From a virus (lineage: Duplodnaviria; Caudoviricetes): a DNA stretch of 61,044 nt. The position numbers and the translations under genes are program-made. A model generated the notes under the pieces. It saw nothing but the letters and a program-made list of their open reading frames with translations. It had not been told where the DNA came from and searched no databases. The stretch spans positions 1-61,044 of IMG/VR virus record IMGVR_UViG_3300025133_000003. One strand, 5' to 3'. Positions 1 to 61,044 of this stretch are shown piece after piece (within the stretch, counting starts at the first letter, position 1; each line of letters starts with the position of its first letter).

Positions 1-40
1 GTGGTGCCGATCCCCATCAGTGGGGATCAGGAAGCCGATC
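1..40. repeat. Terminal direct repeat (assembly overlap), identical to 61005-61044
   Basis: GTGGTGCCGATCCCCATCAGTGGGGATCAGGAAGCCGATC occurs at both ends. Confidence 0.95.
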
Positions 41-90
41 GGCTTCCGCCTGCCCCCGACGTGAGCCGGGAGCAGGGTGGAAGGTGATCA
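1..90 (-). promoter_or_regulatory. Three-hairpin intercistronic element E1 (continues at 60991-61004)
   Basis: Palindrome 9-28, GGAAGCCGATCGGCTTCC hairpin, CCTGC..GCAGG hairpin, GGTGATCA boundary. Confidence 0.85.
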
Positions 91-252
91 GCGGTCGATG
101 TGCCCCAGCTCGTGGTTGAGGAGGACCTCGCGGCACCGGTCCGCGAACTTGCCGGGGCCGGTGATGGGAGTCTTACGCTCGCTTGCCCGGTAGGGGCAGC
201 GGGACGCGAGGACGGTATCCAAGGCGCTGCACAGGGCGCGCGCCGTGGCTAC

Positions 253-696
253 CTAGGCGATGTTGAGGAGGGCGTAGGCGTCGGCAAGGGCGGACCGCGC
301 CTTGGCCAACAGTCCCTTGCGAGCCCGCTCGGTCCAATCCGGGTCGGCGGCTTCGAAGCCCAGTTCAAGGGCAAGTTCAAGCGCGTCGAGCGCGGCCGCC
401 AGCGCGTTGAGGTTGGTGGCGGCGGCGGTCAGGTCATCGTCTGCTCCTTCGTTCTCCAGTTCTCGCTGCTGCGCGCACCACTCGTGGTACCCGAGGCGGG
501 TGTCTTCGTTGGCGATTTCGTATCGCCAGTCCTCCGGCGGGAAGTCGGGGTCGTCATCCCAGGTGCCCCACACCGCCTTCTCGATCAGGAGTGCGATCTG
601 CCCCGCTACGGGGTCGATCAACTCCCCGATCAGGTCGAGGTGAGTCCGGAGCGCGTTCAGCGCCCCCTGGGGTGTGTTGGTGTTGCTCATGCTCAT
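253..696 (-). CDS. Hypothetical cassette protein (FPPEDWRYEIANEDTRLGY motif)
   Basis: ATG follows ACACCAC of element E2; motif recalled from other phage hypotheticals. Confidence 0.75.
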   Translation of the reverse strand: MSMSNTNTPQGALNALRTHLDLIGELIDPVAGQIALLIEKAVWGTWDDDPDFPPEDWRYEIANEDTRLGYHEWCAQQRELENEGADDDLTAAATNLNALAAALDALELALELGFEAADPDWTERARKGLLAKARSALADAYALLNIA

Positions 697-796
697 GTGG
701 TGTCTCTCCAAATCCGATCCCATGGGTGGGGATCGTCAGTCGCGATGGACTGAATCCTGCTCATGAGCCGCGGCCCATGAGCAGGGGTTCAGGTCA
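697..796 (-). promoter_or_regulatory. Three-hairpin element E2
   Basis: Palindrome 716-734 (one C missing), CAGTC..GACTG, CCTGCTCATG..CATGAGCAGG. Confidence 0.8.
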
Positions 797-803
797 TCAC
801 TCG

Positions 804-1229
804 TCAGGAGCTGACGTGTCCTTCGGGGGAGATCCCGCAGGTCAGCTTCCGGACGCCGTCCTTGATGACGACGACCGAGAGGTAGCCCTTGGGGAGATCC
901 CAGGGATCACGGAGGACCTGGCACTGGTCCTCCGTGGTTCCGTACCCCTCCAGCAGCTTGCGCAGGGCCTCGGCCTGGGGGTCCAGCGTCGAGGAAGCGA
1001 CGCGCAGATGCGCCGCCTCCTCGCAAGTGCCCTTGAGCTCGACGTCGATGGCGATCATGCGTTCGATGCCCGCGATGGCGAGATCGAACGTCTGGTACCG
1101 GTAGGCGAAGGCTCCCCCGTCGTCGGTCACGTCCCACGGCTCGTCGTCCCCATCACGGGGATCGAAGACCAGCAGGTAGATCCCGACGCGGAGGTAGGAC
1201 TGGTGCTCCTGCATCAGCTTGGCGAGCAT
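804..1229 (-). CDS. Hypothetical protein
   Basis: AAGGAGG SD, TGATG coupling to upstream gene. Confidence 0.75.
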   Translation of the reverse strand: MLAKLMQEHQSYLRVGIYLLVFDPRDGDDEPWDVTDDGGAFAYRYQTFDLAIAGIERMIAIDVELKGTCEEAAHLRVASSTLDPQAEALRKLLEGYGTTEDQCQVLRDPWDLPKGYLSVVVIKDGVRKLTCGISPEGHVSS

Positions 1230-1495
1230 CAGGTCACCTCCTTGACGTCGTAGTGGACTTCCAGCTGGAAGAGCTTGCCGTCCACCATGACGTGGTGGTC
1301 GCCCATGCAGTGCCACTCGATGGCGCAGTCGTTCTCAGCCTCGTCCAGCAGCTTCTGGAAGCAGTCCCGGGCGATGGCCTCGGACTTGCGTCGGTGTCCG
1401 CTTCCGAGGTCGACGTAGACCTCGACCTCGGTGGCGACGAAGTTGCACCCGCGGCCGTCGTAGATCTTGAAGATCTCCAATCGCTTGGCGGCCAT
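1229..1495 (-). CDS. Hypothetical protein (MAAKRLEIF...)
   Basis: TGATG-coupled on both sides. Confidence 0.7.
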   Translation of the reverse strand: MAAKRLEIFKIYDGRGCNFVATEVEVYVDLGSGHRRKSEAIARDCFQKLLDEAENDCAIEWHCMGDHHVMVDGKLFQLEVHYDVKEVT

Positions 1496-1992
1496 CAGAT
1501 CAGCCCTCGCAGGATGAGCGGCGAGGAGTACCCGTGGGGGCACGACCCGTCGGGCTCGACCCGGCAGCCATCGGCGGTGTCCACGACGCTGTCGTAGACG
1601 TACGCCTCCAACTCGTCGTCGCTGAGCCCATCGGCCCACGCCTGCTCGTCGATCCGGTCCGTGCCCTCGTCGCCGGGATCGGCAGCGGGGATCTCGTTGC
1701 GGACGATGACCGTGCCGGTGCGGGGGTATCCGGTCCGCGGGTCGCCCCAACGGATCTGGATCCGGCCCTCACCGTGCAGCCGCAGGAGGTCCTCGCGGTT
1801 GCAGTACGGCCCCGCCGCCGACCGGAAGTCCTCGTTGCTGTCCATGTCCTTCTGGATCTGGATCAGCGCAAGGGCATCAGCCTCCTCCGCGGCCTCGTAA
1901 CCGAGGTCCCCGGTGTACAGCTTGCTGTGGTCCCGCCCGTAGGCAGGCAGCAGCGGCGTGAGCCCAAAGGCTCCGATGGTTCGTTCATTCAT
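1495..1992 (-). CDS. Hypothetical two-domain protein (PAYGRD motif; C-terminal DGCxVEPDGxCPHG domain)
   Basis: ATG directly after element E3. Confidence 0.75.
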   Translation of the reverse strand: MNERTIGAFGLTPLLPAYGRDHSKLYTGDLGYEAAEEADALALIQIQKDMDSNEDFRSAAGPYCNREDLLRLHGEGRIQIRWGDPRTGYPRTGTVIVRNEIPAADPGDEGTDRIDEQAWADGLSDDELEAYVYDSVVDTADGCRVEPDGSCPHGYSSPLILRGLI

Positions 1993-2097
1993 GGTGTGTC
2001 TCACTGTGGTGCCGATCCCCATCAGTGGGGATCGGGAAGCCGATCGGCTTCCGCCTGCCCCCGACCGCAAGGCCGGGAGCAGGGTGGAAGGTGATCA
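1993..2097 (-). promoter_or_regulatory. Three-hairpin element E3
   Basis: Palindrome 2014-2033; nearly identical to E5; contains the TGA of the upstream gene. Confidence 0.9.
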
Positions 2098-2337
2098 GCC
2101 CTTGTCGAGCTTGTCCGCAGCGTCGCGGACGGTCTTGACCTGCTGGTCGGCGCAGCCCGAGGACCCCATCCGATCGGCGTAGGCCCGAAGGTCGGCCGCC
2201 TCGGCCTGCTTGTAGTCAGAGCGCGTGCGCTCCTTCTCCTCGCAGTCCATGCAGATCAACGCCTCGCTGTACATCGACATGATGGACGAGAAGGACTTCT
2301 TGAAGCACCGCTGGCAGCGGCCGGTCCACGGGCGCAT
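2095..2337 (-). CDS. Small Zn-finger protein (CQRC...CMDC)
   Basis: Two CxxC motifs, coupled start. Confidence 0.7.
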   Translation of the reverse strand: MRPWTGRCQRCFKKSFSSIMSMYSEALICMDCEEKERTRSDYKQAEAADLRAYADRMGSSGCADQQVKTVRDAADKLDKG

Positions 2338-2567
2338 CACTCCCTCCAGCACGAGCTGGAGTGGATGAGGGCCTCGTCGTCCGGCGAGTAGTCCGCGTGG
2401 TAGCGGGACCCCTCGGCCTCGGAGATCGGCGGGTGGACCCGGCTGGGGTAGCTGAGGATCTCGGCCTCCTGCTCGATGTCGCTCTTGAAGCCGAGCGTTT
2501 CACCGAGCTGGACGCGCTTGCCCTCTACGAGGGGTGCGCGGCCGATGGTGCGTTTCCGTTTCGTCAT
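2337..2567 (-). CDS. Hypothetical protein
   Basis: ATG directly after element E4. Confidence 0.65.
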   Translation of the reverse strand: MTKRKRTIGRAPLVEGKRVQLGETLGFKSDIEQEAEILSYPSRVHPPISEAEGSRYHADYSPDDEALIHSSSCWRE

Positions 2568-2672
2568 GGGTGTTTCTCAATCGTGGTGCGATCCCCATCA
2601 GTGGGGATCGGAAGCCGGTCAGCTTCCGCCTGCCCCTGAGCGTGAGCCCAGGAGCAGGGTGGAAGGTGATCA
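2568..2672 (-). promoter_or_regulatory. Three-hairpin element E4
   Basis: Palindrome 2590-2609 plus two further hairpins. Confidence 0.9.
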
Positions 2673-2674
2673 GA

Positions 2675-3388
2675 TCAGGGCCGGTACCGGGGCAGGCTGC
2701 GGACGAAGCTCTCGTCCCGGGGGCTGTCCTCTTCATCGAAGAGCACCTCCGTGCCGGTGGCCTTGATGGCCCTGATCAGGGTCCCAGCGTCGAGGCCCTC
2801 CTCGAGGTAGCAGGTCTTGCCGTCGCTGCTCTGGTAGCTGCACGAGGTGATTTCACCCTCGATCCCCAGCTCCCGGAGCTTCTGACGGTCGACCTGCACC
2901 CAGCCATGGCCTGGATCGGTGTGGAAGATCAGGGTGACCGCGGCGGCCAGCGCCTCCTCGGCCATCACCCGCTTCACGTCCCAGTACGAGACGTAGCTGC
3001 CCTCCCCGGCGTCGTCACGCACCCAGCAGCTGGGCTGGGTGGAAGCGCAGTAGACCTTGAGGGGGGCGCCGCTGCCGTCGACCTCGACCTCACCCTCCAG
3101 GCTCGCGATGCGAACCCAGGAGGTGATCTCCTCGCTCTCGATGGCCGCGAGGATCGTCTTGAGGTCCTCGCTGCACGCATCGACCCGATGGACCCGACCC
3201 TCGAACTCCTCGACGGTCACCCGTCCGGAGCGGTTGAGTCCGACCGTGTGGCCGTTGACCGAGATCACAAAGTCACCGAAGCCCACATGGTCCCCACCGA
3301 AGTGGGTGACCGCAGCCTGGACGAACGGGGTGTCGACGTAGAGCTTGACGTTGATGCCCTCGCCCCGGATCTGGTGATGCGCGCTCAT
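2675..3388 (-). CDS. Hypothetical protein, C-terminal DPGHGW...YLEE phage domain
   Basis: ATGA overlap with upstream gene; good codon bias. Confidence 0.75.
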   Translation of the reverse strand: MSAHHQIRGEGINVKLYVDTPFVQAAVTHFGGDHVGFGDFVISVNGHTVGLNRSGRVTVEEFEGRVHRVDACSEDLKTILAAIESEEITSWVRIASLEGEVEVDGSGAPLKVYCASTQPSCWVRDDAGEGSYVSYWDVKRVMAEEALAAAVTLIFHTDPGHGWVQVDRQKLRELGIEGEITSCSYQSSDGKTCYLEEGLDAGTLIRAIKATGTEVLFDEEDSPRDESFVRSLPRYRP

Positions 3389-3753
3389 GCCGCACGCTCC
3401 TTCCGGAACTGGCCCAGGGTGCGGGTCAACGTGCCGACGTAGCAGTCGCGCTCGACCAGGGGCAGCATGCCGCCCATGCCCGAGGCTCCGGCCAGCTCGC
3501 TGAGCATGAAGTAGCCCAGCTCACCGCATCCGGGGAGCAGCTCAGCCCATCCGAAGAACTCGTAGTCGTCGCCGACCACCTGCCCTTCCAGCGCGTACCA
3601 GACGGCACCGCTGTAGGGGGAGAAGTACTTGACGCCTACAAGGCGGTCCTCGGTCGGTCCGGTCCCGTCGCCGCTGCCCATGGCGGGCATCGCAGCGATG
3701 AGATCGGCCGGGAGGAGCTTGTGCCCTCGCGTCCGTTCGTTGTGTTCATTCAT
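3385..3753 (-). CDS. DUF2958-like protein
   Basis: VKYFSP..WYALE..FFG..ELGYFxLSEL..VERDxY pattern. Confidence 0.8.
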   Translation of the reverse strand: MNEHNERTRGHKLLPADLIAAMPAMGSGDGTGPTEDRLVGVKYFSPYSGAVWYALEGQVVGDDYEFFGWAELLPGCGELGYFMLSELAGASGMGGMLPLVERDCYVGTLTRTLGQFRKERAA

Positions 3754-3858
3754 GGTGTGTCTCACTGTGGTGCCGATCCCCACCGATGGGGATCGGGAAG
3801 CCGATCGGCTTCCGCCTGCCCCCGACCGCAAGGCCGGGAGCAGGGTGGAAGGTGATCA
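3754..3858 (-). promoter_or_regulatory. Three-hairpin element E5
   Basis: Palindrome 3775-3794 with CCGA spacer; otherwise identical to E3. Confidence 0.9.
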
Positions 3859-4239
3859 GATGCGATGGACCGCCGCGACGCCGCCGTTGACCGGCTCGAT
3901 GAACAGCGGCAGGGAGCCCAGGTTCACCTCGTGAACCGAGGGGGCCTCCCAACTCCCGTACATGGACAGCGTGATGCAGTCGTCGTCCCCGTGGGTCCGG
4001 GGCTCCATGAGGATCGTGAACAGGGCCCCTTCAGACCAGCCGTAGGGGTCGCCCTCGACGACGTAGCCGTGTTCGTAGTCCCCGAACATGCCGGAGCACC
4101 CGCGGGTCAGGTTCTCAGCACGCTCCTTCTCAGTCTCCGACGCGCCCGACCGCAAGGAGCCGTAGCTCCGTCCGACCAGGGAGTTGGAGCGGACGATCGC
4201 CAAGGCGACGTCCATCGCAGTGATAGTGGTGTTGCTCAA
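3856..4239 (-). CDS. Hypothetical protein (TTG start)
   Basis: Fills the space between E5 and E6; start context ACACCACATTG. Confidence 0.65.
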   Translation of the reverse strand: MSNTTITAMDVALAIVRSNSLVGRSYGSLRSGASETEKERAENLTRGCSGMFGDYEHGYVVEGDPYGWSEGALFTILMEPRTHGDDDCITLSMYGSWEAPSVHEVNLGSLPLFIEPVNGGVAAVHRI

Positions 4240-4345
4240 TGTGGTGTCTCACGATTCCGATCCCCATCAGTGGGGATCAGGAGGCGCTGGCCTCAACACT
4301 GCCCCCGAGGGAAGCCCGGGGGCAGGGGTTGAACTCAGCGGTCGT
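4240..4345 (-). promoter_or_regulatory. Three-hairpin element E6
   Basis: Palindrome 4259-4278, GAGG..CCTC, TGCCCCCG..CGGGGGCA. Confidence 0.85.
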
Positions 4346-4348
4346 TCA

Positions 4349-4888
4349 TCACGCAGCCTCCGACCGGACGTCCAGCGGGTGGGCGTACGACCAGAGGGCC
4401 GGGTGGTCCTCGGGCCAGACGTCCCACGTCGAGCCGTCCTCGCAGACGATCTTGTCGCCTTCGCGGACGCCGATCAACGCACCCGCCTCACGCCAGTAGG
4501 ACGTGTAGGCCAGCAGGCTGACCATGCTCAAGCCGGTCCAGCTGGGGTTGGCCTGCTGGTACTTCGCCATCGTCTGGAAGACTCCCTGCGCGCCCTGGGC
4601 GAACATCGCGACCGAGTCGGCAGGCAGAGGCCCGACGACGTCGTCGCAACGGTCCGGGTTCAGGGACAGCAGCGGGGAGACCCAGGACAGCTGCACCATC
4701 ACGCGGAACGGGATCCCGACCTTGTCGATCAGGATCCCGCCCTCGGCAAGGCGGTGCAGGTACGGCCCAAGCCGCCGATCAGGGATGCTGACGCTGACCT
4801 CAGAGGACTCGTCGCGTCGGTACTTGGCCGACACGGAGCCCTGCGAGGAGCCACGCTCCAGCACGGGGTAAGGGATTTCGTCATTCAT
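4349..4888 (-). CDS. Hypothetical protein
   Basis: ATG directly after element E7. Confidence 0.7.
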   Translation of the reverse strand: MNDEIPYPVLERGSSQGSVSAKYRRDESSEVSVSIPDRRLGPYLHRLAEGGILIDKVGIPFRVMVQLSWVSPLLSLNPDRCDDVVGPLPADSVAMFAQGAQGVFQTMAKYQQANPSWTGLSMVSLLAYTSYWREAGALIGVREGDKIVCEDGSTWDVWPEDHPALWSYAHPLDVRSEAA

Positions 4889-4992
4889 GGTGTGTCTTTC
4901 GTGGTGCTGATCCCCATCAGTGGGGATCAGGAGGCCGCTGGCCTCAATCCTGCCCCCGACGTGAGCCGGGAGCAGGGGTTGAACTCAGCGGT
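4889..4992 (-). promoter_or_regulatory. Three-hairpin element E7
   Basis: Palindrome 4909-4928; mosaic of E1 and E6 parts. Confidence 0.85.
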
Positions 4993-5030
4993 GCAGGACC
5001 CTGCAGTCGTCGTTCATCGCCGCGTGGATC

Positions 5031-5234
5031 TCACGACTGACCCTCGGGCACGTCACCGAACAACGGCAGCTGCACGGCGACACCACGGGGCATGAGGTCC
5101 AGGCAGGCCGTGGCCTGCTTGTACATCTCGGCGTCCACGTAGGAGGGATGCAGGGCATCTTCGATGATCTGCTCCTCCTGTTCGCGGCTGGCGTTCCGGG
5201 GGATCTCGATGGTTACTATTCGGTGTGCGGTCAT
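5031..5234 (-). CDS. Small hypothetical protein
   Basis: ATG after ACACACCAC of E8. Confidence 0.6.
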   Translation of the reverse strand: MTAHRIVTIEIPRNASREQEEQIIEDALHPSYVDAEMYKQATACLDLMPRGVAVQLPLFGDVPEGQS

Positions 5235-5339
5235 GTGGTGTGTCTCTCCAAATCCGATCCCCATGGGTGGGGATCGAGAGGCTGTGGCCTCACGCCTGGG
5301 CAGGAGGGATCACTCCCCCCTGCCCAGGGTGTCAGGTCA
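5235..5339 (-). promoter_or_regulatory. Three-hairpin element E8
   Basis: Palindrome 5256-5275; hairpin 5295-5328 with GUGA loop on the minus strand. Confidence 0.85.
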
Positions 5340-5429
5340 CTGCTGCTGATCGTCCAGCTGGGGCCCGCGCCGCCGAATGAACGGCAGCCCGAGTCCGAGC
5401 ATGACGCAGGCCCAGGCGAACCAGGTCAC
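5337..5429 (-). CDS. 30-aa putative membrane peptide (VTWFAWACVMLGLGLPF...)
   Basis: GTGA overlap with upstream stop; own stop abuts E8. Confidence 0.4.
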   Translation of the reverse strand: MTWFAWACVMLGLGLPFIRRRGPQLDDQQQ

Positions 5430-5701
5430 GAGCGGCCCCCGGTGCGGATCCGGGTCATGCCCGGGTTGCGGCCGAGGCGCGGCCGGCGGGTGATCCGGGG
5501 ACGCTTCCGCGTCTGGATCACGCTGTACGCCACGTCGATCACGAGCCGATCCCCATCGGTGGGGATCAGCAGGGGCGCTTCGTTCGCCGCCGTGAGATCG
5601 GGCGCGGGGGATCGCGTCACGTAGCCGTGAACGATCGAGGCGAAGCCCGAGGCGAAAAACATGCAGATCAGGACGATCGGGAGGATGACGGTGTGTTCCA
5701 T
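5426..5701 (-). CDS. Small membrane protein (N-terminal TM)
   Basis: ATG after E9; hydrophobic N-terminus; internal palindrome 5548-5567. Confidence 0.6.
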   Translation of the reverse strand: MEHTVILPIVLICMFFASGFASIVHGYVTRSPAPDLTAANEAPLLIPTDGDRLVIDVAYSVIQTRKRPRITRRPRLGRNPGMTRIRTGGRS

Positions 5702-6031
5702 GTGGTGTGTCTCCGATCCCCATGGATGGGGATCCTGTTGGTGGTGCCAGCCGATCCCCATCCATGGGGATCCAACTGGCGGGAACCGATCCCCATCCAT
5801 GGGGATCGAGAGTCCGGGATGGACTCACCCCTGCGCTGGATCTGTGCCCACCCCACGCAGACTTTCATGCGCAGGCGGGTGCCCAGGGGCAGGGGTGAGC
5901 CAGGGGGACGGATCCCCCTGGACTCGGTGGTGACGTGTGTCTGTGGTGGTGAGACCGTGCTGGTTTGCATGGTCTGGAGCAGTCCGCTCCCTCCTGCCCC
6001 CGAGCGGACCCGTGGGCAGGGTGGCAGGTGA
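5702..6031 (-). promoter_or_regulatory. Stacked elements E9 (three palindromes) and E10 (variant sequence), no gene between
   Basis: Palindromes 5715, 5753, 5788; E10 hairpins 5952-5975, 5976-5990, 5993-6020. Confidence 0.75.
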
Positions 6032-6172
6032 CTACGCGATGGCGTGGAACTGGACGGCGAGGCCGGCATCCACGTGAACGTGGGGCACGACCAGAATGAA
6101 CGACGCACGGGCCGGGGGATCCGGGGTGAACGTCGCGGGGCCGAAAGACCAGGGGAACATGATGTCGGGCAT
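6032..6172 (-). CDS. 46-aa hypothetical peptide (MPDIMFPWSFG...)
   Basis: ATG after ACACCAC of E11; TAG abuts E10; not in the supplied ORF track. Confidence 0.5.
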   Translation of the reverse strand: MPDIMFPWSFGPATFTPDPPARASFILVVPHVHVDAGLAVQFHAIA

Positions 6173-6310
6173 GTGGTGTACCTCGTGGTGTGATCCCCAT
6201 GGATGGGGATCGTGGTGTCAGTCTCCAGCGGACTCAGCAGCCATCCAGCGGACCGGATGACTCTTGGGTCCGGCCGAGGGACCGAAGTCCCCCGGCGCGG
6301 ATGGTTCCCC
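6173..6310 (-). promoter_or_regulatory. Element E11 (branched third domain)
   Basis: Palindrome 6192-6211; cUUCGg hairpin 6278-6291 on the minus strand. Confidence 0.75.
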
Positions 6311-6318
6311 CTTTCCCC

Positions 6319-7272
6319 CTAGGCAGCCGCTTCAACCGGCGGGAGGTTGGCGGCGGCCTCGTCCAGAGCGGACGAGTCGACGTCTTCGGAGACCTCGGGC
6401 ATGACGGACACGACAGTGAACGTCGCAGCCTCGCCCTTGGCACCCTTGACCAGGTTGCTCACGACCGCGATCCGGCCGCAGACGCACTCGATCGACAGCC
6501 GGCTCCAGAGGCTGTAGGGCAGCGACGGGAGCGTCGTCACCTTGCAGCCGCACTGGTAGGACACGGACGGGTCGGCCTTGCGAGTCGCCTCGTTCGTCGC
6601 GCGCTTCTCCGCGCGTTCCTTGCGAGCCTTCTTGACCGCAGCAGTCGCCTGCTTGACGGTCATTTCGACCTTGGCGCCGTCCTTGCCAGCCTTGACCGGG
6701 AAGCGGACGCGGCCGCCAGCCACGATCCCGTCGAGCTTCGCGCCGTGGGCGTCCAGCTTCAGGGTCTTGGCAAGCGCCGGAGTGATCCCGATCGGGCCGA
6801 AGCCACGAATCTGATCCTCGTCGTCCTTGGCGTAACGACCGATGATGAAACCGATCGTTTCCAGGGCGACGCACTCCTCCTGCGTCCAATCCCGGCCCCG
6901 CTTCCCACCGGTCGTCAGACCGAGGGACGTGCGGACACCGTGCAGAGCGATCATGGCGAGGCTCTGAACGATGTACGCGTGACCGCGATGCATCGGGTAG
7001 AGACCCAGGAAGTACCGCTCACGCGTCACGTCGCCATTCATCCAAGGATGATCGGCATCGTGGGTCATGCGCTGGACCGACAGGCTGTCGCCCGACTGTT
7101 CGTAGCCGGCCGACAGGCCGGTCAGGAACGCGGGGTTAGCCTTGGCCTTGGTGTACTCGGGCAGCTTCACGATCATGCCGTGGATCATGACGATCCAAGC
7201 CTGAAGCATGGAGAGCATCTTGCCCGGGTCCGTGACCTTGGCCTTGGGGGTGTTGGTGTTGGTGTTGGACAT
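6319..7272 (-). CDS. SprT-like fold protein lacking HExxH, C-terminal Zn finger; first gene of the cassette arc
   Basis: GGAGGA SD; ALHGVR...GRDW...LETIGF and YQCGC...IECVCG layout. Confidence 0.6.
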   Translation of the reverse strand: MSNTNTNTPKAKVTDPGKMLSMLQAWIVMIHGMIVKLPEYTKAKANPAFLTGLSAGYEQSGDSLSVQRMTHDADHPWMNGDVTRERYFLGLYPMHRGHAYIVQSLAMIALHGVRTSLGLTTGGKRGRDWTQEECVALETIGFIIGRYAKDDEDQIRGFGPIGITPALAKTLKLDAHGAKLDGIVAGGRVRFPVKAGKDGAKVEMTVKQATAAVKKARKERAEKRATNEATRKADPSVSYQCGCKVTTLPSLPYSLWSRLSIECVCGRIAVVSNLVKGAKGEAATFTVVSVMPEVSEDVDSSALDEAAANLPPVEAAA

Positions 7273-8110
7273 AAGTCCTCCGTGGTGCGTCCCTGTTAGC
7301 TGCGGCAGCCCGGGACCGTGGCTGCCGCCCTGATCCCCATGGATGGGGATCGAAGTCTGAAGGGCTCCGCGCACCACACGCACAGCGCCGGCATGTATCA
7401 CCGACTGCCCTTCCGTCTGTCGTTGTCCACGGAACCAAAGCCCCGTGGTTTCACACTGCCGACCCAACGGGGCCGACACCGATTCATGACTTGCTTCGCT
7501 GTGCACGTGCTTTGACCGACGAACGTCGGCTGCCTTCGTGCGGACACTGCATCCCCGATCCGTTAGGAAACCGGGTCCGGTCGGCAGCCCTGAGGACTGC
7601 CAGTCACTGTCAGTGAACTACTGCGCGGCCCCGTGCGATTGGGGCGGCCTACAGCGGCGGATGTTTCAAACGCAACGGCCGAAGCCGTCATCCGCTTGCG
7701 CCCCCCGGATCGGCCGGAGGGTCGCGCGCTGAACAGGGGTCAACGGGACCGTCCATGGTCCCTGCCCTGCTCTCCTGTATCCACGATGACTCCCTCGGCA
7801 CTGTCTACCCCGTGTCACACCGTCGTGGCTCCGGCAGCCTCCGCTGCCCTTACTCATCGGCTAGCCGCTTGTGCGCGGTATGCCGGCCTTGTCGTGCTCT
7901 GCAAGGGGTCGGGGACTCGCTTGTCCCGTCCCCCGGTTCCGGTCTGCGTGCTGCTCTCCTCCGGGGCCGGTCCGCATCGCGGGGGCCGGCATCGCCCGGT
8001 AGGTCATGAGGGAACACGCGTCGCCGTAGCGTCGTGTGGGGTGCCCGTTGTCGGGGGGGTCATCATTCGGTTTTCAAGGAACGCTGCCGGTTCGTTGCCA
8101 CCGGCCCACT
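7273..8110 (-). ncRNA. Candidate long structured leader/ncRNA (includes partial element E12, palindrome 7332-7351)
   Basis: No credible ORF; many short stems, cUUCGg hairpin 7675-7688 on the minus strand. Confidence 0.35.
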
Positions 8111-8148
8111 CAATCTAGTCCCTACTCGTGTGAGGGACTTAGACGGAG

Positions 8149-8237
8149 CACCTAAGTGCCTGGAATTGCGGGGGTTTTTCAGTTGTTGACAGGGGCTCGA
8201 TCCCCATCGGTGGGTATCCACCTAAGTACCTGAAATC
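8149..8237. repeat. Direct repeats CACCTAAGTRCCTGRAAT flanking a degenerate palindrome (8199-8218)
   Basis: Copies begin at 8149 and 8219. Confidence 0.7.
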
Positions 8238-8523
8238 ATTGAGGAAATGCCAGGGGGGTACCTGGCGCTGTCCAGCCGGTTGCGCTGTCCGGCCTATCAA
8301 TGACAGGTCGCCGATAGACCGTGAACGCTGTACGTCGACCCGAATCTTTTTTGAGGAAGCCGCGTGTCAACCTCTCACCCACCCCCCCGGGGGGGTCCGA
8401 TGACCGGTCTTTTATATGGCCCTTCAGCCAGACGATCGGGACACACCCATCCCTTCGTCGCGCCCGTAGAGGTAGGGATCGACCCCAGGGGCTTGGCGCT
8501 CCCGTCAGGGCTCTGCTCTTCTA

Positions 8524-8635
8524 CGGACGCCTAAGAACAGAATTGAAAAGGTTCTTCAGCTCCACGTCCTCTCCCCACCGGTCCCACAGGCCTGTGGAGC
8601 TCCAAACCCCTGAAGATTCTGTTCTTAGGCGTCCG
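8524..8635. repeat. Perfect 20-bp inverted repeat with inner stems
   Basis: CGGACGCCTAAGAACAGAAT 8524-8543 and its reverse complement 8616-8635. Confidence 0.9.
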
Positions 8636-9043
8636 ACGACGCAGGCACCCCTGCCGGGATCGGCAGCTCCAGCTGGGGGGATGCGCAAACGAATCAGCGC
8701 CCCCACCCTCATCCCGGCGAAGAACCTCGAGGCCTCGTTGACCGATCTGCAGATGGCCCTCACCCTAGGGGAGGCGGACGGGCGGTGGGTGGATCCAGAT
8801 CCCCACTACCGATCGGTGGGTACCAAGGGGATCTCCACTCTGTCCGGGGCTGCAGTGGGAGAAGGGGTTGCTAGGGACCTTGCCCTAGGCAACCCCTTTA
8901 AATAGTACGCGTTGATCCTCGCCGAGATTGCTCCAGTGGTACTTCCGCGCCAATGCTGGCGTCAGGGCTGCTGGGAGCTCCGAGCCTGGAGCTTGCGGAG
9001 CAGCTGGAGATCTGGGTCCAGGTACTCCGGATCCAGGGGGGAG

Positions 9044-9865
9044 TTACAGGGACTCGAGCCGCCACAACGCCAGCACCTCGGCCAGGTCCCAGCCCATCGA
9101 CGTGATCAGCTGCAAGACCGTGACGGGGCGCATCCTCCCCCGCTCCATCGAGGCGTACGAGTCCGGGGCGATCCGCAGGGCATCCGAGACCTCCCGGCCC
9201 CCGGCCCCCGACAGCTCCCGGACCCCGCGCAGCTGGGCCCCGAAGTACTCCCAGTGGGGCTTGTCCTCCTCGGTGCGCTGCAGATGCTTGATGGGGGCCC
9301 TGGACGACGGGAGCTTCAGCGCAGGGGGCGGTGGGGCCGGGACGCCCGCCAGCAGCTCCCCATCACCCTCGAGGGGGAAGACCGGCCCCAGACCTCCCCG
9401 GGGATCCATCCACAGCCCGCGCCACATCGCCTCGGGGCGAGCCGCCGGATCCAGACGGGGACGGTCCAGCGGCCAGGCCGTCAGATCCTCGGTGCGCCAG
9501 CTCGTGGCCTCGTACGGGAGGGAGCGATCCCCCAGCACGTCCGGCATGGGGCCCCCCGGCTCGTCGTGCTCAGCCCAGCGGATGAGCTCCGCGGTCTTGA
9601 TCATCTCCACCCACGCGCCCGACAGACGGACCTCCATCCGCTCGATGAGCTCCCGCAGGGGCAGCGCGGGCATCCGGGAACTGAGGGGCTCGGGGTAGCT
9701 CATGCGACGCAGGCAGTGCCGGCAGTACGACAGGTTCTGGGCCATCCCCGCCGGCGCCCAGAAGATCCGGCACCGGCCGCACCGGTACAGCTCCCCCAGC
9801 TCCGAGCCAAACCACACGCCGATCTTGCGGCCCGTGGTGGGGTCGTAGCCCCATCCGCGGCTCAC
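9044..9865 (-). CDS. Zn-finger plus C-terminal XRE-type HTH protein
   Basis: CGRC/CRHC; FGAQLRGVRE...VSDALRI...YASMERG. Confidence 0.7.
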   Translation of the reverse strand: MSRGWGYDPTTGRKIGVWFGSELGELYRCGRCRIFWAPAGMAQNLSYCRHCLRRMSYPEPLSSRMPALPLRELIERMEVRLSGAWVEMIKTAELIRWAEHDEPGGPMPDVLGDRSLPYEATSWRTEDLTAWPLDRPRLDPAARPEAMWRGLWMDPRGGLGPVFPLEGDGELLAGVPAPPPPALKLPSSRAPIKHLQRTEEDKPHWEYFGAQLRGVRELSGAGGREVSDALRIAPDSYASMERGRMRPVTVLQLITSMGWDLAEVLALWRLESL

Positions 9866-10170
9866 GCCAGCAGGGCCCGCAAGGCCTCCCGACCCTGGGC
9901 CGTGATCGCGTACTCCTTGATCGCGCGGCCCGCGCCGGACTTGCCCCGCTCCGCTAGCTCATCCGCCTCCGTGATGAGGCGATCGATCAGCCAGCCCTCC
10001 TTGGCCAGCTTGACCACGGTCACGCCCAGACGGTTGGCCCACGCGGCGCGGTCGTCCTGGGGAACCCCCTCCAGCAGCTCGTGCCGAGTCTGAGGACCGC
10101 CCAAGACCAGGCGGGCCAGCAGGCGGTGGGAGGTCGATCCGTACTTCAGGTTCTTCAAAGTGAGCTCCAC
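9862..10170 (-). CDS. Winged-helix DNA-binding protein
   Basis: KEYAITAQGREAL wing motif (PadR/MarR-like). Confidence 0.65.
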   Translation of the reverse strand: MELTLKNLKYGSTSHRLLARLVLGGPQTRHELLEGVPQDDRAAWANRLGVTVVKLAKEGWLIDRLITEADELAERGKSGAGRAIKEYAITAQGREALRALLA

Positions 10171-10332
10171 TCCGCGACTTGGTGATTCGCTGAGTGTATA
10201 CCAAGTCCTGATAGGGCATTGTTAGGGACCAGAACGCGGAACCCCCGGCCGACAATTAAGCCGACCGAGGGCCACCACGAGGGGACACACCACATGAACC
10301 CCTCGTCGGCAGAATAACGAATCGGAGTGGTT

Positions 10333-11817
10333 ATGTTCAGGATCGAGTTGGGGAATGACGACATTCGGGCTCTCAAGAAGCACGGATCCGTCAAAGGGAA
10401 GGCGCTCGCATCCATGGCCAAAGGCTTCGGGGGAACCCTCGAGCTGACCTGGAGTCCAGAGACTGCCGAGATCTACGGGGCCCCGGAGCTGCCCCCCGCC
10501 AAAGTCGAGGCCGAGGCCCGCGTCGCTCCTGAGCCGGAGCCGGTCGGCGCCGCCCCACTGCCCCCGGGAGCCAACACCGGACTCAAGGGGAGCGTGATGG
10601 ACTGGATCGCTCAGATGGAGCCGGGGACCCAGTTTGGTACCCCGGAGCTGCGCAAGCAGTTCGGGATCACCACCAAGGCCGCCAACAACGTCATGCGGAC
10701 CCTGGCCAAGGACGTGGTCAAGCGGATCGGCAAGTCCGGTCCCGGCCAGAGGGCGAAGTGGCTCAAGGAGGCTCCCGCCGCCGCCGCCGCAGCTCCGGCT
10801 CCCGCCGCGGTCCCCGCGCCTGCGCCGGAACCTGCAGCTCCTCCCAAGCCCAAGAAGCCGGCCCCCACGCGACTGGCGGTGCTGCGCGCCCTCAAGAAGC
10901 ACGAGCCGGCCACGCTCGCGGCCTTCCATGCGGAGATGGGCTGCACTGTCGGGGAGGCCCGGGGCTACGTCGCCAGCCTCTCCAAGGCGGGGCTCATCGC
11001 TCAGGGCAAGTCCGACCAGCTGTGGCGCATGACCAAGTGGGGGCGTCAGTACCTCAGGCAGCCCACCCTGGTGATCCCCGAGGGTGAGTTCGCCCGTCAC
11101 CAGGATCGGCTCGAAGCGACGGTGGAGGCCTACGGCCGATCGGTGTTCAAGAGCCAGTACACCGAGGCCACCAAGATCAGCGCCAAGCGGTTCTCCGACG
11201 TGGTCGATCTGAGCGACCGGCTCCGCTGGGTCAACCGCGAGGCGGGGCTCATCGAGCCTGTCGCCAAGGCTGAGACCGCGGCGATTCAGAAGCTGTCCCG
11301 GGAGCGCGTGATCCGACTGCTGCTCAAGGGACCCGTCTCGGCCGACCAGCTGGTGGCTCAGATCCCCGGCTCCACCCGCAAGCGCGTCCTGGCCACCCTG
11401 AACGCGGCCAAGACCGCGGAGCTGACCGAGGAGGCGGGAGCCGACAAGTGGAAGGTGACCAAGACCGGCGGGGTGTTGTACGCCCACGACCGCAGCGAAC
11501 TCAAGCTCGCCCCGGGAGCCAACGGGCGCAAGCGCCTGGAGGCCACCGCCGCCGGCATGGACCGCCCCATCAGCCGGGAGGAGTTCCTCAACGAATGCCA
11601 CGCGCGCGGCCTGAAGATGAGCCCCTCGCGGTTCAGCCGGATCGTCGGGGAGAGCCCCCAGCTGAAGTGGTTCCACCAGCCGTCGGGCCAGGTCGAGTCG
11701 GTCAAGAGCAACGGGAGCAGCCGAGCCCCCCGCTCCACCCCCACGCCCTCGCTGAACTCCATCGCCAGCAAGATCGGAGATGAGGCCCTGTCCAAGGTGC
11801 TGCAGGCCGGTGGCTGA
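10333..11817 (+). CDS. Multi-winged-helix DNA-binding protein
   Basis: GGAG SD; repeated wHTH ends (LWRMTKWGRQY, KWKVTKTGG); Pro/Ala linkers. Confidence 0.7.
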   Translation: MFRIELGNDDIRALKKHGSVKGKALASMAKGFGGTLELTWSPETAEIYGAPELPPAKVEAEARVAPEPEPVGAAPLPPGANTGLKGSVMDWIAQMEPGTQFGTPELRKQFGITTKAANNVMRTLAKDVVKRIGKSGPGQRAKWLKEAPAAAAAAPAPAAVPAPAPEPAAPPKPKKPAPTRLAVLRALKKHEPATLAAFHAEMGCTVGEARGYVASLSKAGLIAQGKSDQLWRMTKWGRQYLRQPTLVIPEGEFARHQDRLEATVEAYGRSVFKSQYTEATKISAKRFSDVVDLSDRLRWVNREAGLIEPVAKAETAAIQKLSRERVIRLLLKGPVSADQLVAQIPGSTRKRVLATLNAAKTAELTEEAGADKWKVTKTGGVLYAHDRSELKLAPGANGRKRLEATAAGMDRPISREEFLNECHARGLKMSPSRFSRIVGESPQLKWFHQPSGQVESVKSNGSSRAPRSTPTPSLNSIASKIGDEALSKVLQAGG

Positions 11818-11901
11818 GTACGTTCTGACCGAGACCGACGAGGTACCCGAGGTGGTGCCGTTCATCCACTACGTGAACATGACCGCTGGAGCCCCTCCCC
11901 A

Positions 11902-12360
11902 ATGACTGACCTCTCTCTCCGCTGGTTCCGCGAAGGGCCCGCTTGGATTCTCCGGTGGGGCCCCGGGCGCGACTACATGGCGTACGCTGCCGACCCGGCC
12001 CTCATCACCTCGTACGGCGCATCGTTGCGGATCATCCCCGGGATCAGCGATGAGCACGATCCCCTCCTCGCACTTGCGATGGTGGTCGATCGCCCCACGG
12101 ATCCGACCCCTGACGACATAACGCCCGTTATCGGACCTCCCCGCACCATGGAACGCGCTGTGGTGTCGGGGGCCTTTGGGAAGCTGCTGGGCGTCCTCTT
12201 CGGGTACATGCGCGAGGGCGAGGGCTTCCCCGAAGCTGTCGCCCGCCTCCGCGCCGCCCTGGACGAGGCGCAGCATCCCGCCCTGAACGAGGAACAAGCC
12301 GACCGCCTCAGGGAGCAGCTCGCGACCCTTGGGTTTGAGTCGGCGGTGGAAGATGACTGA
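11902..12360 (+). CDS. Hypothetical protein
   Basis: GGAG SD, operon position. Confidence 0.65.
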   Translation: MTDLSLRWFREGPAWILRWGPGRDYMAYAADPALITSYGASLRIIPGISDEHDPLLALAMVVDRPTDPTPDDITPVIGPPRTMERAVVSGAFGKLLGVLFGYMREGEGFPEAVARLRAALDEAQHPALNEEQADRLREQLATLGFESAVEDD

Positions 12361-13048
12361 GATGGAACAGGACGAGCTGATCGAGTACCTGACGAAGCTG
12401 TGCAAGGACACGGGCGTGACGGTGATCACGGTCGAGCGCCTGAACGCGCTGTCCGCAGCCGTCAACGAGGGGGATCAGGAGGCGCTGGAGCTCCTCCTGG
12501 CGACGCGGGACGAGGACATCGACCTGTCCGACGCGCCCGACCGTGGGGCAGCGCTCCAGGCTGCGCGAGCCCTCCAGAGGTACAACGCCGCCCAGGTCGA
12601 GCAGATCAGCGCCCTGCTGGAGGGCTCGGGGGGATACGAGATCCCCGCCAAGGGCACCCTCGCCTACCTGCTGGACATGTCCTCGCAGTGCGCCCAGACC
12701 CTGGCCCGCGCTGAAGCCGATCAGGCCCAGGCCGACCTGCTGGACATGTCCTCGCAGTGCGCCCAGGCGCTGCTGAAGCTCGACACCGCGATCAGCTACC
12801 GCGAGGCCCTGGAGGTCAGCCACAACCTGATCCTCAAGGACCACGCCGCCCAGTGCCAGCAGCTGGAGGACCTGCGCGCCGATCTGGCCGCTGAGCGCGC
12901 CAACGTCGCCAACATCAACAAGGCGAATCAGGCGCTAGCTCAGCGGCTGTTGGACATGACCGGCCGAGCCACGAGCGCGGAGCAGGCTGTGCAGGATGCG
13001 GCCGAGGAGGTGCAGCGCACGGCTGCGATCAAGGGGCGGGAGTCCTAG
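12353..13048 (+). CDS. Coiled-coil protein with internal duplication
   Basis: LLDMSSQCAQ repeated (12666-12697, 12735-12766). Confidence 0.7.
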   Translation: MTEMEQDELIEYLTKLCKDTGVTVITVERLNALSAAVNEGDQEALELLLATRDEDIDLSDAPDRGAALQAARALQRYNAAQVEQISALLEGSGGYEIPAKGTLAYLLDMSSQCAQTLARAEADQAQADLLDMSSQCAQALLKLDTAISYREALEVSHNLILKDHAAQCQQLEDLRADLAAERANVANINKANQALAQRLLDMTGRATSAEQAVQDAAEEVQRTAAIKGRES

Positions 13049-13077
13049 TCGTCCAGCTGGCGCGCGGCCCAGCGCGA

Positions 13078-15015
13078 CTAGAGCTTGCGCAGGGCCCGGT
13101 TCAGCATCCAGCCCGTCGACCCACGCCCCTGGTTCTGGTTCCGCGCCTCCATGCGCTCCCAGTCCTCCTCGGTGTACGTGCTGCTGTCGAACAGCTCCTT
13201 GATGTCCTTGCGGCGCTGCACAGCTGGACGGCCCCCGGGGGAGTAGTGGCTCACGGCCCCCGCGATCAACGCCGAGATCACCGCGTCGTCGTGCCGCCCC
13301 ACCGGGGCTGCCATCGCCGCGTCGTTGCTCTCGTGGCCGTCGGGGCTGAACAGCAGCTTCTTGCGGTAGATCCACATCTCCTCGAGCACGACCCGGGACC
13401 GGAGCACGACGAAGCGATCCGCTAGGGCCCGCTGCATCAGACCCACCATCGCGGGCTTGGTCTTCTTGGAGGTGTCCCAGCCGAGCATGACGGTGGGGCC
13501 CCCCACCGCGTCCATGACGGTGCGGCGGTACAGCATCGGGTACCGGGTCCGCTCCAGCATGGCGATCAGCCCCGCCCCGATCCCGGTGACCTCCGGGGCC
13601 AGCACGGCCTGGTTGTAGTAGATGGCCAGGAGCAGGCAGATGTCGCACAGCTCGTGGAGCTCGATCTTCCCCCGCCACTCCGCGACCTGGGTCCGGTCCC
13701 GGATCCGCATCACCGTCAGGTGGTCCCAGTCCCCGCCGATGGTGCCCTTGGATACGTCCGCAGCCACCACGTAACGCTCTCCGGGGACGGGGGCCTCCCA
13801 CTGACTCATGCGGCCGTGTCCGGCCGGCGCAGGGGCCAGCAGGGGCTTGTAGAAGTTCCACGTCCGCTCGCCCCTTACCGAGCCGGTCATGTCGCTGAGC
13901 TCGAACCACTGGTGGTCGGGGCAGTCGTTGGCCTCGTCGACCCGATCGGTGACCGTGCGGCACATGTCGCAGTGGCATCCGTGCAGCTTGATCTGGACCT
14001 CGAGATCCTCCCGGTCGAACACCGGGGACCCCGTGGCGGCGAAGGCCTCCTCGTCGGAGCTGGGGTACTCCTGGTGGAACTGGTCGACCGAGCCGCCGCA
14101 CTTGGTCGCGATGGTCTGCCGGCGCCACTGGAGATGCTCCAGGGTGATGTAGCCGTCGAACTCCCGGAGCAGCTCCTGCTCATCGACGTCCAGACTCTTG
14201 GTGAACTCCTCGCGTCCGGTCCGCAGGGCCGACCGGTACGAGTCCATCAGGAACCACGGCGAGAAGAACGCGATCCAGCCGCTGTCGGGGTTCCCGGGAT
14301 GGGTGCGCTTGAGCTTCTGCCACGGCGGCGGCTCGTCCCACCAGCAGCGCGCGGCCAGGTACATCTCGTGGTGGAAGTCGCCCGAGCCGTTGCACGTGCT
14401 CTCGACGTAGACCATGGTCCCGGGCTCGTCCGGCACCGTCTGCAGGGTGGCGAGGAAGTACTTCTCTGGGGCCTTGAAGAAGGCCACTTCGGAAACGTGC
14501 AGCTGGCGGGAGGTTCGCCCTCGAGCGTCCTCCACCGACCTGGCTGTCATGACCTCGAAGCTGGAGCGAAGGCCTCCGGGTCCACGTGGGGCTCGGAGGT
14601 CCAGCTCCGTCCGGTTGTTGTACTTCTGCTGGGGCCGGAGCTCCTCCGGCATGTAGTCGTAGAACGTCTTGCACTTGGTGAAGATCGCGCGGGAGGCCGC
14701 GTCCGCATGGGCCGCGACCAGGGCCGACTCGTCGTAGTTGGTGACGGTCTTCCAGAACTGCCGGCCCTGAATGTGGGTGGAGCAGCCCAGCTGGCGGGCC
14801 TTGGCCTCCCAGATTCGGATGGGCAGCCCCGCCGCCTCGATCTCGCAGAAGAGCTGCTCCCGGAGCTGCTGGCTCCGGTTCAGGACGAACGGCACCATCT
14901 CGCCGCTCTTGGTCTGGATCTTCAGGTGGTTCGCAGCGAAGTCGACGAAGTTGTCGTGTGCGCCGGAGGTCAGCTCCCCCTCGGCAAACCCAGGATCGGG
15001 AGCGTCAGAGCGCAC
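13078..15015 (-). CDS. terL: Terminase large subunit
   Basis: KARQLGCST, LHVSEVAF, ESTCNG ATPase motifs; ADVSKG and HDDAVIS nuclease motifs. Confidence 0.95.
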   Translation of the reverse strand: MRSDAPDPGFAEGELTSGAHDNFVDFAANHLKIQTKSGEMVPFVLNRSQQLREQLFCEIEAAGLPIRIWEAKARQLGCSTHIQGRQFWKTVTNYDESALVAAHADAASRAIFTKCKTFYDYMPEELRPQQKYNNRTELDLRAPRGPGGLRSSFEVMTARSVEDARGRTSRQLHVSEVAFFKAPEKYFLATLQTVPDEPGTMVYVESTCNGSGDFHHEMYLAARCWWDEPPPWQKLKRTHPGNPDSGWIAFFSPWFLMDSYRSALRTGREEFTKSLDVDEQELLREFDGYITLEHLQWRRQTIATKCGGSVDQFHQEYPSSDEEAFAATGSPVFDREDLEVQIKLHGCHCDMCRTVTDRVDEANDCPDHQWFELSDMTGSVRGERTWNFYKPLLAPAPAGHGRMSQWEAPVPGERYVVAADVSKGTIGGDWDHLTVMRIRDRTQVAEWRGKIELHELCDICLLLAIYYNQAVLAPEVTGIGAGLIAMLERTRYPMLYRRTVMDAVGGPTVMLGWDTSKKTKPAMVGLMQRALADRFVVLRSRVVLEEMWIYRKKLLFSPDGHESNDAAMAAPVGRHDDAVISALIAGAVSHYSPGGRPAVQRRKDIKELFDSSTYTEEDWERMEARNQNQGRGSTGWMLNRALRKL

Positions 15016-15673
15016 GAGCGGCCCTCTCGATCCTCTCGCAGGCCCGCTTCCAGACGCGGATCTGACCCGGCAGTGCGGGGAGCCGGCGGCGCTGCCACCG
15101 GTACCCGGGGCAGTCCAGGCTGATGGTGCCCTCCTCCCGGAGCACCAGCCTGAACAGGCCGGCGATCCGGTCGAGGTTGTAGAACCGGCTGTGCTTGACC
15201 CGCCCCGCGTAGACGAGGTTGGGCCAGATCACGATCGCGTCGATGAACTGGGGATGCCGGTCGGCCAGGGAGTTGACGATCCCCCGGGTCTCCTCCGTGG
15301 CCCGCAGGCCCAGCACCCGATCCAGGGCATGCCCCGCCGGCCAGTACCCGGCGGCGTTGGCCATCTTCATCGCCGGCACCGCCTCCTCGTGGCGGAAGAG
15401 CCGAGCCCACGGGGGCGCGGGAGGCCCCCAGGTCCAGACCTCATCGGCGTTGAGCCAGTTGTCGAGCTTGTCGCGGTACCAGCGGTACTGGTTGCGTTCC
15501 CAGTCGTAGCGCTCGCTCTCGGAGGCGAACGTGACCGGCTTGGGGTTGGTCCGCTTCTCGGAGGCCGACAGCTCCGACTTGTTGTAGGTCCCTCGAGCTC
15601 GGGGGGTGGTGACCGGCGGGAGGTCCGGCAGCTGGTCCGCGAAGGCCTCCCAGCTAGGACTGGGCGAAGGCAT
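15005..15673 (-). CDS. Hypothetical protein upstream of terL
   Basis: Overlaps both neighbours in the operon. Confidence 0.65.
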   Translation of the reverse strand: MPSPSPSWEAFADQLPDLPPVTTPRARGTYNKSELSASEKRTNPKPVTFASESERYDWERNQYRWYRDKLDNWLNADEVWTWGPPAPPWARLFRHEEAVPAMKMANAAGYWPAGHALDRVLGLRATEETRGIVNSLADRHPQFIDAIVIWPNLVYAGRVKHSRFYNLDRIAGLFRLVLREEGTISLDCPGYRWQRRRLPALPGQIRVWKRACERIERAARAL

Positions 15674-16235
15674 AGACCCCACGGCTGACGCGGGCGATGC
15701 GCTCGTCGACCTGCATCACCTTGCGGACGGAGTTGATCGGGATCTTGGTGCGCTCAGCCACCTGGCCCGCGCGCATGGCCCCGTTCGTTCTCAGCAGCGA
15801 GGCGATCTTGTCGGCGTTGGTCTTGGGCTTCCGATCCCCACTGGTGGGGATCTTCTGGGGATCCTTGGCCCGCTTCACCATGTCGGACTTCACCCCGGGC
15901 TTGAGCTGGGCGTCGCGGTCCGTGGGGATGATGGCGGTGCCCTCGCCCGCGTAGCGGTCCAGAGCCTTCTCCATCGACTTGCGCTCGTACTCGTCGGCGT
16001 AGTGCTTGCCGCGGAGCTCCGGCGGCGACTCCTTGGGCCAGGTGCCCCCGGTCCGCTTCATCACGGGCAGCTCGCCCTTGGGGAAGGCGCGCACGGCACC
16101 GTGACGGCCGCAGATGGAGCAGAGGATCGCGCGGAACCCCTCACCCTTGAGCAGGCCGTAGTGGTTGACGCGGAGGAAGAGGGAGAACTGCTCGCCGCAG
16201 AGTTCGCTGGCGCAGTTGAAGCTGTAGAAGGGCAT
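15654..16235 (-). CDS. FmdB-like zinc-ribbon plus C-terminal HTH protein
   Basis: MPFYSFNC...C...CSICG; follows portal as in many podoviruses. Confidence 0.75.
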   Translation of the reverse strand: MPFYSFNCASELCGEQFSLFLRVNHYGLLKGEGFRAILCSICGRHGAVRAFPKGELPVMKRTGGTWPKESPPELRGKHYADEYERKSMEKALDRYAGEGTAIIPTDRDAQLKPGVKSDMVKRAKDPQKIPTSGDRKPKTNADKIASLLRTNGAMRAGQVAERTKIPINSVRKVMQVDERIARVSRGVYAFAQS

Positions 16236-16242
16236 CGTGTTC

Positions 16243-18186
16243 CTAGCCCAGGCCGTAACGACCGAGCATGGACGCCGCCTGGGGGGTGAGGCCGGCAAGA
16301 GACTCGCCGGTTTCCGGGTTCATCCCGTTGCTTTCGACGGATTCGGGGCCGACAGGAGCGCCACCCCCGCCGCCACCGGGGCCCATGCCCATGGCCGCGC
16401 CCTGCATCTGCGAGAGCGGTCCGATGAGCGCGGTCTTGTCCTGCCGCCAGACCTCGAACGACTTCTCGATGAAGCCGCTCATGGTGTCCGGCGGCATGGC
16501 TCCGGCCTGGATGAGGGGGGCCAGGGTCTGGGCGACGGCCCCGATCGTCTGGAGCAGACCGATGAAGGCCTGCTGCTCCGCGGCGGGGTCCTGGGGCATC
16601 GAGGATCCCGCCTCGAGCTCCACGTCGTACATGCCCTGAATGTCGGCGGCGGTGAAGGAGACGAAGTCGTCCTCCCCGTCCTCGCCGATGATCCGGATGT
16701 ACCGGGTCTCATCCCAGTACTGGCGGATGATCGCCAGGATCATCTCGCAGATCCCCTCGATGAAGTTCTCCACCGCCTCGGTCCGCAGACCGCTCCGGCC
16801 CTGGAAGCCCTGCGAGGTGATCGCGGCCTCCGTGGCGGTCGTCCCCTTCCGGCCGACCCCGCCGCGCTGGTAGACGTCCACGCCGGAGATCTCGTACAGC
16901 AGCTTCTGCAGCCCCTGGATCACCATCGAGGTGTCCCCGGGGATGGGGGCCTGGGGCACCGGGACGATGGCGTCGCCCACCCGGCCGGTGCTGGCGTTGA
17001 CCTCCTGGCAGGCCCCCCGCAGCGGCGAGTTGAACAACGTCGAGAGCCGACCGTCCTCCAGGGCTCCCGGGGTCGCCAGGAACTTGCCGGCCAGCTGGGC
17101 GTTGATGTGGTGGATGGACAAGATGTCCTCCCACTCACGGTTGAGCTGGCGGGCGATCGGCTGGATCGAGGCCAGATCGGCGGTGTGGGTACACCAGAAG
17201 TCCTGCGGGTCGTCCACGAACCGCATCACCTTGTAGGGGTAGCCCCGCATCTCCAGGGGGTCGTCGACGTGGCGGATCACGCTGTCGCGCGCGTCCCCCG
17301 TGCCCGGGTCCGGGAGCAGCCAGAGGATCCGCCGGCGGGTGCCGCCCTTGACCTGGCCCCAGTAGCGGACTTCGTAGATCACGACGTACTCAGGCGCGAC
17401 CTCCGAGGGCATGTCCTCCTCGAGCTCCTCCCCCGTGAGCTTCGCGGGGATCTCCGACTGCAGGAAGCAGTTGGCCCGAGCCTCCTTGGGGATCCGGAAC
17501 CGCTTGTCCGTCCGCAGCTCGTCCAGACGGACCAGCAGCCGCTCGGCGACCCAGGGACAGTCCTCCATGTTCAAGTACCCGCTGGGCAGCAGCAGGGACC
17601 ACGGAGCCACCCGGGTCAGGGTCGGCTTGTCGGACGGCTCCTCCGAGCCGTACAGGCCGGCATCGGCCAGGGCCATGTCCAGAGCCATCCGCTCGTGGGA
17701 CTCCATCCCGTCGTCCTCGGGAGCGGCGTCCTCGGGGCCCTTGTTGAAGTCCTCCTCGGGGGTGAACGCGCCGGAGGGGTCGTAGCCGACCTTCCCGATC
17801 CCGACCCCAAACAGCAGGCAGTCCAGGGCCACCCGGCGGGTCGACGCGGTCGCACCGATGCACTGCCAGACGTAGTTGAGCGCGGACTCCGCGATCTTGG
17901 AGCTGCTCTTGTCCTGAGGCCGCTTCGGGCGAACGTGAACGTACGGATTGCCCGACAGCAGACTTGGGAGGATGGCGTTGCTCGTGGCCAGGAGGAAATT
18001 GAACGGCACAAACTCGTTCGATTCGACCCCCCAGAGGCCCTCGTCACCAGGCCCTGAGCCCCGGTAATCGGAGAGGACATCGCGCCACATTGGGAGGTGA
18101 TTCTTCTCGAGAATCTCCTCCGCGGCCTTCAGTCTCGCCAGCCAGTCGACGATTTGGTCTGTGGGGATTCGCTTGCGTCGCGTCAT
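16243..18186 (-). CDS. Portal protein
   Basis: ALDCLLFGVGIGKVGYD, EISGVDVYQRG...TATEA, DVELEAGS motifs of P22-like portals. Confidence 0.9.
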   Translation of the reverse strand: MTRRKRIPTDQIVDWLARLKAAEEILEKNHLPMWRDVLSDYRGSGPGDEGLWGVESNEFVPFNFLLATSNAILPSLLSGNPYVHVRPKRPQDKSSSKIAESALNYVWQCIGATASTRRVALDCLLFGVGIGKVGYDPSGAFTPEEDFNKGPEDAAPEDDGMESHERMALDMALADAGLYGSEEPSDKPTLTRVAPWSLLLPSGYLNMEDCPWVAERLLVRLDELRTDKRFRIPKEARANCFLQSEIPAKLTGEELEEDMPSEVAPEYVVIYEVRYWGQVKGGTRRRILWLLPDPGTGDARDSVIRHVDDPLEMRGYPYKVMRFVDDPQDFWCTHTADLASIQPIARQLNREWEDILSIHHINAQLAGKFLATPGALEDGRLSTLFNSPLRGACQEVNASTGRVGDAIVPVPQAPIPGDTSMVIQGLQKLLYEISGVDVYQRGGVGRKGTTATEAAITSQGFQGRSGLRTEAVENFIEGICEMILAIIRQYWDETRYIRIIGEDGEDDFVSFTAADIQGMYDVELEAGSSMPQDPAAEQQAFIGLLQTIGAVAQTLAPLIQAGAMPPDTMSGFIEKSFEVWRQDKTALIGPLSQMQGAAMGMGPGGGGGGAPVGPESVESNGMNPETGESLAGLTPQAASMLGRYGLG

Positions 18187-18315
18187 TCGATCAGTTCCTC
18201 GGACTCGCGTATCAATTGAACGCAGCATGTATCAAAGCGCTTGATATCTCCAATACGCTGTGATCAGACTTCGATCCATCACGCGAGTGCAAAGCGTGAG
18301 GAGGGCAGCAAGTCC

Positions 18316-19128
18316 ATGGCAGACAACGACGGCACCGCGTTCGATCCGTTCACGACTCTGGATGACCAGACCGTGAGTACCGGTGATGACGCGACCATCG
18401 ATACGTCGAGTGAGGACGTTCATACCCAGGCCGATCAGACAGATCAGTCCCAGACCACCGAAGACGACGGCATCCCCAGCGACCCTGACGAGCTCCGCAA
18501 GGGGTACCTCCGGCAGGCCGACTACACCCGCAAGACCCAGGACCTCGCGACGCAGCGCAAGGAGATCTCAGCCCTTCAGGCCGAGCTCCTCCAGCTGAAG
18601 ACCGCGACCCTGACCCAGCAGCAGGTGAAGCCGGCCGTCGAGGAGACCCCCCTGCCGGATCCCGAGAAGGACCCCCAGGGATACGTCGAGGCCTACGTTC
18701 AGCAGCAGGTGAAGCAGCGGCTTGACGCGCAGCTGGACCAGTTGGGCCTCCGTGATCTTCCTGACCGCCTCAAGCCGGTGCTGTCTCAGCAGTCGGTCGT
18801 GGCGGCGTATCAGGAGTTCATGGAGGCGAGCCCCGAGCTGGATCACAACCAGCTTGCCGGGGCCGTAGGGCAGGTGATCGACGGGGACCAGGAGCTGAGT
18901 CAGTTGAGCCAGGCGAACCCCCACCTCGCGGTTCGACTCGCGACTCGAGTCGCACAGGCCGATCTGGACGCCAAGCGTCAGGCGGCCTCCCACAAGAACC
19001 GCAGCCGGCAGCAAGCCGCACCTGTAGCCGCCCGAAACGGGACGGTTGTCGGATCCCAAGCTCCCGCGAGCTTGGAGGACGCCTTCCGACTCGCTCTGAA
19101 GCAGCAGGGCGCTACGCCGGACTTCTAG
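18316..19128 (+). CDS. Capsid scaffolding protein
   Basis: LRKGYLRQADYTRKTQ motif, acidic N-terminus, upstream of capsid gene. Confidence 0.85.
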   Translation: MADNDGTAFDPFTTLDDQTVSTGDDATIDTSSEDVHTQADQTDQSQTTEDDGIPSDPDELRKGYLRQADYTRKTQDLATQRKEISALQAELLQLKTATLTQQQVKPAVEETPLPDPEKDPQGYVEAYVQQQVKQRLDAQLDQLGLRDLPDRLKPVLSQQSVVAAYQEFMEASPELDHNQLAGAVGQVIDGDQELSQLSQANPHLAVRLATRVAQADLDAKRQAASHKNRSRQQAAPVAARNGTVVGSQAPASLEDAFRLALKQQGATPDF

Positions 19129-19147
19129 ACTAGAGGACTAGGCCCCC

Positions 19148-20242
19148 ATGCCCGCCAACGCGCCGACAATTACCTTTGATCGGCTGTACAGCACTACCGC
19201 AGCGATCCACCGCCCCCAGCTGGCGATGGAAATCGTGCGGTCCAACGTCTTGCTCTGGCACATGTACCGCCAGGGCGCTGTGACCTACAGCGGCGGCACC
19301 GAAGTTCGGATGCCGGTCGTGCTTGAGGAATCGGCAAACGTCGGATCGATCGGTCTGTACAGCACCTTCTCCACGAGCCCCGAGGACGGACCGGACATCG
19401 CCCGGTACCCGACGTGGTTCAAGATCCGCAGCTCCACGGTCTTCGACGAGACCGAGCTGGGCCAGAACCAGGGCCAGCAGCAGATCCTCGATCTGCTCAA
19501 GACCAAGATGGCGATCTCCAAGATCTCGATGATCAACGAGATCGAGCGTCAGCTCTGGGCCTCGTCCAAGACCGCCCTCGAGCTCACGGGCCTGCAGTCC
19601 GCGGCCAGCGGCGACGCCGCCATGTTCCAGTTCAGCTCGACGTTCACCGCCGGTGACACCGTCGGCGGGATCGACAAGTCGGTCTACAGCAACTGGCAGG
19701 AGCAGTACCAGTCCATGACCGCGTTCGGGACCGACGGTCTCGATCAGTGGGAGCGGGTCTACATGGACTGCTCCAAGAAGGGCACCCACCCGGACATCAT
19801 GCTCTGCGACCCCGCCGTGTACCGCTTCTTCAAGCGGCTGGTGGCTCCCAACCAGGAGCGCAAGGACATCAAGCTCTGGGAGCAGGGCTTCGACAACCTC
19901 GTCTTCAACCACTGTGCCGTGGTTCCGGTCGATGAGCTCGAGTCCGCGGGCGCTGGCCAGACGTACTTCCTGACCACGACCGGCCGACGCCAGGTCAACG
20001 ACTTCAACCTGAAGGCCGAATACTTCAAGACCCCGGGCAAGAACCCGGCGGTCAAGGGTGCGGCCACGGGCATCGGGCTCCAGCTCGCTGTCCTCCGCAA
20101 GGACGACTTCCGCATGACGCCGTTCCGGTACCCGCCGGACAGCGACACGCTCCTCGCCCACTGCTTCTTCACCTCGATGCTCACGAACTCGTCGCAGGCC
20201 CGTCAGGGCTGCACCGACTTCAGCGGCACCGTCCAGTTCTAG
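19148..20242 (+). CDS. Major capsid protein
   Basis: Size, position, YSGGTEVRMPV / VGGIDK / GFDNLVFN pattern. Confidence 0.9.
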   Translation: MPANAPTITFDRLYSTTAAIHRPQLAMEIVRSNVLLWHMYRQGAVTYSGGTEVRMPVVLEESANVGSIGLYSTFSTSPEDGPDIARYPTWFKIRSSTVFDETELGQNQGQQQILDLLKTKMAISKISMINEIERQLWASSKTALELTGLQSAASGDAAMFQFSSTFTAGDTVGGIDKSVYSNWQEQYQSMTAFGTDGLDQWERVYMDCSKKGTHPDIMLCDPAVYRFFKRLVAPNQERKDIKLWEQGFDNLVFNHCAVVPVDELESAGAGQTYFLTTTGRRQVNDFNLKAEYFKTPGKNPAVKGAATGIGLQLAVLRKDDFRMTPFRYPPDSDTLLAHCFFTSMLTNSSQARQGCTDFSGTVQF

Positions 20243-20255
20243 AAGGGAGAACGAC

Positions 20256-21284
20256 ATGAGCTTCTACAACATTGGCTCCTCCCCGATGGAGCTCGACGCA
20301 ACGGTCAAGAACAACACCGGCGGGGTCCTGTACCGCGGCGACATCGTTCAGATCGAAGCCGAAACCATCGCCAACCTCGATGGGGCCAACGCGGTCATGC
20401 CGGTGCTCGACTCGAGCTCGCCCGAGACCCTGATGATGCCCTGCGGCGTCGTGCTGGGGACCGAGCGCAAGCTGAGCTTCGTCGACCAGGAGGAAGTCCG
20501 CGTGCGGCTCCTCGGTGTCGTCGACGCTCTGGTCGACGGTGGTACCGACGACGTCGTGATTCAGGACCACCTGTATCTGGTCGACGCCCAGTACTACCTG
20601 CAGGCCAAGGACGCTGAGCCGGATCTGGTCACCGCTCCGGTGCTTCAGGATCTGAACGTGACGGCGAGCGCGGAGGCTGGGAACACCAGCACCACGATCG
20701 ACTACCACGATCAGACCGTGAGCATCGACGCCAGCACCCTGGCGGCGGGGGACCTGATCGACGTGTGGGCCACCGGCTACATCGCCGACAGCAACTCCAC
20801 CGACACGGCGCTGATCACGGCCCAGTTCAACGACGTCTCCGTCGGGGTGTCGACCGCGATCGACGTGGCCGATGGTGACATGTGGTCGTACCGGTACACC
20901 GTCGCGGTCACCGCGATCGGCGCTTCCGGCGCAGTCGAGATCACGGGTGCCGGTCACGGCCCCGACGCGCTGGCCGCCGCGGTCACCCCCTGGGTGATTC
21001 AGGCGTCCAACGCGGCTGCGGCTGCGACCACCGACACCACCGGGGCCGTTCGGATCCGCACCGGCGTCACGTTCAGCGTCTCCCACGCGGACAACGGCTC
21101 GATCCAGACCTCCATCGGGTACCGGGTCATCCGCGGCGCGGCGGTCGTCGACCTCGTGGACATGAAGGCCTGCAAGGCCATCGCGATCGAGGCCAACACG
21201 GCTGCTGCTCCGGCGACGGCGTCGCGAACGGGTGCGTCCACGCAGCTGTTCAGCGTCTTCTTCAACGGTCTGCCGCAGATCTAG
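20256..21284 (+). CDS. Capsid decoration/cement-like protein with inserted domain
   Basis: Follows MCP; VKNNTGG..GDIV, VRVRLLGVV N-terminus. Confidence 0.6.
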   Translation: MSFYNIGSSPMELDATVKNNTGGVLYRGDIVQIEAETIANLDGANAVMPVLDSSSPETLMMPCGVVLGTERKLSFVDQEEVRVRLLGVVDALVDGGTDDVVIQDHLYLVDAQYYLQAKDAEPDLVTAPVLQDLNVTASAEAGNTSTTIDYHDQTVSIDASTLAAGDLIDVWATGYIADSNSTDTALITAQFNDVSVGVSTAIDVADGDMWSYRYTVAVTAIGASGAVEITGAGHGPDALAAAVTPWVIQASNAAAAATTDTTGAVRIRTGVTFSVSHADNGSIQTSIGYRVIRGAAVVDLVDMKACKAIAIEANTAAAPATASRTGASTQLFSVFFNGLPQI

Positions 21285-21293
21285 GAGTACTGA

Positions 21294-21740
21294 ATGGCTT
21301 CCCTCGCACCGCACGTCAGCCGTGTCTTGAAGGAGGCGAGCCCTCACGGGTTCTCCGTCTCGACAGATGCGGTCGTCTACGTCGGATCGATCTCCGCCAC
21401 GTCGTCGGACAACTTCCTGCTCGGAGCGGAAGACAGCGACATCTACATCGAGAGCATCACGGTGCTCTCGGAGTCGGATGCCGATGCTCACGCCACGAAC
21501 ATCTGGACGATCGACGTACAGGACAAGGGCGCGGATGGGACGGGGTCCACCTCGCTGTTCGCCACCCCGCCCAACACCGTGACCAACGGCATCAGCGCCC
21601 TGGTCCCCTACACCGTCTCGCCCGATCAGAATCAGCTGATCTCGGACGGCCAGGGGATTGCGATCACGTTCACCAAGGGGGCGTCCGCGTCGAACTTGGA
21701 TGAGCTCCGCGTCCAGGTCCGTTACCGCCGCAAGGCCTAG
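21294..21740 (+). CDS. Virion structural protein
   Basis: AGGAG SD; beta-rich; late operon. Confidence 0.65.
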   Translation: MASLAPHVSRVLKEASPHGFSVSTDAVVYVGSISATSSDNFLLGAEDSDIYIESITVLSESDADAHATNIWTIDVQDKGADGTGSTSLFATPPNTVTNGISALVPYTVSPDQNQLISDGQGIAITFTKGASASNLDELRVQVRYRRKA

Positions 21741-21822
21741 ACCCCCACCCGGAGGTCCCTGGGGTGGCTCCTCCACTCTGCTCGCCCTAGGGGCCTTCCG
21801 CCTACAGCTGGAGGTGTGACCA

Positions 21823-23043
21823 ATGAGACTCACGGATCTGCGGTCGCACCTTCAGCTGCGACGGAGCGACAGCTCCTACAGCACGGCGAACCTCAACCGG
21901 TTCATCAACCAGGCCTACCTCGACGTCTGCTCACGGCGGTCGTGGGGTTGGCTCCGGCGTGAGCATCGGTGGGGTACGACCGCGACCAACACAGCCGTCA
22001 CCCTGAGCGCCCCCACCGCGGGGGCCTACCAGCAGGTAATCGGCGGCACGGTCCCGGACGCCACCTTCGGCAAGCGCATCCTGATCGACGGCGAGCTCTA
22101 CCGAATCAAGAACGTGCTCACGGGTCCCCAGTGGATGCTCGACGCCCCGTACATCGGCACGACCACGGGCACCCCGGCCGTCTCCATCCTGTACGACGAG
22201 ATCGCGCTGCCCCGCAGCTGCGACACCGTGGTCGACGTCCGGCTGAACCAGGACGGCAACAGCCTCGAGCTCATGCCGACCGAGCCCGCGCTCATGCACC
22301 GTCGTACGCTCACGGCTGCGGGCCAGCCCACGCACTTCAGCACCATCTCGCGTGCGCCCCTGCCGGTGCCGGCCTACGCACCCCCGGTCCCGACGACCAG
22401 CGGCTCTGCCGGCCCCCTCACCGGCACCTACTTGTACTGGACCACCTTCTGGGATCCCTTCACCGGAGCCGAGTCGGCGCTGAGCCCCTCACGGTCCGTG
22501 AGCGTGGCCGGCTCCCTGGTCTACTCGTTCACGCCGACCACCGGGGAGGGCGGCACCGCCCGGTCCGACTTCTACTGGCGGCTGTACCGCAGCAAGGTCG
22601 GCGGCAGCGTCCCCTACCTGCTCGCCTCGAGCTCGTCGGAGACGGGCGTGCTGCAGGACTCGTTCGACGACCAGGAGCTGGGCCCCCGCGCCGTCGACAG
22701 CGCCAACACCCAGTACCTCCAGCTGTACCCCGCCCCCAGCGGGACGTACCAAGTCAGCGTCCTGTACCAGGCCCAGGCTTGGGAGATGGACGATGACGAG
22801 GACCGGCCGCTGTTCGACGAGGTCTTCCACACTGTGATTCTGGACGGGGCCGAGGCCCTGATGCTGGAAGCGCACGACGAGCAGGGTCGCGCCGGCTCTG
22901 CTCGTCAGCGCTTCGAGATGGGGATCAACAAGATGGTCGCCCGTGACCGCAGCTCACAGGCCACGCTCACGCCCATCGCCAGCTCGCCCCGGGCGCGGAT
23001 CTCCGCAGGCGTGAGTGCGAACCGCTGGGAGTTCACGGACTGA
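21823..23043 (+). CDS. Head-tail adaptor (tail tubular A-like)
   Basis: LNRFINQAYLDV..WGWL N-terminus; LYPAP..DDEDRPLFDE.FH C-terminus. Confidence 0.8.
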   Translation: MRLTDLRSHLQLRRSDSSYSTANLNRFINQAYLDVCSRRSWGWLRREHRWGTTATNTAVTLSAPTAGAYQQVIGGTVPDATFGKRILIDGELYRIKNVLTGPQWMLDAPYIGTTTGTPAVSILYDEIALPRSCDTVVDVRLNQDGNSLELMPTEPALMHRRTLTAAGQPTHFSTISRAPLPVPAYAPPVPTTSGSAGPLTGTYLYWTTFWDPFTGAESALSPSRSVSVAGSLVYSFTPTTGEGGTARSDFYWRLYRSKVGGSVPYLLASSSSETGVLQDSFDDQELGPRAVDSANTQYLQLYPAPSGTYQVSVLYQAQAWEMDDDEDRPLFDEVFHTVILDGAEALMLEAHDEQGRAGSARQRFEMGINKMVARDRSSQATLTPIASSPRARISAGVSANRWEFTD

Positions 23044-24956
23044 TGGCACGGGCTCAGGGCCGAAAGCTCGAGTTCCGCCCCATCAACCTTGCTGGGATCA
23101 ACAGCAAGGTTTGGCAGGCCGAGGGCTCCGCGACAGACATCAAGGGTGCGCTGTTCACGCTGCGTGGCGAGATCGCGAAGTCGTACGGGATCCACCGACT
23201 GCCGACTCCCAACTCCGGCGGCGACCCCCTGGTTGGCTTGGGGCAGTTCCACTGGAACGGCCGGACCGACATTCTCGTTGAGTACAACGGGGCCATCTAC
23301 ATCGTGGAGGGCAACTCCTACACCGCGCTGGTCTCCGACCGATACAACGCTCAAAGACCTCGCGACGCGACCCGATTCGTGCAGGTCAACGACGTCCTTC
23401 TCCTACTCAACGGCCGCGACGGAAACCTGAAGTGGGATGGACACAAGCTCACACCCTTGGGGATCGTCGCGCCGCCCGCCCCCCCGGGGGCCACGATCGT
23501 CGGCACCGGCGAGGGGGGCAGCAACAACTGGCGGTCCCTCGCGATCATCGAAGGCAGCGACTACTCGTTCAAGTACAAGCTCACCTGGCTCAACGACAAG
23601 GGCCAGGAGTCGGAGCCCTCATCCGCGTCCGACTCCGTGGACGACGACGACGTGACCTCGGGCGACGGCTACAACGTCTTCGTCTTCAGCCTGGCCCAGG
23701 TCCCCGGCCAGGACGATCTGATTTCGCGACTCCTGTACCGGTCCACCGACGGGGGGCAGACCTACAAGCTGATCACCGAGATCCCCGGCCTGCAGAGCGA
23801 CACCTTCCACGACTGGCACAAGCCAGGGGAGGAGTCGACCGATCTGCTCTCCGACGTTGGGACCAACACCCCCCCGCCGCTTTGCAAGTGGGCCTTCCCA
23901 TACCGGGGCCGGACCTACTACGGCGGATCACCCTCATCCCAGTCCACGCTGTTCTACAGCCGCGAGAACGGCGGCAAGGAGGCGGTGCCGCTGGTGAACC
24001 TGCTCGACGTGAGCAGCCACGACGGGGACATTCTCACGGGTGGTGTCGCCGCCGCTGACTACGCCCTGGTCTTCAAGCGGCGCTCCGTTTGGGAGCTCAC
24101 GCACGACAAGAACGACAACCCCGTCGGCCCGACCCTGATCAGCAACTCGATCGGATGCGTGAGTGATCGCGCCGTCGCGACCTTCGAGTCCCGGACCTAC
24201 TGGCTGGGAGAGAATGGCCTCTACGCGTACGACGGAAGCCACGTGCGCCCTATCTCGATTGAGCTGGACCGCTGGATCAAGCAACTGCCCCAGGCCTACC
24301 TCGAGGACGCCGTTGCCTGGGTCGATGCCGAGGAGCGCCGGGTCATGCTCTCGGTGGTCTCCGAGGGCAGCACCAACAACGAGGTTTGGGCCATCCACGT
24401 CGACACGGGCGCGTTCACCCGGCTGACCGACTTCAACGTCTACTCCGCGGTCTCATACAAGCACGAGACCATCGTGGGCTGCCGCCACACCCACAGCGGG
24501 TCGGCCCGCGATGTGCTGGGCCAGTGGGCCAGCAGCTACAAGCTCGTCGACGACGACTTCGACGGCCGGTTTGAGACCGAGTGGCTGGAGCTCGGGGACC
24601 CCAACAGCGACAAGACCTTCTATCGGCTCGACGTCTGGTACGTGCAGACGGGCGACATCACGATGACGGTCGACTGGGCCGCGGACTGGGATGACCGGAC
24701 CAACAGCAGCTCCACCACGTTCAACCTGGCCGACCCTGACGCCACCATCTGGGACGAGGGCAACTGGGACTCCAGCACCCGTGAGTGGGACGGCCCCCGG
24801 GTGCGCTCCAAGCGGCTGGATCTCAACGCCCTGAACGCCAAGAGCATCCGGTTCGGTTTCGAGACGGCCCGGGGGGACACCCCCTGGAAGCTCGTCGGGT
24901 TCCTGCTGCACTTCGCGGAGCACGGCGTCCGCAACGAGGGCCTGGATCTTGAGTAG
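23043..24956 (+). CDS. Tail nozzle / stabilisation protein (tail tubular B-like)
   Basis: Beta-propeller pattern, IGCVS, ETEWLELGDP..DKTF. Confidence 0.8.
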   Translation: MARAQGRKLEFRPINLAGINSKVWQAEGSATDIKGALFTLRGEIAKSYGIHRLPTPNSGGDPLVGLGQFHWNGRTDILVEYNGAIYIVEGNSYTALVSDRYNAQRPRDATRFVQVNDVLLLLNGRDGNLKWDGHKLTPLGIVAPPAPPGATIVGTGEGGSNNWRSLAIIEGSDYSFKYKLTWLNDKGQESEPSSASDSVDDDDVTSGDGYNVFVFSLAQVPGQDDLISRLLYRSTDGGQTYKLITEIPGLQSDTFHDWHKPGEESTDLLSDVGTNTPPPLCKWAFPYRGRTYYGGSPSSQSTLFYSRENGGKEAVPLVNLLDVSSHDGDILTGGVAAADYALVFKRRSVWELTHDKNDNPVGPTLISNSIGCVSDRAVATFESRTYWLGENGLYAYDGSHVRPISIELDRWIKQLPQAYLEDAVAWVDAEERRVMLSVVSEGSTNNEVWAIHVDTGAFTRLTDFNVYSAVSYKHETIVGCRHTHSGSARDVLGQWASSYKLVDDDFDGRFETEWLELGDPNSDKTFYRLDVWYVQTGDITMTVDWAADWDDRTNSSSTTFNLADPDATIWDEGNWDSSTREWDGPRVRSKRLDLNALNAKSIRFGFETARGDTPWKLVGFLLHFAEHGVRNEGLDLE

Positions 24957-25143
24957 CCGCCTCCTGAACCGGTTGGCCGACGCCATCCAGAGCGCGAACG
25001 TCTACCAGCCCTCGACGCGCTCGATTCGCGTGGATCCAGTCCGAGCCATCAACCGGGCCCTCCGTGAGGTCGGCGGCCGGAAGATCGCGTCTCTGGACGA
25101 GCCCGAGCTCCGACGGGCGCTCCGCACTTTCGAGGGGCAGTAA
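24949..25143 (+). CDS. Small hypothetical protein
   Basis: Bridges two coupled late genes. Confidence 0.5.
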   Translation: MSSRLLNRLADAIQSANVYQPSTRSIRVDPVRAINRALREVGGRKIASLDEPELRRALRTFEGQ

Positions 25144-25754
25144 TGCACTACGTCCCCCGCAACATCTTTATGGACGACCTGGTCGCTGACGCGGATCAGC
25201 TCATGCGTGAGTTCAACCGCGCCGAGCGGGCTCTCCATGAGTTGGACCAGAACAACATCAAGGACGCCGAGGTCCCGGCCGTGTCGGTCACCGATCCGGA
25301 GCTTGAGAACGACTCCACGCTGTTCACCCACGACAGCACCACCCTGCTCCAGGTGACCGGCTCGGTGAACACCACCGTGAGTACCACCAACCAGATCTGG
25401 ACCACCGTCGAGACGACTTCCGGGGTTCCTCTCGAACTCGCGTTCACCACCAGCTCCACGATGTGGCTGCGGATCTTCGGGGACTGCACCTACCAGGGCG
25501 CTACGGCGGTGACCTACAACCCGGCGATCCGGATGCTGGTCGACGGCGGAATGGTCGCGTGGTCGACCTCCCCCATGTCGACCGGGGTCGCCCCCAACAC
25601 CCACCTGCACGTGAGTACGGCGGTGAAGCTCGCCCCCGGTGACCACGCCGTACGCCTGCAGGTCCGTGAGTTTCTGGGCCGGGGCGGGACCATCCAGGGG
25701 GCGTCGCTGCCACTCTTGGCCCCGCAACTCATCGCCTTTGGGCTCCCCCGATGA
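25143..25754 (+). CDS. Tail-associated structural protein
   Basis: Late operon, coupled. Confidence 0.65.
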   Translation: MHYVPRNIFMDDLVADADQLMREFNRAERALHELDQNNIKDAEVPAVSVTDPELENDSTLFTHDSTTLLQVTGSVNTTVSTTNQIWTTVETTSGVPLELAFTTSSTMWLRIFGDCTYQGATAVTYNPAIRMLVDGGMVAWSTSPMSTGVAPNTHLHVSTAVKLAPGDHAVRLQVREFLGRGGTIQGASLPLLAPQLIAFGLPR

Positions 25755-26275
25755 GCCTCAACCGGATCATCCCCGGTGACGCCTTGGACGCCAGCGAGGT
25801 CACCGCGAACTTCGCGGATCTGGACACGCTCACGGTGGACGTGCTCGACGAACAGATCGTGACGAGCTCCGTGGACTACCGGCACCTGACCGGGGCCTAC
25901 AAGTACGTCGACTTCGAGCTCGACGACACCGACTACCCCGGCGTGATCCTGGGCCAGGTGATCGCAGGCCCCGCGACCATCACCTGCCACGCCAACGTCC
26001 CCCTGTTCGTCCTCGTGACCGTGGATCTCGACTTCACGGGGGCCGGGGCCGTTTGCGAGCTCCGGCTGCGCTCGGACCCGTCCGGCTCGCCCAACACTGA
26101 GCGACGGACCATCGTCTCGCAGCTGAACGCCACGGAACGTGTGCCCGTGCAGTTCGCTGCCACCATCACGCCCACCAGCTCGTCCATCGAGTTGGACGTC
26201 TTCGGCCTGGGCGCGCTCGCCACCAACTGGACGTCTCGAATGGCTCGATTCGACGTCTTCAGCCCCTTGAGGTGA
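25751..26275 (+). CDS. Tail-associated structural protein
   Basis: PGDALDASEVTANF fibre-attachment-like N-terminus. Confidence 0.65.
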   Translation: MSLNRIIPGDALDASEVTANFADLDTLTVDVLDEQIVTSSVDYRHLTGAYKYVDFELDDTDYPGVILGQVIAGPATITCHANVPLFVLVTVDLDFTGAGAVCELRLRSDPSGSPNTERRTIVSQLNATERVPVQFAATITPTSSSIELDVFGLGALATNWTSRMARFDVFSPLR

Positions 26276-26278
26276 CCG

Positions 26279-27007
26279 ATGGCCGCCTACTCCCCCCCCG
26301 CGCCCGTCGACACCGACCCGTTCGACCCTGAGGTTGTCGACGGCGGCTTTGTCGATCTGGCCACGGCGATCAACGACAACATCGACGACACCAACAACCT
26401 GTCGACCAAGTCGAAGCTGACGTACCGGGCGTTCACGCCCGAGGCGCTCACGACGACACGGGCCCAGGGGAGCACCGAGACGGGGACGCTATCGGTTTGG
26501 TTCCACGACAGTGGGGCCGGCTCTGCCGCTCTGAAGGATGCGGTCTACGGGGAGCGGACCAACATCTACACGCCGGCTCACGCCTCGGCCTCGGCCTACC
26601 TGCTCCACGGCACCCCCGACGTCCATGTCTCCGCGAACGTGACCTATCACCTCGCGATCGACAGCTGGATCGCGGACGAGACCGGCCTCACGATCTCCGA
26701 GATCAACTACGAGTGCGACGCCACGCTCTACGCGTTGGACTCGGCCGGCACTCAGACTACGGTGTGCCGCGTCAGCCGACATCATCGCGTCGCCTCCCCC
26801 GGCGGCAGCCCGCAGCGCCTGGGGATCGGGATCCCACTTCAGGGCACGATCTCCAACGTTCCAGCAGGTCTGTTCAGCGCGTGGGTGGAGCTCGACTTTT
26901 CGAGCAGTGATATCACTCACACCGGCTCAGCAGCGCTGACGTACCCGCAGTCGACTCAGTTTCGCTCGACCATTCGGCAGGTCGTCATCCTGGCGTCCTA
27001 TCAGTGA
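26279..27007 (+). CDS. Tail-associated structural protein
   Basis: GAGG SD; similar N-terminal pattern. Confidence 0.65.
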   Translation: MAAYSPPAPVDTDPFDPEVVDGGFVDLATAINDNIDDTNNLSTKSKLTYRAFTPEALTTTRAQGSTETGTLSVWFHDSGAGSAALKDAVYGERTNIYTPAHASASAYLLHGTPDVHVSANVTYHLAIDSWIADETGLTISEINYECDATLYALDSAGTQTTVCRVSRHHRVASPGGSPQRLGIGIPLQGTISNVPAGLFSAWVELDFSSSDITHTGSAALTYPQSTQFRSTIRQVVILASYQ

Positions 27008-27041
27008 ACCCAACACACACGATCATCAGTAGGATGGCCTC

Positions 27042-27539
27042 ATGCCGAATCTGATCCGAGATCGAGCCCAGAAGAAGCAGCCGGGTCTGTACGACTCGGA
27101 TTCGGAACGGTTCGACCGCTACGAACCGGAGTTCCGGCAGCGCCAGTCTGCGTTCCTCGACGCGGCCCGCCGTCCCCTGGAGCGCGCCGAGGGCGGTGCC
27201 CCGGCCATGGCCCAGGGCGGGCGGCTCCTCTCGGGAGCGGGGCTGCAGAACCGGACCCTTGGTCAGGCAGGTCTCGCGGGTCAGCTCTCATCCCTCGTGG
27301 GTCGGTTTGAGGGCCAGCGCATGACCGAAGAGGACCTGGCTCGGGCCAAGTTCATGCAGGAGCGGCAGGCTGCTCGGTTCGAGTACGAAAACGCGCTGCG
27401 CCAGAAGGACGCTGACGTTGCTCGCCTCCTAGGCATGGTGGGTTACAACCAGCTCAACATGGGTCTCGGCCTCGCTCGACAGACTCCCCCCTGGCGCAAG
27501 GGCGCGAACGTCGCCGCCGGCACTACGGAGGTCTTCTAG
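27042..27539 (+). CDS. Probable internal virion (ejection) protein
   Basis: Ala/Gln/Gly-rich helical protein after tail genes. Confidence 0.55.
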   Translation: MPNLIRDRAQKKQPGLYDSDSERFDRYEPEFRQRQSAFLDAARRPLERAEGGAPAMAQGGRLLSGAGLQNRTLGQAGLAGQLSSLVGRFEGQRMTEEDLARAKFMQERQAARFEYENALRQKDADVARLLGMVGYNQLNMGLGLARQTPPWRKGANVAAGTTEVF

Positions 27540-28397
27540 ATGCCCGATTCTGTCGGTTACGACCCCAAGAGCTACGACGTGGGCTCCTCCATTGGAGCTC
27601 AGCAGTGGAACACCTGGCGTGATGAGGGACTCTCCGATGAGGAGATCGACGCCCGCATCAACCAGCTGGCCGGCGACCGCGGCGTCGTGGCCGACGCCCA
27701 GGACTACTACGACTGGTTCATCAAGCCCCGTGAGCAGGCCCAGTTCGGTGCCCAGCGGTCCGGGATCCAGAACACCTTCGCCTCGAGCCGCGCCGCCGCT
27801 GGGATCCGCAACCGCCAGCAGCTCGCCAAGCTGGGCCTCGGCGGGAGTCGGTACGAGAACGCTCTGGGTAACGCCCTCACGGGGAGCTCAGCCAAGGCTC
27901 TCAGCGACGCCATCGCCCAGCGCAAGGCGGGCTTCCAGCAGGAGATCCAGAACCCTGCCCGTCTCGCTGCCCTCGACCGGATCTACGACACGGCCGGGTT
28001 TGAGATCGGCCGCCGGGGAACGGTCAACGAAAACGTCGGAACCGGTGTTGGCGGCGGGCTCAGCACGGCGGGCGGGGTCCTCGCCGCAATTCCCAGCCCC
28101 TACGGGATCACGCAGGTGATCGGCGGGGCCCTCGCCGGGGCCGGCGCGCTGACGGGTGCCTTGGCCCCGGCCAAGTCCCGTGAACAGACGGCAGCTCGCC
28201 AGCGTCAGATCCAGACAGGACGCGCCAACGTCAAGACCGACAACCTGGAGCTCGGCGGCTACGAGGGTACGACCCAGCAGGCGCTGACCGGTCAGAGCGG
28301 CGGCCTGAACTCTCCGCTGGCCCGCCTGCTCCGTGAGCAGGCCGAGGGCCAGGACGCCTACGGCCGCAACCGCAACTCCTCCTTCTATTACGGCTAG
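27540..28397 (+). CDS. Probable ejection protein with Gly-rich hydrophobic hairpin
   Basis: GLGGS and GGGLSTAGGVLAAIP..IGGALAGAG segments. Confidence 0.65.
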   Translation: MPDSVGYDPKSYDVGSSIGAQQWNTWRDEGLSDEEIDARINQLAGDRGVVADAQDYYDWFIKPREQAQFGAQRSGIQNTFASSRAAAGIRNRQQLAKLGLGGSRYENALGNALTGSSAKALSDAIAQRKAGFQQEIQNPARLAALDRIYDTAGFEIGRRGTVNENVGTGVGGGLSTAGGVLAAIPSPYGITQVIGGALAGAGALTGALAPAKSREQTAARQRQIQTGRANVKTDNLELGGYEGTTQQALTGQSGGLNSPLARLLREQAEGQDAYGRNRNSSFYYG

Positions 28398-28401
28398 CCC
28401 A

Positions 28402-30840
28402 ATGCCCGTCTACCTCCCCAGCGGCGCCAACTACACCCCCGCTCTCCAGGCCCAGGCCGAGGGTGGTGGGTTCCGAGGCATGGTCGAAGGCGTCCAGCTG
28501 GGCGACCAGCTGGTCAACAGCGCCCTGCTCCGCGAGCAGCGCATCCGCATGATGGAGGCCCAGGCTCGGGAGGAGCAGCGGCTTCTGGACGACCGCTCCG
28601 TAGAGGAAATGGTCGGACTGGGCAGCCCCGCTCCTGCTGACGGTGGGGGCGGTGGGTCCGCAGCAACCCGCGCCGCTGGCGGCAGCGCTGTCGGGGGTCC
28701 GGGACTGGGGATGGACCCGCGCGCTGCCCACGAGACGTCTCTGGGCGGGATGATGGACACCTGGGACCAGAACCGGTCGGATCGGGAGCGCATCCTCGAC
28801 TACGCCGACCAGTTCGAGATGGACCCGACCGCGCCAGCACCGGCCGGCCTGCGGGTGAGCCCCGAGCAGCAGGCCGCGATTGCGGCGTGGATGAAGCAGG
28901 AAGAGGAGAAGGCGCTCGGGCTGCAGATGCAGAACGAGATCGTCCAGGGCGTGCTGCAGGACCAGTACGTCGACAATGCCGACCCGACGACCGTCATGTC
29001 CGACCAGGACGCGATCCGCCACCGCGAGCTGATCGACGCCAACGAGGCCGAGCTTGGTCAGCGCGGACTGCAGAAGTCCCGCGCTGCGATGGGCGGTTTC
29101 CTTCAGGGTCAGGCCGACAAGATCGATGCCGGCCCCGGCGAGGGTCCTGAGCCCGAGGCGCGGGGGGCGCTCCCCTCCCAGTTCGCGGTGTGGCTTCGGG
29201 GTCAGCCCGGAACCACCGAAGAGAAGCAGCAGCGCTTCCTCGACTACAAGTCGTGGTGGGACCGTGCCGCCGGCCTCCAGGCCGAGGCCCGAGCCGGTGC
29301 CCAGGCTGAGGAGCTCGACATTCAGATCGAGGAGGCCGGCGAGACCATCGCGCTCCAGGCCCCCCGCCAGGACGGCCAGGAGTGGTCCCCGGAGCACAAG
29401 CGCATCCTCGGCCGCGTCGCCCTCACGCACGGCATGGACAAGGCCCAGCGAGTGGCCGACAACCTCGGCCAGACCCAGCGGACCCGCATCACGGACAAGG
29501 GTGCGACCAAGCGCTCCTGGATGCCCCATGGCGAGCGGCGCCGTCGCGAGCAGCTGCGCGAGGATGCACTGGTGGCCGCGGAGCTCGAGGGCAACGCGGA
29601 CATCGTGCGCGAGCGGCTGGATGAGGTGGACCAGATCACCGAGGACCTTCAGGCCCGCCGCGACGCCTTCGAGAAGGCCGGGGTTCCGTGGACCATGGAG
29701 TACGAGCAGCCGTACCTCGATCGCCGCAAGCAGGCCGAGGACGACGTGTCTGAGCTCATCCGACGGTCCGCCCTTGCCGAGGCCGGCGGGGCCCGCACCC
29801 GTGCCGCTGGTGTTGCGACCGATGAGTCCTCGTTCCGCAAGGCGATCGAGCCCCCGAAGCCCCCGCCTCCGAGCCGAACTGGATCCTGGACGCCGGAGCG
29901 CCTCAAGCTGGAGTACGACAAGCTGCAGTTCCGACAGGACCAGCTGGACACCCAGGAGGAGGGCAAGGACCGCCGCCTCGGCGCCAAGGAGGGCGGCAAG
30001 GACCGCCGCCTCGGCGCCAAGGAGGGCGGCAAGGACCGCCGCCTTGGGGTGACTGAACAGGGCAAGGGGGATCGCCAGGTCACTGGGATCCTGGCCGATG
30101 AGGCTCAGCTGCAGTTCAAGGAGGACCGAAAGGACGCCCGCCTGGATACGACGGAGGCCGGCAAGGACCGTCGTCAGGGTAAGGACCTTGAGGCACGCGA
30201 CCGACGTCAGCAGCTGACCGAGGAGGGCAAGGACAGTCGTCAGACCGCGCAGATCCTCCATGTCGAGGAGGTGTTCAAGGCCACCGAGGAGGGGCGGAAC
30301 CGCCGCGCCGAGCTCCGGGAGAGAGGCCTCGACGAGCGCCAGACCGCGGACATTCTCTCCGACGAGGCCCAGCTCCGGTACCGCGAGGATCGCCGCGACG
30401 CCCGCGATCAAGCCGCTCGCGACTGGGAGGCCGGTCGCACCGCGGCTGCTGGCGAGGCCCTGCGTCCCGTCATCGAGGTCGCCGTCGCCCGGGCCGGCTT
30501 TGAGGGCCGGGGCGCAGAGGACATCACCACGGCCGTGACCGAGCACTACAAGATGGGCGGCCGCGACCCGTCGCGCATTGTGGAGCTCTTTGAGGCCCCT
30601 GAGGAGGACCTCGAGGACCTCATCATGGCCAAGTACATGGGGGTCGACGTCGCGGAGCTTCGCGGCCGGTCGCAGGGGTCCCGCCAGCCGACTGGCGGCG
30701 GTCGCGGGGGCCGGACCCTGATGCCTGCGACGCGGGGGGAACTCAAGGCCGATGGGTGGGTTGACCAGGGTGGCGGCGTCTGGAAGAAGGCCGGCAAGAC
30801 GCCCCTGATCGAGGGCCGTCACATCACCGTGAGCGACTAG
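28402..30840 (+). CDS. Probable ejection protein with 11-aa repeats
   Basis: Long helical ORF preceding the giant protein. Confidence 0.7.
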   Translation: MPVYLPSGANYTPALQAQAEGGGFRGMVEGVQLGDQLVNSALLREQRIRMMEAQAREEQRLLDDRSVEEMVGLGSPAPADGGGGGSAATRAAGGSAVGGPGLGMDPRAAHETSLGGMMDTWDQNRSDRERILDYADQFEMDPTAPAPAGLRVSPEQQAAIAAWMKQEEEKALGLQMQNEIVQGVLQDQYVDNADPTTVMSDQDAIRHRELIDANEAELGQRGLQKSRAAMGGFLQGQADKIDAGPGEGPEPEARGALPSQFAVWLRGQPGTTEEKQQRFLDYKSWWDRAAGLQAEARAGAQAEELDIQIEEAGETIALQAPRQDGQEWSPEHKRILGRVALTHGMDKAQRVADNLGQTQRTRITDKGATKRSWMPHGERRRREQLREDALVAAELEGNADIVRERLDEVDQITEDLQARRDAFEKAGVPWTMEYEQPYLDRRKQAEDDVSELIRRSALAEAGGARTRAAGVATDESSFRKAIEPPKPPPPSRTGSWTPERLKLEYDKLQFRQDQLDTQEEGKDRRLGAKEGGKDRRLGAKEGGKDRRLGVTEQGKGDRQVTGILADEAQLQFKEDRKDARLDTTEAGKDRRQGKDLEARDRRQQLTEEGKDSRQTAQILHVEEVFKATEEGRNRRAELRERGLDERQTADILSDEAQLRYREDRRDARDQAARDWEAGRTAAAGEALRPVIEVAVARAGFEGRGAEDITTAVTEHYKMGGRDPSRIVELFEAPEEDLEDLIMAKYMGVDVAELRGRSQGSRQPTGGGRGGRTLMPATRGELKADGWVDQGGGVWKKAGKTPLIEGRHITVSD
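29962..30044 (+). repeat. 33-bp coding tandem repeat (GKDRRLGAKEG)
   Basis: About 2.5 exact copies, with degenerate copies downstream. Confidence 0.9.
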
Positions 30841-30844
30841 ATCC

Positions 30845-33800
30845 ATGTCCCGGTTCGACGAACTGGCAGACGAGATCGAGGAGGTTCCTGAGCCCGCTCC
30901 CGAGCCGTCCCGCTTCGACCAGCTTGCTGACGACGACGACTCGTCCGCGGAGTCGTCTCGCTTCGATCAGTTGGTCGACGACGAGCCCAGCCGCTTCGAC
31001 ACCCTTGCCGGTGAGCCCGAGGTCACGCCGGTTGAGCTGACGCCCGAAGAGCCGGAGCCGGAGCCGGAGTGGGAGCATTTCAATCCGCTCATCGCCGCCC
31101 ACACCAGCCACTACCAGGCCCTGGAGCGGATGGAGGCCAAAGACAACCGCACCGACTACGCCAAGTGGAAGGATGCGGTAACCGACGACATGGAGGACGC
31201 CCAGGCCCGGGACTGGGTGCGGGTCCACACGCTGACTGAGGGCCCCGGAAAGGGGATGCTCCTGGTCCGTGATCGGATCGCGATCCGGGACGAGTACATC
31301 GACAAGTACGGCGAGCTGCCGCCGTCGATGCTGGCCCAGCGCCCCCTGCGCCCCGGGGAGCAGCTCCCCCTGGCCAAGACCTTCGACCGCATCGAATTCG
31401 GCGCCACGATGATCGGGTTCGTGAACAAGCGGATGGCGACGGTTGCCCGCCCCATCGCGGCCATCGCCCACGCAACTGCGGACATTCGCTCCCTTGCCGA
31501 GGCGACGCCTCAGGAGCGCTACGCGTTCCTCGACGAGTTCACCGACCAGGACCCCCTCAAGGAGGAGTATCGCTACATCATCGAGCAGCTGAACACCGGG
31601 GTGCCCCGAGAGGAGATCGAGGGCTTCCTCGCGGTCACAGCCAAGTACTTCCTGCCCAACGAGGCCGACCCCTGGGCCGGCACCGGCCGTCCCGACTTCT
31701 ACGGCGACGCCCCCGACGACATCGGCACCGTGTTCCGCCGCGGTGTGGTCGAGCCGCTCATGGAGAAGGAGGCCCAGCTCCACGTCGACAGCCACATCAA
31801 GGGGGCCAAGCTCCTGAAGTTCCTGGCCCCGGACGGGATGCTCCCACAGGGGGTCATCGACCTGGCTGAGATCAGCCCCTCGGACCGCCAGAAGAAGATT
31901 GATGAGACCTGGGGTGGTGGTGAGTACCTCGATGCCCAGCGCGCCGAGGCCCGCCTGCTGACTTCCCAGATTGGTGAGGAGACGTTCAACCCGGCGACGG
32001 CCGAGGCGGCGATGAAGACGCCCGGGGTCATGTTCCGTACGGCCTGGAACGTGGTGGTCGGCAAGGAGGATCAGGGCCTCATCAAGAACCCGATCCCGGC
32101 CCTCAAGGAGGGCGGGGCCGAGCTCCGCGACCTGTGGGAGGGGGCGGCGCGCGAGCGGACCATGCTGCGGCCCACTCGGGTCGAGCGGGTCATGGTGGAG
32201 GGCTCCACGTCGGGGCGGACGCCGACCAACATCGCCCTGTACGGAGCTGACTACTACGGCGGCGGCGGCGGGGCGACGGTCAAGACGGCAGCTGGGGTGA
32301 TGACCGAGGACGGAGCGCGACGCTATACGACCCACCGCGGCGGCACGGTCAGCGACGCGCTCGAAGCTGTCGGCCTGATCCGGACTGCTGAGAAGGGCGA
32401 GGAGGGGGCTCATTGGACTCTCCGCATGCCCGAGGCCCCCGAGGAGCGCACCCACGTGCTCGAGCTGGCCCGGGAGCTGGAGATCGCCTTGGACTCCGCG
32501 ACGGCACGGGCTGGCACCCTGGCCGAGGAGTCGGGCAAGCGCGTCCACGACATCAACCTCCGTCGCCTCGTCAAGATCGACGACGAGGGCGATCTTGTGA
32601 TCGACACGTCCGATCAGGCGATCCGGCTCGCCACCATCCAGGCCCCTGCCAAGAAGCCCTGGCTGAGCAAGGACACCTCGGTCCATGCACCTACCAGCAC
32701 GCTGGGCAAGGCGGTGGAGTCGGCGGTCATGGCCGAGCTCCCCGGGGGAGGCCGGCTGCTCCCCAACTGGGCCATCGGACGCGTCGAGCGTCTGCGTCGA
32801 ACGGTCGGCAAGGGGCGTCCGTACGCGGTTTGGCACAAGAACGAGAAGGGCAAGGATGTCCTCAAGCCGCTGGATGCCGTCGACCTGATCGGCCGGCACG
32901 AGTGGGAGCACATGAAGTCGCTGCGGGACCGCTCCCGCTTCAGCGAGGAGGCGCTGCGAAGCCGCGTCTCGGCTGCGGTGAGCAACCTGATCCAGGGCAC
33001 CGACAGCAAGGCCCAGCGCGAGCTCGTGGCCGACCTTCTGGAGTCCATGGGGCGCAAGCGGCTGCCCAAGTCCGATCTGGCCATGGAGCTTCTCGACGAG
33101 CTGTCCAAGCGCATGGACAAGGCCGTCGAGTGGAAGCCGACCAAGACCAGGGTTGGCGCACGGGGCACCCTGCACGTGGCCCTCGCAGACTTCGACCAAC
33201 TGGTGGCCAAGGGAGCGTCCGAGGCCGATTTGATGGAGCAGCGCCGCAAGATCGCTGACGCTGCCGCCGAGCTCGGAGAGGCAGAAGGTGACCCCGCCCT
33301 GGCCCGGTTCTTCGACCGGGCCGACGACGTGTCCGACGCGGACTTGACTCACCATCGCGACTCGATCGAGGGCGGGGTCCGTCAGCTGTACGGCGAAGGC
33401 GTTGGTGATCTTGGTCGGGTTCCCACGGCCGATGATGCCGTTGCGCGACTTCGCGGCAACTTCGACGGTGACGACGCCCGCTTCGCGGCCAATCTTGAGC
33501 GGTCCCCTCGCAAGATGGAGCGGGAGGGGTTCAAGGCTGTCGAGGGGGGATACGCGCCCATCGACGACGCCTACGTCAAGAAGCTGCGCCGCGAACTGAA
33601 GGACCGCACCAAGCGTCTGAAGAAGTGGGAGCAGCAGGTCGCCAGTACCGGCCGGATCGAGGGCATCGACATCGGGCTCGCCGGCAGCCACAAGACCGTC
33701 CTCAAGGAGGAGCGGCGCACCGTTCAGTTGCGCCTCCCCAACCGGATCGAGGAGGCCAAGAAGTGGGCGCGCGACCACAAGCGCCTTCCGCCTGGGACTC

Positions 33801-36800
33801 CGAAGAAGTCCACCGCCCAGGCGTACATCGAGCTGTTGGACGCCCGCGCCCGCACCTGGGCTGCGGTGACCGGCGGCCGGGTCGATGAGTACTTCTGGAC
33901 GCGGTTCAGCAAGATCGCGGAGTTCGAGGCCTACGACCAGTTCGCGGACGAGGTGGGCCGCGAGACGATGGTCCTGTTCCACGAGGACCAGGTGGGACCG
34001 TGGCTCTACGGGAAGATGGCCGACATGGTTCGTGCCGAGTTCACGGGTGAGGGTCGACGGATGACCCTCACGGCCTGGCGGAACTGGCTGAGCCGCCGCG
34101 GGCTCCAGGTCGAAGGCACCCAGGTCGAAGACCTCCTGAATGCGTGGAGGCGCTCCGGCGTCCATCTTCGCCACAGCCTCGACGTTCTGCGCCGGAACGA
34201 GTCGGCCTTTCGTGCGGGAGACGAGGTTCTTCTCGAGGCCGACGACGAGTGGCTCCGCGAGAACGTCACGCGCCTGGGTTTCGCCGAGCAGGTCAGGTAC
34301 TTGGAGGAGTCCCTGGCTGCTCATAGACGCCCCAGCGATGTGATGCTCCTCGCTCATTTGGACGGGTTCGCCCGTCAGTTGGTGGAGGTCCCGCTCACCG
34401 GCTTTCGTCGCGTCCTTCCCGAAGCGATCCAGAACGCGCCGTTTGAATCGGGATCGCCGGCCCAGTGGCGGCAGTACCTCAAGAAGCAGCGTGGCGCCGG
34501 CCTCAAGCAGGAGGAGCTCGACACCTCGCTGATCGACAGCTACATCGGGAAGCTCTCGCCCGAGGACGCGGCGATGATGGGTCCCGTCAAGTGGACCAAG
34601 GACGATCTGCTGGAGCTGATCGAGCCGCCCGACACGGGCGAGATGATGCGTCGGTCGGACATGGCCCAGACGAATTGGGGCCGGGAGGACTACTTCGACG
34701 AGGTTCTCGAGCTCCCCGGCGGGACCAACTACCGAGAGCTGACCCTGTCCTACAAGGACAACTGGGGACAGCGCTTCGACGCGACGCACTACTGGCCGAA
34801 CCACCCCAACGTCGTGGTCAACATGCGCTTCAACGACCGCGTGATCGACGGCAAGCGGACCCTGTTCATCGAGGAGCTGCAGAGCGACTGGCACCAGGCT
34901 GGTCAGCGGCAGGGGTACCTCAAGCCTGGGGAGACCCAGGAGGGGCTGGAGGAGTGGCTGGCTGGACTGAAGGCCGGGAAGGCCGGGAAGGCCCCTTCTG
35001 ACCTGGCGCTCATGGAGCAGATCGCGGAGCAGGCGCTGGACGGCACCCCGCTGGCTGGCCGACCCGTGCCCGATGCGCCGTGGAAGGGGACGTGGCACCA
35101 GCTCGCGCTGAAGCGGATGGTTCGGCTCGCTGCGGAGGAGGGGTACGACCAGATCGCCTGGACCACGGGGAAGCAGCAGATCGATCGCTACCCCTGGGTG
35201 CAAGAAGGCGCGGGAGCTGCGGGCCTGCGTCAGCACTACGACAAGGTCCTGCCCGGTGCCGCCAAGAAGCTCTACAAGAAGTACGGGGCGACCCCGGCCC
35301 GAATCCAGGCGACAGCAGTTGAGGCGGCGACGGAGGTGCCCCAGCAGCTCCGGGCCCTGAAGCAGACCCTCTCGGCGCAGCCGGTCTGGAGCCAGGGCCA
35401 GCGATCTGATCTCCATCAGGTACTGCAGCTCATGGGGGACGAATATCGCCTCGCGAAAATGGCCCAAGAGACGGGGCTCGAGGGCGAGATCACCCTTGCC
35501 CTCCTCCTTGACGCCGCCCGACGGCGAGCCCCACGCGCCAGCGAAATGGTGATTGGCGAGATTCGGTCACGGGTCACCCGCCCCGACCGGCTCGCGGAGC
35601 TTGGCATCGAGGTGCCGATTGATGGGCATGCCATGCCCATCACGCCGGAGCTCCGCGCCGCCGTCATGGAGGGGCAGGCGCTGTTCCAGAAGGGTCCCAA
35701 GGGCGAGGCCCGTGGCGCTGTGGCCTTCGTGGCCGACCAGGACGGCAAGGCGGTCATCGCGGCGTTCAAGGGCTCCAAGGACGTCTCCACCCTGGCCCAC
35801 GAGCTGGGCCACGTCTTCCGCCGCGATCTCGGCGTCGGGGATCAGCGCCTTGCGGACAAGTGGGTCACGGACAAACTGGGCAAGAAGGCGATCGAGGACG
35901 GCAAGTGGAGCCGCGAGGCCGAGGAGATGTTTGCCGATGGCTTCGTGCGCTGGCTCCGCGAGGGCAAGGTCCCCATCGAGGGGTTGAAGGATCTGTTCAT
36001 CAACTTCGGGCACTGGCTCAAGAGCTTGTACTCAGCGGCCATGGTCCGCGGCCTCGCCGAGCCCAACAAGGACCTCGAGGAGGTCTTTGGCCGACTCTTC
36101 GACCCCGACCAGGCGTACGACCAGCTGCGGCCTCTGGCCGAGGGTGGGGCCCCTTTGAGCAAGGCGCAGGGCACCCGTGGGCTGCACCGGATGCAGCGCG
36201 CCAGCGGCGGCGGCATCAAGATGGAGAAGGTCCCGGGCAAGGCCGCCCCCAAGGGGGTTCCGCGCTTTCCCAACGGTGAGATCCCCGCTGCTGCCGCTGG
36301 ACGACCTCTTGACGCTTGGGCCAGCGATATCGCTGCCAAGGGGGTCCAGGGGAAGACCAACGCCGAGCTTCTCAAGTCCGACACCTACAACCCGCAGGCC
36401 GTGGGCGAGGCGCTGCAGGAGAGCTACCTCGAGCTGCTCGATCGTCAGGCCAGCAAGGCCCAGGAGGTCCGCAACGTCATCCGCGAGCTGACCTCCGACA
36501 TGGACGCCAACTTCCCTGGCGTTGGAGACCGCTACGAACTGGAGGCGCTGCGGAAGGTCGGCCAGGAGATCGACGACGTGCTGGCGCGGGTGGATGCGTT
36601 CAAGGCCGAGGACGAGCTTCTGGACGCCTACGCCGCCGCCTCGGTGTCCGACGTCCGTACGGCTGCGCGCGCTGTCGGCACGGACGCCAAGGTGCCCGAC
36701 GAGCTGCGCCCCATCGTGGACCAGGCCCGCCAGTTCTTTGACGGCATGTACGACGAGCTCAAGAAGTCCGGGGCCTTGCCCGACTGGTGGACCAAGGAGG

Positions 36801-39592
36801 TCTTCTTCGAGCGGATGCGGGTCGGCGGGTACGTCCACCACATGCTCTCGGAGCAGGCGCAGCTCAAGATGGGGCAGCTGAAGACGAAGTACCGGGGGGC
36901 CGAGCTCGACACGCGGATCCGGGCCACGATGCACCGCGGCCACACGGGAACCCTGGCCGAGAACAACGAGCGGGTTCGGCGCGAGATCGGCGCGATGATC
37001 CTTGAGTCGGCCCAGGGCATCAGCAAGCCCACCGACGCCCAGCTGGCCGATGTCATCAAGGCCAACGGCCTCGATCAGATCCAGTGGTTTGAGCGGGACC
37101 TCGCGACGATCATGCTGGAGTACGGCAACCAGGTGGCCGGCACGGTCACCAACCGCGCGTTCCTCAAGCGGATGGAGGCCGCGTTCCCCCAGGGCGACTA
37201 CTTCAGTCGGCTGGCGGGCGACTCCATCCGGGATCCGGCCAAGCTGAAGCCGGGGGAGCGGATGGTTCCCCGGGACCACCGCAAGTACACCCTGGTGGAT
37301 GTGGACACGATGGCCGCGGAGCAGGGCTTCCGACGCCTGAGCGGGGTGGAGCGCCTCAAGAGCGTCATGGGTCACGAGCGGGTGTGGGACGGCTGGAACA
37401 AGTACCGCGACGAGATCCAGAAGCTCCTCGTCGGGATGCCCCCGGGCCCTGGTCGCAAGTCGGCGCTGATGGACTTCCTGCGGCGCAATGGAGTCCCGAT
37501 CGACAACCGCATCGCGGACGAGGCTGAGCTCATCGTCCAACGGGACGTCTATCTGCCGACCGCCATCGTTTCGCTGTTGGAGGAGGAGGGGAAGGGCTAC
37601 TTCCGCGGCCTCCACGGGCAGATCGACGGCTTCGACGATATGACCACCTTCTTCAAGACGATGGTCACCGTGCTCCACTGGGCCTTTGTGGGGCGCAACG
37701 CCTCGTCGAATGTGCTGCAGAGCCTGCTCGTGGGCGGTCGCGAGAGCATCAACAGCATTCCCAAGGCGATGGGTCTGATGATGGCCCCGGACCATCAGGT
37801 GATCCGCTTCGGCCGGCAGGAGCTGACCGCCAAGGAGTGGCGCCAGCTGATGCGTGATCGGGGAGTTCTCACCGACAACATCGTGATGGCTGACATCGAC
37901 ACGCTGGACACGGCCTCGCGGGTGAACGTCCCGCGCGCGGCGAAGGCCGCTGCGCTTGGGGCGGGAGCCGGAACGATCCTCGGCCAGAAGTCGGGAGACG
38001 AGGACGATCCGCTGTCCGGCAGCCGCAACGCCTTGGTTGGGTTCCTGATGGGCTCGCTCGGCGGAACGGCGCTGTCGGCGGGATTCGACGTGTACTCGCG
38101 GTCGGCTACGAAGGTTCTCGCCAAGGAGGCGGGGATCACCGAGGCCATGGCGGCGCTCAAGGCGGGCGACCGCCGCGCCGCTGGCGAATACCTCCGGGGC
38201 AACATCGGCAAGCTCAAGGACAAGAAGACCTGGGGAGCCGCGTTCGACCAGTGGCTGGACGACGTTGGACTGGACAAGCCGGGGGGCATGTCCGTCCGGC
38301 AGGCTCGCAAGGAGGGGCTCCTCACCTTGAAGGGTCCCGCCAAGCGGGCCAGTCGGCTCGGAGCTGCGTCGGGCTCTACGGTGGGGACCGCCGTCGCCGT
38401 CAAGACGTTCAGCCCGGTGTCGGGCGCTGCTGCGGGAGCAGTGGCCGCGGGCGCGACGGGTGGGACGCAGATGATGCTCGAGGGCGCCGTCATCGCCGCC
38501 GGCCACCTCAACCGCCAGGTCGAGAACCAAGCCCGCATCGCCAACTTCATCACCGGGATGGAGTCTGGGATCGGGGTCGACGCCTCAGTGGCTCAGGTCA
38601 ACCGCGCCCTCTTCGATTACGGCGACCTCACGCCCTTCGAGCGCTACGTCGCAAAACGCGTATTTCCGTTTTGGGTTTGGAGCTCCCGCAACGTCCAGCT
38701 GCAGGCCTATCTGCTCAAGAACAAGCCGGGTCGATACGCCCTGATGAGCCGGATGCTCAACGCCTCGATGAAGGACGCCTTGGAGCCTGAGGACATCGCG
38801 CTGGTGCCCCACCATCTGCGGTGGCGGTTCGTCATGTCCGTGGGGCCCGCGAAGCTGGCTGCGGGCCTGGGCCTTCCGATCGAAGACTTCGTCGATCTCT
38901 TCCGCACGACCGGAATGGACACCGGCAACGTGCTCACGCGCCACCCCGGCCTGGCCAGCCGCCTCAGTCCCTCCGTCATGGTGGCTCTGCAGTACCTCTC
39001 GGAGCACCACCTGTACTACGACAAGGAGATCGGGGAGATCCGCAACGCCCGGGATCTGAAGCACCTGCCCGACCTGTTCAAGGAGTACGTGGGCTACTAC
39101 GAGTTCACCGACCAGTTCGGAAACAAGCGGGTCGAAGTGGGCGACTTCAACGGCGACGGCGAGAAGGACAGCGAGGACGCGGCGAAGCTCGGGGCGCACC
39201 GCATGTTCCTGCTCAAGAGCTTCCCGGGCTGGCGGCTCGTTTCAGAGCTGAACAAGGCGCTTCTGACCGAGGCCCGGTCCGGTGTTCAGTCGGCCAGTTC
39301 GGATGTGGACGTTCAGACCCCCACGCAGCGGCGGCTGGGAGTGTCCTCTGGAATCAAGGTCTACGACCTCGAGACAGCCGTGGACCCGGACACGGGGGAG
39401 CCTGATCTGGCGCTCGCCAAGGCCCGGGTCTTCCTGCGGTGGGAGCAGGAGCAGCGCAAGTGGTTGAGCAAGGAGGTGGACGGGTTTGAGATCACGGTGC
39501 TGCCCAAGGAGCTGCAGGACCCCACCCAGCCGCCCCGCCCCAATCCCCGCCGCCGGATGCGGGACGCCCGCGAGGCGGAAGGTTTCCGCTAG
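30845..39592 (+). CDS. Giant (2915 aa) polyvalent internal virion/ejection protein
   Basis: LFIEELQSDWHQ domain, STLAHELGH..EEMFA zincin-like peptidase, LFDYGDLT..FPFW C-terminal domain. Confidence 0.8.
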   Translation: MSRFDELADEIEEVPEPAPEPSRFDQLADDDDSSAESSRFDQLVDDEPSRFDTLAGEPEVTPVELTPEEPEPEPEWEHFNPLIAAHTSHYQALERMEAKDNRTDYAKWKDAVTDDMEDAQARDWVRVHTLTEGPGKGMLLVRDRIAIRDEYIDKYGELPPSMLAQRPLRPGEQLPLAKTFDRIEFGATMIGFVNKRMATVARPIAAIAHATADIRSLAEATPQERYAFLDEFTDQDPLKEEYRYIIEQLNTGVPREEIEGFLAVTAKYFLPNEADPWAGTGRPDFYGDAPDDIGTVFRRGVVEPLMEKEAQLHVDSHIKGAKLLKFLAPDGMLPQGVIDLAEISPSDRQKKIDETWGGGEYLDAQRAEARLLTSQIGEETFNPATAEAAMKTPGVMFRTAWNVVVGKEDQGLIKNPIPALKEGGAELRDLWEGAARERTMLRPTRVERVMVEGSTSGRTPTNIALYGADYYGGGGGATVKTAAGVMTEDGARRYTTHRGGTVSDALEAVGLIRTAEKGEEGAHWTLRMPEAPEERTHVLELARELEIALDSATARAGTLAEESGKRVHDINLRRLVKIDDEGDLVIDTSDQAIRLATIQAPAKKPWLSKDTSVHAPTSTLGKAVESAVMAELPGGGRLLPNWAIGRVERLRRTVGKGRPYAVWHKNEKGKDVLKPLDAVDLIGRHEWEHMKSLRDRSRFSEEALRSRVSAAVSNLIQGTDSKAQRELVADLLESMGRKRLPKSDLAMELLDELSKRMDKAVEWKPTKTRVGARGTLHVALADFDQLVAKGASEADLMEQRRKIADAAAELGEAEGDPALARFFDRADDVSDADLTHHRDSIEGGVRQLYGEGVGDLGRVPTADDAVARLRGNFDGDDARFAANLERSPRKMEREGFKAVEGGYAPIDDAYVKKLRRELKDRTKRLKKWEQQVASTGRIEGIDIGLAGSHKTVLKEERRTVQLRLPNRIEEAKKWARDHKRLPPGTPKKSTAQAYIELLDARARTWAAVTGGRVDEYFWTRFSKIAEFEAYDQFADEVGRETMVLFHEDQVGPWLYGKMADMVRAEFTGEGRRMTLTAWRNWLSRRGLQVEGTQVEDLLNAWRRSGVHLRHSLDVLRRNESAFRAGDEVLLEADDEWLRENVTRLGFAEQVRYLEESLAAHRRPSDVMLLAHLDGFARQLVEVPLTGFRRVLPEAIQNAPFESGSPAQWRQYLKKQRGAGLKQEELDTSLIDSYIGKLSPEDAAMMGPVKWTKDDLLELIEPPDTGEMMRRSDMAQTNWGREDYFDEVLELPGGTNYRELTLSYKDNWGQRFDATHYWPNHPNVVVNMRFNDRVIDGKRTLFIEELQSDWHQAGQRQGYLKPGETQEGLEEWLAGLKAGKAGKAPSDLALMEQIAEQALDGTPLAGRPVPDAPWKGTWHQLALKRMVRLAAEEGYDQIAWTTGKQQIDRYPWVQEGAGAAGLRQHYDKVLPGAAKKLYKKYGATPARIQATAVEAATEVPQQLRALKQTLSAQPVWSQGQRSDLHQVLQLMGDEYRLAKMAQETGLEGEITLALLLDAARRRAPRASEMVIGEIRSRVTRPDRLAELGIEVPIDGHAMPITPELRAAVMEGQALFQKGPKGEARGAVAFVADQDGKAVIAAFKGSKDVSTLAHELGHVFRRDLGVGDQRLADKWVTDKLGKKAIEDGKWSREAEEMFADGFVRWLREGKVPIEGLKDLFINFGHWLKSLYSAAMVRGLAEPNKDLEEVFGRLFDPDQAYDQLRPLAEGGAPLSKAQGTRGLHRMQRASGGGIKMEKVPGKAAPKGVPRFPNGEIPAAAAGRPLDAWASDIAAKGVQGKTNAELLKSDTYNPQAVGEALQESYLELLDRQASKAQEVRNVIRELTSDMDANFPGVGDRYELEALRKVGQEIDDVLARVDAFKAEDELLDAYAAASVSDVRTAARAVGTDAKVPDELRPIVDQARQFFDGMYDELKKSGALPDWWTKEVFFERMRVGGYVHHMLSEQAQLKMGQLKTKYRGAELDTRIRATMHRGHTGTLAENNERVRREIGAMILESAQGISKPTDAQLADVIKANGLDQIQWFERDLATIMLEYGNQVAGTVTNRAFLKRMEAAFPQGDYFSRLAGDSIRDPAKLKPGERMVPRDHRKYTLVDVDTMAAEQGFRRLSGVERLKSVMGHERVWDGWNKYRDEIQKLLVGMPPGPGRKSALMDFLRRNGVPIDNRIADEAELIVQRDVYLPTAIVSLLEEEGKGYFRGLHGQIDGFDDMTTFFKTMVTVLHWAFVGRNASSNVLQSLLVGGRESINSIPKAMGLMMAPDHQVIRFGRQELTAKEWRQLMRDRGVLTDNIVMADIDTLDTASRVNVPRAAKAAALGAGAGTILGQKSGDEDDPLSGSRNALVGFLMGSLGGTALSAGFDVYSRSATKVLAKEAGITEAMAALKAGDRRAAGEYLRGNIGKLKDKKTWGAAFDQWLDDVGLDKPGGMSVRQARKEGLLTLKGPAKRASRLGAASGSTVGTAVAVKTFSPVSGAAAGAVAAGATGGTQMMLEGAVIAAGHLNRQVENQARIANFITGMESGIGVDASVAQVNRALFDYGDLTPFERYVAKRVFPFWVWSSRNVQLQAYLLKNKPGRYALMSRMLNASMKDALEPEDIALVPHHLRWRFVMSVGPAKLAAGLGLPIEDFVDLFRTTGMDTGNVLTRHPGLASRLSPSVMVALQYLSEHHLYYDKEIGEIRNARDLKHLPDLFKEYVGYYEFTDQFGNKRVEVGDFNGDGEKDSEDAAKLGAHRMFLLKSFPGWRLVSELNKALLTEARSGVQSASSDVDVQTPTQRRLGVSSGIKVYDLETAVDPDTGEPDLALAKARVFLRWEQEQRKWLSKEVDGFEITVLPKELQDPTQPPRPNPRRRMRDAREAEGFR

Positions 39593-39721
39593 CTGATTCG
39601 CATAGGCGTCGCAGTACCCTTTTTCGCGGCGTCTTTCTATTGCTGGAGCACCCCCGTAGACCCACCGACCGCCCGTAATCCGCTGGGCGCAAGGACAAGG
39701 GGCTGGGGAGCGGAGGCCCCC

Positions 39722-40123
39722 ATGGCCTACACCAGCAAGCCCGTTTATCGCAGCTCGGACGATCTGAGCCTCACCGGCTCCTTCACCGCTGCGACCGAGC
39801 TCCTCCCAGCGCAGCCCCTGCTCCTGGGAACCGACGCGATCACCAACAACAAGATGGCGTACTACGGGCTCCGGGTCCGCAAGACGGCGGGTGGCGCCAG
39901 CACCGACACGTTCCGGGTGTACCGGGGCGGCACGGCGGCAGCCCCGACGAACCTCTGCCACGAGTTCGACGTCACGTGGACGGGCAACGACGAGGAGGCG
40001 TACGACCAGATCGGGATCCCTGCGCCGCTGGACGGGGCCCTGCTCGTCACGGGCGAATCCACCGTCGGGGCCCCGACGACCCACACCTTCACCGTCAACG
40101 CCGACCTTCAGGGCATTGCCTGA
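39722..40123 (+). CDS. Virion structural protein
   Basis: GGAGG SD; beta-rich. Confidence 0.6.
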   Translation: MAYTSKPVYRSSDDLSLTGSFTAATELLPAQPLLLGTDAITNNKMAYYGLRVRKTAGGASTDTFRVYRGGTAAAPTNLCHEFDVTWTGNDEEAYDQIGIPAPLDGALLVTGESTVGAPTTHTFTVNADLQGIA

Positions 40124-40872
40124 TGGCGACGGCCACTCGGCAGTTTCCACTCCCCGCTGGCGGGGCCGGCGGCGCCTCCGGCACGTCCCAGACGTCCCTG
40201 GACCTCACGCCGTCGGTGAACGTCACCTACACCGAGTCCGGCGGGGTGCTCTCGGGAACGGGCGGGATCTTCGACGGCTGGTCGGTGGCCGGCTGGAGCG
40301 ACTTCACCTCGCTCATCGAATACGACACGGGCCACGTCGAATGGATCATCTCCCTGGCTGGGGATCAGCGGGTGGGCGTGGCTCATGCGACGCTGAACAC
40401 GTGCCCGCAGATCTACCTCCCGGACCTCGCCGTGGGCGACCTCACCTTGGACGTCAAGTTCTCAGCCACCGCCGTCGGTGCGAATGACGTGAACTTCAAT
40501 GTTGGCGCATGGAGTCCCGCGACGACGGGAACGCAGACCCACGGGATCCTCAACAACTTCCAGTGGAGCACCACGAACGGTCGGTGGAACGCCTACGCGA
40601 CCGCGCGCAACGGGCGGCTCACGACACAGCAGGGCAGCGACAAGGCGTGGGCGACGCAGCGGTGGGGGCGCATTTCCCGCACCGACCACGACGTCACGTT
40701 TGCGGAGAAGCTCGACGACGGCGACGCCTGGACGGAGATCGAGGAGAACGAGTGGGACCATGCCGGGGGCTCTGTTCGGCTCGGCTTCCTGTTCGGTGGA
40801 AACGGCACCACGGGAACGCTCCGCATCTACAAGGTCGCGGGCGCTTACTACTCCTCGGACGACCTCGCATGA
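40123..40872 (+). CDS. Putative receptor-binding protein (ConA/lectin-like beta sandwich)
   Basis: WGRISRT..VTFA..DGDAWTEI pattern; coupled start. Confidence 0.55.
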   Translation: MATATRQFPLPAGGAGGASGTSQTSLDLTPSVNVTYTESGGVLSGTGGIFDGWSVAGWSDFTSLIEYDTGHVEWIISLAGDQRVGVAHATLNTCPQIYLPDLAVGDLTLDVKFSATAVGANDVNFNVGAWSPATTGTQTHGILNNFQWSTTNGRWNAYATARNGRLTTQQGSDKAWATQRWGRISRTDHDVTFAEKLDDGDAWTEIEENEWDHAGGSVRLGFLFGGNGTTGTLRIYKVAGAYYSSDDLA

Positions 40873-41048
40873 CGCCCGAAGACCTCGACGCCATGCTCGC
40901 GGTGCTCTCCCTGACGGCCGAGGAGGTTCTCAAGATCTCGGGCTTGGAGGAGCAGGGCGGGGCCTACCGCAAGTACACGCTCTACAGCCCCGAGGGCGAG
41001 CCCCTGGGCACCTGTGAGTACCGTAACGGTGAGTGGGCCGCGCTCTGA
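40869..41048 (+). CDS. Small hypothetical protein
   Basis: ATGA/TGATG coupling on both sides. Confidence 0.55.
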   Translation: MTPEDLDAMLAVLSLTAEEVLKISGLEEQGGAYRKYTLYSPEGEPLGTCEYRNGEWAAL

Positions 41049-41299
41049 TGGACGCCACCCCCTCGCTCAGCCAGCCCATGCAGGCCCCGCAGCCCGACGT
41101 CGCCGTCGCGGTGCTGGAGACCCGCGTCTCCACCATGGAGATCGGCGTCAAGGAGCTGCGCGAGGAGCTGCGGACCGACTTCAAGGAGCTGAGCAAGGAG
41201 GTCAAGCACCTGGGGGCCCGCATGGCCCGCGCCGCCGGCGTCGGCCTGGTCGTCGCCGTGTTCATCATCCCGGTGCTGCAGAAGGCGGGGATCCTCTGA
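41048..41299 (+). CDS. Coiled-coil plus C-terminal TM protein (holin/antiholin-like)
   Basis: Directly upstream of endolysin. Confidence 0.6.
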   Translation: MDATPSLSQPMQAPQPDVAVAVLETRVSTMEIGVKELREELRTDFKELSKEVKHLGARMARAAGVGLVVAVFIIPVLQKAGIL

Positions 41300-41919
41300 T
41301 GCCGTTCGAGCAGCTGGACTACCTCGAGCTCGTCCGCGAGGCCAACGAGCACCGGGAGAACCCGGACTGGCCCTCGGCCGACTACGACGGCGACGGTGAG
41401 AAGGACCTCGCCTACTTGGGAGCCGTCCAGCGGGAGGCTCAGTTCGGTCCGCTGGAGTGGATCCCGGTGGCGGGGTCCGACTCGGCCATCGAGATCACCA
41501 ACAACTTCCGCGCCGCCCAGCTCGTCCGCGTCCAGGTCCCCCAGCTGGAGGGCCTGGACACCTACGGCAGCGAGTTCGGCGGCAAGGTCACCATCCATCG
41601 GCTCGTGGCCGACCAGCTCCTCGGCTTCTTCCAGGCCGTCGAGGACGCGGGGCTCAAGGGGCTGCTCAAGAGCTGGGGCGGGAGCTTCGTCCCCCGCCGC
41701 ATCCGCGGCCGTGACTCTCTGAGCAATCACGCTTACGGCGTCGCGTTCGATCTCAACATGCAGTGGAACGGGCTGGGTCGCACCCCGGCCCTGGCCAAGG
41801 ACCCCGGAACGGTTCGGCCCCTGGTGCCCATCGCCTCGCGGTTCGGCCTGTACTGGGGCGGCCACTACAACAGCCGCCGCGATGGCATGCATTTTGAGTT
41901 TGTTGAGGTAATCCAATGA
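41299..41919 (+). CDS. Endolysin, M15 family peptidase
   Basis: R..SNHAYGVAFDLN and WGG..DGMHFE zinc-binding motifs. Confidence 0.9.
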   Translation: MPFEQLDYLELVREANEHRENPDWPSADYDGDGEKDLAYLGAVQREAQFGPLEWIPVAGSDSAIEITNNFRAAQLVRVQVPQLEGLDTYGSEFGGKVTIHRLVADQLLGFFQAVEDAGLKGLLKSWGGSFVPRRIRGRDSLSNHAYGVAFDLNMQWNGLGRTPALAKDPGTVRPLVPIASRFGLYWGGHYNSRRDGMHFEFVEVIQ

Positions 41920-42038
41920 CTTACGGTGCAATCGTACACGAGCGTTTTGCTGAGCGGATCGACCATGCCGACGGGTGCTGGCTCTCGAGAGCGACGACGA
42001 CAGCGCCATCGCCGGCCCGGGGGCGGGAGCCCCGCTGA
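41916..42038 (+). pseudogene. Possible truncated HNH endonuclease remnant
   Basis: MTYGAIVHERFAERIDHADGCWL resembles ERFWxKVD..xCWLW N-termini; no HNH motif follows. Confidence 0.45.
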
Positions 42039-42373
42039 TGTACCCCGCCCCCTGGACCCCCTGCCCCTGCTGCGAGAACTACCTCTGCACCCTGCACGGC
42101 GACGGCACCCTGCACGCCCACGACTGCCGAGAGTGCCCCTCGATCGAGTGGTGGGGGCAGCTGGACCCCTACTCGCCAATGACCGCAGCAGAGCGCGCCG
42201 AGGCGCTGCTGCTGCGCCCCGACGACGACGACGACGACAGCGGCGATGACGACGACAGCGGCGATGACGATGACTCGGGGATGACGACGACAGCGCCAAG
42301 CAGAAACGGCCAGGACCGGCGCGGCCCTGACCGTTTCGTGGGTCGAAAGCGCGATGGGTGGGGCGCCTCCTGA
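42038..42373 (+). CDS. Cys/His-rich small protein with acidic repeat
   Basis: GGAG SD; CPCCENYLC..H..H.C..C; (DDDDSG)x3. Confidence 0.55.
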   Translation: MYPAPWTPCPCCENYLCTLHGDGTLHAHDCRECPSIEWWGQLDPYSPMTAAERAEALLLRPDDDDDDSGDDDDSGDDDDSGMTTTAPSRNGQDRRGPDRFVGRKRDGWGAS

Positions 42374-42386
42374 TAGGAGGCTAGCA

Positions 42387-42758
42387 ATGAACGACTACTA
42401 CGTCACCGCCGCCGTGGGCTGCGTCATCGCGATGGCCAGCTACGGGCTGGTGGGCCAGGTGCTCAAGCCGGTGCTCCGGCTCTGGGCTCGGATGAAGGCC
42501 CGCAAGGCCGGCCGAAAGCTGTACCCCGAGGAAGTCGAGCTCTTCAAGATCATGACCCAGAGCGGCGCCGTCGTGAGCGGGGGGCTCATGGGCGTGGGCC
42601 CTATCTGGCCGGAGCTGGTGCCCTGGGCGATGGGCCCCCTGCTGGGGCTCGCCTTTGGTTCCCTCGCCATCCCCCTCCATTCGGCCATCAAGAAGGCCCT
42701 GCCGGAGCGGGTGGCCCAGATCATCAGCGGCAAGAGCCCCAGGAAGTTGGACCCATGA
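42387..42758 (+). CDS. Membrane protein, probable holin
   Basis: AGGAGG SD; 2-3 TM segments in lysis region. Confidence 0.6.
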   Translation: MNDYYVTAAVGCVIAMASYGLVGQVLKPVLRLWARMKARKAGRKLYPEEVELFKIMTQSGAVVSGGLMGVGPIWPELVPWAMGPLLGLAFGSLAIPLHSAIKKALPERVAQIISGKSPRKLDP

Positions 42759-43084
42759 GCAAGGACCCCATCAGCTCAGCTACGCCCTGGATGCTCGCCC
42801 TGCTGCTTGGATGCGTCGGGGTGGGTATCGCCGTGACCTTGTTCATCCTGGGCCGCCAGGCCGAGGCCGCCGCAGCTGGAGCCGGGGCGGTCTACGCCGC
42901 GTCGCGCACCGTCAGCAAGAGCAAGCGGTCCGCGAAGAAGCGGGACAAGGAGGAGAAGGCCGAGGTTGTGGTGCTGCAGGAGCGCATCGACAAGACGGTC
43001 TCGACCGACACCGACCCGGACCTTGAGGCGCTGCAGGAGCGGCTGGCCTCCAGGCGCGGCGACGATGGGGACGGTGCCGCATGA
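42755..43084 (+). CDS. Membrane-anchored coiled-coil protein (i-spanin-like)
   Basis: N-terminal TM, charged tail. Confidence 0.5.
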   Translation: MSKDPISSATPWMLALLLGCVGVGIAVTLFILGRQAEAAAAGAGAVYAASRTVSKSKRSAKKRDKEEKAEVVVLQERIDKTVSTDTDPDLEALQERLASRRGDDGDGAA

Positions 43085-43524
43085 GTGTTCAGAAACTGTA
43101 CGTTCTCCTTCTCGTCTTGTTCCTCGGCACGGGCTGCGGTCACGTCGCCCACAAGGGGCCCATCTGGTCCACGGACTTCGCCCGGGTCCAGGTGCCCGAG
43201 GCCCCGGAGATTCCCGACGATGCGCCGGAGCCCGAGATCCTTGTCGAGGGCCGGGAGGCCCCGTTCACCGGCATGCTCCTCGCCCCTGAGGAGCTGGATG
43301 CCCTGGTCACCTCCGCGGAGCAGCGTGACGTTGTCATCGAAGCGCTGGACCTGGCGTATCGCGGTCGTGCGCTCGACCGGGAAGAGGCCGAGGCGATCGT
43401 CGCCGCCCGGGAGCTGCAGCTAGCGGAGGCGCGCAAGGCGCAGGGCCGCTGGTTCGCGGTGGGGATGGGGGCTGGGATCGGGGCCACCATGGCGGCGGTG
43501 TTGGCGATCGTCCTGGCGAAGTGA
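43081..43524 (+). CDS. Lipoprotein with C-terminal TM (spanin-like)
   Basis: Signal peptide ending LGTGC; hydrophobic C-terminus. Confidence 0.6.
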   Translation: MSVQKLYVLLLVLFLGTGCGHVAHKGPIWSTDFARVQVPEAPEIPDDAPEPEILVEGREAPFTGMLLAPEELDALVTSAEQRDVVIEALDLAYRGRALDREEAEAIVAARELQLAEARKAQGRWFAVGMGAGIGATMAAVLAIVLAK

Positions 43525-43712
43525 CCGACAAGGACCTGCGCTGCTGGGCCGGCTCAGGCCTGTACCTGCTGCTCATGGTCTCGGTCGTGGTGTTCTTGAC
43601 CCAGGTGAAGATCCCCCAGGAGAACCGCGACATCATCGTGACGGTGATCGGCGTGATGGCTGGCGGGGTGGGGGCTGCGGTCAGCCGGTTCGTTGGCCGG
43701 CGTCAGGAGTAG
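43521..43712 (+). CDS. Small 2-TM protein
   Basis: Two hydrophobic helices. Confidence 0.6.
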   Translation: MTDKDLRCWAGSGLYLLLMVSVVVFLTQVKIPQENRDIIVTVIGVMAGGVGAAVSRFVGRRQE

Positions 43713-43713
43713 C

Positions 43714-44028
43714 TCAACCCTCGAGGGTTGAGACCATCTCCTTGGCGTACCCGCCCAAGCGCGACTGCTCAGCCGCGATTCCGAGGGCCTTGTCGATCCG
43801 CTTCTCCAGGTCGGCCACCTGGCCGCGGAGGGTCAGCTCCATCAGCGACGGCCCATCCGGCTCGACGGCGACCAGCTTGGCGTGGGCCTGCACAGCCAGG
43901 AGGGCAACGTCACGCCGCGGCACCGAGGCCCGACTCAGGATCGTGATGACCCGGCGCTCCTCGTCGGTCAAGGCCGGGGGGGCGGTGCGGTTGGCGTGCA
44001 GCTGATTCTGAAGGGTATGACGGCTCAT
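43714..44028 (-). CDS. Hypothetical protein
   Basis: AGGAG SD. Confidence 0.6.
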   Translation of the reverse strand: MSRHTLQNQLHANRTAPPALTDEERRVITILSRASVPRRDVALLAVQAHAKLVAVEPDGPSLMELTLRGQVADLEKRIDKALGIAAEQSRLGGYAKEMVSTLEG

Positions 44029-44061
44029 ATCGGTGTCTCCTGGGGCAATGATACAGCTGGG

Positions 44062-44703
44062 CTAGAGGCCCAGGCGGCTGAGTGCAGCCTTGATGCTCGA
44101 GGTGCCGTAGCCGCCGGGGACCACGGTGTGGGGCAGGCCGATCTCCCGGGCCACGCGGGGGACCTGATGGACCGAGCCGCCACCGAACCGCGCCAGGGTC
44201 AGCAGCGCGTCGGCCTTGGTGCCGGCGACCTTCTTGAGGAAGCCGGACGAGTTGCTCTTGGTGCCCCGTCCGCGGGTGCTGGGGATCCAGGTGAACCGGT
44301 AGTCCGGCAGATCCCGGGCGAGGCGGGCCAGGGCCTCGTTGTTCTCTGCGCCCCCGACCAGGGCGACATGCAGGCGGTCGTCGAGCGCCGGTTCCGGCAC
44401 CGGCTCCGGCTCGACCACCCGGCGGCGCGGCACCGGCACCGGCTCCGGCTCGGGCTCCGGCTCGGGCTCCGGCTGGGCCGCGGCGAGCTCGTCCCGGTTC
44501 TGCCCCAGCCAGACCAGCTCCCACGCATCCAGGCCGACAGTCTCGGCCAGCTGGAGGACCTGCTCGACCGAGATCGAGGTCTGACCCTGCGCCACGCGGC
44601 TCGCGGCACCGGACGACATGCCCAGCAGTCGGGCAAGTTCGTTCTGGCTGCATCCGAGCATCGCCTTCGAGATGGCCCAGAGCGTGGTGGAAAGCTCCAT
44701 CAT
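44062..44703 (-). CDS. XRE HTH regulator fused to DUF2325-like domain
   Basis: SQNELARLLGMSSGAASRVAQG; VALVGG..ADALL..GLP..GTSS. Confidence 0.7.
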   Translation of the reverse strand: MMELSTTLWAISKAMLGCSQNELARLLGMSSGAASRVAQGQTSISVEQVLQLAETVGLDAWELVWLGQNRDELAAAQPEPEPEPEPEPVPVPRRRVVEPEPVPEPALDDRLHVALVGGAENNEALARLARDLPDYRFTWIPSTRGRGTKSNSSGFLKKVAGTKADALLTLARFGGGSVHQVPRVAREIGLPHTVVPGGYGTSSIKAALSRLGL

Positions 44704-44970
44704 GGTTCCCCCGTGGTGTGATTCACGTGATTGATAGGGGCAACGATAATGGACTGAGTCAATTGATACAAGCGACACACATAGGACACAGGGGGGGTCT
44801 AGCAGGGCACAACCAGACACAACCAGACACGCCAAGATGGCCCAAGGGGTGCAGGCCTAAGTATGCGTAAGAACGACGAAAACGCCCGACCCGGCGGATG
44901 CCAGGACGGGCGAGATCTGCATCCACTGCCACATGGATCGAACGGGGAAAACCCCTTTGCTTACGGTGTG
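44704..44970. other. Intergenic region downstream of recombinase; candidate attP/promoter
   Basis: Lower GC, tandem ACAACCAGAC repeats near 44809-44829, GACAC repeats; no core identified. Confidence 0.3.
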
Positions 44971-46317
44971 TTAGCTCGACTTGCGAAGGAGCATGGACAC
45001 AACCTGGACACCGCTATTCGGTACAACAGCCTCTGGATCGATACGGGGAACGGTCCGGATGATGTTGGCGATGGCCTCGGGGGAGGCCACCCAGGGGTTC
45101 CAGTAGCAGAGCTCAGCCTCCGAGAAGAGCCGGCTCTGCCGCCTGCCTTCGCACCACTCCAGGGCCCGCGGGTCGCACCCCAGCTCCTCCATCCGCGACC
45201 GCCAAGCACGGCGGATGCAGTGGAAGATCCGATTCTCCGTGAAGACCGGCTCGACCCCGGCCCGAATCCAGGCCTGCCGCATGGCCTTGTTGACCGGGGT
45301 TCGCTGGTTCTCGGTGAGCTTGTGACCCTCTCTGCTCGCGGTCTTCTTGGTACGGCAGCCGCCGGGGGTGTGCCGCCCCTTGGTGGGTGCGGCGACGAGG
45401 AACATCGACCCATGCTTCTTCCAGGTCTTGAGCTCCTCCTCCAAGTGGGGGCTGAGCGGGATGAACCTGGGGTTTTCCTTCTCCAGCTGGCTCTTCCCGT
45501 AGACGGGGCCAATCTGGTACTCGCCCCACCGCACGTCGCCCCACCGGATGGCCACGCAGTGCTCCCACCGGAGTCCGGTGTAGCGCATCAGCAGGGCGAC
45601 CCTGTAGGCGATGGTATGGGTGATGTAGCGGTCTGGCTGGAGCTCGGGGAACAGCTTGTCGATCTGCTCGAAGGTCAAGATCGGAGCCTCGACCCTCCCC
45701 TCCCCGTGCCGGACCTTCATCTTGGGCGTGGAGGGCACAGGGGGCGCATCCAGGTGGGGGTACTTGTCGATGACCCACTGGTGGAACGACCGCACCGCGC
45801 CGGTCTTGTTTCGGGTGCTGTTCTTGGTGATGCCCCGGCCCCTCGACCAGTTGACCAGGAGCTTGAGGTTGGCCCAGGTCAAGTCCTCGACTTGGGCGGC
45901 ACGTCCCAGCGCACCCTCGACTACATCGAGGTACTGGCGCAGGTAGATCTTGTACTGGCTTGGGGTGCGGGCGTCGGTGCCCTGGACGAGGTCCTCGTGC
46001 CACTCCGCTGCGAGGTGTCGTAGCTGTCGGTCCAGGCCGACGCCGTCAAACCAGTGCCCGCCGTCTCGTATGGAGCCGATGATCTCGGAGCCCTTGCGCC
46101 GCGCCTCCGTGAAGGAGTCACAGGTTGTGGACTGCTGGCTGCGCTTCTTGCCCTCGACCTTCGGTCGGGTCCAGGTCAGCTTGAAGGGGGCGCCGGTTTC
46201 CTTCTTGTACAGCGTGATGCGACCGAAGCCTTCAGCACGCCAGATCGCCCGAAGTTCGTCCTGCCCGAGGGCAAGGTACGGATCAGGCGCTACGGCTCTT
46301 CCTTTCTGTTTCGCCAT
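44971..46317 (-). CDS. int: Tyrosine recombinase/integrase
   Basis: YTGLR, K, FHCIRR, C-terminal Y; GH box replaced by EGR; start has ACACACCA leader. Confidence 0.85.
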   Translation of the reverse strand: MAKQKGRAVAPDPYLALGQDELRAIWRAEGFGRITLYKKETGAPFKLTWTRPKVEGKKRSQQSTTCDSFTEARRKGSEIIGSIRDGGHWFDGVGLDRQLRHLAAEWHEDLVQGTDARTPSQYKIYLRQYLDVVEGALGRAAQVEDLTWANLKLLVNWSRGRGITKNSTRNKTGAVRSFHQWVIDKYPHLDAPPVPSTPKMKVRHGEGRVEAPILTFEQIDKLFPELQPDRYITHTIAYRVALLMRYTGLRWEHCVAIRWGDVRWGEYQIGPVYGKSQLEKENPRFIPLSPHLEEELKTWKKHGSMFLVAAPTKGRHTPGGCRTKKTASREGHKLTENQRTPVNKAMRQAWIRAGVEPVFTENRIFHCIRRAWRSRMEELGCDPRALEWCEGRRQSRLFSEAELCYWNPWVASPEAIANIIRTVPRIDPEAVVPNSGVQVVSMLLRKSS

Positions 46318-46523
46318 TGGTGTGTCCTTTCGGCCCACTCGTAGAGGCGGTCGATCCGCCACTTGTAGTTGGGCCCGTTCGTGGTTCCGAGGTTCATCCA
46401 CGGCTTATCCGTGTAGTCCTCGGGGGTCGCCAACCGCATCTGCCTGATCGTCTCCCGGCTCACGCCGAGGCACGTGCAGACGTCGTCGGTTGACATCAGT
46501 GGGGTAATAGTATCACTGGTCAT
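46290..46523 (-). CDS. Excisionase-like HTH protein
   Basis: LMSTDDVCTCLGVSRETIRQM; adjacent to integrase. Confidence 0.7.
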   Translation of the reverse strand: MTSDTITPLMSTDDVCTCLGVSRETIRQMRLATPEDYTDKPWMNLGTTNGPNYKWRIDRLYEWAERTHQWRNRKEEP

Positions 46524-46806
46524 TGTTACTCTCCTCCGGTCCATCCAGCCGGTGCATCAGCGCGATGATTTGCGCAGCGACCTCCTCGCCCCAGGCCTTC
46601 TTGCTGGGGGCGACGACGTCGGCGTTCTCGGCGCTGTCGATGACCCGGACCTCGTTGCGGTTGAAGACGCGCAGTCGGGGCGTCCAGCTGGGGTCCAAGA
46701 CCGTGAGGTACTTGTCGTGGTCGATGACGTTCCAGCCCGGGGGCCGGATGACCTCATCGGAGGTCAGGTTGCGCCAGATGACGGTGAGGTCCTTGTTTCG
46801 GCCCAT
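46513..46806 (-). CDS. Hypothetical protein
   Basis: Coupled ORF. Confidence 0.6.
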   Translation of the reverse strand: MGRNKDLTVIWRNLTSDEVIRPPGWNVIDHDKYLTVLDPSWTPRLRVFNRNEVRVIDSAENADVVAPSKKAWGEEVAAQIIALMHRLDGPEESNNDQ

Positions 46807-47003
46807 CAGCCCAGCATCCCGCGCTCGGCCTGGCCCTGGAGCCAGATGGTGCGCTCGAGGACCATCTGGGCGTACTCCAGCAGCTGGTCGTGGTTGATGA
46901 GGTCTTCATCCACCGCGTACCAAGCCATCGAGACGGCCTCCTTGACCTCGGCCTGGGCCCAAATCATCAGGTCCTGGGACAGTTGTCGGGCTTCAGCACT
47001 CAC
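46806..47003 (-). CDS. Hypothetical protein
   Basis: GGAGG SD, GTG start. Confidence 0.55.
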   Translation of the reverse strand: MSAEARQLSQDLMIWAQAEVKEAVSMAWYAVDEDLINHDQLLEYAQMVLERTIWLQGQAERGMLG

Positions 47004-47193
47004 CTTGAATCCTCCATCTCGGGGGGTCGCTCGCGCAGACCCAGCACAGGTTGTTGTCGTCCAGCTCGTCGGGAAGCTTCGGTCTGAGGCATGCGGCGCA
47101 GAGCCGGCACAGACAGACGTCCCCCTCGGCGGCATCAAGCCGCTGTCCACAGCGGGGGCATCCCCTTTGATGGGGACCAGCTGTGAGGTTCAC
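46993..47193 (-). CDS. Small Cys-rich protein
   Basis: CPRC, CRLCAAC, CWVC; GTGA overlap. Confidence 0.5.
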   Translation of the reverse strand: MNLTAGPHQRGCPRCGQRLDAAEGDVCLCRLCAACLRPKLPDELDDNNLCWVCASDPPRWRIQGEC

Positions 47194-47411
47194 GGGTCGT
47201 CCTCGCGCAGCCAGGCCTCGATGGGCACGGCGTTGTCGGTGTAGGTGGCGATCAGGACGGCGGTCCGCAGCTTCGGACCCTCCGGGTTCGCGGAGATCGG
47301 CCGCAGGAGCTGGTTGACCGCGCTGGGGGTCACGCCGATGGCCTCGGCCAGGGTCTTCTGGTCGACGTCGTGGTCGCAGAGCCAGCGCCGGAGCTTGTCT
47401 CGCGCCCTCAT
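47190..47411 (-). CDS. Cro/XRE-like HTH protein
   Basis: DQKTLAEAIGVTPSAVNQLL. Confidence 0.8.
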   Translation of the reverse strand: MRARDKLRRWLCDHDVDQKTLAEAIGVTPSAVNQLLRPISANPEGPKLRTAVLIATYTDNAVPIEAWLREDDP

Positions 47412-47677
47412 GCCGACCCCGCGAGCTCGAGCCGGCGCAGCAGCTCGTTGTAGCTAGCGAGGATGGCGAGCCTGGTGTGGCCCTCGTCCAGGCGGCAGAA
47501 GGTGCGGGTGATCCCGAACCGGGTCGGGGTTCCGTCCGTGGTGACGATGGAGGCCAGATCCATGGCGACGCCCAGAGGCAGCCGCCGCACGCTGATCTCG
47601 TCCAGAAGGTCGGCATCCAGCGTGCCCTCCTCGATGAGCTCGGCCACGACGAACGCAATGTCAGCGACGCGGATCAC
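47408..47677 (-). CDS. Hypothetical protein
   Basis: GTGA/ATGA coupling. Confidence 0.55.
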   Translation of the reverse strand: MIRVADIAFVVAELIEEGTLDADLLDEISVRRLPLGVAMDLASIVTTDGTPTRFGITRTFCRLDEGHTRLAILASYNELLRRLELAGSA

Positions 47678-48114
47678 AGCTCCCACTCCAGGTGGACGTA
47701 GACCCCGGGGCCCTCGCCGCCAGCGGCGTACTGCTTGGTGACGCGGGCGTCCCAAATCAGCTTGTCGTCGCTGATCACGCCGGACTTCTCCAGCGCGTCG
47801 CACGCGGCTTTCAATAGATTGTCGGCGTCCGGCCGCCCGCGGTGAGGCAGGCGCACCATCTCCCGCCGCTTCCAGATGAGCCGACCCGGACGGCTGAACA
47901 GCACGTCGACCCGCACCGCCAGCTGCTGATGCGGCATGGGGGGAGCCTCCGGCGGGGCGGCGGCCCAGCTGGAGCGGATGGTCCAGGCGGCATCGGCCTC
48001 CCAGGTCGCCGTCTTCTTGGGCGTGTACGCCCGCACGGCACCGTTACGAGCGGTGACGCGAGGTCGGCCCTTGCCCACGGGGGCGCCAGGAATGAAGCAG
48101 CTCCAGGTCGGCAT
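47674..48114 (-). CDS. rusA: RusA Holliday junction resolvase
   Basis: GKGRPR, YTPKKT, PDADNLLKAACDAL, DD motifs. Confidence 0.9.
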   Translation of the reverse strand: MPTWSCFIPGAPVGKGRPRVTARNGAVRAYTPKKTATWEADAAWTIRSSWAAAPPEAPPMPHQQLAVRVDVLFSRPGRLIWKRREMVRLPHRGRPDADNLLKAACDALEKSGVISDDKLIWDARVTKQYAAGGEGPGVYVHLEWEL

Positions 48115-48347
48115 CAGTCTCTCGGGTTCTCGTAGGCCCACGTCTCGTGGTCGGATTCCCAGTCAGGGACGGGCGGCTTGGGCCGCATGGCTCTGGCGAC
48201 GTCGGGGTTGTGGCGTTGGATGAGCCGGCACCCCTTGCAGTAGCCGGTCTCAGTCAGCCGACCGTGCGTCCAGCAGGCTTTGCACTCGCAGTTGCACAGG
48301 TCGGTGCGGACTCCGCAGAGCCCACAGGTGGTGTCGCTCAGCGCCAT
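48114..48347 (-). CDS. Small Cys-rich protein
   Basis: Several CxxC motifs. Confidence 0.55.
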   Translation of the reverse strand: MALSDTTCGLCGVRTDLCNCECKACWTHGRLTETGYCKGCRLIQRHNPDVARAMRPKPPVPDWESDHETWAYENPRD

Positions 48348-48886
48348 CGGATGGAGTTCTTCTGGACGAGGCGGAAGCCCAGGGGCCAGTCCTCCTGGGG
48401 GACGCTCTTGAGTACGGCCTTGGCCGCGGCCTTGTCCTTGCGGGGAACCGTCTCCAGCCAGCCCTGATCCCGCCACGCGTTCAGGTCGTCTTCGGGTCCC
48501 TGGATCGAGGAGCTGGTCCCGATCCAGTAGGTGTGTCGTGGCGTGCGGATCCGCTCGTCTCCGCTGATCGCGGACAGCCCCTTGTAGATCCCGAACATGA
48601 AGTCCCGGACCCGGGTCTGGCCCTTGGAGGCGGCGCGGATCTTGTTGTTCAGCAGGTCCCGCTCATCCTTGAGCAAGGCCTCCTCGTACTTGAGGCGCTG
48701 GGCGACGGCCCGCAGAGCGTCCAACCGATCGGGGCCCTCGCCCTCGATCAGGTCCATCAGCTCGTGGATCTGCTCCTCGATCCCAGGACGCTCCTCCTCG
48801 AGGGAGGCCTCCCAGAGCTCGCCCAGGTACAGCAGCTTGTGCGTGGCCTCGACGAGGTCCCAGCTCGTGGTGTGGGTCTCCTTCAT
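48338..48886 (-). CDS. Gp157/Gam-like protein
   Basis: Coiled coil, DKAAAKAVLK..GFRLVQKNSIRWR C-terminus. Confidence 0.7.
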   Translation of the reverse strand: MKETHTTSWDLVEATHKLLYLGELWEASLEEERPGIEEQIHELMDLIEGEGPDRLDALRAVAQRLKYEEALLKDERDLLNNKIRAASKGQTRVRDFMFGIYKGLSAISGDERIRTPRHTYWIGTSSSIQGPEDDLNAWRDQGWLETVPRKDKAAAKAVLKSVPQEDWPLGFRLVQKNSIRWR

Positions 48887-48888
48887 GG

Positions 48889-49308
48889 CTAGAAGGGGAT
48901 CGTTTCGTTCTTGTCGAACTTGGGCTCGGGGCTGTTGTTGGGCTCGCCCCACCCCCCGTCATCGGACGGGCGCTGCTGCTGGCCGACCTTCCCCTTGGGG
49001 AGGAACACGGCCTCGCGGGCGTGGATCTCGGCGTCGGTGCGCTTGCCGCCGTCCCGGGTCTCCCAGGTGCGGTAGCGGAGCTGGCCCTCGATGTAGACCT
49101 GATCGCCGCGGTTGACGATCCGACCGGTGATCTCGGCCAACTTGTCCCACAGGACGATGGAGTGCCAGTCGGTCTCCTTGTTGTCGCCCCACCCGGAGTC
49201 GGTCGCGACGCGCAGCTTGCACACCGCCTTGCCGCTCTTGGTGGCTCGCATCTCAGGGTCCTGGCCGACTCGGCCGAGGATGACGATCTTGTTCGCGCTG
49301 TACGCCAC
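48889..49308 (-). CDS. ssb: Single-stranded DNA-binding protein
   Basis: NKIVILGRVGQDPE, TDWH, C-terminal IPF. Confidence 0.95.
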   Translation of the reverse strand: MAYSANKIVILGRVGQDPEMRATKSGKAVCKLRVATDSGWGDNKETDWHSIVLWDKLAEITGRIVNRGDQVYIEGQLRYRTWETRDGGKRTDAEIHAREAVFLPKGKVGQQQRPSDDGGWGEPNNSPEPKFDKNETIPF

Positions 49309-50030
49309 TAGCTCTGCTCCATTGCGGCGGCCCTCGCCGCCTCGAGAACGGCGTCGGAATCCACGGCCGCGTCCAATCGCGTCCGCAGCTCTTCAGCCAG
49401 AAGTTGGCAGTCGGCCTCGTTGCCGCTGACGGAGGTCCAGCCCCCGTAGACGGGGGTCCCATCGGGCTTCCGCATCAGGTCCGCGATGACGGCGTCGCCA
49501 TCGGCCTGGTCGGCGCAGCCCGTCTCCTTGAGGAGGCCGCGGAGCTTCGCGGTCCAGGGGTAGGGATGATCCGGCTTCGCCTGGGAAACCTCCCGGGCGG
49601 GGCTCGCGGTGGTGACCGGCCGGCCCTGGGCGGCGTTGCCGTCATCGTCATCGTCACCGACGATCCCGACCATGGCGCACAGGGCATAACGGCGAAGGTA
49701 AGAAATTCCGGATCCCACCTCCTGGGGCCGGCTCCCGGCCTTGCAGCTCAACGAGCTGCTGATCTGCTCGTTGCCGTAGGCCAGGACGGTCTCAACCGTT
49801 ACCAGCCCGTCAGCAAAGGACGGCTTCTGGATGATGGCCACGCCATGCTTGCCCAGCACCGGCCGCACGGCCCGGAGGCAGGCTCCGAGCGTGGCGAACT
49901 TGCTCCTGAAGTGAGGGTTCTGGCCGTCCAGGTCGGGGTTGACCAGCTCGGCCTGGGCCTTGGCCAGCGCCCCCGCGAGGCCCCCACTGATGGGGATCGG
50001 GAGGGGGCTATCGGTCATCGGATCCATCAT
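49308..50030 (-). CDS. erf: ERF-family single-strand annealing protein
   Basis: NPHFRSKFATL, PQEVGSGISYLRRYAL, DDDGN. Confidence 0.92.
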   Translation of the reverse strand: MMDPMTDSPLPIPISGGLAGALAKAQAELVNPDLDGQNPHFRSKFATLGACLRAVRPVLGKHGVAIIQKPSFADGLVTVETVLAYGNEQISSSLSCKAGSRPQEVGSGISYLRRYALCAMVGIVGDDDDDGNAAQGRPVTTASPAREVSQAKPDHPYPWTAKLRGLLKETGCADQADGDAVIADLMRKPDGTPVYGGWTSVSGNEADCQLLAEELRTRLDAAVDSDAVLEAARAAAMEQS

Positions 50031-50205
50031 CAAGAAACTCCTCGACCGTCTTCTGCAGACGGATCAGGTTCAGCAGCAGCTCTCGCCTGGCTTCGGTCAG
50101 GTTGGTGCGTCCGGTCTCGCCCTCGCAGAAGGCGACGGCGCACTCGCGGTACTGGTCGATCGCGGCACGGCCGCACCAGGCCGCGTCCCGAAGGGCTTCA
50201 GTCAT
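50008..50205 (-). CDS. Hypothetical protein
   Basis: Coupled ORF. Confidence 0.5.
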   Translation of the reverse strand: MTEALRDAAWCGRAAIDQYRECAVAFCEGETGRTNLTEARRELLLNLIRLQKTVEEFLDDGSDDR

Positions 50206-50509
50206 TGGAGACGTCACCGAACAGCTCGATGCGCAGCGCGCCCTCGGACTCGGCCACGACGTATCCGCTGTGGCCGGCGCCACCGACGGCGACCCCGTCG
50301 GGCCGCAGGTAGGCGTCCGTCTTCAGGAGCAGGCGCACCGGCTCCTCGCAGGAGTCGATGCGGGCCATCGTGAACCCCTCCTTGAGGAGGAGCTCGCGGG
50401 CCTTCAGCAGCAGGTCGCAAAGGCGGACCGACGGGGCCGATCCCTTGATGGGCTCAGCGAGGATCCAGTTGTGCAGATGGAGATCCATCAGCGCATCGCG
50501 CGGTGTCAT
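50198..50509 (-). CDS. Hypothetical protein
   Basis: GGAGG SD; first gene of the recombination operon. Confidence 0.6.
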   Translation of the reverse strand: MTPRDALMDLHLHNWILAEPIKGSAPSVRLCDLLLKARELLLKEGFTMARIDSCEEPVRLLLKTDAYLRPDGVAVGGAGHSGYVVAESEGALRIELFGDVSND

Positions 50510-50684
50510 TCAGCCTCCCCAGGCCTCGCTCTCCAGCGGCGAGGTGATGAGGTACTATCTGGTCGCTGATAACCGCCACAAGCATTTGATAAGGAAAAGA
50601 TACTGCCAAGACACAAACGACCCCGGCAGGACTTACGAAAACACCCCCGATTCTCACCAAGAATCACTGGAGTATGCGCATCCC

Positions 50685-51134
50685 ATGATCGACATGACGT
50701 CGTCATCCCGAGGCTCCCGACAGCTGCGAGAGTGGCTGGCCCTCACCGATACCCCCACCCAGCGCGAGCTAGCGCGGCTGGTCCCGGGGCTGTCGCAGCC
50801 GATGATCAGCCGCCATGCCACGGTGGGCCGTCCGACCCTTCGTGCGGCGGTGGTCTATCGGGAGCTGGTGGGGGTCGACCCCCTGGACTGGTTGACCGCG
50901 GAGGACCGTGCTCGCTGTCAGGAGCTGCGGTCCCGCTTCGCGGCTGAGAGTGCTGGTGCTTTGGAGCAGGCCGTGGCGCATCTGGCCGATGCGCTGGCGC
51001 TGGTTCGTGGTGTGCGTCGCGCTGGCGGCGAACACGAGGGTCTGCTCCGCTCTGCGGAGAACACCCTCCTGGCCGCCACTACCGATCTGAAGTGGGTGGT
51101 GGTGGAGGAGCGGAACTCCCCCACCACCGGTTGA
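50685..51134 (+). CDS. HTH regulator, divergent from the recombination operon
   Basis: TQRELARLV.GLSQPMISR. Confidence 0.65.
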   Translation: MIDMTSSSRGSRQLREWLALTDTPTQRELARLVPGLSQPMISRHATVGRPTLRAAVVYRELVGVDPLDWLTAEDRARCQELRSRFAAESAGALEQAVAHLADALALVRGVRRAGGEHEGLLRSAENTLLAATTDLKWVVVEERNSPTTG

Positions 51135-51135
51135 C

Positions 51136-51942
51136 CTACTCGTCTTCCTCTTCGCCTTCCATTAGGTCGTGCTCGTCGGGGTCGACCTCCGCGAAGCGCC
51201 CGACTGTCGTCGGGTACCAGGCCTTGGCCTCCCCGAGCGGAGCGATCCCTTCCTTGTTGAGGATCTCGATGATCCTCTCCAGGCCGATCGCGCCTTGCTG
51301 CCCCTTCTCGGTCTTGCGCCCCCCCCAGAGCTCCTGAATCCGTCGGGCTGCGAACAGTCCCTCGTGGGTCCAGACGACCTTGCCGCCTTGGACTGTCTTG
51401 CCGGCCGGCTTCTTGCCCCCGGTGTACAGCTTCTGACGTCTCATCCTGGCCTTCGTAGCCTTCGCGCGGGTCTTGGCCACTGTCCTGAAGTAGGCGGCGA
51501 AGCCGACCTGCATCCAGCGGATCAGCTCGCCCTCCGGGGACCCGTCGTTGCCTCCGGGTTCAGTGGCTGAGATCAGCCGACACTCATTCGTCGTGACGAT
51601 CAGCTGCTCCAGGCCCACGAAGATTGCCGGGGACCTGGCCAGCCGAGAGAAGTCGTAGACGATGAGGACGTCCCCCGGTGTCAGCCGGGAGAGCGCATCG
51701 ATGAGTCCTGGCCGCTCTGCTGGTTCGAGCCCGCCTGACTTCCCCCGATCCTCGAAGGTGAGGATCTCCGTCAGGCCTAGCTCTCTTGCAGCACGGCTGC
51801 ACTCATCTCGTTGATGGTCGATCGAGACGCCACCCCCCCTTTTGTGACGTGACTCTCGCAGGTAGGCGATAGCTTTGGGCTTCATTTGGCCCATCCCATC
51901 GTCATTTGCCGCGTCTTGCTGCGACTTGCTTGAGACAGCCAT
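51136..51942 (-). CDS. Serine recombinase (resolvase/invertase family)
   Basis: AYLRES, DRGKSG, RPGL, DVLIVYDFSRLARS. Confidence 0.9.
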   Translation of the reverse strand: MAVSSKSQQDAANDDGMGQMKPKAIAYLRESRHKRGGGVSIDHQRDECSRAARELGLTEILTFEDRGKSGGLEPAERPGLIDALSRLTPGDVLIVYDFSRLARSPAIFVGLEQLIVTTNECRLISATEPGGNDGSPEGELIRWMQVGFAAYFRTVAKTRAKATKARMRRQKLYTGGKKPAGKTVQGGKVVWTHEGLFAARRIQELWGGRKTEKGQQGAIGLERIIEILNKEGIAPLGEAKAWYPTTVGRFAEVDPDEHDLMEGEEEDE

Positions 51943-52688
51943 CAGGAAGCCCTCCTGGCGGCGGCCGCCCGCCGCCGGAAAGCCTCCACCCGATCCATGT
52001 CGAGCTTCATCTTGGTGCCCTTGCAGTCCGGACACACCGCCTTGTCGAAACAAGACTGGTGGTGTCGCGAGCCGTTGGGTCCCAGGACGAACTTGACCAG
52101 GGCTGAGCGCGCGGAAGAAGGGGAGTGGATGCGGTCGTAACCGCCCCACTTCCCGCCGCACTCCCCACCCATGGGGATCCCGTCGCAACGGCCATAGGAG
52201 ACCCCACTGCCCCAGCACGTAGTGCAGCGGATCTCTCCGCGGCCATCGCACCGGCAACACTGGAACCACCCGCCCGCGCCGCACGACGGACAGCAAGCGG
52301 CCTCGGCCAGCTCCAGCTGGTGGAGCAGAGCACTGCCTTCCCGGCCGTCCAGGTGCCGAACCCGCACGAAGGACTCGAGGTCCTCGTTGAGCTCGGCATC
52401 CTCCAGCAGGACCACCGGCTCCCGCACCTCGATGGTGCAGCAGCCGGTGGGATCGGCGTAGGCAATCACCTCAGTCCCGGCTTCCACCAGGACTCGGGCG
52501 GTGCCTTTGCAGACCCGGCAGTCGGTCTTGCCCGTCGCCTTGCAGTTGGGGCAGTCGGCCGCGCCCTCGTTGCAGGACTTGTTCTCGCAGGGAAGCTCCA
52601 CCTCTGCCCTCTCGAGCAGGGTGACGGCGTCGATCTGCTTGAACCCACCCAGCTTGGGGCACTCGCACGGAACCGTGAGGCCGCTCAT
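51942..52688 (-). CDS. DnaJ-type Cys-rich zinc-finger repeat protein
   Basis: Many CxxCxGxG repeats. Confidence 0.75.
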   Translation of the reverse strand: MSGLTVPCECPKLGGFKQIDAVTLLERAEVELPCENKSCNEGAADCPNCKATGKTDCRVCKGTARVLVEAGTEVIAYADPTGCCTIEVREPVVLLEDAELNEDLESFVRVRHLDGREGSALLHQLELAEAACCPSCGAGGWFQCCRCDGRGEIRCTTCWGSGVSYGRCDGIPMGGECGGKWGGYDRIHSPSSARSALVKFVLGPNGSRHHQSCFDKAVCPDCKGTKMKLDMDRVEAFRRRAAAARRAS

Positions 52689-53545
52689 CGGATCGCCGCC
52701 GCGGCCCGAGCTCGGCTCTGGCCATGGGTCGGGAAGATCACGACCAGGGGCTTGGCCCGAGGCGCAACGACCTTGCGTTTCCCAGTCCGGCCGAAACAGA
52801 GCGCGCAGTCGGCACAGCCGACCCGAGGCTCTTCACGCAGCCGCTCAGCAATCGTGGCAGGGCACGGAGCCGCATCGGCGTCGATGCCCTGGCGAGCCAG
52901 GTTGGCCTCGACGCCCTGCTTGACGACCGCGGCCTGCCGGGGGGTGAAGAACCCCTCATCAACCGCCACGCTGTACGCCACGTAGGACCAGTCCTCGCGG
53001 ACGGCCCGAAGAACGTCCGAGAGCTTGGTCACCGAGGCGAGCAGCGTGAAGTTGTCAGGCGCGCAGTCCCGAGCCGATCGGGCCAGCGTCGTGAACGGGA
53101 GGTGGGTGTACTTCCACCCCCGCAGGTCGGGCCGCTTGATGGCACCGGCTACGAGGGAGGCGAGGTACAGCGCCCCCTGCTCATCCGCCGCGTCTCCCGC
53201 GATGTCAGCGCGGAAGCGCGTCGGGCGCCGTCGCGTCGAGAAAGGGAGCCCGAGGATCCACTCGAACGGATCGAAGGTCATGCCTCCGGCCCGCTCGCTG
53301 TGGATCCTGTCGTTCCCCTCTTCGCCGTAGCAACCGTTACCCAGGAACGCGCAGTCCCCAGGACATGTGTCACCCACCTTGCGATAGGTGGTGAACAGGC
53401 GCGTCCCGAAGGCCCGCAGCTTGGCAGTCAGCTTCTTGTTCGCAGTCGGTCCCTGCGACCCGAAGCCGGACACCTCGGGGACGATCGCCCCAGCGAGGAT
53501 CAGGCTGACGAGGAACAGGAACCGAATTCGTGTGGTGTGGTTCAT
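52685..53545 (-). CDS. Cys-rich, radical-SAM-like / Gp88-like phage protein
   Basis: TCPGDC..GCY, R..AGD, YTH, CPA, CADCALC, F.THG motifs. Confidence 0.55.
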   Translation of the reverse strand: MNHTTRIRFLFLVSLILAGAIVPEVSGFGSQGPTANKKLTAKLRAFGTRLFTTYRKVGDTCPGDCAFLGNGCYGEEGNDRIHSERAGGMTFDPFEWILGLPFSTRRRPTRFRADIAGDAADEQGALYLASLVAGAIKRPDLRGWKYTHLPFTTLARSARDCAPDNFTLLASVTKLSDVLRAVREDWSYVAYSVAVDEGFFTPRQAAVVKQGVEANLARQGIDADAAPCPATIAERLREEPRVGCADCALCFGRTGKRKVVAPRAKPLVVIFPTHGQSRARAAAAIR

Positions 53546-53662
53546 GGTCTTTCTCCATGTTTGTGGTGGTGGAGCTCGAGGTGCAGAACGCACCCCGACG
53601 AACTCCTGAAAGCAGGCGAACGCACGGGTGCATCCGCCTGCTTGTCAGCAGACCGTCAGGTC
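53546..53662 (-). promoter_or_regulatory. Divergent hairpin element E13
   Basis: CACCAC leader; AAGCAGGCG..CGCCTGCTT stem with minus-strand G-U pairs; CAGGT boundary. Confidence 0.55.
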
Positions 53663-53682
53663 GTTGGGTTGTTGGGGGTGGG

Positions 53683-53961
53683 CTAGATGGTGACGGTGAT
53701 CGCGGCGATCACGTTCTCCACCTTCAGGCCCATGCGGAGGGACGAGTCGGCTTGTTCAGCCCACTTGACCCAGTCACGAAGGCGGGGGCTCAGCTCCCAC
53801 GAGGCGGCACGAGCCAGCACCCGGACGAACTTGTCGAACTTCTCGACGTCGTCCTGGGCGCCGCGCAGCGTGCCGTACTTTGTGCGCGCCTCGTCGGTCT
53901 CCCGCTTGGTGTTGGAGTGGATGGCCCGAGCTCCATCGAAGCGGTCGTATGACGTGGTCAT
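53683..53961 (-). CDS. Hypothetical protein
   Basis: ATGA overlap with methyltransferase. Confidence 0.6.
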   Translation of the reverse strand: MTTSYDRFDGARAIHSNTKRETDEARTKYGTLRGAQDDVEKFDKFVRVLARAASWELSPRLRDWVKWAEQADSSLRMGLKVENVIAAITVTI

Positions 53962-54875
53962 GCCACCAGCTCCAACTCCTCGAGGAACCACTTGCCCACA
54001 GCGGGGGTGATGGCCTCGCCCAGGAACCCCAGAGCTTCTCGCTTCGTGCTGGGGAGCATGTGCGAGTCCGGGGCACCCATGCCCTTGCGGTACTCACCGA
54101 TGTTGAGCATGCGGCTGCGGTTCCCGTCGACGACACGCCAACCGTCCACCGGGGTGATGGTCCCGATGGGCCGGTCGATGTCCCGAGCGATGAGGCCGCT
54201 TCCGCTGCTGTAGTACGGGGCCAGGAACTGATCCCAACCCTTCACCCGGCCGTCGACGATCTGGCCCATGACCCGCTTGCTGTAGACCTTGCTGCCCAGG
54301 TCGAACCACCCGTCCGAATCCCAGTCGACGACCGACCGGAACGGCACGTGATCCATCTTGGGCGTCTCCAACCACAGCGGAGCCTTGCTCCGGGTCAGGA
54401 CGATGAAGGTCCGGACCCGGTTCTGAGGCACCCCGAAGTCAGCGGAGTCCACGACGTGCGGGGCCACGGCGTAACCCAGGGCGTTGCAGCCGTGGACCCA
54501 CGTGTCCCAGAGGATCCAGTTGCGAACCTCCGGCACGTTCTCCAGCAGGGCGAACTGAGGCTGCACCACCTCCAGCGCTTCGATGACGTTCATCATCGTG
54601 AAGCGCAGCTTGTCGTGCAGCTTGCTCCCCTTGCCACGGGCCCTCGTGTACCCCTTGCACGACGGACTCGCGATGAGGCCGTCGACCTTCGGGATCTGGC
54701 TCATGTCCAGCAGCCGAATGTCCATGCACTCGGACACAGCGTTGGGGAAGTTCATCGCCCAAATCGCACAGGCCAGGGGCCAGTGGTTCACGCCGTACTT
54801 GACCTCCATGCCCGCCTGCCGTGCCGCAGCGGAGAAGAACCCCGCGCAGCAGAACAGGTCAGCGATGGTGGTCAC
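53958..54875 (-). CDS. C5 cytosine DNA methyltransferase
   Basis: DLFC.AG, SPSC, ENV, GVPQNRVR motifs. Confidence 0.9.
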   Translation of the reverse strand: MTTIADLFCCAGFFSAAARQAGMEVKYGVNHWPLACAIWAMNFPNAVSECMDIRLLDMSQIPKVDGLIASPSCKGYTRARGKGSKLHDKLRFTMMNVIEALEVVQPQFALLENVPEVRNWILWDTWVHGCNALGYAVAPHVVDSADFGVPQNRVRTFIVLTRSKAPLWLETPKMDHVPFRSVVDWDSDGWFDLGSKVYSKRVMGQIVDGRVKGWDQFLAPYYSSGSGLIARDIDRPIGTITPVDGWRVVDGNRSRMLNIGEYRKGMGAPDSHMLPSTKREALGFLGEAITPAVGKWFLEELELVA

Positions 54876-55105
54876 TCCCGCTCCAGCTGCTGGCGCAGCC
54901 AGACCAACTCGCCGCAGGCGTCGATGATCAGGTGGCCGCGCTGGCAGATCCGGTCCGCGGTGTCCCGCTCAGTCAGTGCCTCGGCCAGGGTGGGGACGGT
55001 GGCCCAGGCGGTCTGACCAAGGCGGCGGATGGTGTAGGGGGCGGTGGGGTGTTCGACGTCGGCATCGGCTCCCGCCCTCGTGGTTTTCAGTGTGTGTTTT
55101 TCCAT
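54872..55105 (-). CDS. Hypothetical protein
   Basis: ATG after E14. Confidence 0.6.
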   Translation of the reverse strand: MEKHTLKTTRAGADADVEHPTAPYTIRRLGQTAWATVPTLAEALTERDTADRICQRGHLIIDACGELVWLRQQLERE

Positions 55106-55217
55106 GTGGTGTCTCACTTCTCCGATCCCCATCAGTGGGGACCGGGAAGCTGATCGTTGAGCGATCAACTCCAGCCTGCCCAGGAACGTGAGCCCCTGGG
55201 CAGGGTTGCAGGTGATC
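55106..55217 (-). promoter_or_regulatory. Three-hairpin element E14
   Basis: Palindrome 55124-55143 (one mismatch), CCTGCCCAGG..CCTGGGCAGG. Confidence 0.85.
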
Positions 55218-55299
55218 GAACAGTTCCAGCTGGCCGATGGGCGGAAGGATCTCCACCCTGACCAACCGGCCGTCCGGCAGCGCGCCGTAGCTACCTAGG

Positions 55300-55497
55300 T
55301 CATCGCGGGTCCTCACACTCGGGGCAAACCCAGCAGCCCTTGACCATCCTCCACCCAAGGATCCGAGCCTCCTTGAGTCCCTCCTTCTTTGTGAGCCCGA
55401 TCTGCATGTCGATCATCTCGGTCTCACCGCAGGCGTCGCAGGTCGAGAGAACCTCAACCGTCGCCACCGTCCAGACCTTCGGCTTTCCGTCTTCCAT
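55300..55497 (-). CDS. Small Zn-ribbon protein
   Basis: CDACG..GW..WVCPEC; GAGGAG SD. Confidence 0.65.
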   Translation of the reverse strand: MEDGKPKVWTVATVEVLSTCDACGETEMIDMQIGLTKKEGLKEARILGWRMVKGCWVCPECEDPR

Positions 55498-55511
55498 CTT
55501 ACTTCTCCTCG

Positions 55512-56357
55512 CTATCGGGCACGGTTTCGCTCATACCAACGCTCCAGGTGAGCGGCCCGGTGCTGCCAGGGGTTGTGCCCGCTCTCGGGCCGGCACTCCC
55601 CCCAGTTGGTGCAATACCGAGCGTCCAGGTCCCAGGCCTGGGAGTCCATCGAGGCGACCCGGTCGTGCTGCTTGAGCGCGTCCAAGGCCTCCCCCTTGAC
55701 TCCGAACAGATGCACCGAGACGTGGTCCGGCAGGTACCCCATCAGCGCGGTCACGATGTGAACGATCTCGCGGGTCCGGTGCCGCCGGCAGACCGAGCCA
55801 ATGCCGATCAGCCGCGGCCACTCGCCCTCGAGCTCCTTGGTCATCATGTCCATACACGTCAGGTACTGGCTCATGCTCCAGCCCTGGATCACCGGCATCG
55901 GATCAGCGATGTGCCAACCCTCGTACCGGTAGTCCGCGGCCACTGCACGGCACTCGCCCAACAGCTGCACGGTCCGCTCGATGTTGGGCCACGGCGGCGA
56001 GGACTGCTCCGGTTCGCAGGGCACGTCCATCTGCGCCCACCAGGCCCAAGGGACCTGGCCAGCCAGCCAGACGTAGTCCTCCACGGTCCAGGGGAACTTC
56101 CCCCCGAGCGTGAAGCCCCCGCAGTCCAGAGCAACGTCGCCCCCGTAGGTCGCCGCAAGGACCCGGTCGTGGGAAACCCACCCCGGCTCTTTGCGGGTCT
56201 TGACCCACAAGCGGTTCGCACTGACCAGCCCCGGGTACCCCATGGTGCGGGCCCACAGGCTGAACTTCCCAGTCGGATCAGGAACCCCCGCCCGAATCAA
56301 CGGGCGGGGGTAGTCGGCAACGGTCGGAACGTACGGGCTGTGCCCGTAGCTCCTCAT
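55512..56357 (-). CDS. dpdA: DpdA-like (tRNA-guanine transglycosylase fold) DNA deazapurine-insertion enzyme
   Basis: ALDCGGF, MD.PCEP, PVIQG, IGIGSVCRR, HLFGVK, SMDSQAW. Confidence 0.75.
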   Translation of the reverse strand: MRSYGHSPYVPTVADYPRPLIRAGVPDPTGKFSLWARTMGYPGLVSANRLWVKTRKEPGWVSHDRVLAATYGGDVALDCGGFTLGGKFPWTVEDYVWLAGQVPWAWWAQMDVPCEPEQSSPPWPNIERTVQLLGECRAVAADYRYEGWHIADPMPVIQGWSMSQYLTCMDMMTKELEGEWPRLIGIGSVCRRHRTREIVHIVTALMGYLPDHVSVHLFGVKGEALDALKQHDRVASMDSQAWDLDARYCTNWGECRPESGHNPWQHRAAHLERWYERNRAR

Positions 56358-56389
56358 GTGCCCTGACTCGAGAGGAAGGCGCGGCTGCG

Positions 56390-56605
56390 TCACTCCTTGT
56401 CGAACGCGCCGAGCAGGATGACCCCGACCGGGACGGCTCCGTCGCCGGAGATCTTCGAGTCGACCCACTCCAGGCAGTCGTCATCCTCAGCCTCTTCATG
56501 GACCTTGGTGGCGAGCTTGACGGCCGCCACGGGGTCAGCCGCATCGACCTCCATCTCCCCGACCTCGACGCGCAAGCGCTTGAACGTGACGATCCACTTG
56601 GGCAT
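56390..56605 (-). CDS. Hypothetical protein
   Basis: GGAGG SD, coupled. Confidence 0.6.
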   Translation of the reverse strand: MPKWIVTFKRLRVEVGEMEVDAADPVAAVKLATKVHEEAEDDDCLEWVDSKISGDGAVPVGVILLGAFDKE

Positions 56606-57378
56606 CACTCACCTCCCTTGCGTTCGATGAGCTCCAGCACCTCGACGCCGTCGATCAGCTCAAGCGGATCGGTGTCGCCGTGCGCCCCCTGCCAGAGCCC
56701 CCACAGGATCTGCGGGAGGCGCCGCCAACCCATCACCCGAGCCATCTCGTCAACGTCGATGGTGACGACAGCGGACGCCTCGATCCGAACCACGATGGCG
56801 TCGGCCTCGGGGTTGCTCCACCCCTGCGACCAGAGCCGGTAGTCCATCTCGGCCACGTTGGCCTCAGCGCCGCACAGGGCGCACTCGGGACCGACGTTCT
56901 CGATGAAGTCGGACTCGCACGTGCAGCGCCAGACGCGCGGCGGAAGCCGCACCTGTCCGACCTGCTTGTCGCTGGGACCAGGACCGACCCCGCCGTCAAC
57001 GGGGCAGCCCCCGTTGCAGTACAGGACGTCCTGTCCCCCACTCTCGCGGGACGAGTCCAGGGCGATCCACCCGTCTCCACCCTCGTCGACGTGCGTCAGC
57101 TGCGTTCCGCAGAAGTAGCAGGGCATCTCAAGGCCGTAGGGGGCGTCGTCGTACTCGATCGTGATCGGGCCGTCGATGTCGCTGGGCTCCATGCCCAGGC
57201 CGTTCTCCGCAATGGAGTCGGCGAAGGCCGACAGCAGGGCGTGCTTCAGCTGCTCCTCGGTCGGGTTCTCACCCGCCCCGAGGTAGACGTTGGCGTTGCC
57301 CCTGCCCAGGTCGAACACCACCTCGACCGTTCGCGGTCGGGTGACGTCGCCCGTCAGGGACTTGTTCTTGTTCTTCAT
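56605..57378 (-). CDS. Multi-domain hypothetical protein with Zn fingers
   Basis: ATG after E15. Confidence 0.7.
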   Translation of the reverse strand: MKNKNKSLTGDVTRPRTVEVVFDLGRGNANVYLGAGENPTEEQLKHALLSAFADSIAENGLGMEPSDIDGPITIEYDDAPYGLEMPCYFCGTQLTHVDEGGDGWIALDSSRESGGQDVLYCNGGCPVDGGVGPGPSDKQVGQVRLPPRVWRCTCESDFIENVGPECALCGAEANVAEMDYRLWSQGWSNPEADAIVVRIEASAVVTIDVDEMARVMGWRRLPQILWGLWQGAHGDTDPLELIDGVEVLELIERKGGE

Positions 57379-57483
57379 GGTGTGTCTCTCATGTGGTGCT
57401 GATCCCCATTGGTGGGGACCAGGGAGCCAGCAAGCTCCAGCCTGCCCACGAGGAGTCCCCGTGAGCAGGGTTGCAGGTTGCTA
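57379..57483 (-). promoter_or_regulatory. Three-hairpin element E15
   Basis: Palindrome 57401-57420, GGAGC..GCTCC, CCTGC..GCAGG. Confidence 0.85.
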
Positions 57484-57511
57484 GCGGGTCAGAGCGCGGC
57501 GATGAGCTGGG

Positions 57512-58420
57512 TCATGACGGCTCCTTCGCGTTGAGCAGCGGCTCGAGGAAGCCGATCAGGGTCCAGCCCTCGGGCGCCCCGTACTCATCGGGGAAGTCGC
57601 AGCTGGACGAGCACAGGAAGTTCCCGTCCCAGCCCTGATCGATGGCGGCCTTGTGCCACTGGCGGTACGCCTCGGCGTCCTCCAGCCCGGGCGCGGTCGC
57701 ATCCAGGGAGAGGAAGGTCTGCCCGATCATGCCGGTGTCCGCGATCAGCAGCCGCCCGTCCACCAGGGTGGCGAACGTCTGGAGCAGCAGCCGCCCGTCC
57801 ACCAGGGTGGCGAACGGCCAGATGCAGACCTTCTCCTGCCACAGCTCGCGCTTCGCAGACGTCGGCCACGACGGCTCCTCCGGGAAGTAGTGGATCACGA
57901 TGGGCTGGTCGACGTTCTCGTCCCAGTTGGATTCCAGCGCCCGCTTCAGATCGATGCGGTGCGTGTAGTCCTCCTGGTTGATGTCGGCCCAGACCTGGAC
58001 CGTGAGGCCGTCGAACAGATCGACCACCAGGACCGGCGGGCCGTTGGTCATCCCAGCGGCGCCGTAGCCGTCGAGCGACAGGAACAGCTGACCGCCGATC
58101 ATCTCGACCTTCCCGGTGACTTGCATGTCGGTCGCCGAGTCCTCAAGGCCGAACTCCAGCCCCGCCCGCTCAAGGTGCTGCTCCAGCTCATCGACCCGGA
58201 CCTTGGCCTCCCAGCTGGAGGTCCCAACGCGGCCCAGGTAGACGAACGTGTCGTCAGCGTCCATCACGGTCAGCTCGTTGGCGGCGAGCGCCTCCGAGGC
58301 GACGTCAGCGGCCCAGTCGTCGAAGGCCTGGTCGGGACCGAAGGGGGCGTCACCGCCCTCTGCGATCTCGTCCCGGGCCGTGATGATCCGAGCCAACGCT
58401 TCGGTGAGGTGGCAGGTCAT
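57512..58420 (-). CDS. Multi-domain hypothetical protein with 39-bp internal duplication
   Basis: GGAGG SD; FATLVDGRLL repeated (57746-57816). Confidence 0.7.
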   Translation of the reverse strand: MTCHLTEALARIITARDEIAEGGDAPFGPDQAFDDWAADVASEALAANELTVMDADDTFVYLGRVGTSSWEAKVRVDELEQHLERAGLEFGLEDSATDMQVTGKVEMIGGQLFLSLDGYGAAGMTNGPPVLVVDLFDGLTVQVWADINQEDYTHRIDLKRALESNWDENVDQPIVIHYFPEEPSWPTSAKRELWQEKVCIWPFATLVDGRLLLQTFATLVDGRLLIADTGMIGQTFLSLDATAPGLEDAEAYRQWHKAAIDQGWDGNFLCSSSCDFPDEYGAPEGWTLIGFLEPLLNAKEPS

Positions 58421-58836
58421 CCCAACACCTCCCGGACCTTGCTCTCCAGCGCGGAGGGCAGCTCGAACCCCTCGGGGATCCGCTGCTCCAACATCTCCCA
58501 CACCTCCACGAAGAGGGGCATGGCGACATGGTGAGGCACGTAGTGCTTGCCGCGGATGGAGACGGACTCGGGGAACTTGCTGAAGTCCACGTCGAGATCG
58601 CCCTTGACGATGGCCAGGAGGTGGCCCGCCGGCAGCGTCGGCAGCATTTCCGCCAACGCGTACAGCTTGGAGGCCATCTCCGTGGTCTCGGGGTTGAACG
58701 GGATCCCGCCCCGATGGAGCAGGTTCCGCAGCATCCCCGGGCCGTGGCAGAGGATGAGCTTGATGCGGCCATCCTCCCGCGTCTCCTTCGGGGCATCGAC
58801 CCGATAGGTGACCGTGTAGGTCTTTTCATTGTTCAT
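58417..58836 (-). CDS. Hypothetical protein
   Basis: ATG after E16. Confidence 0.7.
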   Translation of the reverse strand: MNNEKTYTVTYRVDAPKETREDGRIKLILCHGPGMLRNLLHRGGIPFNPETTEMASKLYALAEMLPTLPAGHLLAIVKGDLDVDFSKFPESVSIRGKHYVPHHVAMPLFVEVWEMLEQRIPEGFELPSALESKVREVLG

Positions 58837-58946
58837 GGTGTGTTTCTCAATCGGTGGTGTGTACGGCTAGCCCCGCCGTGGGGTTGGAGCACACGCTCCC
58901 GGGTGCCCAGGACCCGGAGGCCCTGAGCACGACGGCAATGTGCGCC
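58837..58946 (-). promoter_or_regulatory. Three-hairpin element E16 (variant)
   Basis: AGCCCC..GGGGTT, GGAGC..GCTCC, hairpin 58903-58930 with cUCCGg loop on the minus strand. Confidence 0.75.
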
Positions 58947-59315
58947 TCACTCGTAGTGGATCGTCCCGGTGTCCTCGCGCAACTGCCCGAGGTGGAAGCG
59001 CCATCGCCAATGCGTGCCGTCCTCGCCGGTCATGCAGAGGTAACTGCCCTCCTCGACGAACGGCGCAAGCGCATTGAACAGACGGTCCTCGTCCCCCAGC
59101 TTCTCCCCCTCGAAGCGGAGGCCGATGAGGTCGCCGTTGTCGGAGTGAACCTCCGCCGACCAGCGCCAAGCCTCCAGAGCGCTCACGAGGTCGTGCGGGT
59201 GGCCCTCGGGGACCCAGGAGCCCCCGTTGAGGGCGGCGATGGCAGCGCCGGCCTCGTTGAACCGCTCTTTGCGGATCTTGAAGACGGTATCGCCTTGGCT
59301 CATGTAGTAACCCAT
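58947..59315 (-). CDS. Phage hypothetical protein (MGYY...LAPFVEEGSY..GEDG..WRW)
   Basis: ATG after E17. Confidence 0.75.
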   Translation of the reverse strand: MGYYMSQGDTVFKIRKERFNEAGAAIAALNGGSWVPEGHPHDLVSALEAWRWSAEVHSDNGDLIGLRFEGEKLGDEDRLFNALAPFVEEGSYLCMTGEDGTHWRWRFHLGQLREDTGTIHYE

Positions 59316-59406
59316 GGTGTGTCTCAATCGTGGTGCTGATCCCCATCAGTGGGGATCAGGGAGCGGACTGCTCCTCGGATCCCGGGACCGAAGCCCCGGG
59401 ATCTCA
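59316..59406 (-). promoter_or_regulatory. Three-hairpin element E17
   Basis: Palindrome 59338-59357; hairpin 59378-59403 with cUUCGg loop on the minus strand. Confidence 0.85.
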
Positions 59407-59569
59407 GCAGTGGTCCGTTCGTCCAGGCCGCACGGAGCGGACGATGTACTCCCCCAGGTTGGGGAAGTGCCATCGACCCTCGTACGACAAGCACGCCACG
59501 GCCGTACGGACGTAGACGTGCTGGTGGCCGTCGCGGGCGGTGGTCGCCTCGATGACGACCGGCACGCGA

Positions 59570-59953
59570 TCAGGGGGGCGGGGTGGTGGAGTCCGTCGCT
59601 GCATGGCTGTTGTCCTTGAACTTCCGCTTGCCGGGACGCGCTTCGGCGTAGGCGTTGAGGAACTCCCGCAGGGGGAGCTCCAGCCACTCCTCCAGCCCCT
59701 GTCCGATGGCGCTGATCTCCCAATGGAGACCCTCGGCCATGTCGGGCAGGCGCTCGAAGCACTTCCCGTCGTAGTCCCGCACGAAGAGGCCGCGTGCCTT
59801 GAGGGCGGCGAAGAACGAACGGCGCCAGGCGTTGTACGGGTTGAGCCCGCAGCCTGGACAGGTCGTGTCGTCACCCTCGTGCATCGCGCCCTTCTCAATG
59901 CAGGCGGTATTGCAGTACACCCCCTTGGGGGGTGTGCTTGTCTTGGTGTCCAT
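59570..59953 (-). CDS. Hypothetical Zn-finger protein
   Basis: AAGGAG SD within E18. Confidence 0.65.
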   Translation of the reverse strand: MDTKTSTPPKGVYCNTACIEKGAMHEGDDTTCPGCGLNPYNAWRRSFFAALKARGLFVRDYDGKCFERLPDMAEGLHWEISAIGQGLEEWLELPLREFLNAYAEARPGKRKFKDNSHAATDSTTPPP

Positions 59954-60060
59954 GGTGCTCCTTGGTCGTGGTGTATTCAAGCGCCGTATACGCTTGAGGC
60001 AGAGCCGATCGGCTCATGTGTACCGGCGAGGAGGAGCCCCGCCGGTACAACATCAATCGA
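59954..60060 (-). promoter_or_regulatory. Three-hairpin element E18 (sequence largely replaced, fold kept)
   Basis: Hairpins 59977-59997, 60002-60015, 60019-60049; CACCAC leader. Confidence 0.75.
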
Positions 60061-60288
60061 TCAGCGTTCGCTGACGGTGACGTCGAAGGACGTCACCTCG
60101 CCGTCCTCGTTCCGCAAGTGAACGGTGAAGACGTGGCACGGCTTGGATGGCCCGTCGTCGGTGTGGGTGTAGCCGCCCTGGGACGTCCACAGCTCCAGAT
60201 CGACGCTCTGAGCCAGCGTGGCCGCGTCGTCGCCGTCCATGTAGTCGCGCAACTGGTCGGACAGTTCACGGAGGGTCAGATCAGCCAT
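60061..60288 (-). CDS. Hypothetical protein
   Basis: GGAGG SD. Confidence 0.65.
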   Translation of the reverse strand: MADLTLRELSDQLRDYMDGDDAATLAQSVDLELWTSQGGYTHTDDGPSKPCHVFTVHLRNEDGEVTSFDVTVSER

Positions 60289-60793
60289 TGCCGTCCTCCC
60301 GCAGCAGGTAGAGGCGAGACCGCTTTGCCAGATTGGCCCGCAGATCCTCGTCCTGAACCACGTCCCGGACCAGCTGGTCGGTGACCTCCCACCGGAAGGC
60401 GGGATTGTCCTGGGCCTTGTACTCCTTGGCCTGGTGGACCAAGCGGTTCAACCGCAGCGCGGCCACGGACGCCGATGCGTATCGGAACCTGTACGAGATC
60501 CCGGTCTCGGTGTCCTTGAGCCGGTCGCGCTCGAGGATGAACCGGGGCCCATCCTCGGTCAGCTGATCCCAGTGCCATTCGCAGCCGTCCTCGTCCAGCC
60601 ACTTGTCCTTGCCGTCCGGAAACCTCTCGGTCATCTGATCGTCCCAGAACATCTTGGTCTCCCCCGCATACTCCCAGAGCAGCTCTCCTTCAGAGGTGCG
60701 GGAGAAGTTGGTAGGGGAGCACCCGCGGGTACTTTCAAGGGTCCCGAGGATCTCGGATCCGGTGGGGCTGTACAGGGTGACGTCGTTGCTCAT
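60281..60793 (-). CDS. Hypothetical two-domain protein
   Basis: AAGGAGG SD, ATGA overlap. Confidence 0.7.
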   Translation of the reverse strand: MSNDVTLYSPTGSEILGTLESTRGCSPTNFSRTSEGELLWEYAGETKMFWDDQMTERFPDGKDKWLDEDGCEWHWDQLTEDGPRFILERDRLKDTETGISYRFRYASASVAALRLNRLVHQAKEYKAQDNPAFRWEVTDQLVRDVVQDEDLRANLAKRSRLYLLREDGNG

Positions 60794-60990
60794 GCTGCCT
60801 CCTTCTCGCTCATGTGGCGGGGAGGGTACAGCTGAGCCAGCAGCGCAACCCAGTGCTGGGGGTCTTCACCCTCGCGCCACGAGCTCCGCATCAGCCGGCC
60901 GATGGCCAGGGAGATGCGGAACCGGTCGTCGAGGCCGTGGGTGGCGACGGCCGCCCACTGACCCCAGGTCAGTTTCCGTACTCGTTTCAT
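60790..60990 (-). CDS. Hypothetical protein
   Basis: ATG after ACACACCAC of E1. Confidence 0.6.
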   Translation of the reverse strand: MKRVRKLTWGQWAAVATHGLDDRFRISLAIGRLMRSSWREGEDPQHWVALLAQLYPPRHMSEKEAA

Positions 60991-61044
60991 GTGGTGTGTC
61001 TTTCGTGGTGCCGATCCCCATCAGTGGGGATCAGGAAGCCGATC

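Follow-up and report, generated by a model that had tools for sequence, protein, structure and literature searches.

A repeated, covarying cassette with two alternative folds and an open start region between early genes of an uncultured marine temperate phage

The leftward early operon on the minus strand of an uncultured marine temperate phage carries about 17 copies of an intergenic cassette, each made up of a folded RNA module with an open landing site for ribosomes downstream of it. The cassette has no protein-coding capacity, has two alternative computed folds, and is a real module matching no described RNA family. Its function is predicted from this architecture: we give about even chances to a cis-acting module of the early mRNA that would act as an intercistronic unit of processing, stability and translation.

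The repeat is confirmed to lie far beyond chance. In the window—the whole analysed stretch of 61,044 nt—the palindrome GATCCCCA-N4-TGGGGATC, here called hp1, occurs 19 times at <=1 mismatch versus 0 for the reversed control, corresponding to 18 unique sites because positions 1-40 repeat 61005-61044. With a covariance model trained on 14 copies, 17 of 17 matches at E <= 4.3e-4 fall on the minus (mRNA) strand, the 14 being recovered by construction and three more being found with them; seven of these matches lie within 53546-61044 (Table 1). Rough GC3-based gene calls place cassettes in the gaps of >35 nt between genes of the operon, starting at 7272 and running across the record ends as far as 53545; elsewhere its genes overlap or lie 14-32 nt apart. 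The stop codon of the upstream high-GC3 open reading frame falls within cassette columns -10 to +12 in 12 of the 17 copies, and exactly at column 1 in five.

Table 1. Cassette copies and related motifs in the window, with covariance-model (CM) scores. The copies in 53546-61044 are 53543-53658, 55103-55218, 57376-57483, 58834-58945, 59313-59417, 59951-60063 and the leader at 60988-61044.
Feature	Coordinates	Strand	Evidence and details
Reference cassette	1990..2097	-	CM 118.9 bits, folds, motif; stop TGA 2097-2095; P0 5' strand 2096-2086; hp3 2083-2054; P0 3' strand and hp2 5' arm 2052-2042; hp2 2052-2035; hp1 2034-2013; CACCAC 2011-2006; GAGACACACC 2002-1993; ATG 1992-1990
Cassette	3751..3858	-	Covariance model; 97% identity to 1983-2098
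Cassette	2565..2672	-	CM 105.8 bits
Cassette	4886..4990	-	CM 94.2 bits
Cassette	4238..4340	-	CM 73.9 bits; start probably TTG 4239
Cassette	5232..5342	-	CM 77.5 bits; hp3 15 bp, GUGA loop
Cassette	694..799	-	CM 76.1 bits; hp1 degenerate, one base missing
Cassette across record ends	1..90	-	CM 82 bits; 1-40 repeats 61005-61044; leader, CACCAC and hp1 at 60988..61044, continuing at 41-90; leader and ATG 60988-61004
Diverged cassette	59951..60063	-	CM 72 bits; all stems replaced, CACCAC retained; different hairpin in hp1 slot
Cassette	59313..59417	-	CM 80.2 bits; hp3 loop c(UUCG)g
Diverged cassette	58834..58945	-	CM 63.7 bits; UCCG loop; different hairpin in hp1 slot
Cassette	57376..57483	-	CM 107.2 bits; hp1 G.U-compatible change (GGUC...GAUC)
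Cassette	55103..55218	-	CM 88.6 bits; hp2 11 bp; same hp1 G.U-compatible change as 57376..57483; sole copy with the three-hairpin state as MFE
Weak diverged cassette	53543..53658	-	CM 22.7 bits; without hp1; leader CACCACCAC...GAGAAAGACC ATG
Degenerate cassette without start codon	5935..6034	-	CM 62.9 bits; 5' end is stop TAG 6034-6032
Weak cassette match with tandem hp1	5699..5875	-	CM 33.5 bits (match 5763-5875); hp1 x3 at 5788-5807, 5753-5772, 5715-5734, then leader GGAGACACACCAC, ATG 5701
Weak atypical cassette	6170..6310	-	CM 22.3 bits; UUCG hairpin, second hairpin, hp1 6192-6211, CACCAC leader
Lone hp1 palindrome	5548..5567	not assigned	Inside CDS of gene 5701-5426
Lone hp1 palindrome	7332..7351		About 60 nt upstream of the operon's first gene (ATG 7272)
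Lone hp1, one mismatch	8199..8218		1.77-kb non-coding region, directly after TTGACA (8187-8192)
Lone perfect hp1 palindrome	15833..15852		Within CDS of terminase/portal operon
Leader-like motif	10273..10296	+	CACCAC...GACACACCAC ATG; only one on plus strand

Covariation, a conserved G.U pair and the strict co-orientation of all copies support the original prediction that the repeat is a structured RNA of the mRNA strand. In the hairpin hp3 (12-15 bp), a structure-blind MAFFT alignment gives 92.9% pairing, with 11 of 13 pairs changing on both sides and the G.U pair present in 14 of 14 copies; a 17-copy alignment fitted to the model gives 95.4%, with the G.U pair in 16 of 17 and the adjoining G-C pair in all 17. 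Between flanking Watson-Crick pairs the minus strand shows 26 G.U wobbles, no A.C and two other mismatches, so the predicted strand specificity of the wobbles holds for hp3, whose stems have internal mismatches on the plus strand; since G.T wobbles are also tolerated in single-stranded DNA, this asymmetry shows a strand-specific fold, not strictly an RNA. The listed sequencing runs that contain this DNA include none of RNA. In the diverged copies 58834-58945 and 59951-60063, most stem bases are replaced and the hairpins and CACCAC kept, as had been described. The reported loops are likewise present (UUCG at 59377-59404 and about 6278-6291, UCCG at 58903-58930, GUGA at 5295-5328); as an argument for the minus strand they fail, because hp3 loops read UNCG or GNRA on that strand in 5 of 17 copies versus 6 of 17 reading GNRA on the plus strand (UCAC four times, UUGC twice). 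Whole-element folding energies, compared for 10 of the 17 copies, are divided: the minus strand is more stable by 5.5-11.1 kcal/mol in five, the strands lie within 0.5 of each other in four, and the plus strand is more stable by 2.7 kcal/mol in one, so that the anticipated asymmetry appears in one half of these copies and is missing from the other.

A further covarying helix, P0, pairs the stop-codon flank with the 5' arm of hp2; it had been missed, and together with the resulting two-state fold it is new here. On the MAFFT alignment 88.9% of P0 cells are paired versus 63.3% in shuffles (0 of 500 reach the value), a control that may overstate covariation because all copies are paralogues in one genome; sliding the partners preserves this relatedness, yet yields a far lower 23-47%. 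On the same alignment the covariation score is 0.687 versus 0.231 and seven of nine pairs change on both sides, and the result is the same on alignment A4, which was not fitted to P0. For its part, hp2 folds as a local hairpin in all 16 copies tested; its 5' arm comes in 12 different versions, and the mean z is -3.0. P0 and hp2 are mutually exclusive, and the cassette therefore has two near-isoenergetic folds. In state A, P0 forms between the flank and the 5' arm plus loop of hp2, extending hp3 to an irregular hairpin of ~22 bp with two internal loops, while in state B hp3, hp2 and hp1 form three separate hairpins. The MFE structure is state A in 13 of 14 copies; when the first 14 nt are blocked, all 14 fold to state B, at a cost of 0-2.8 kcal/mol in nine of them. 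Start-region accessibility does not differ between the two states in any of the 13 copies compared (0.55-0.74 when free, 0.53-0.76 when blocked), so the computation shows no effect of the switch on the gene that follows.

The leader downstream of the hairpins is unstructured and A/C-rich (CACCAC ... GAGACACACC), with only a minimal GAG-type Shine-Dalgarno, and is followed by ATG and A-rich first codons. Relative to 49 other genes, the 16 cassette genes have a higher A fraction in codons 2-6 (0.45 vs 0.21, p = 3e-7), a higher unpaired probability from -18 to +15 (0.64 vs 0.40, p = 3e-8) and a C-rich, G-poor leader (p = 5e-5); of the roles proposed beforehand, ribosome loading thus gains direct statistical support from these open A/C-rich starts. 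The leader core has 11 matches at <=2 mismatches, all on the minus strand, versus 1.9 expected, and stands at a constant 0-2 nt from the ATG and at a variable ~13 to 26 nt from hp1.

Under another reading, the cassette is a palindromic repeat of the MITE, REP or Correia kind, selfish or spread by recombination, that has multiplied in this one genome's spacers; the hairpins would then be a by-product of palindromic DNA, and the repeat would be of use only as a substrate for gene shuffling. This would agree with the confinement to one genome—the cassette was not found in IMG/VR, metagenome contigs or 185,579 species genomes, and is absent from five related phages, so it is not needed for such phages—with two copies being 97% identical over 116 nt, and with the ORFan nature of the adjoining genes. 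We nevertheless find it quite improbable, given that the stems diverge by compensatory change while the G.U pair and two competing helices are kept, that all copies are co-oriented with transcription, and that the 5' end is locked to stops and the 3' end to starts with adapted first codons; an informal look noticed no transposase, terminal inverted repeats or target duplications.

If the cassette is instead an intercistronic unit of the early mRNA, a ribosome terminating on the upstream gene would cover the flank and force state B, so that terminating ribosomes should toggle the two folds. With the flank free, the slightly more stable state A would form and serve as a site for double-strand-specific (RNase III-type) processing or as a 3'-end-protecting hairpin, so that the long transcript would be cut into stable, gene-sized pieces in the manner of T7; such a processing or stabilising role, one of those proposed beforehand, would suit the irregular 22-bp hairpin. 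The hairpin block would insulate the gene start from upstream ribosomes and structure, and the open leader would load ribosomes afresh. As a sequence-specific protein site, hp1 could be one factor's handle on all early genes, bound by a stoperator-like repressor on DNA or by a protein on the RNA hairpin just before the start region.

By analogy, the systems close to the cassette are the RNase III sites of T7 and the SAS/ESAS of Cluster K. The T7 sites (R0.3, R0.5, R1.1 and others), ~10 in number and reported by Dunn and Studier in 1983 and in later work, reportedly leave gene-sized mRNAs with a protective hairpin at the 3' end. The cassette and the T7 sites alike are repeated, irregular hairpins some two helical turns long, with internal loops and without a U-tract, between early genes; they share no sequence relation, there are 17 copies here versus ~10 in T7, and the cassette has in addition hp2 as a competing hairpin, hp1 as a palindrome of invariant sequence, and a fixed translation leader. 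In trp-type leader-peptide attenuators the position of the ribosome selects alternative hairpins, and here too a stop-adjacent segment competes with a downstream segment for a partner, but there is no leader peptide, no U-run terminator and no computed effect on the next start region.

In line with the original prediction, no U-tract follows any cassette copy, and a terminator scan of 1-10400 found 3 sites versus 2.9 expected, none at a cassette. Processive antitermination, in which a put-like RNA would modify RNA polymerase at each passage, had also been proposed; adjacent hairpins on the nascent early transcript, devoid of coding capacity, would suit it, and beyond this resemblance nothing speaks in its favour. 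Put sites are single elements directly downstream of early promoters, whereas the 17 copies here are intergenic, one per gene junction, with not one behind a promoter; terminators to overcome are not visible in that scan, and no Rfam family matches the cassette even at E <= 5, which makes this reading very improbable.

The behaviour of hp1 is different, a point missed by the earlier prediction. In this perfect 8-N4-8 palindrome the stem is invariant, while eight forms of the centre occur among the 18 sites; the flanking pair is C-G in nine cases, U-A in three and U.G in two, both stem substitutions in cassette copies are G.U-compatible, and other hairpins occupy its slot in diverged copies. 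It is also found alone in coding DNA and in the control region, as well as in a tandem triplet (Table 1). Being invariant in sequence but variable at its centre, and standing alone in both coding and control DNA, hp1 looks like a protein site, possibly a repressor operator on DNA; the solitary sites and the tandem triplet fit a DNA operator better than an RNA role.

These properties of hp1 also favour a unit of terminator, operator and promoter that would act chiefly at the level of DNA and transcription, PeSL-like as in T4-type phages and likened to the early region of the Streptomyces phage phiC31. On this reading the upstream transcript would end at hp3 and hp2 with no need of a U-tract, hp1 would serve as operator for the repressor, and the conserved leader would be a phage-specific promoter with a very short 5' UTR. 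The temperate nature of the phage, with an integrase and three HTH proteins, and a leader motif that also precedes a regulator gene on the other strand would agree with it. We regard it as a real if minor possibility: sigma-70-like promoters in 1-10400 number 0 (0.7 expected), no cassette has a hairpin-plus-U terminator, the leader core is fixed to the ATG and not to hp1, and translation is indicated by the A-rich first codons and the openness of the start region. Such a unit would leave the conserved G.U pair and the P0/hp2 alternative without a role, and a phage RNA polymerase was not detected, a 2915-aa protein having no Pfam or PHROGs polymerase match and no PDB match at all. According to PMC2839356, PeSLs are stem-loop regulatory units between non-essential early ORFan genes and may serve as recombination substrates; the cassettes likewise separate ORFan genes, but the PeSLs described there have a functional terminator and a strong promoter of sigma-70 type, and the scan of 1-10400 found neither signature at a cassette.

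The same giant ORF, which lies in the virion module of a podovirus-type genome, and the conserved hairpin 13-26 nt before early gene starts would suit an N4-like reading in which a virion RNA polymerase, injected with the DNA, uses hp1 as its DNA-hairpin promoter and all else in the cassette is ancillary. This is the least probable of the readings, given the missing polymerase signal in Pfam and PHROGs, PHROG matches of the giant protein only to an unknown-function family and an endolysin-annotated family, 18 hp1 sites of which some lie inside genes, and a temperate phage.

Stoperators of Cluster A mycobacteriophages are asymmetric 13-mers, and the phiC31 repressor binds conserved inverted repeats. 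By analogy both are possible models for hp1. In them, many copies of a single repressor site are scattered over the short intergenic spaces of a temperate phage's lytic operons, a distribution that hp1 resembles; it differs from stoperators in being a palindrome of 20 bp that lies within a covarying RNA fold. The stoperators of L5 are mentioned in PMC3203893.

PMC3203893 also describes SAS/ESAS. This motif, conserved and asymmetric, precedes by a few bases the ATG of non-structural genes separated by >50 bp from the gene upstream, in one orientation and in 11-19 copies per genome; about half of the SAS are preceded by an inverted repeat at a short variable spacer, and the motif is phage-group-specific. 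Its role still needs experimental verification, according to PMC12699233. The cassette is similar in its start-proximal motif, single orientation, preceding inverted repeat and phage specificity. The SAS consensus is absent here, with 1 match at 2 mismatches versus 3.2 expected, and SAS as described contains a full Shine-Dalgarno core, in contrast to the minimal one of the leader. The authors of PMC3203893 report that ESAS departures do not support RNA pairing, whereas the cassette shows covariation in three helices and keeps one G.U pair.

The plus-strand leader-like motif heads a 7-codon mini-ORF upstream of an HTH gene.

The cassette, the repeated intercistronic element of the leftward early operon, is interpreted here, with moderate confidence for the reading as a whole, as an RNA-level module of the early mRNA. 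The window, 61,044 bases long, is an entire IMG/VR virus record; it has a 40-base direct terminal repeat and a G+C content of 66.7%, and one side of it carries a portal and an adaptor of P22/SU10 type, a terminase-like gene and, in the virion module, an ORF of 2915 aa. The leftward minus-strand operon runs from near position 7272 across the record ends and on to about 43714. Its distal genes encode DUF7227, serine recombinase-like, ERF, SSB and RusA proteins together with a tyrosine integrase and an Xre-type HTH protein, which makes the phage temperate. The proximal 15 kb, where the cassettes lie, holds about 28 genes that are mostly small ORFans, together with a C5-cytosine methylase and a DpdA homologue; one gene in the record (57512-58420) contains a 39-bp tandem duplication, 97% identical, at 57743-57816.

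The palindrome GATCCCCA-N4-TGGGGATC, which forms the hairpin hp1, occurs 19 times at no more than one mismatch (18 unique sites after discounting the terminal repeat), while a reversed-palindrome control gave no occurrence. Most copies follow a recurring order on the minus strand: stop codon, flank, hairpins hp3, hp2 and hp1, CACCAC, the leader core GAGACACACC and ATG. A covariance model built from 14 copies yielded 17 matches with E values up to 4.3e-4, none of them on the plus strand. Of these, 14 were bound to be recovered, having gone into the model, and three (5763-5875, 53543-53658 and 6170-6310) are additional; the next-ranked matches are two weak ones on the plus strand that overlap minus-strand copies. 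The repeated element that the original prediction had placed at 53546-61044 is therefore real, with seven of the significant matches in that interval. The upstream stop codon, ending a high-GC3 ORF, falls within cassette columns -10 to +12 in 12 of the 17 copies, and exactly at column 1 in five. Frame offsets from stop to ATG at 16 junctions are 0 in four, 1 in four and 2 in eight; these mixed offsets, together with in-frame stops in most junctions, rule out a stop-codon read-through that fuses neighbouring genes. At 5334-5429, a 30-residue membrane-like peptide (VTWFAWACVMLGLGLPFIRRRGPQLDDQQQ) can be read in another frame, its GTG start overlapping the TGA of gene 5701-5426 and its stop falling at column 4 of the next cassette.

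Covariation among the copies points to a conserved fold. The hp3 stem is 12-15 bp long and G+C-rich in 17/17 copies; in a structure-blind MAFFT alignment 92.9% of its cells are paired, 11 of 13 pairs show changes in both partners and a single pair is always G.U (14/14 copies), and in the 17-copy model-fitted alignment 95.4% are paired, with G.U in 16/17 copies and an adjacent G-C in 17/17. Jointly, hp3 and hp1 are 89.3% paired in the MAFFT alignment; sliding the 3' partners by 1-3 columns lowers this to 39-50%, and none of 500 shuffles attained such values. Where Watson-Crick pairs stand on either side, the non-Watson-Crick positions of hp3 on the minus strand comprise 26 G.U, no A.C and two others, so that the central claim of the original prediction, namely that A-C mismatches on the plus strand are G-U pairs on the minus strand, was correct. 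Since G.T wobbles are tolerated in single-stranded DNA too, what this asymmetry proves is a strand-specific fold, of which RNA is the economical reading given its position in the sense strand of the operon.

Two other strand arguments are weaker. The UNCG and GNRA tetraloops named earlier are present, but they do not single out a strand: 5/17 hp3 loops are of these types when read on the minus strand and six when read on the plus, the commonest loops (UCAC in four copies, UUGC in two) being GNRA in the latter reading, and tetraloops were dropped as strand evidence. The proposed comparison of folding energies, carried out on 10 copies, favours the minus strand by 5.5-11.1 kcal/mol in five; in four the strands lie within 0.5 kcal/mol and in one the plus strand is better by 2.7. 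Both strands fold far better than shuffles, as would any palindromic DNA.

A further helix, P0, had been missed. When full spacers are folded freely, a flank of 11-12 nt from the upstream stop pairs with hp2, both its 5' arm and its loop, and hp3 is enclosed by the resulting helix. In the MAFFT alignment P0 is 88.9% paired, compared with 63.3% in shuffles (0/500 reach the observed value) and 23-47% when slid, with a covariation score of 0.687 versus 0.231; seven of nine pairs change on both sides, a U-A pair is invariant, and the outcome was the same on a 17-copy alignment not fitted to P0. Covariation, the G.U pair kept in hp3 and the restriction of significant matches to the minus strand lend support to the proposal of a structured RNA on the mRNA strand. 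The hairpin hp2 is real too, forming locally in all 16 copies tested with 12 different 5' arms, and because it shares nucleotides with P0 the cassette has two exclusive folds: state A, in which P0 (P0a of 4 bp and P0b of 5 bp) and hp3 (13 bp) make up about 22 bp, broken by two internal loops, next to hp1, and state B, in which hp3, hp2 and hp1 form three adjacent hairpins. In 13/14 copies the fold of lowest energy is state A; when the first 14 nt are made unavailable, all 14 go to state B, at a cost of 0-2.8 kcal/mol in nine. As the upstream stop codon lies at the 5' end of the cassette, a terminating ribosome would cover the P0 flank, and we infer from this stop-codon geometry that terminating ribosomes would toggle the fold.

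The RNase III sites of phage T7, intercistronic hairpins at least about 20 bp long whose stems are broken up by internal loops, are the closest known system in working principle, and the modelled, covariation-supported state A, with P0a, P0b and hp3 separated by two internal loops, has such a shape. Judging from its size, irregular shape and position directly after the stop, state A would act as a processing or 3'-protecting hairpin whenever the flank is free of ribosomes, and the hairpin block would keep upstream ribosome traffic apart from the next start. The P0 flank (e.g., 2086-2097) is pyrimidine-rich and presumably resembles the 3' tail of 16S rRNA, and its partner within the 5' arm of hp2 is rich in purines and similar to a Shine-Dalgarno sequence.

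Cassette-led genes also have a characteristic start region. Allowing two mismatches, the leader core GAGACACACC has 11 matches, on the minus strand only, versus 1.9 expected; it lies 0-2 nt from the ATG, and its distance from hp1 is variable, at about 13 to 26 nt. Relative to 49 other genes the leader is C-rich and G-poor, and in 16 cassette-led genes the A fraction of codons 2-6 is 0.45, compared with 0.21 in the 49 others (p = 3e-7), the corresponding G+C fractions being 0.45 and 0.63. The predicted unpaired probability from -18 to +15 is 0.64 versus 0.40 (p = 3e-8), and the Shine-Dalgarno sequence is GGAG or GGAGG in genes without a cassette and only GAG or GAGA in cassette-led ones. Open, A-rich start regions with minimal GAG/GAGA sites lend support to the earlier suggestion of ribosome loading on starts with weak Shine-Dalgarno sequences; the open A/C-rich leader and first codons would allow such loading de novo. 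Translational coupling by sequestering of the next start is ruled out, as start-region accessibility is equal with the flank free or blocked in 13/13 copies. The leader motif also appears once on the plus strand (10273-10317), where it heads a 7-codon mini-ORF about 30 nt upstream of an HTH_20 gene (10327/10334-11817); the start of this mini-ORF falls within a hairpin loop closed by a CGAGGGG/CCCCTCG stem.

Unlike hp2, hp3 and P0, which vary freely by compensatory change, hp1 has nearly invariant 8-bp half-sites, its central 4 nt taking eight forms across the 18 sites. Sixteen of these unique sites belong to the leftward early operon and the other two are at 8199 and 15833; several stand apart from a complete cassette (see the table). 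This sequence pattern would most simply mark a site recognised by a dimeric DNA-binding protein, e.g., a prophage repressor, in a stoperator-like arrangement; as with stoperators, hp1 is conserved in sequence, stands at the principal early control region and recurs along the lytic operon of a phage that is temperate, with integrase and HTH proteins. GATC density is 22 per kb in cassettes versus 9 per kb elsewhere (2.4 times), hp1 being the main source, and GATC shows no bias genome-wide. A CRISPR array, whose palindromic repeats are separated by spacers of a regular 25-40 nt, is excluded by irregular hp1 spacing (35 nt in a triplet to about 39 kb) and by the genes between cassettes; within the two clusters, start-to-start distances among the copies listed are mostly 240-2300 nt. 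A two-mismatch version at about 49980-49998 lies at the N-terminus of the ERF gene and reads I-P-I-S-G.

Features associated with hp1 and with the surrounding gene content
Feature	Position	Remarks
Tandem hp1 triplet without the remaining cassette	5715-5807	
Lone hp1	7332	60 nt upstream of the first gene of the operon
Lone hp1, one mismatch	8199	Next to TTGACA in the 1.77-kb non-coding region
Lone hp1 in coding sequences	5548-5567, 15833-15852	Same reading frame, I-P-T-x-G-D-R, in two unrelated genes
Candidate hp1 repressors (HTH proteins)	44062-44835, 9044-9865, 10327-11817	
C5-cytosine DNA methylase and DpdA (7-deazaguanine DNA modification) homologue	53958-54875 and 55512-56357	Among cassette-separated early genes
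2915-aa ORF	30845-39592	Virion module

Within cassettes, hp1 shows RNA-type behaviour as well: the pair flanking the palindrome is C-G in nine, U-A in three and U.G in two, both stem substitutions are G.U-compatible, and in diverged copies the hp1 slot is filled by unrelated hairpins. Recognition as DNA and as RNA may both apply, and in the RNA-level module hp1 would allow a single factor to act on every early gene in the same way. A DNA-level explanation, in which each cassette is a terminator-operator-promoter unit, is rather unlikely. The G+C-rich hairpin of an intrinsic terminator is there in hp3, but no U-tract follows hp3 (hp2 comes next), hp2 (then hp1) or hp1 (then G-CACCAC), and a hairpin-plus-U scan of 1-10400 returned three sites versus 2.9 expected, none of them at a cassette, in line with the original statement that the element is not an intrinsic terminator. 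Nor does a sigma-70-like promoter mark the cassettes, a scan of the same interval giving none; promoters peculiar to the host or to a phage polymerase would escape it.

Between the early operon and the HTH genes, 1.77 kb (7273-9043) hold no convincing ORF and could be a control region, origin or attP. This region contains an inverted repeat with 72-nt arms (8494-8565 / 8594-8665, 71% complementary), and a direct repeat, CACCTAAGTrCCTGrAAT (8149-8166, 8219-8236), flanks the TTGACA and the one-mismatch hp1.

Other explanations start from the repeat or from the hairpins themselves. That the cassettes are a selfish repeat of the MITE/REP type seems quite improbable, given that all are co-oriented and that no transposase is present among the proteins scanned. 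The put element of phage HK022 is an RNA of two hairpins that follows an early promoter immediately and acts on RNA polymerase; a put-like antitermination RNA retains only a small share of the probability, as the cassettes are placed differently, at 17 gene junctions, and lack an Rfam match. Rfam gave no match in the whole window at gathering thresholds and, at E <= 5, only chance hairpin (miRNA-model) matches far below threshold. A hairpin promoter of the N4 type, likewise allotted little, lacks support because the 2915-aa protein, considered as a virion RNA polymerase and rejected, shows no polymerase signal in Pfam, PHROGs or PDB: it has no above-threshold Pfam family and no PDB sequence match, and its PHROG matches are weak, to a family of unknown function and one annotated as endolysin.

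In layout, the RNA-level module comes closest to SAS/ESAS in Cluster K mycobacteriophages, elements that combine a motif at the starts of non-structural genes behind long spacers with an inverted repeat upstream of it (PMC3203893, PMC12699233), and whose function was not yet tested according to a 2025 survey (PMC12699233). The SAS motif is described in PMC3203893 as lying 3-7 nt before the ATG of non-structural genes, after gaps >50 bp and in one orientation, often with an inverted repeat upstream; the cassette is placed in the same manner, its core 0-2 nt before the ATG, on the minus strand only and with hp1 directly upstream. It differs in that the 13-bp SAS consensus given there (PMC3203893) is missing, with one match at two mismatches, in the giant ORF, versus 3.2 expected. 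PeSLs (PMC2839356) are, like the cassette, set among ORFan early genes, and are unlike it in their strong sigma-70-like early promoter and terminator signatures.

Long phage early operons must yield many independently expressed small genes from one transcript, a task for which only a handful of solutions is known, namely the RNase III sites of T7, the PeSLs of T4 and, as yet without an explanation, SAS/ESAS in Cluster K phages. The cassette is a compact, many-copy example in which RNA fold, stop-tied competing fold, wobble pair, palindrome and start region are readable from sequence, and it offers a structural hypothesis for SAS/ESAS-like elements. Its 17 natural variants constitute a testbed for hairpin punctuation, mRNA processing and Shine-Dalgarno-poor initiation acting jointly, and for whether one palindrome can serve both DNA and RNA; the cassette could also supply portable insulator parts for high-G+C hosts. 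A bolder and unlikely form of the proposal is a natural insulator, namely an RNA with two states gated by ribosomes, which a dedicated phage or host factor recognising the stem sequence would cut, or bind at hp1, with hp1 doubling as a DNA site of the prophage repressor. If true, each early ORFan would be expressed from its own standardised Shine-Dalgarno-poor start and all could be switched jointly after transcription; such insulators are known so far mainly from synthetic biology.

Among IMG/VR, metagenome contigs, 185,579 species genomes and five relatives, the cassette is confined to this phage, and all structural evidence is consequently drawn from paralogous copies of one genome. The palindrome alone gave 10 single sites in IMG/VR, a chance level, and palindrome plus leader gave one chance match in metagenome contigs (51.8% G+C, single copy) and none in contigs of the 185,579 species genomes. 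Searches of IMG/VR with one early protein and with the portal, each used singly, had no match; a search with a portal alignment recovered 74 relative loci at 38-52% identity, and the same alignment had no match in genomes. Five near-complete relatives, with terminases 52-58% identical, have no multi-copy palindrome and a best covariance-model score of at most 19.4 bits, compared with 63-119 bits for the 14 strong copies. A near-match search among isolated phages found none, and among the literature matches listed for the palindrome halves GATCCCCA and TGGGGATC in phages, none is related by title. The marine sequencing runs listed with near-identical copies of the phage are all DNA, none RNA; four of them contain near-identical low-depth contigs, with stems that carry no informative variants. 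Joints and loose ends at repeats were dropped as evidence of recombination, being read as cross-mapping between paralogous copies. In two marine runs (X5, X8), contigs join the 5' part of gene 58947-59315 (59089-59315) to a different flank, with an ordinary purine-rich Shine-Dalgarno sequence upstream of the ATG instead of a cassette, which suggests that this gene also occurs in another genome without it. An unrelated 12-mer repeat, TCAACCTTTAAA with its variants, is present in one relative in up to nine copies, which are possibly iterons.
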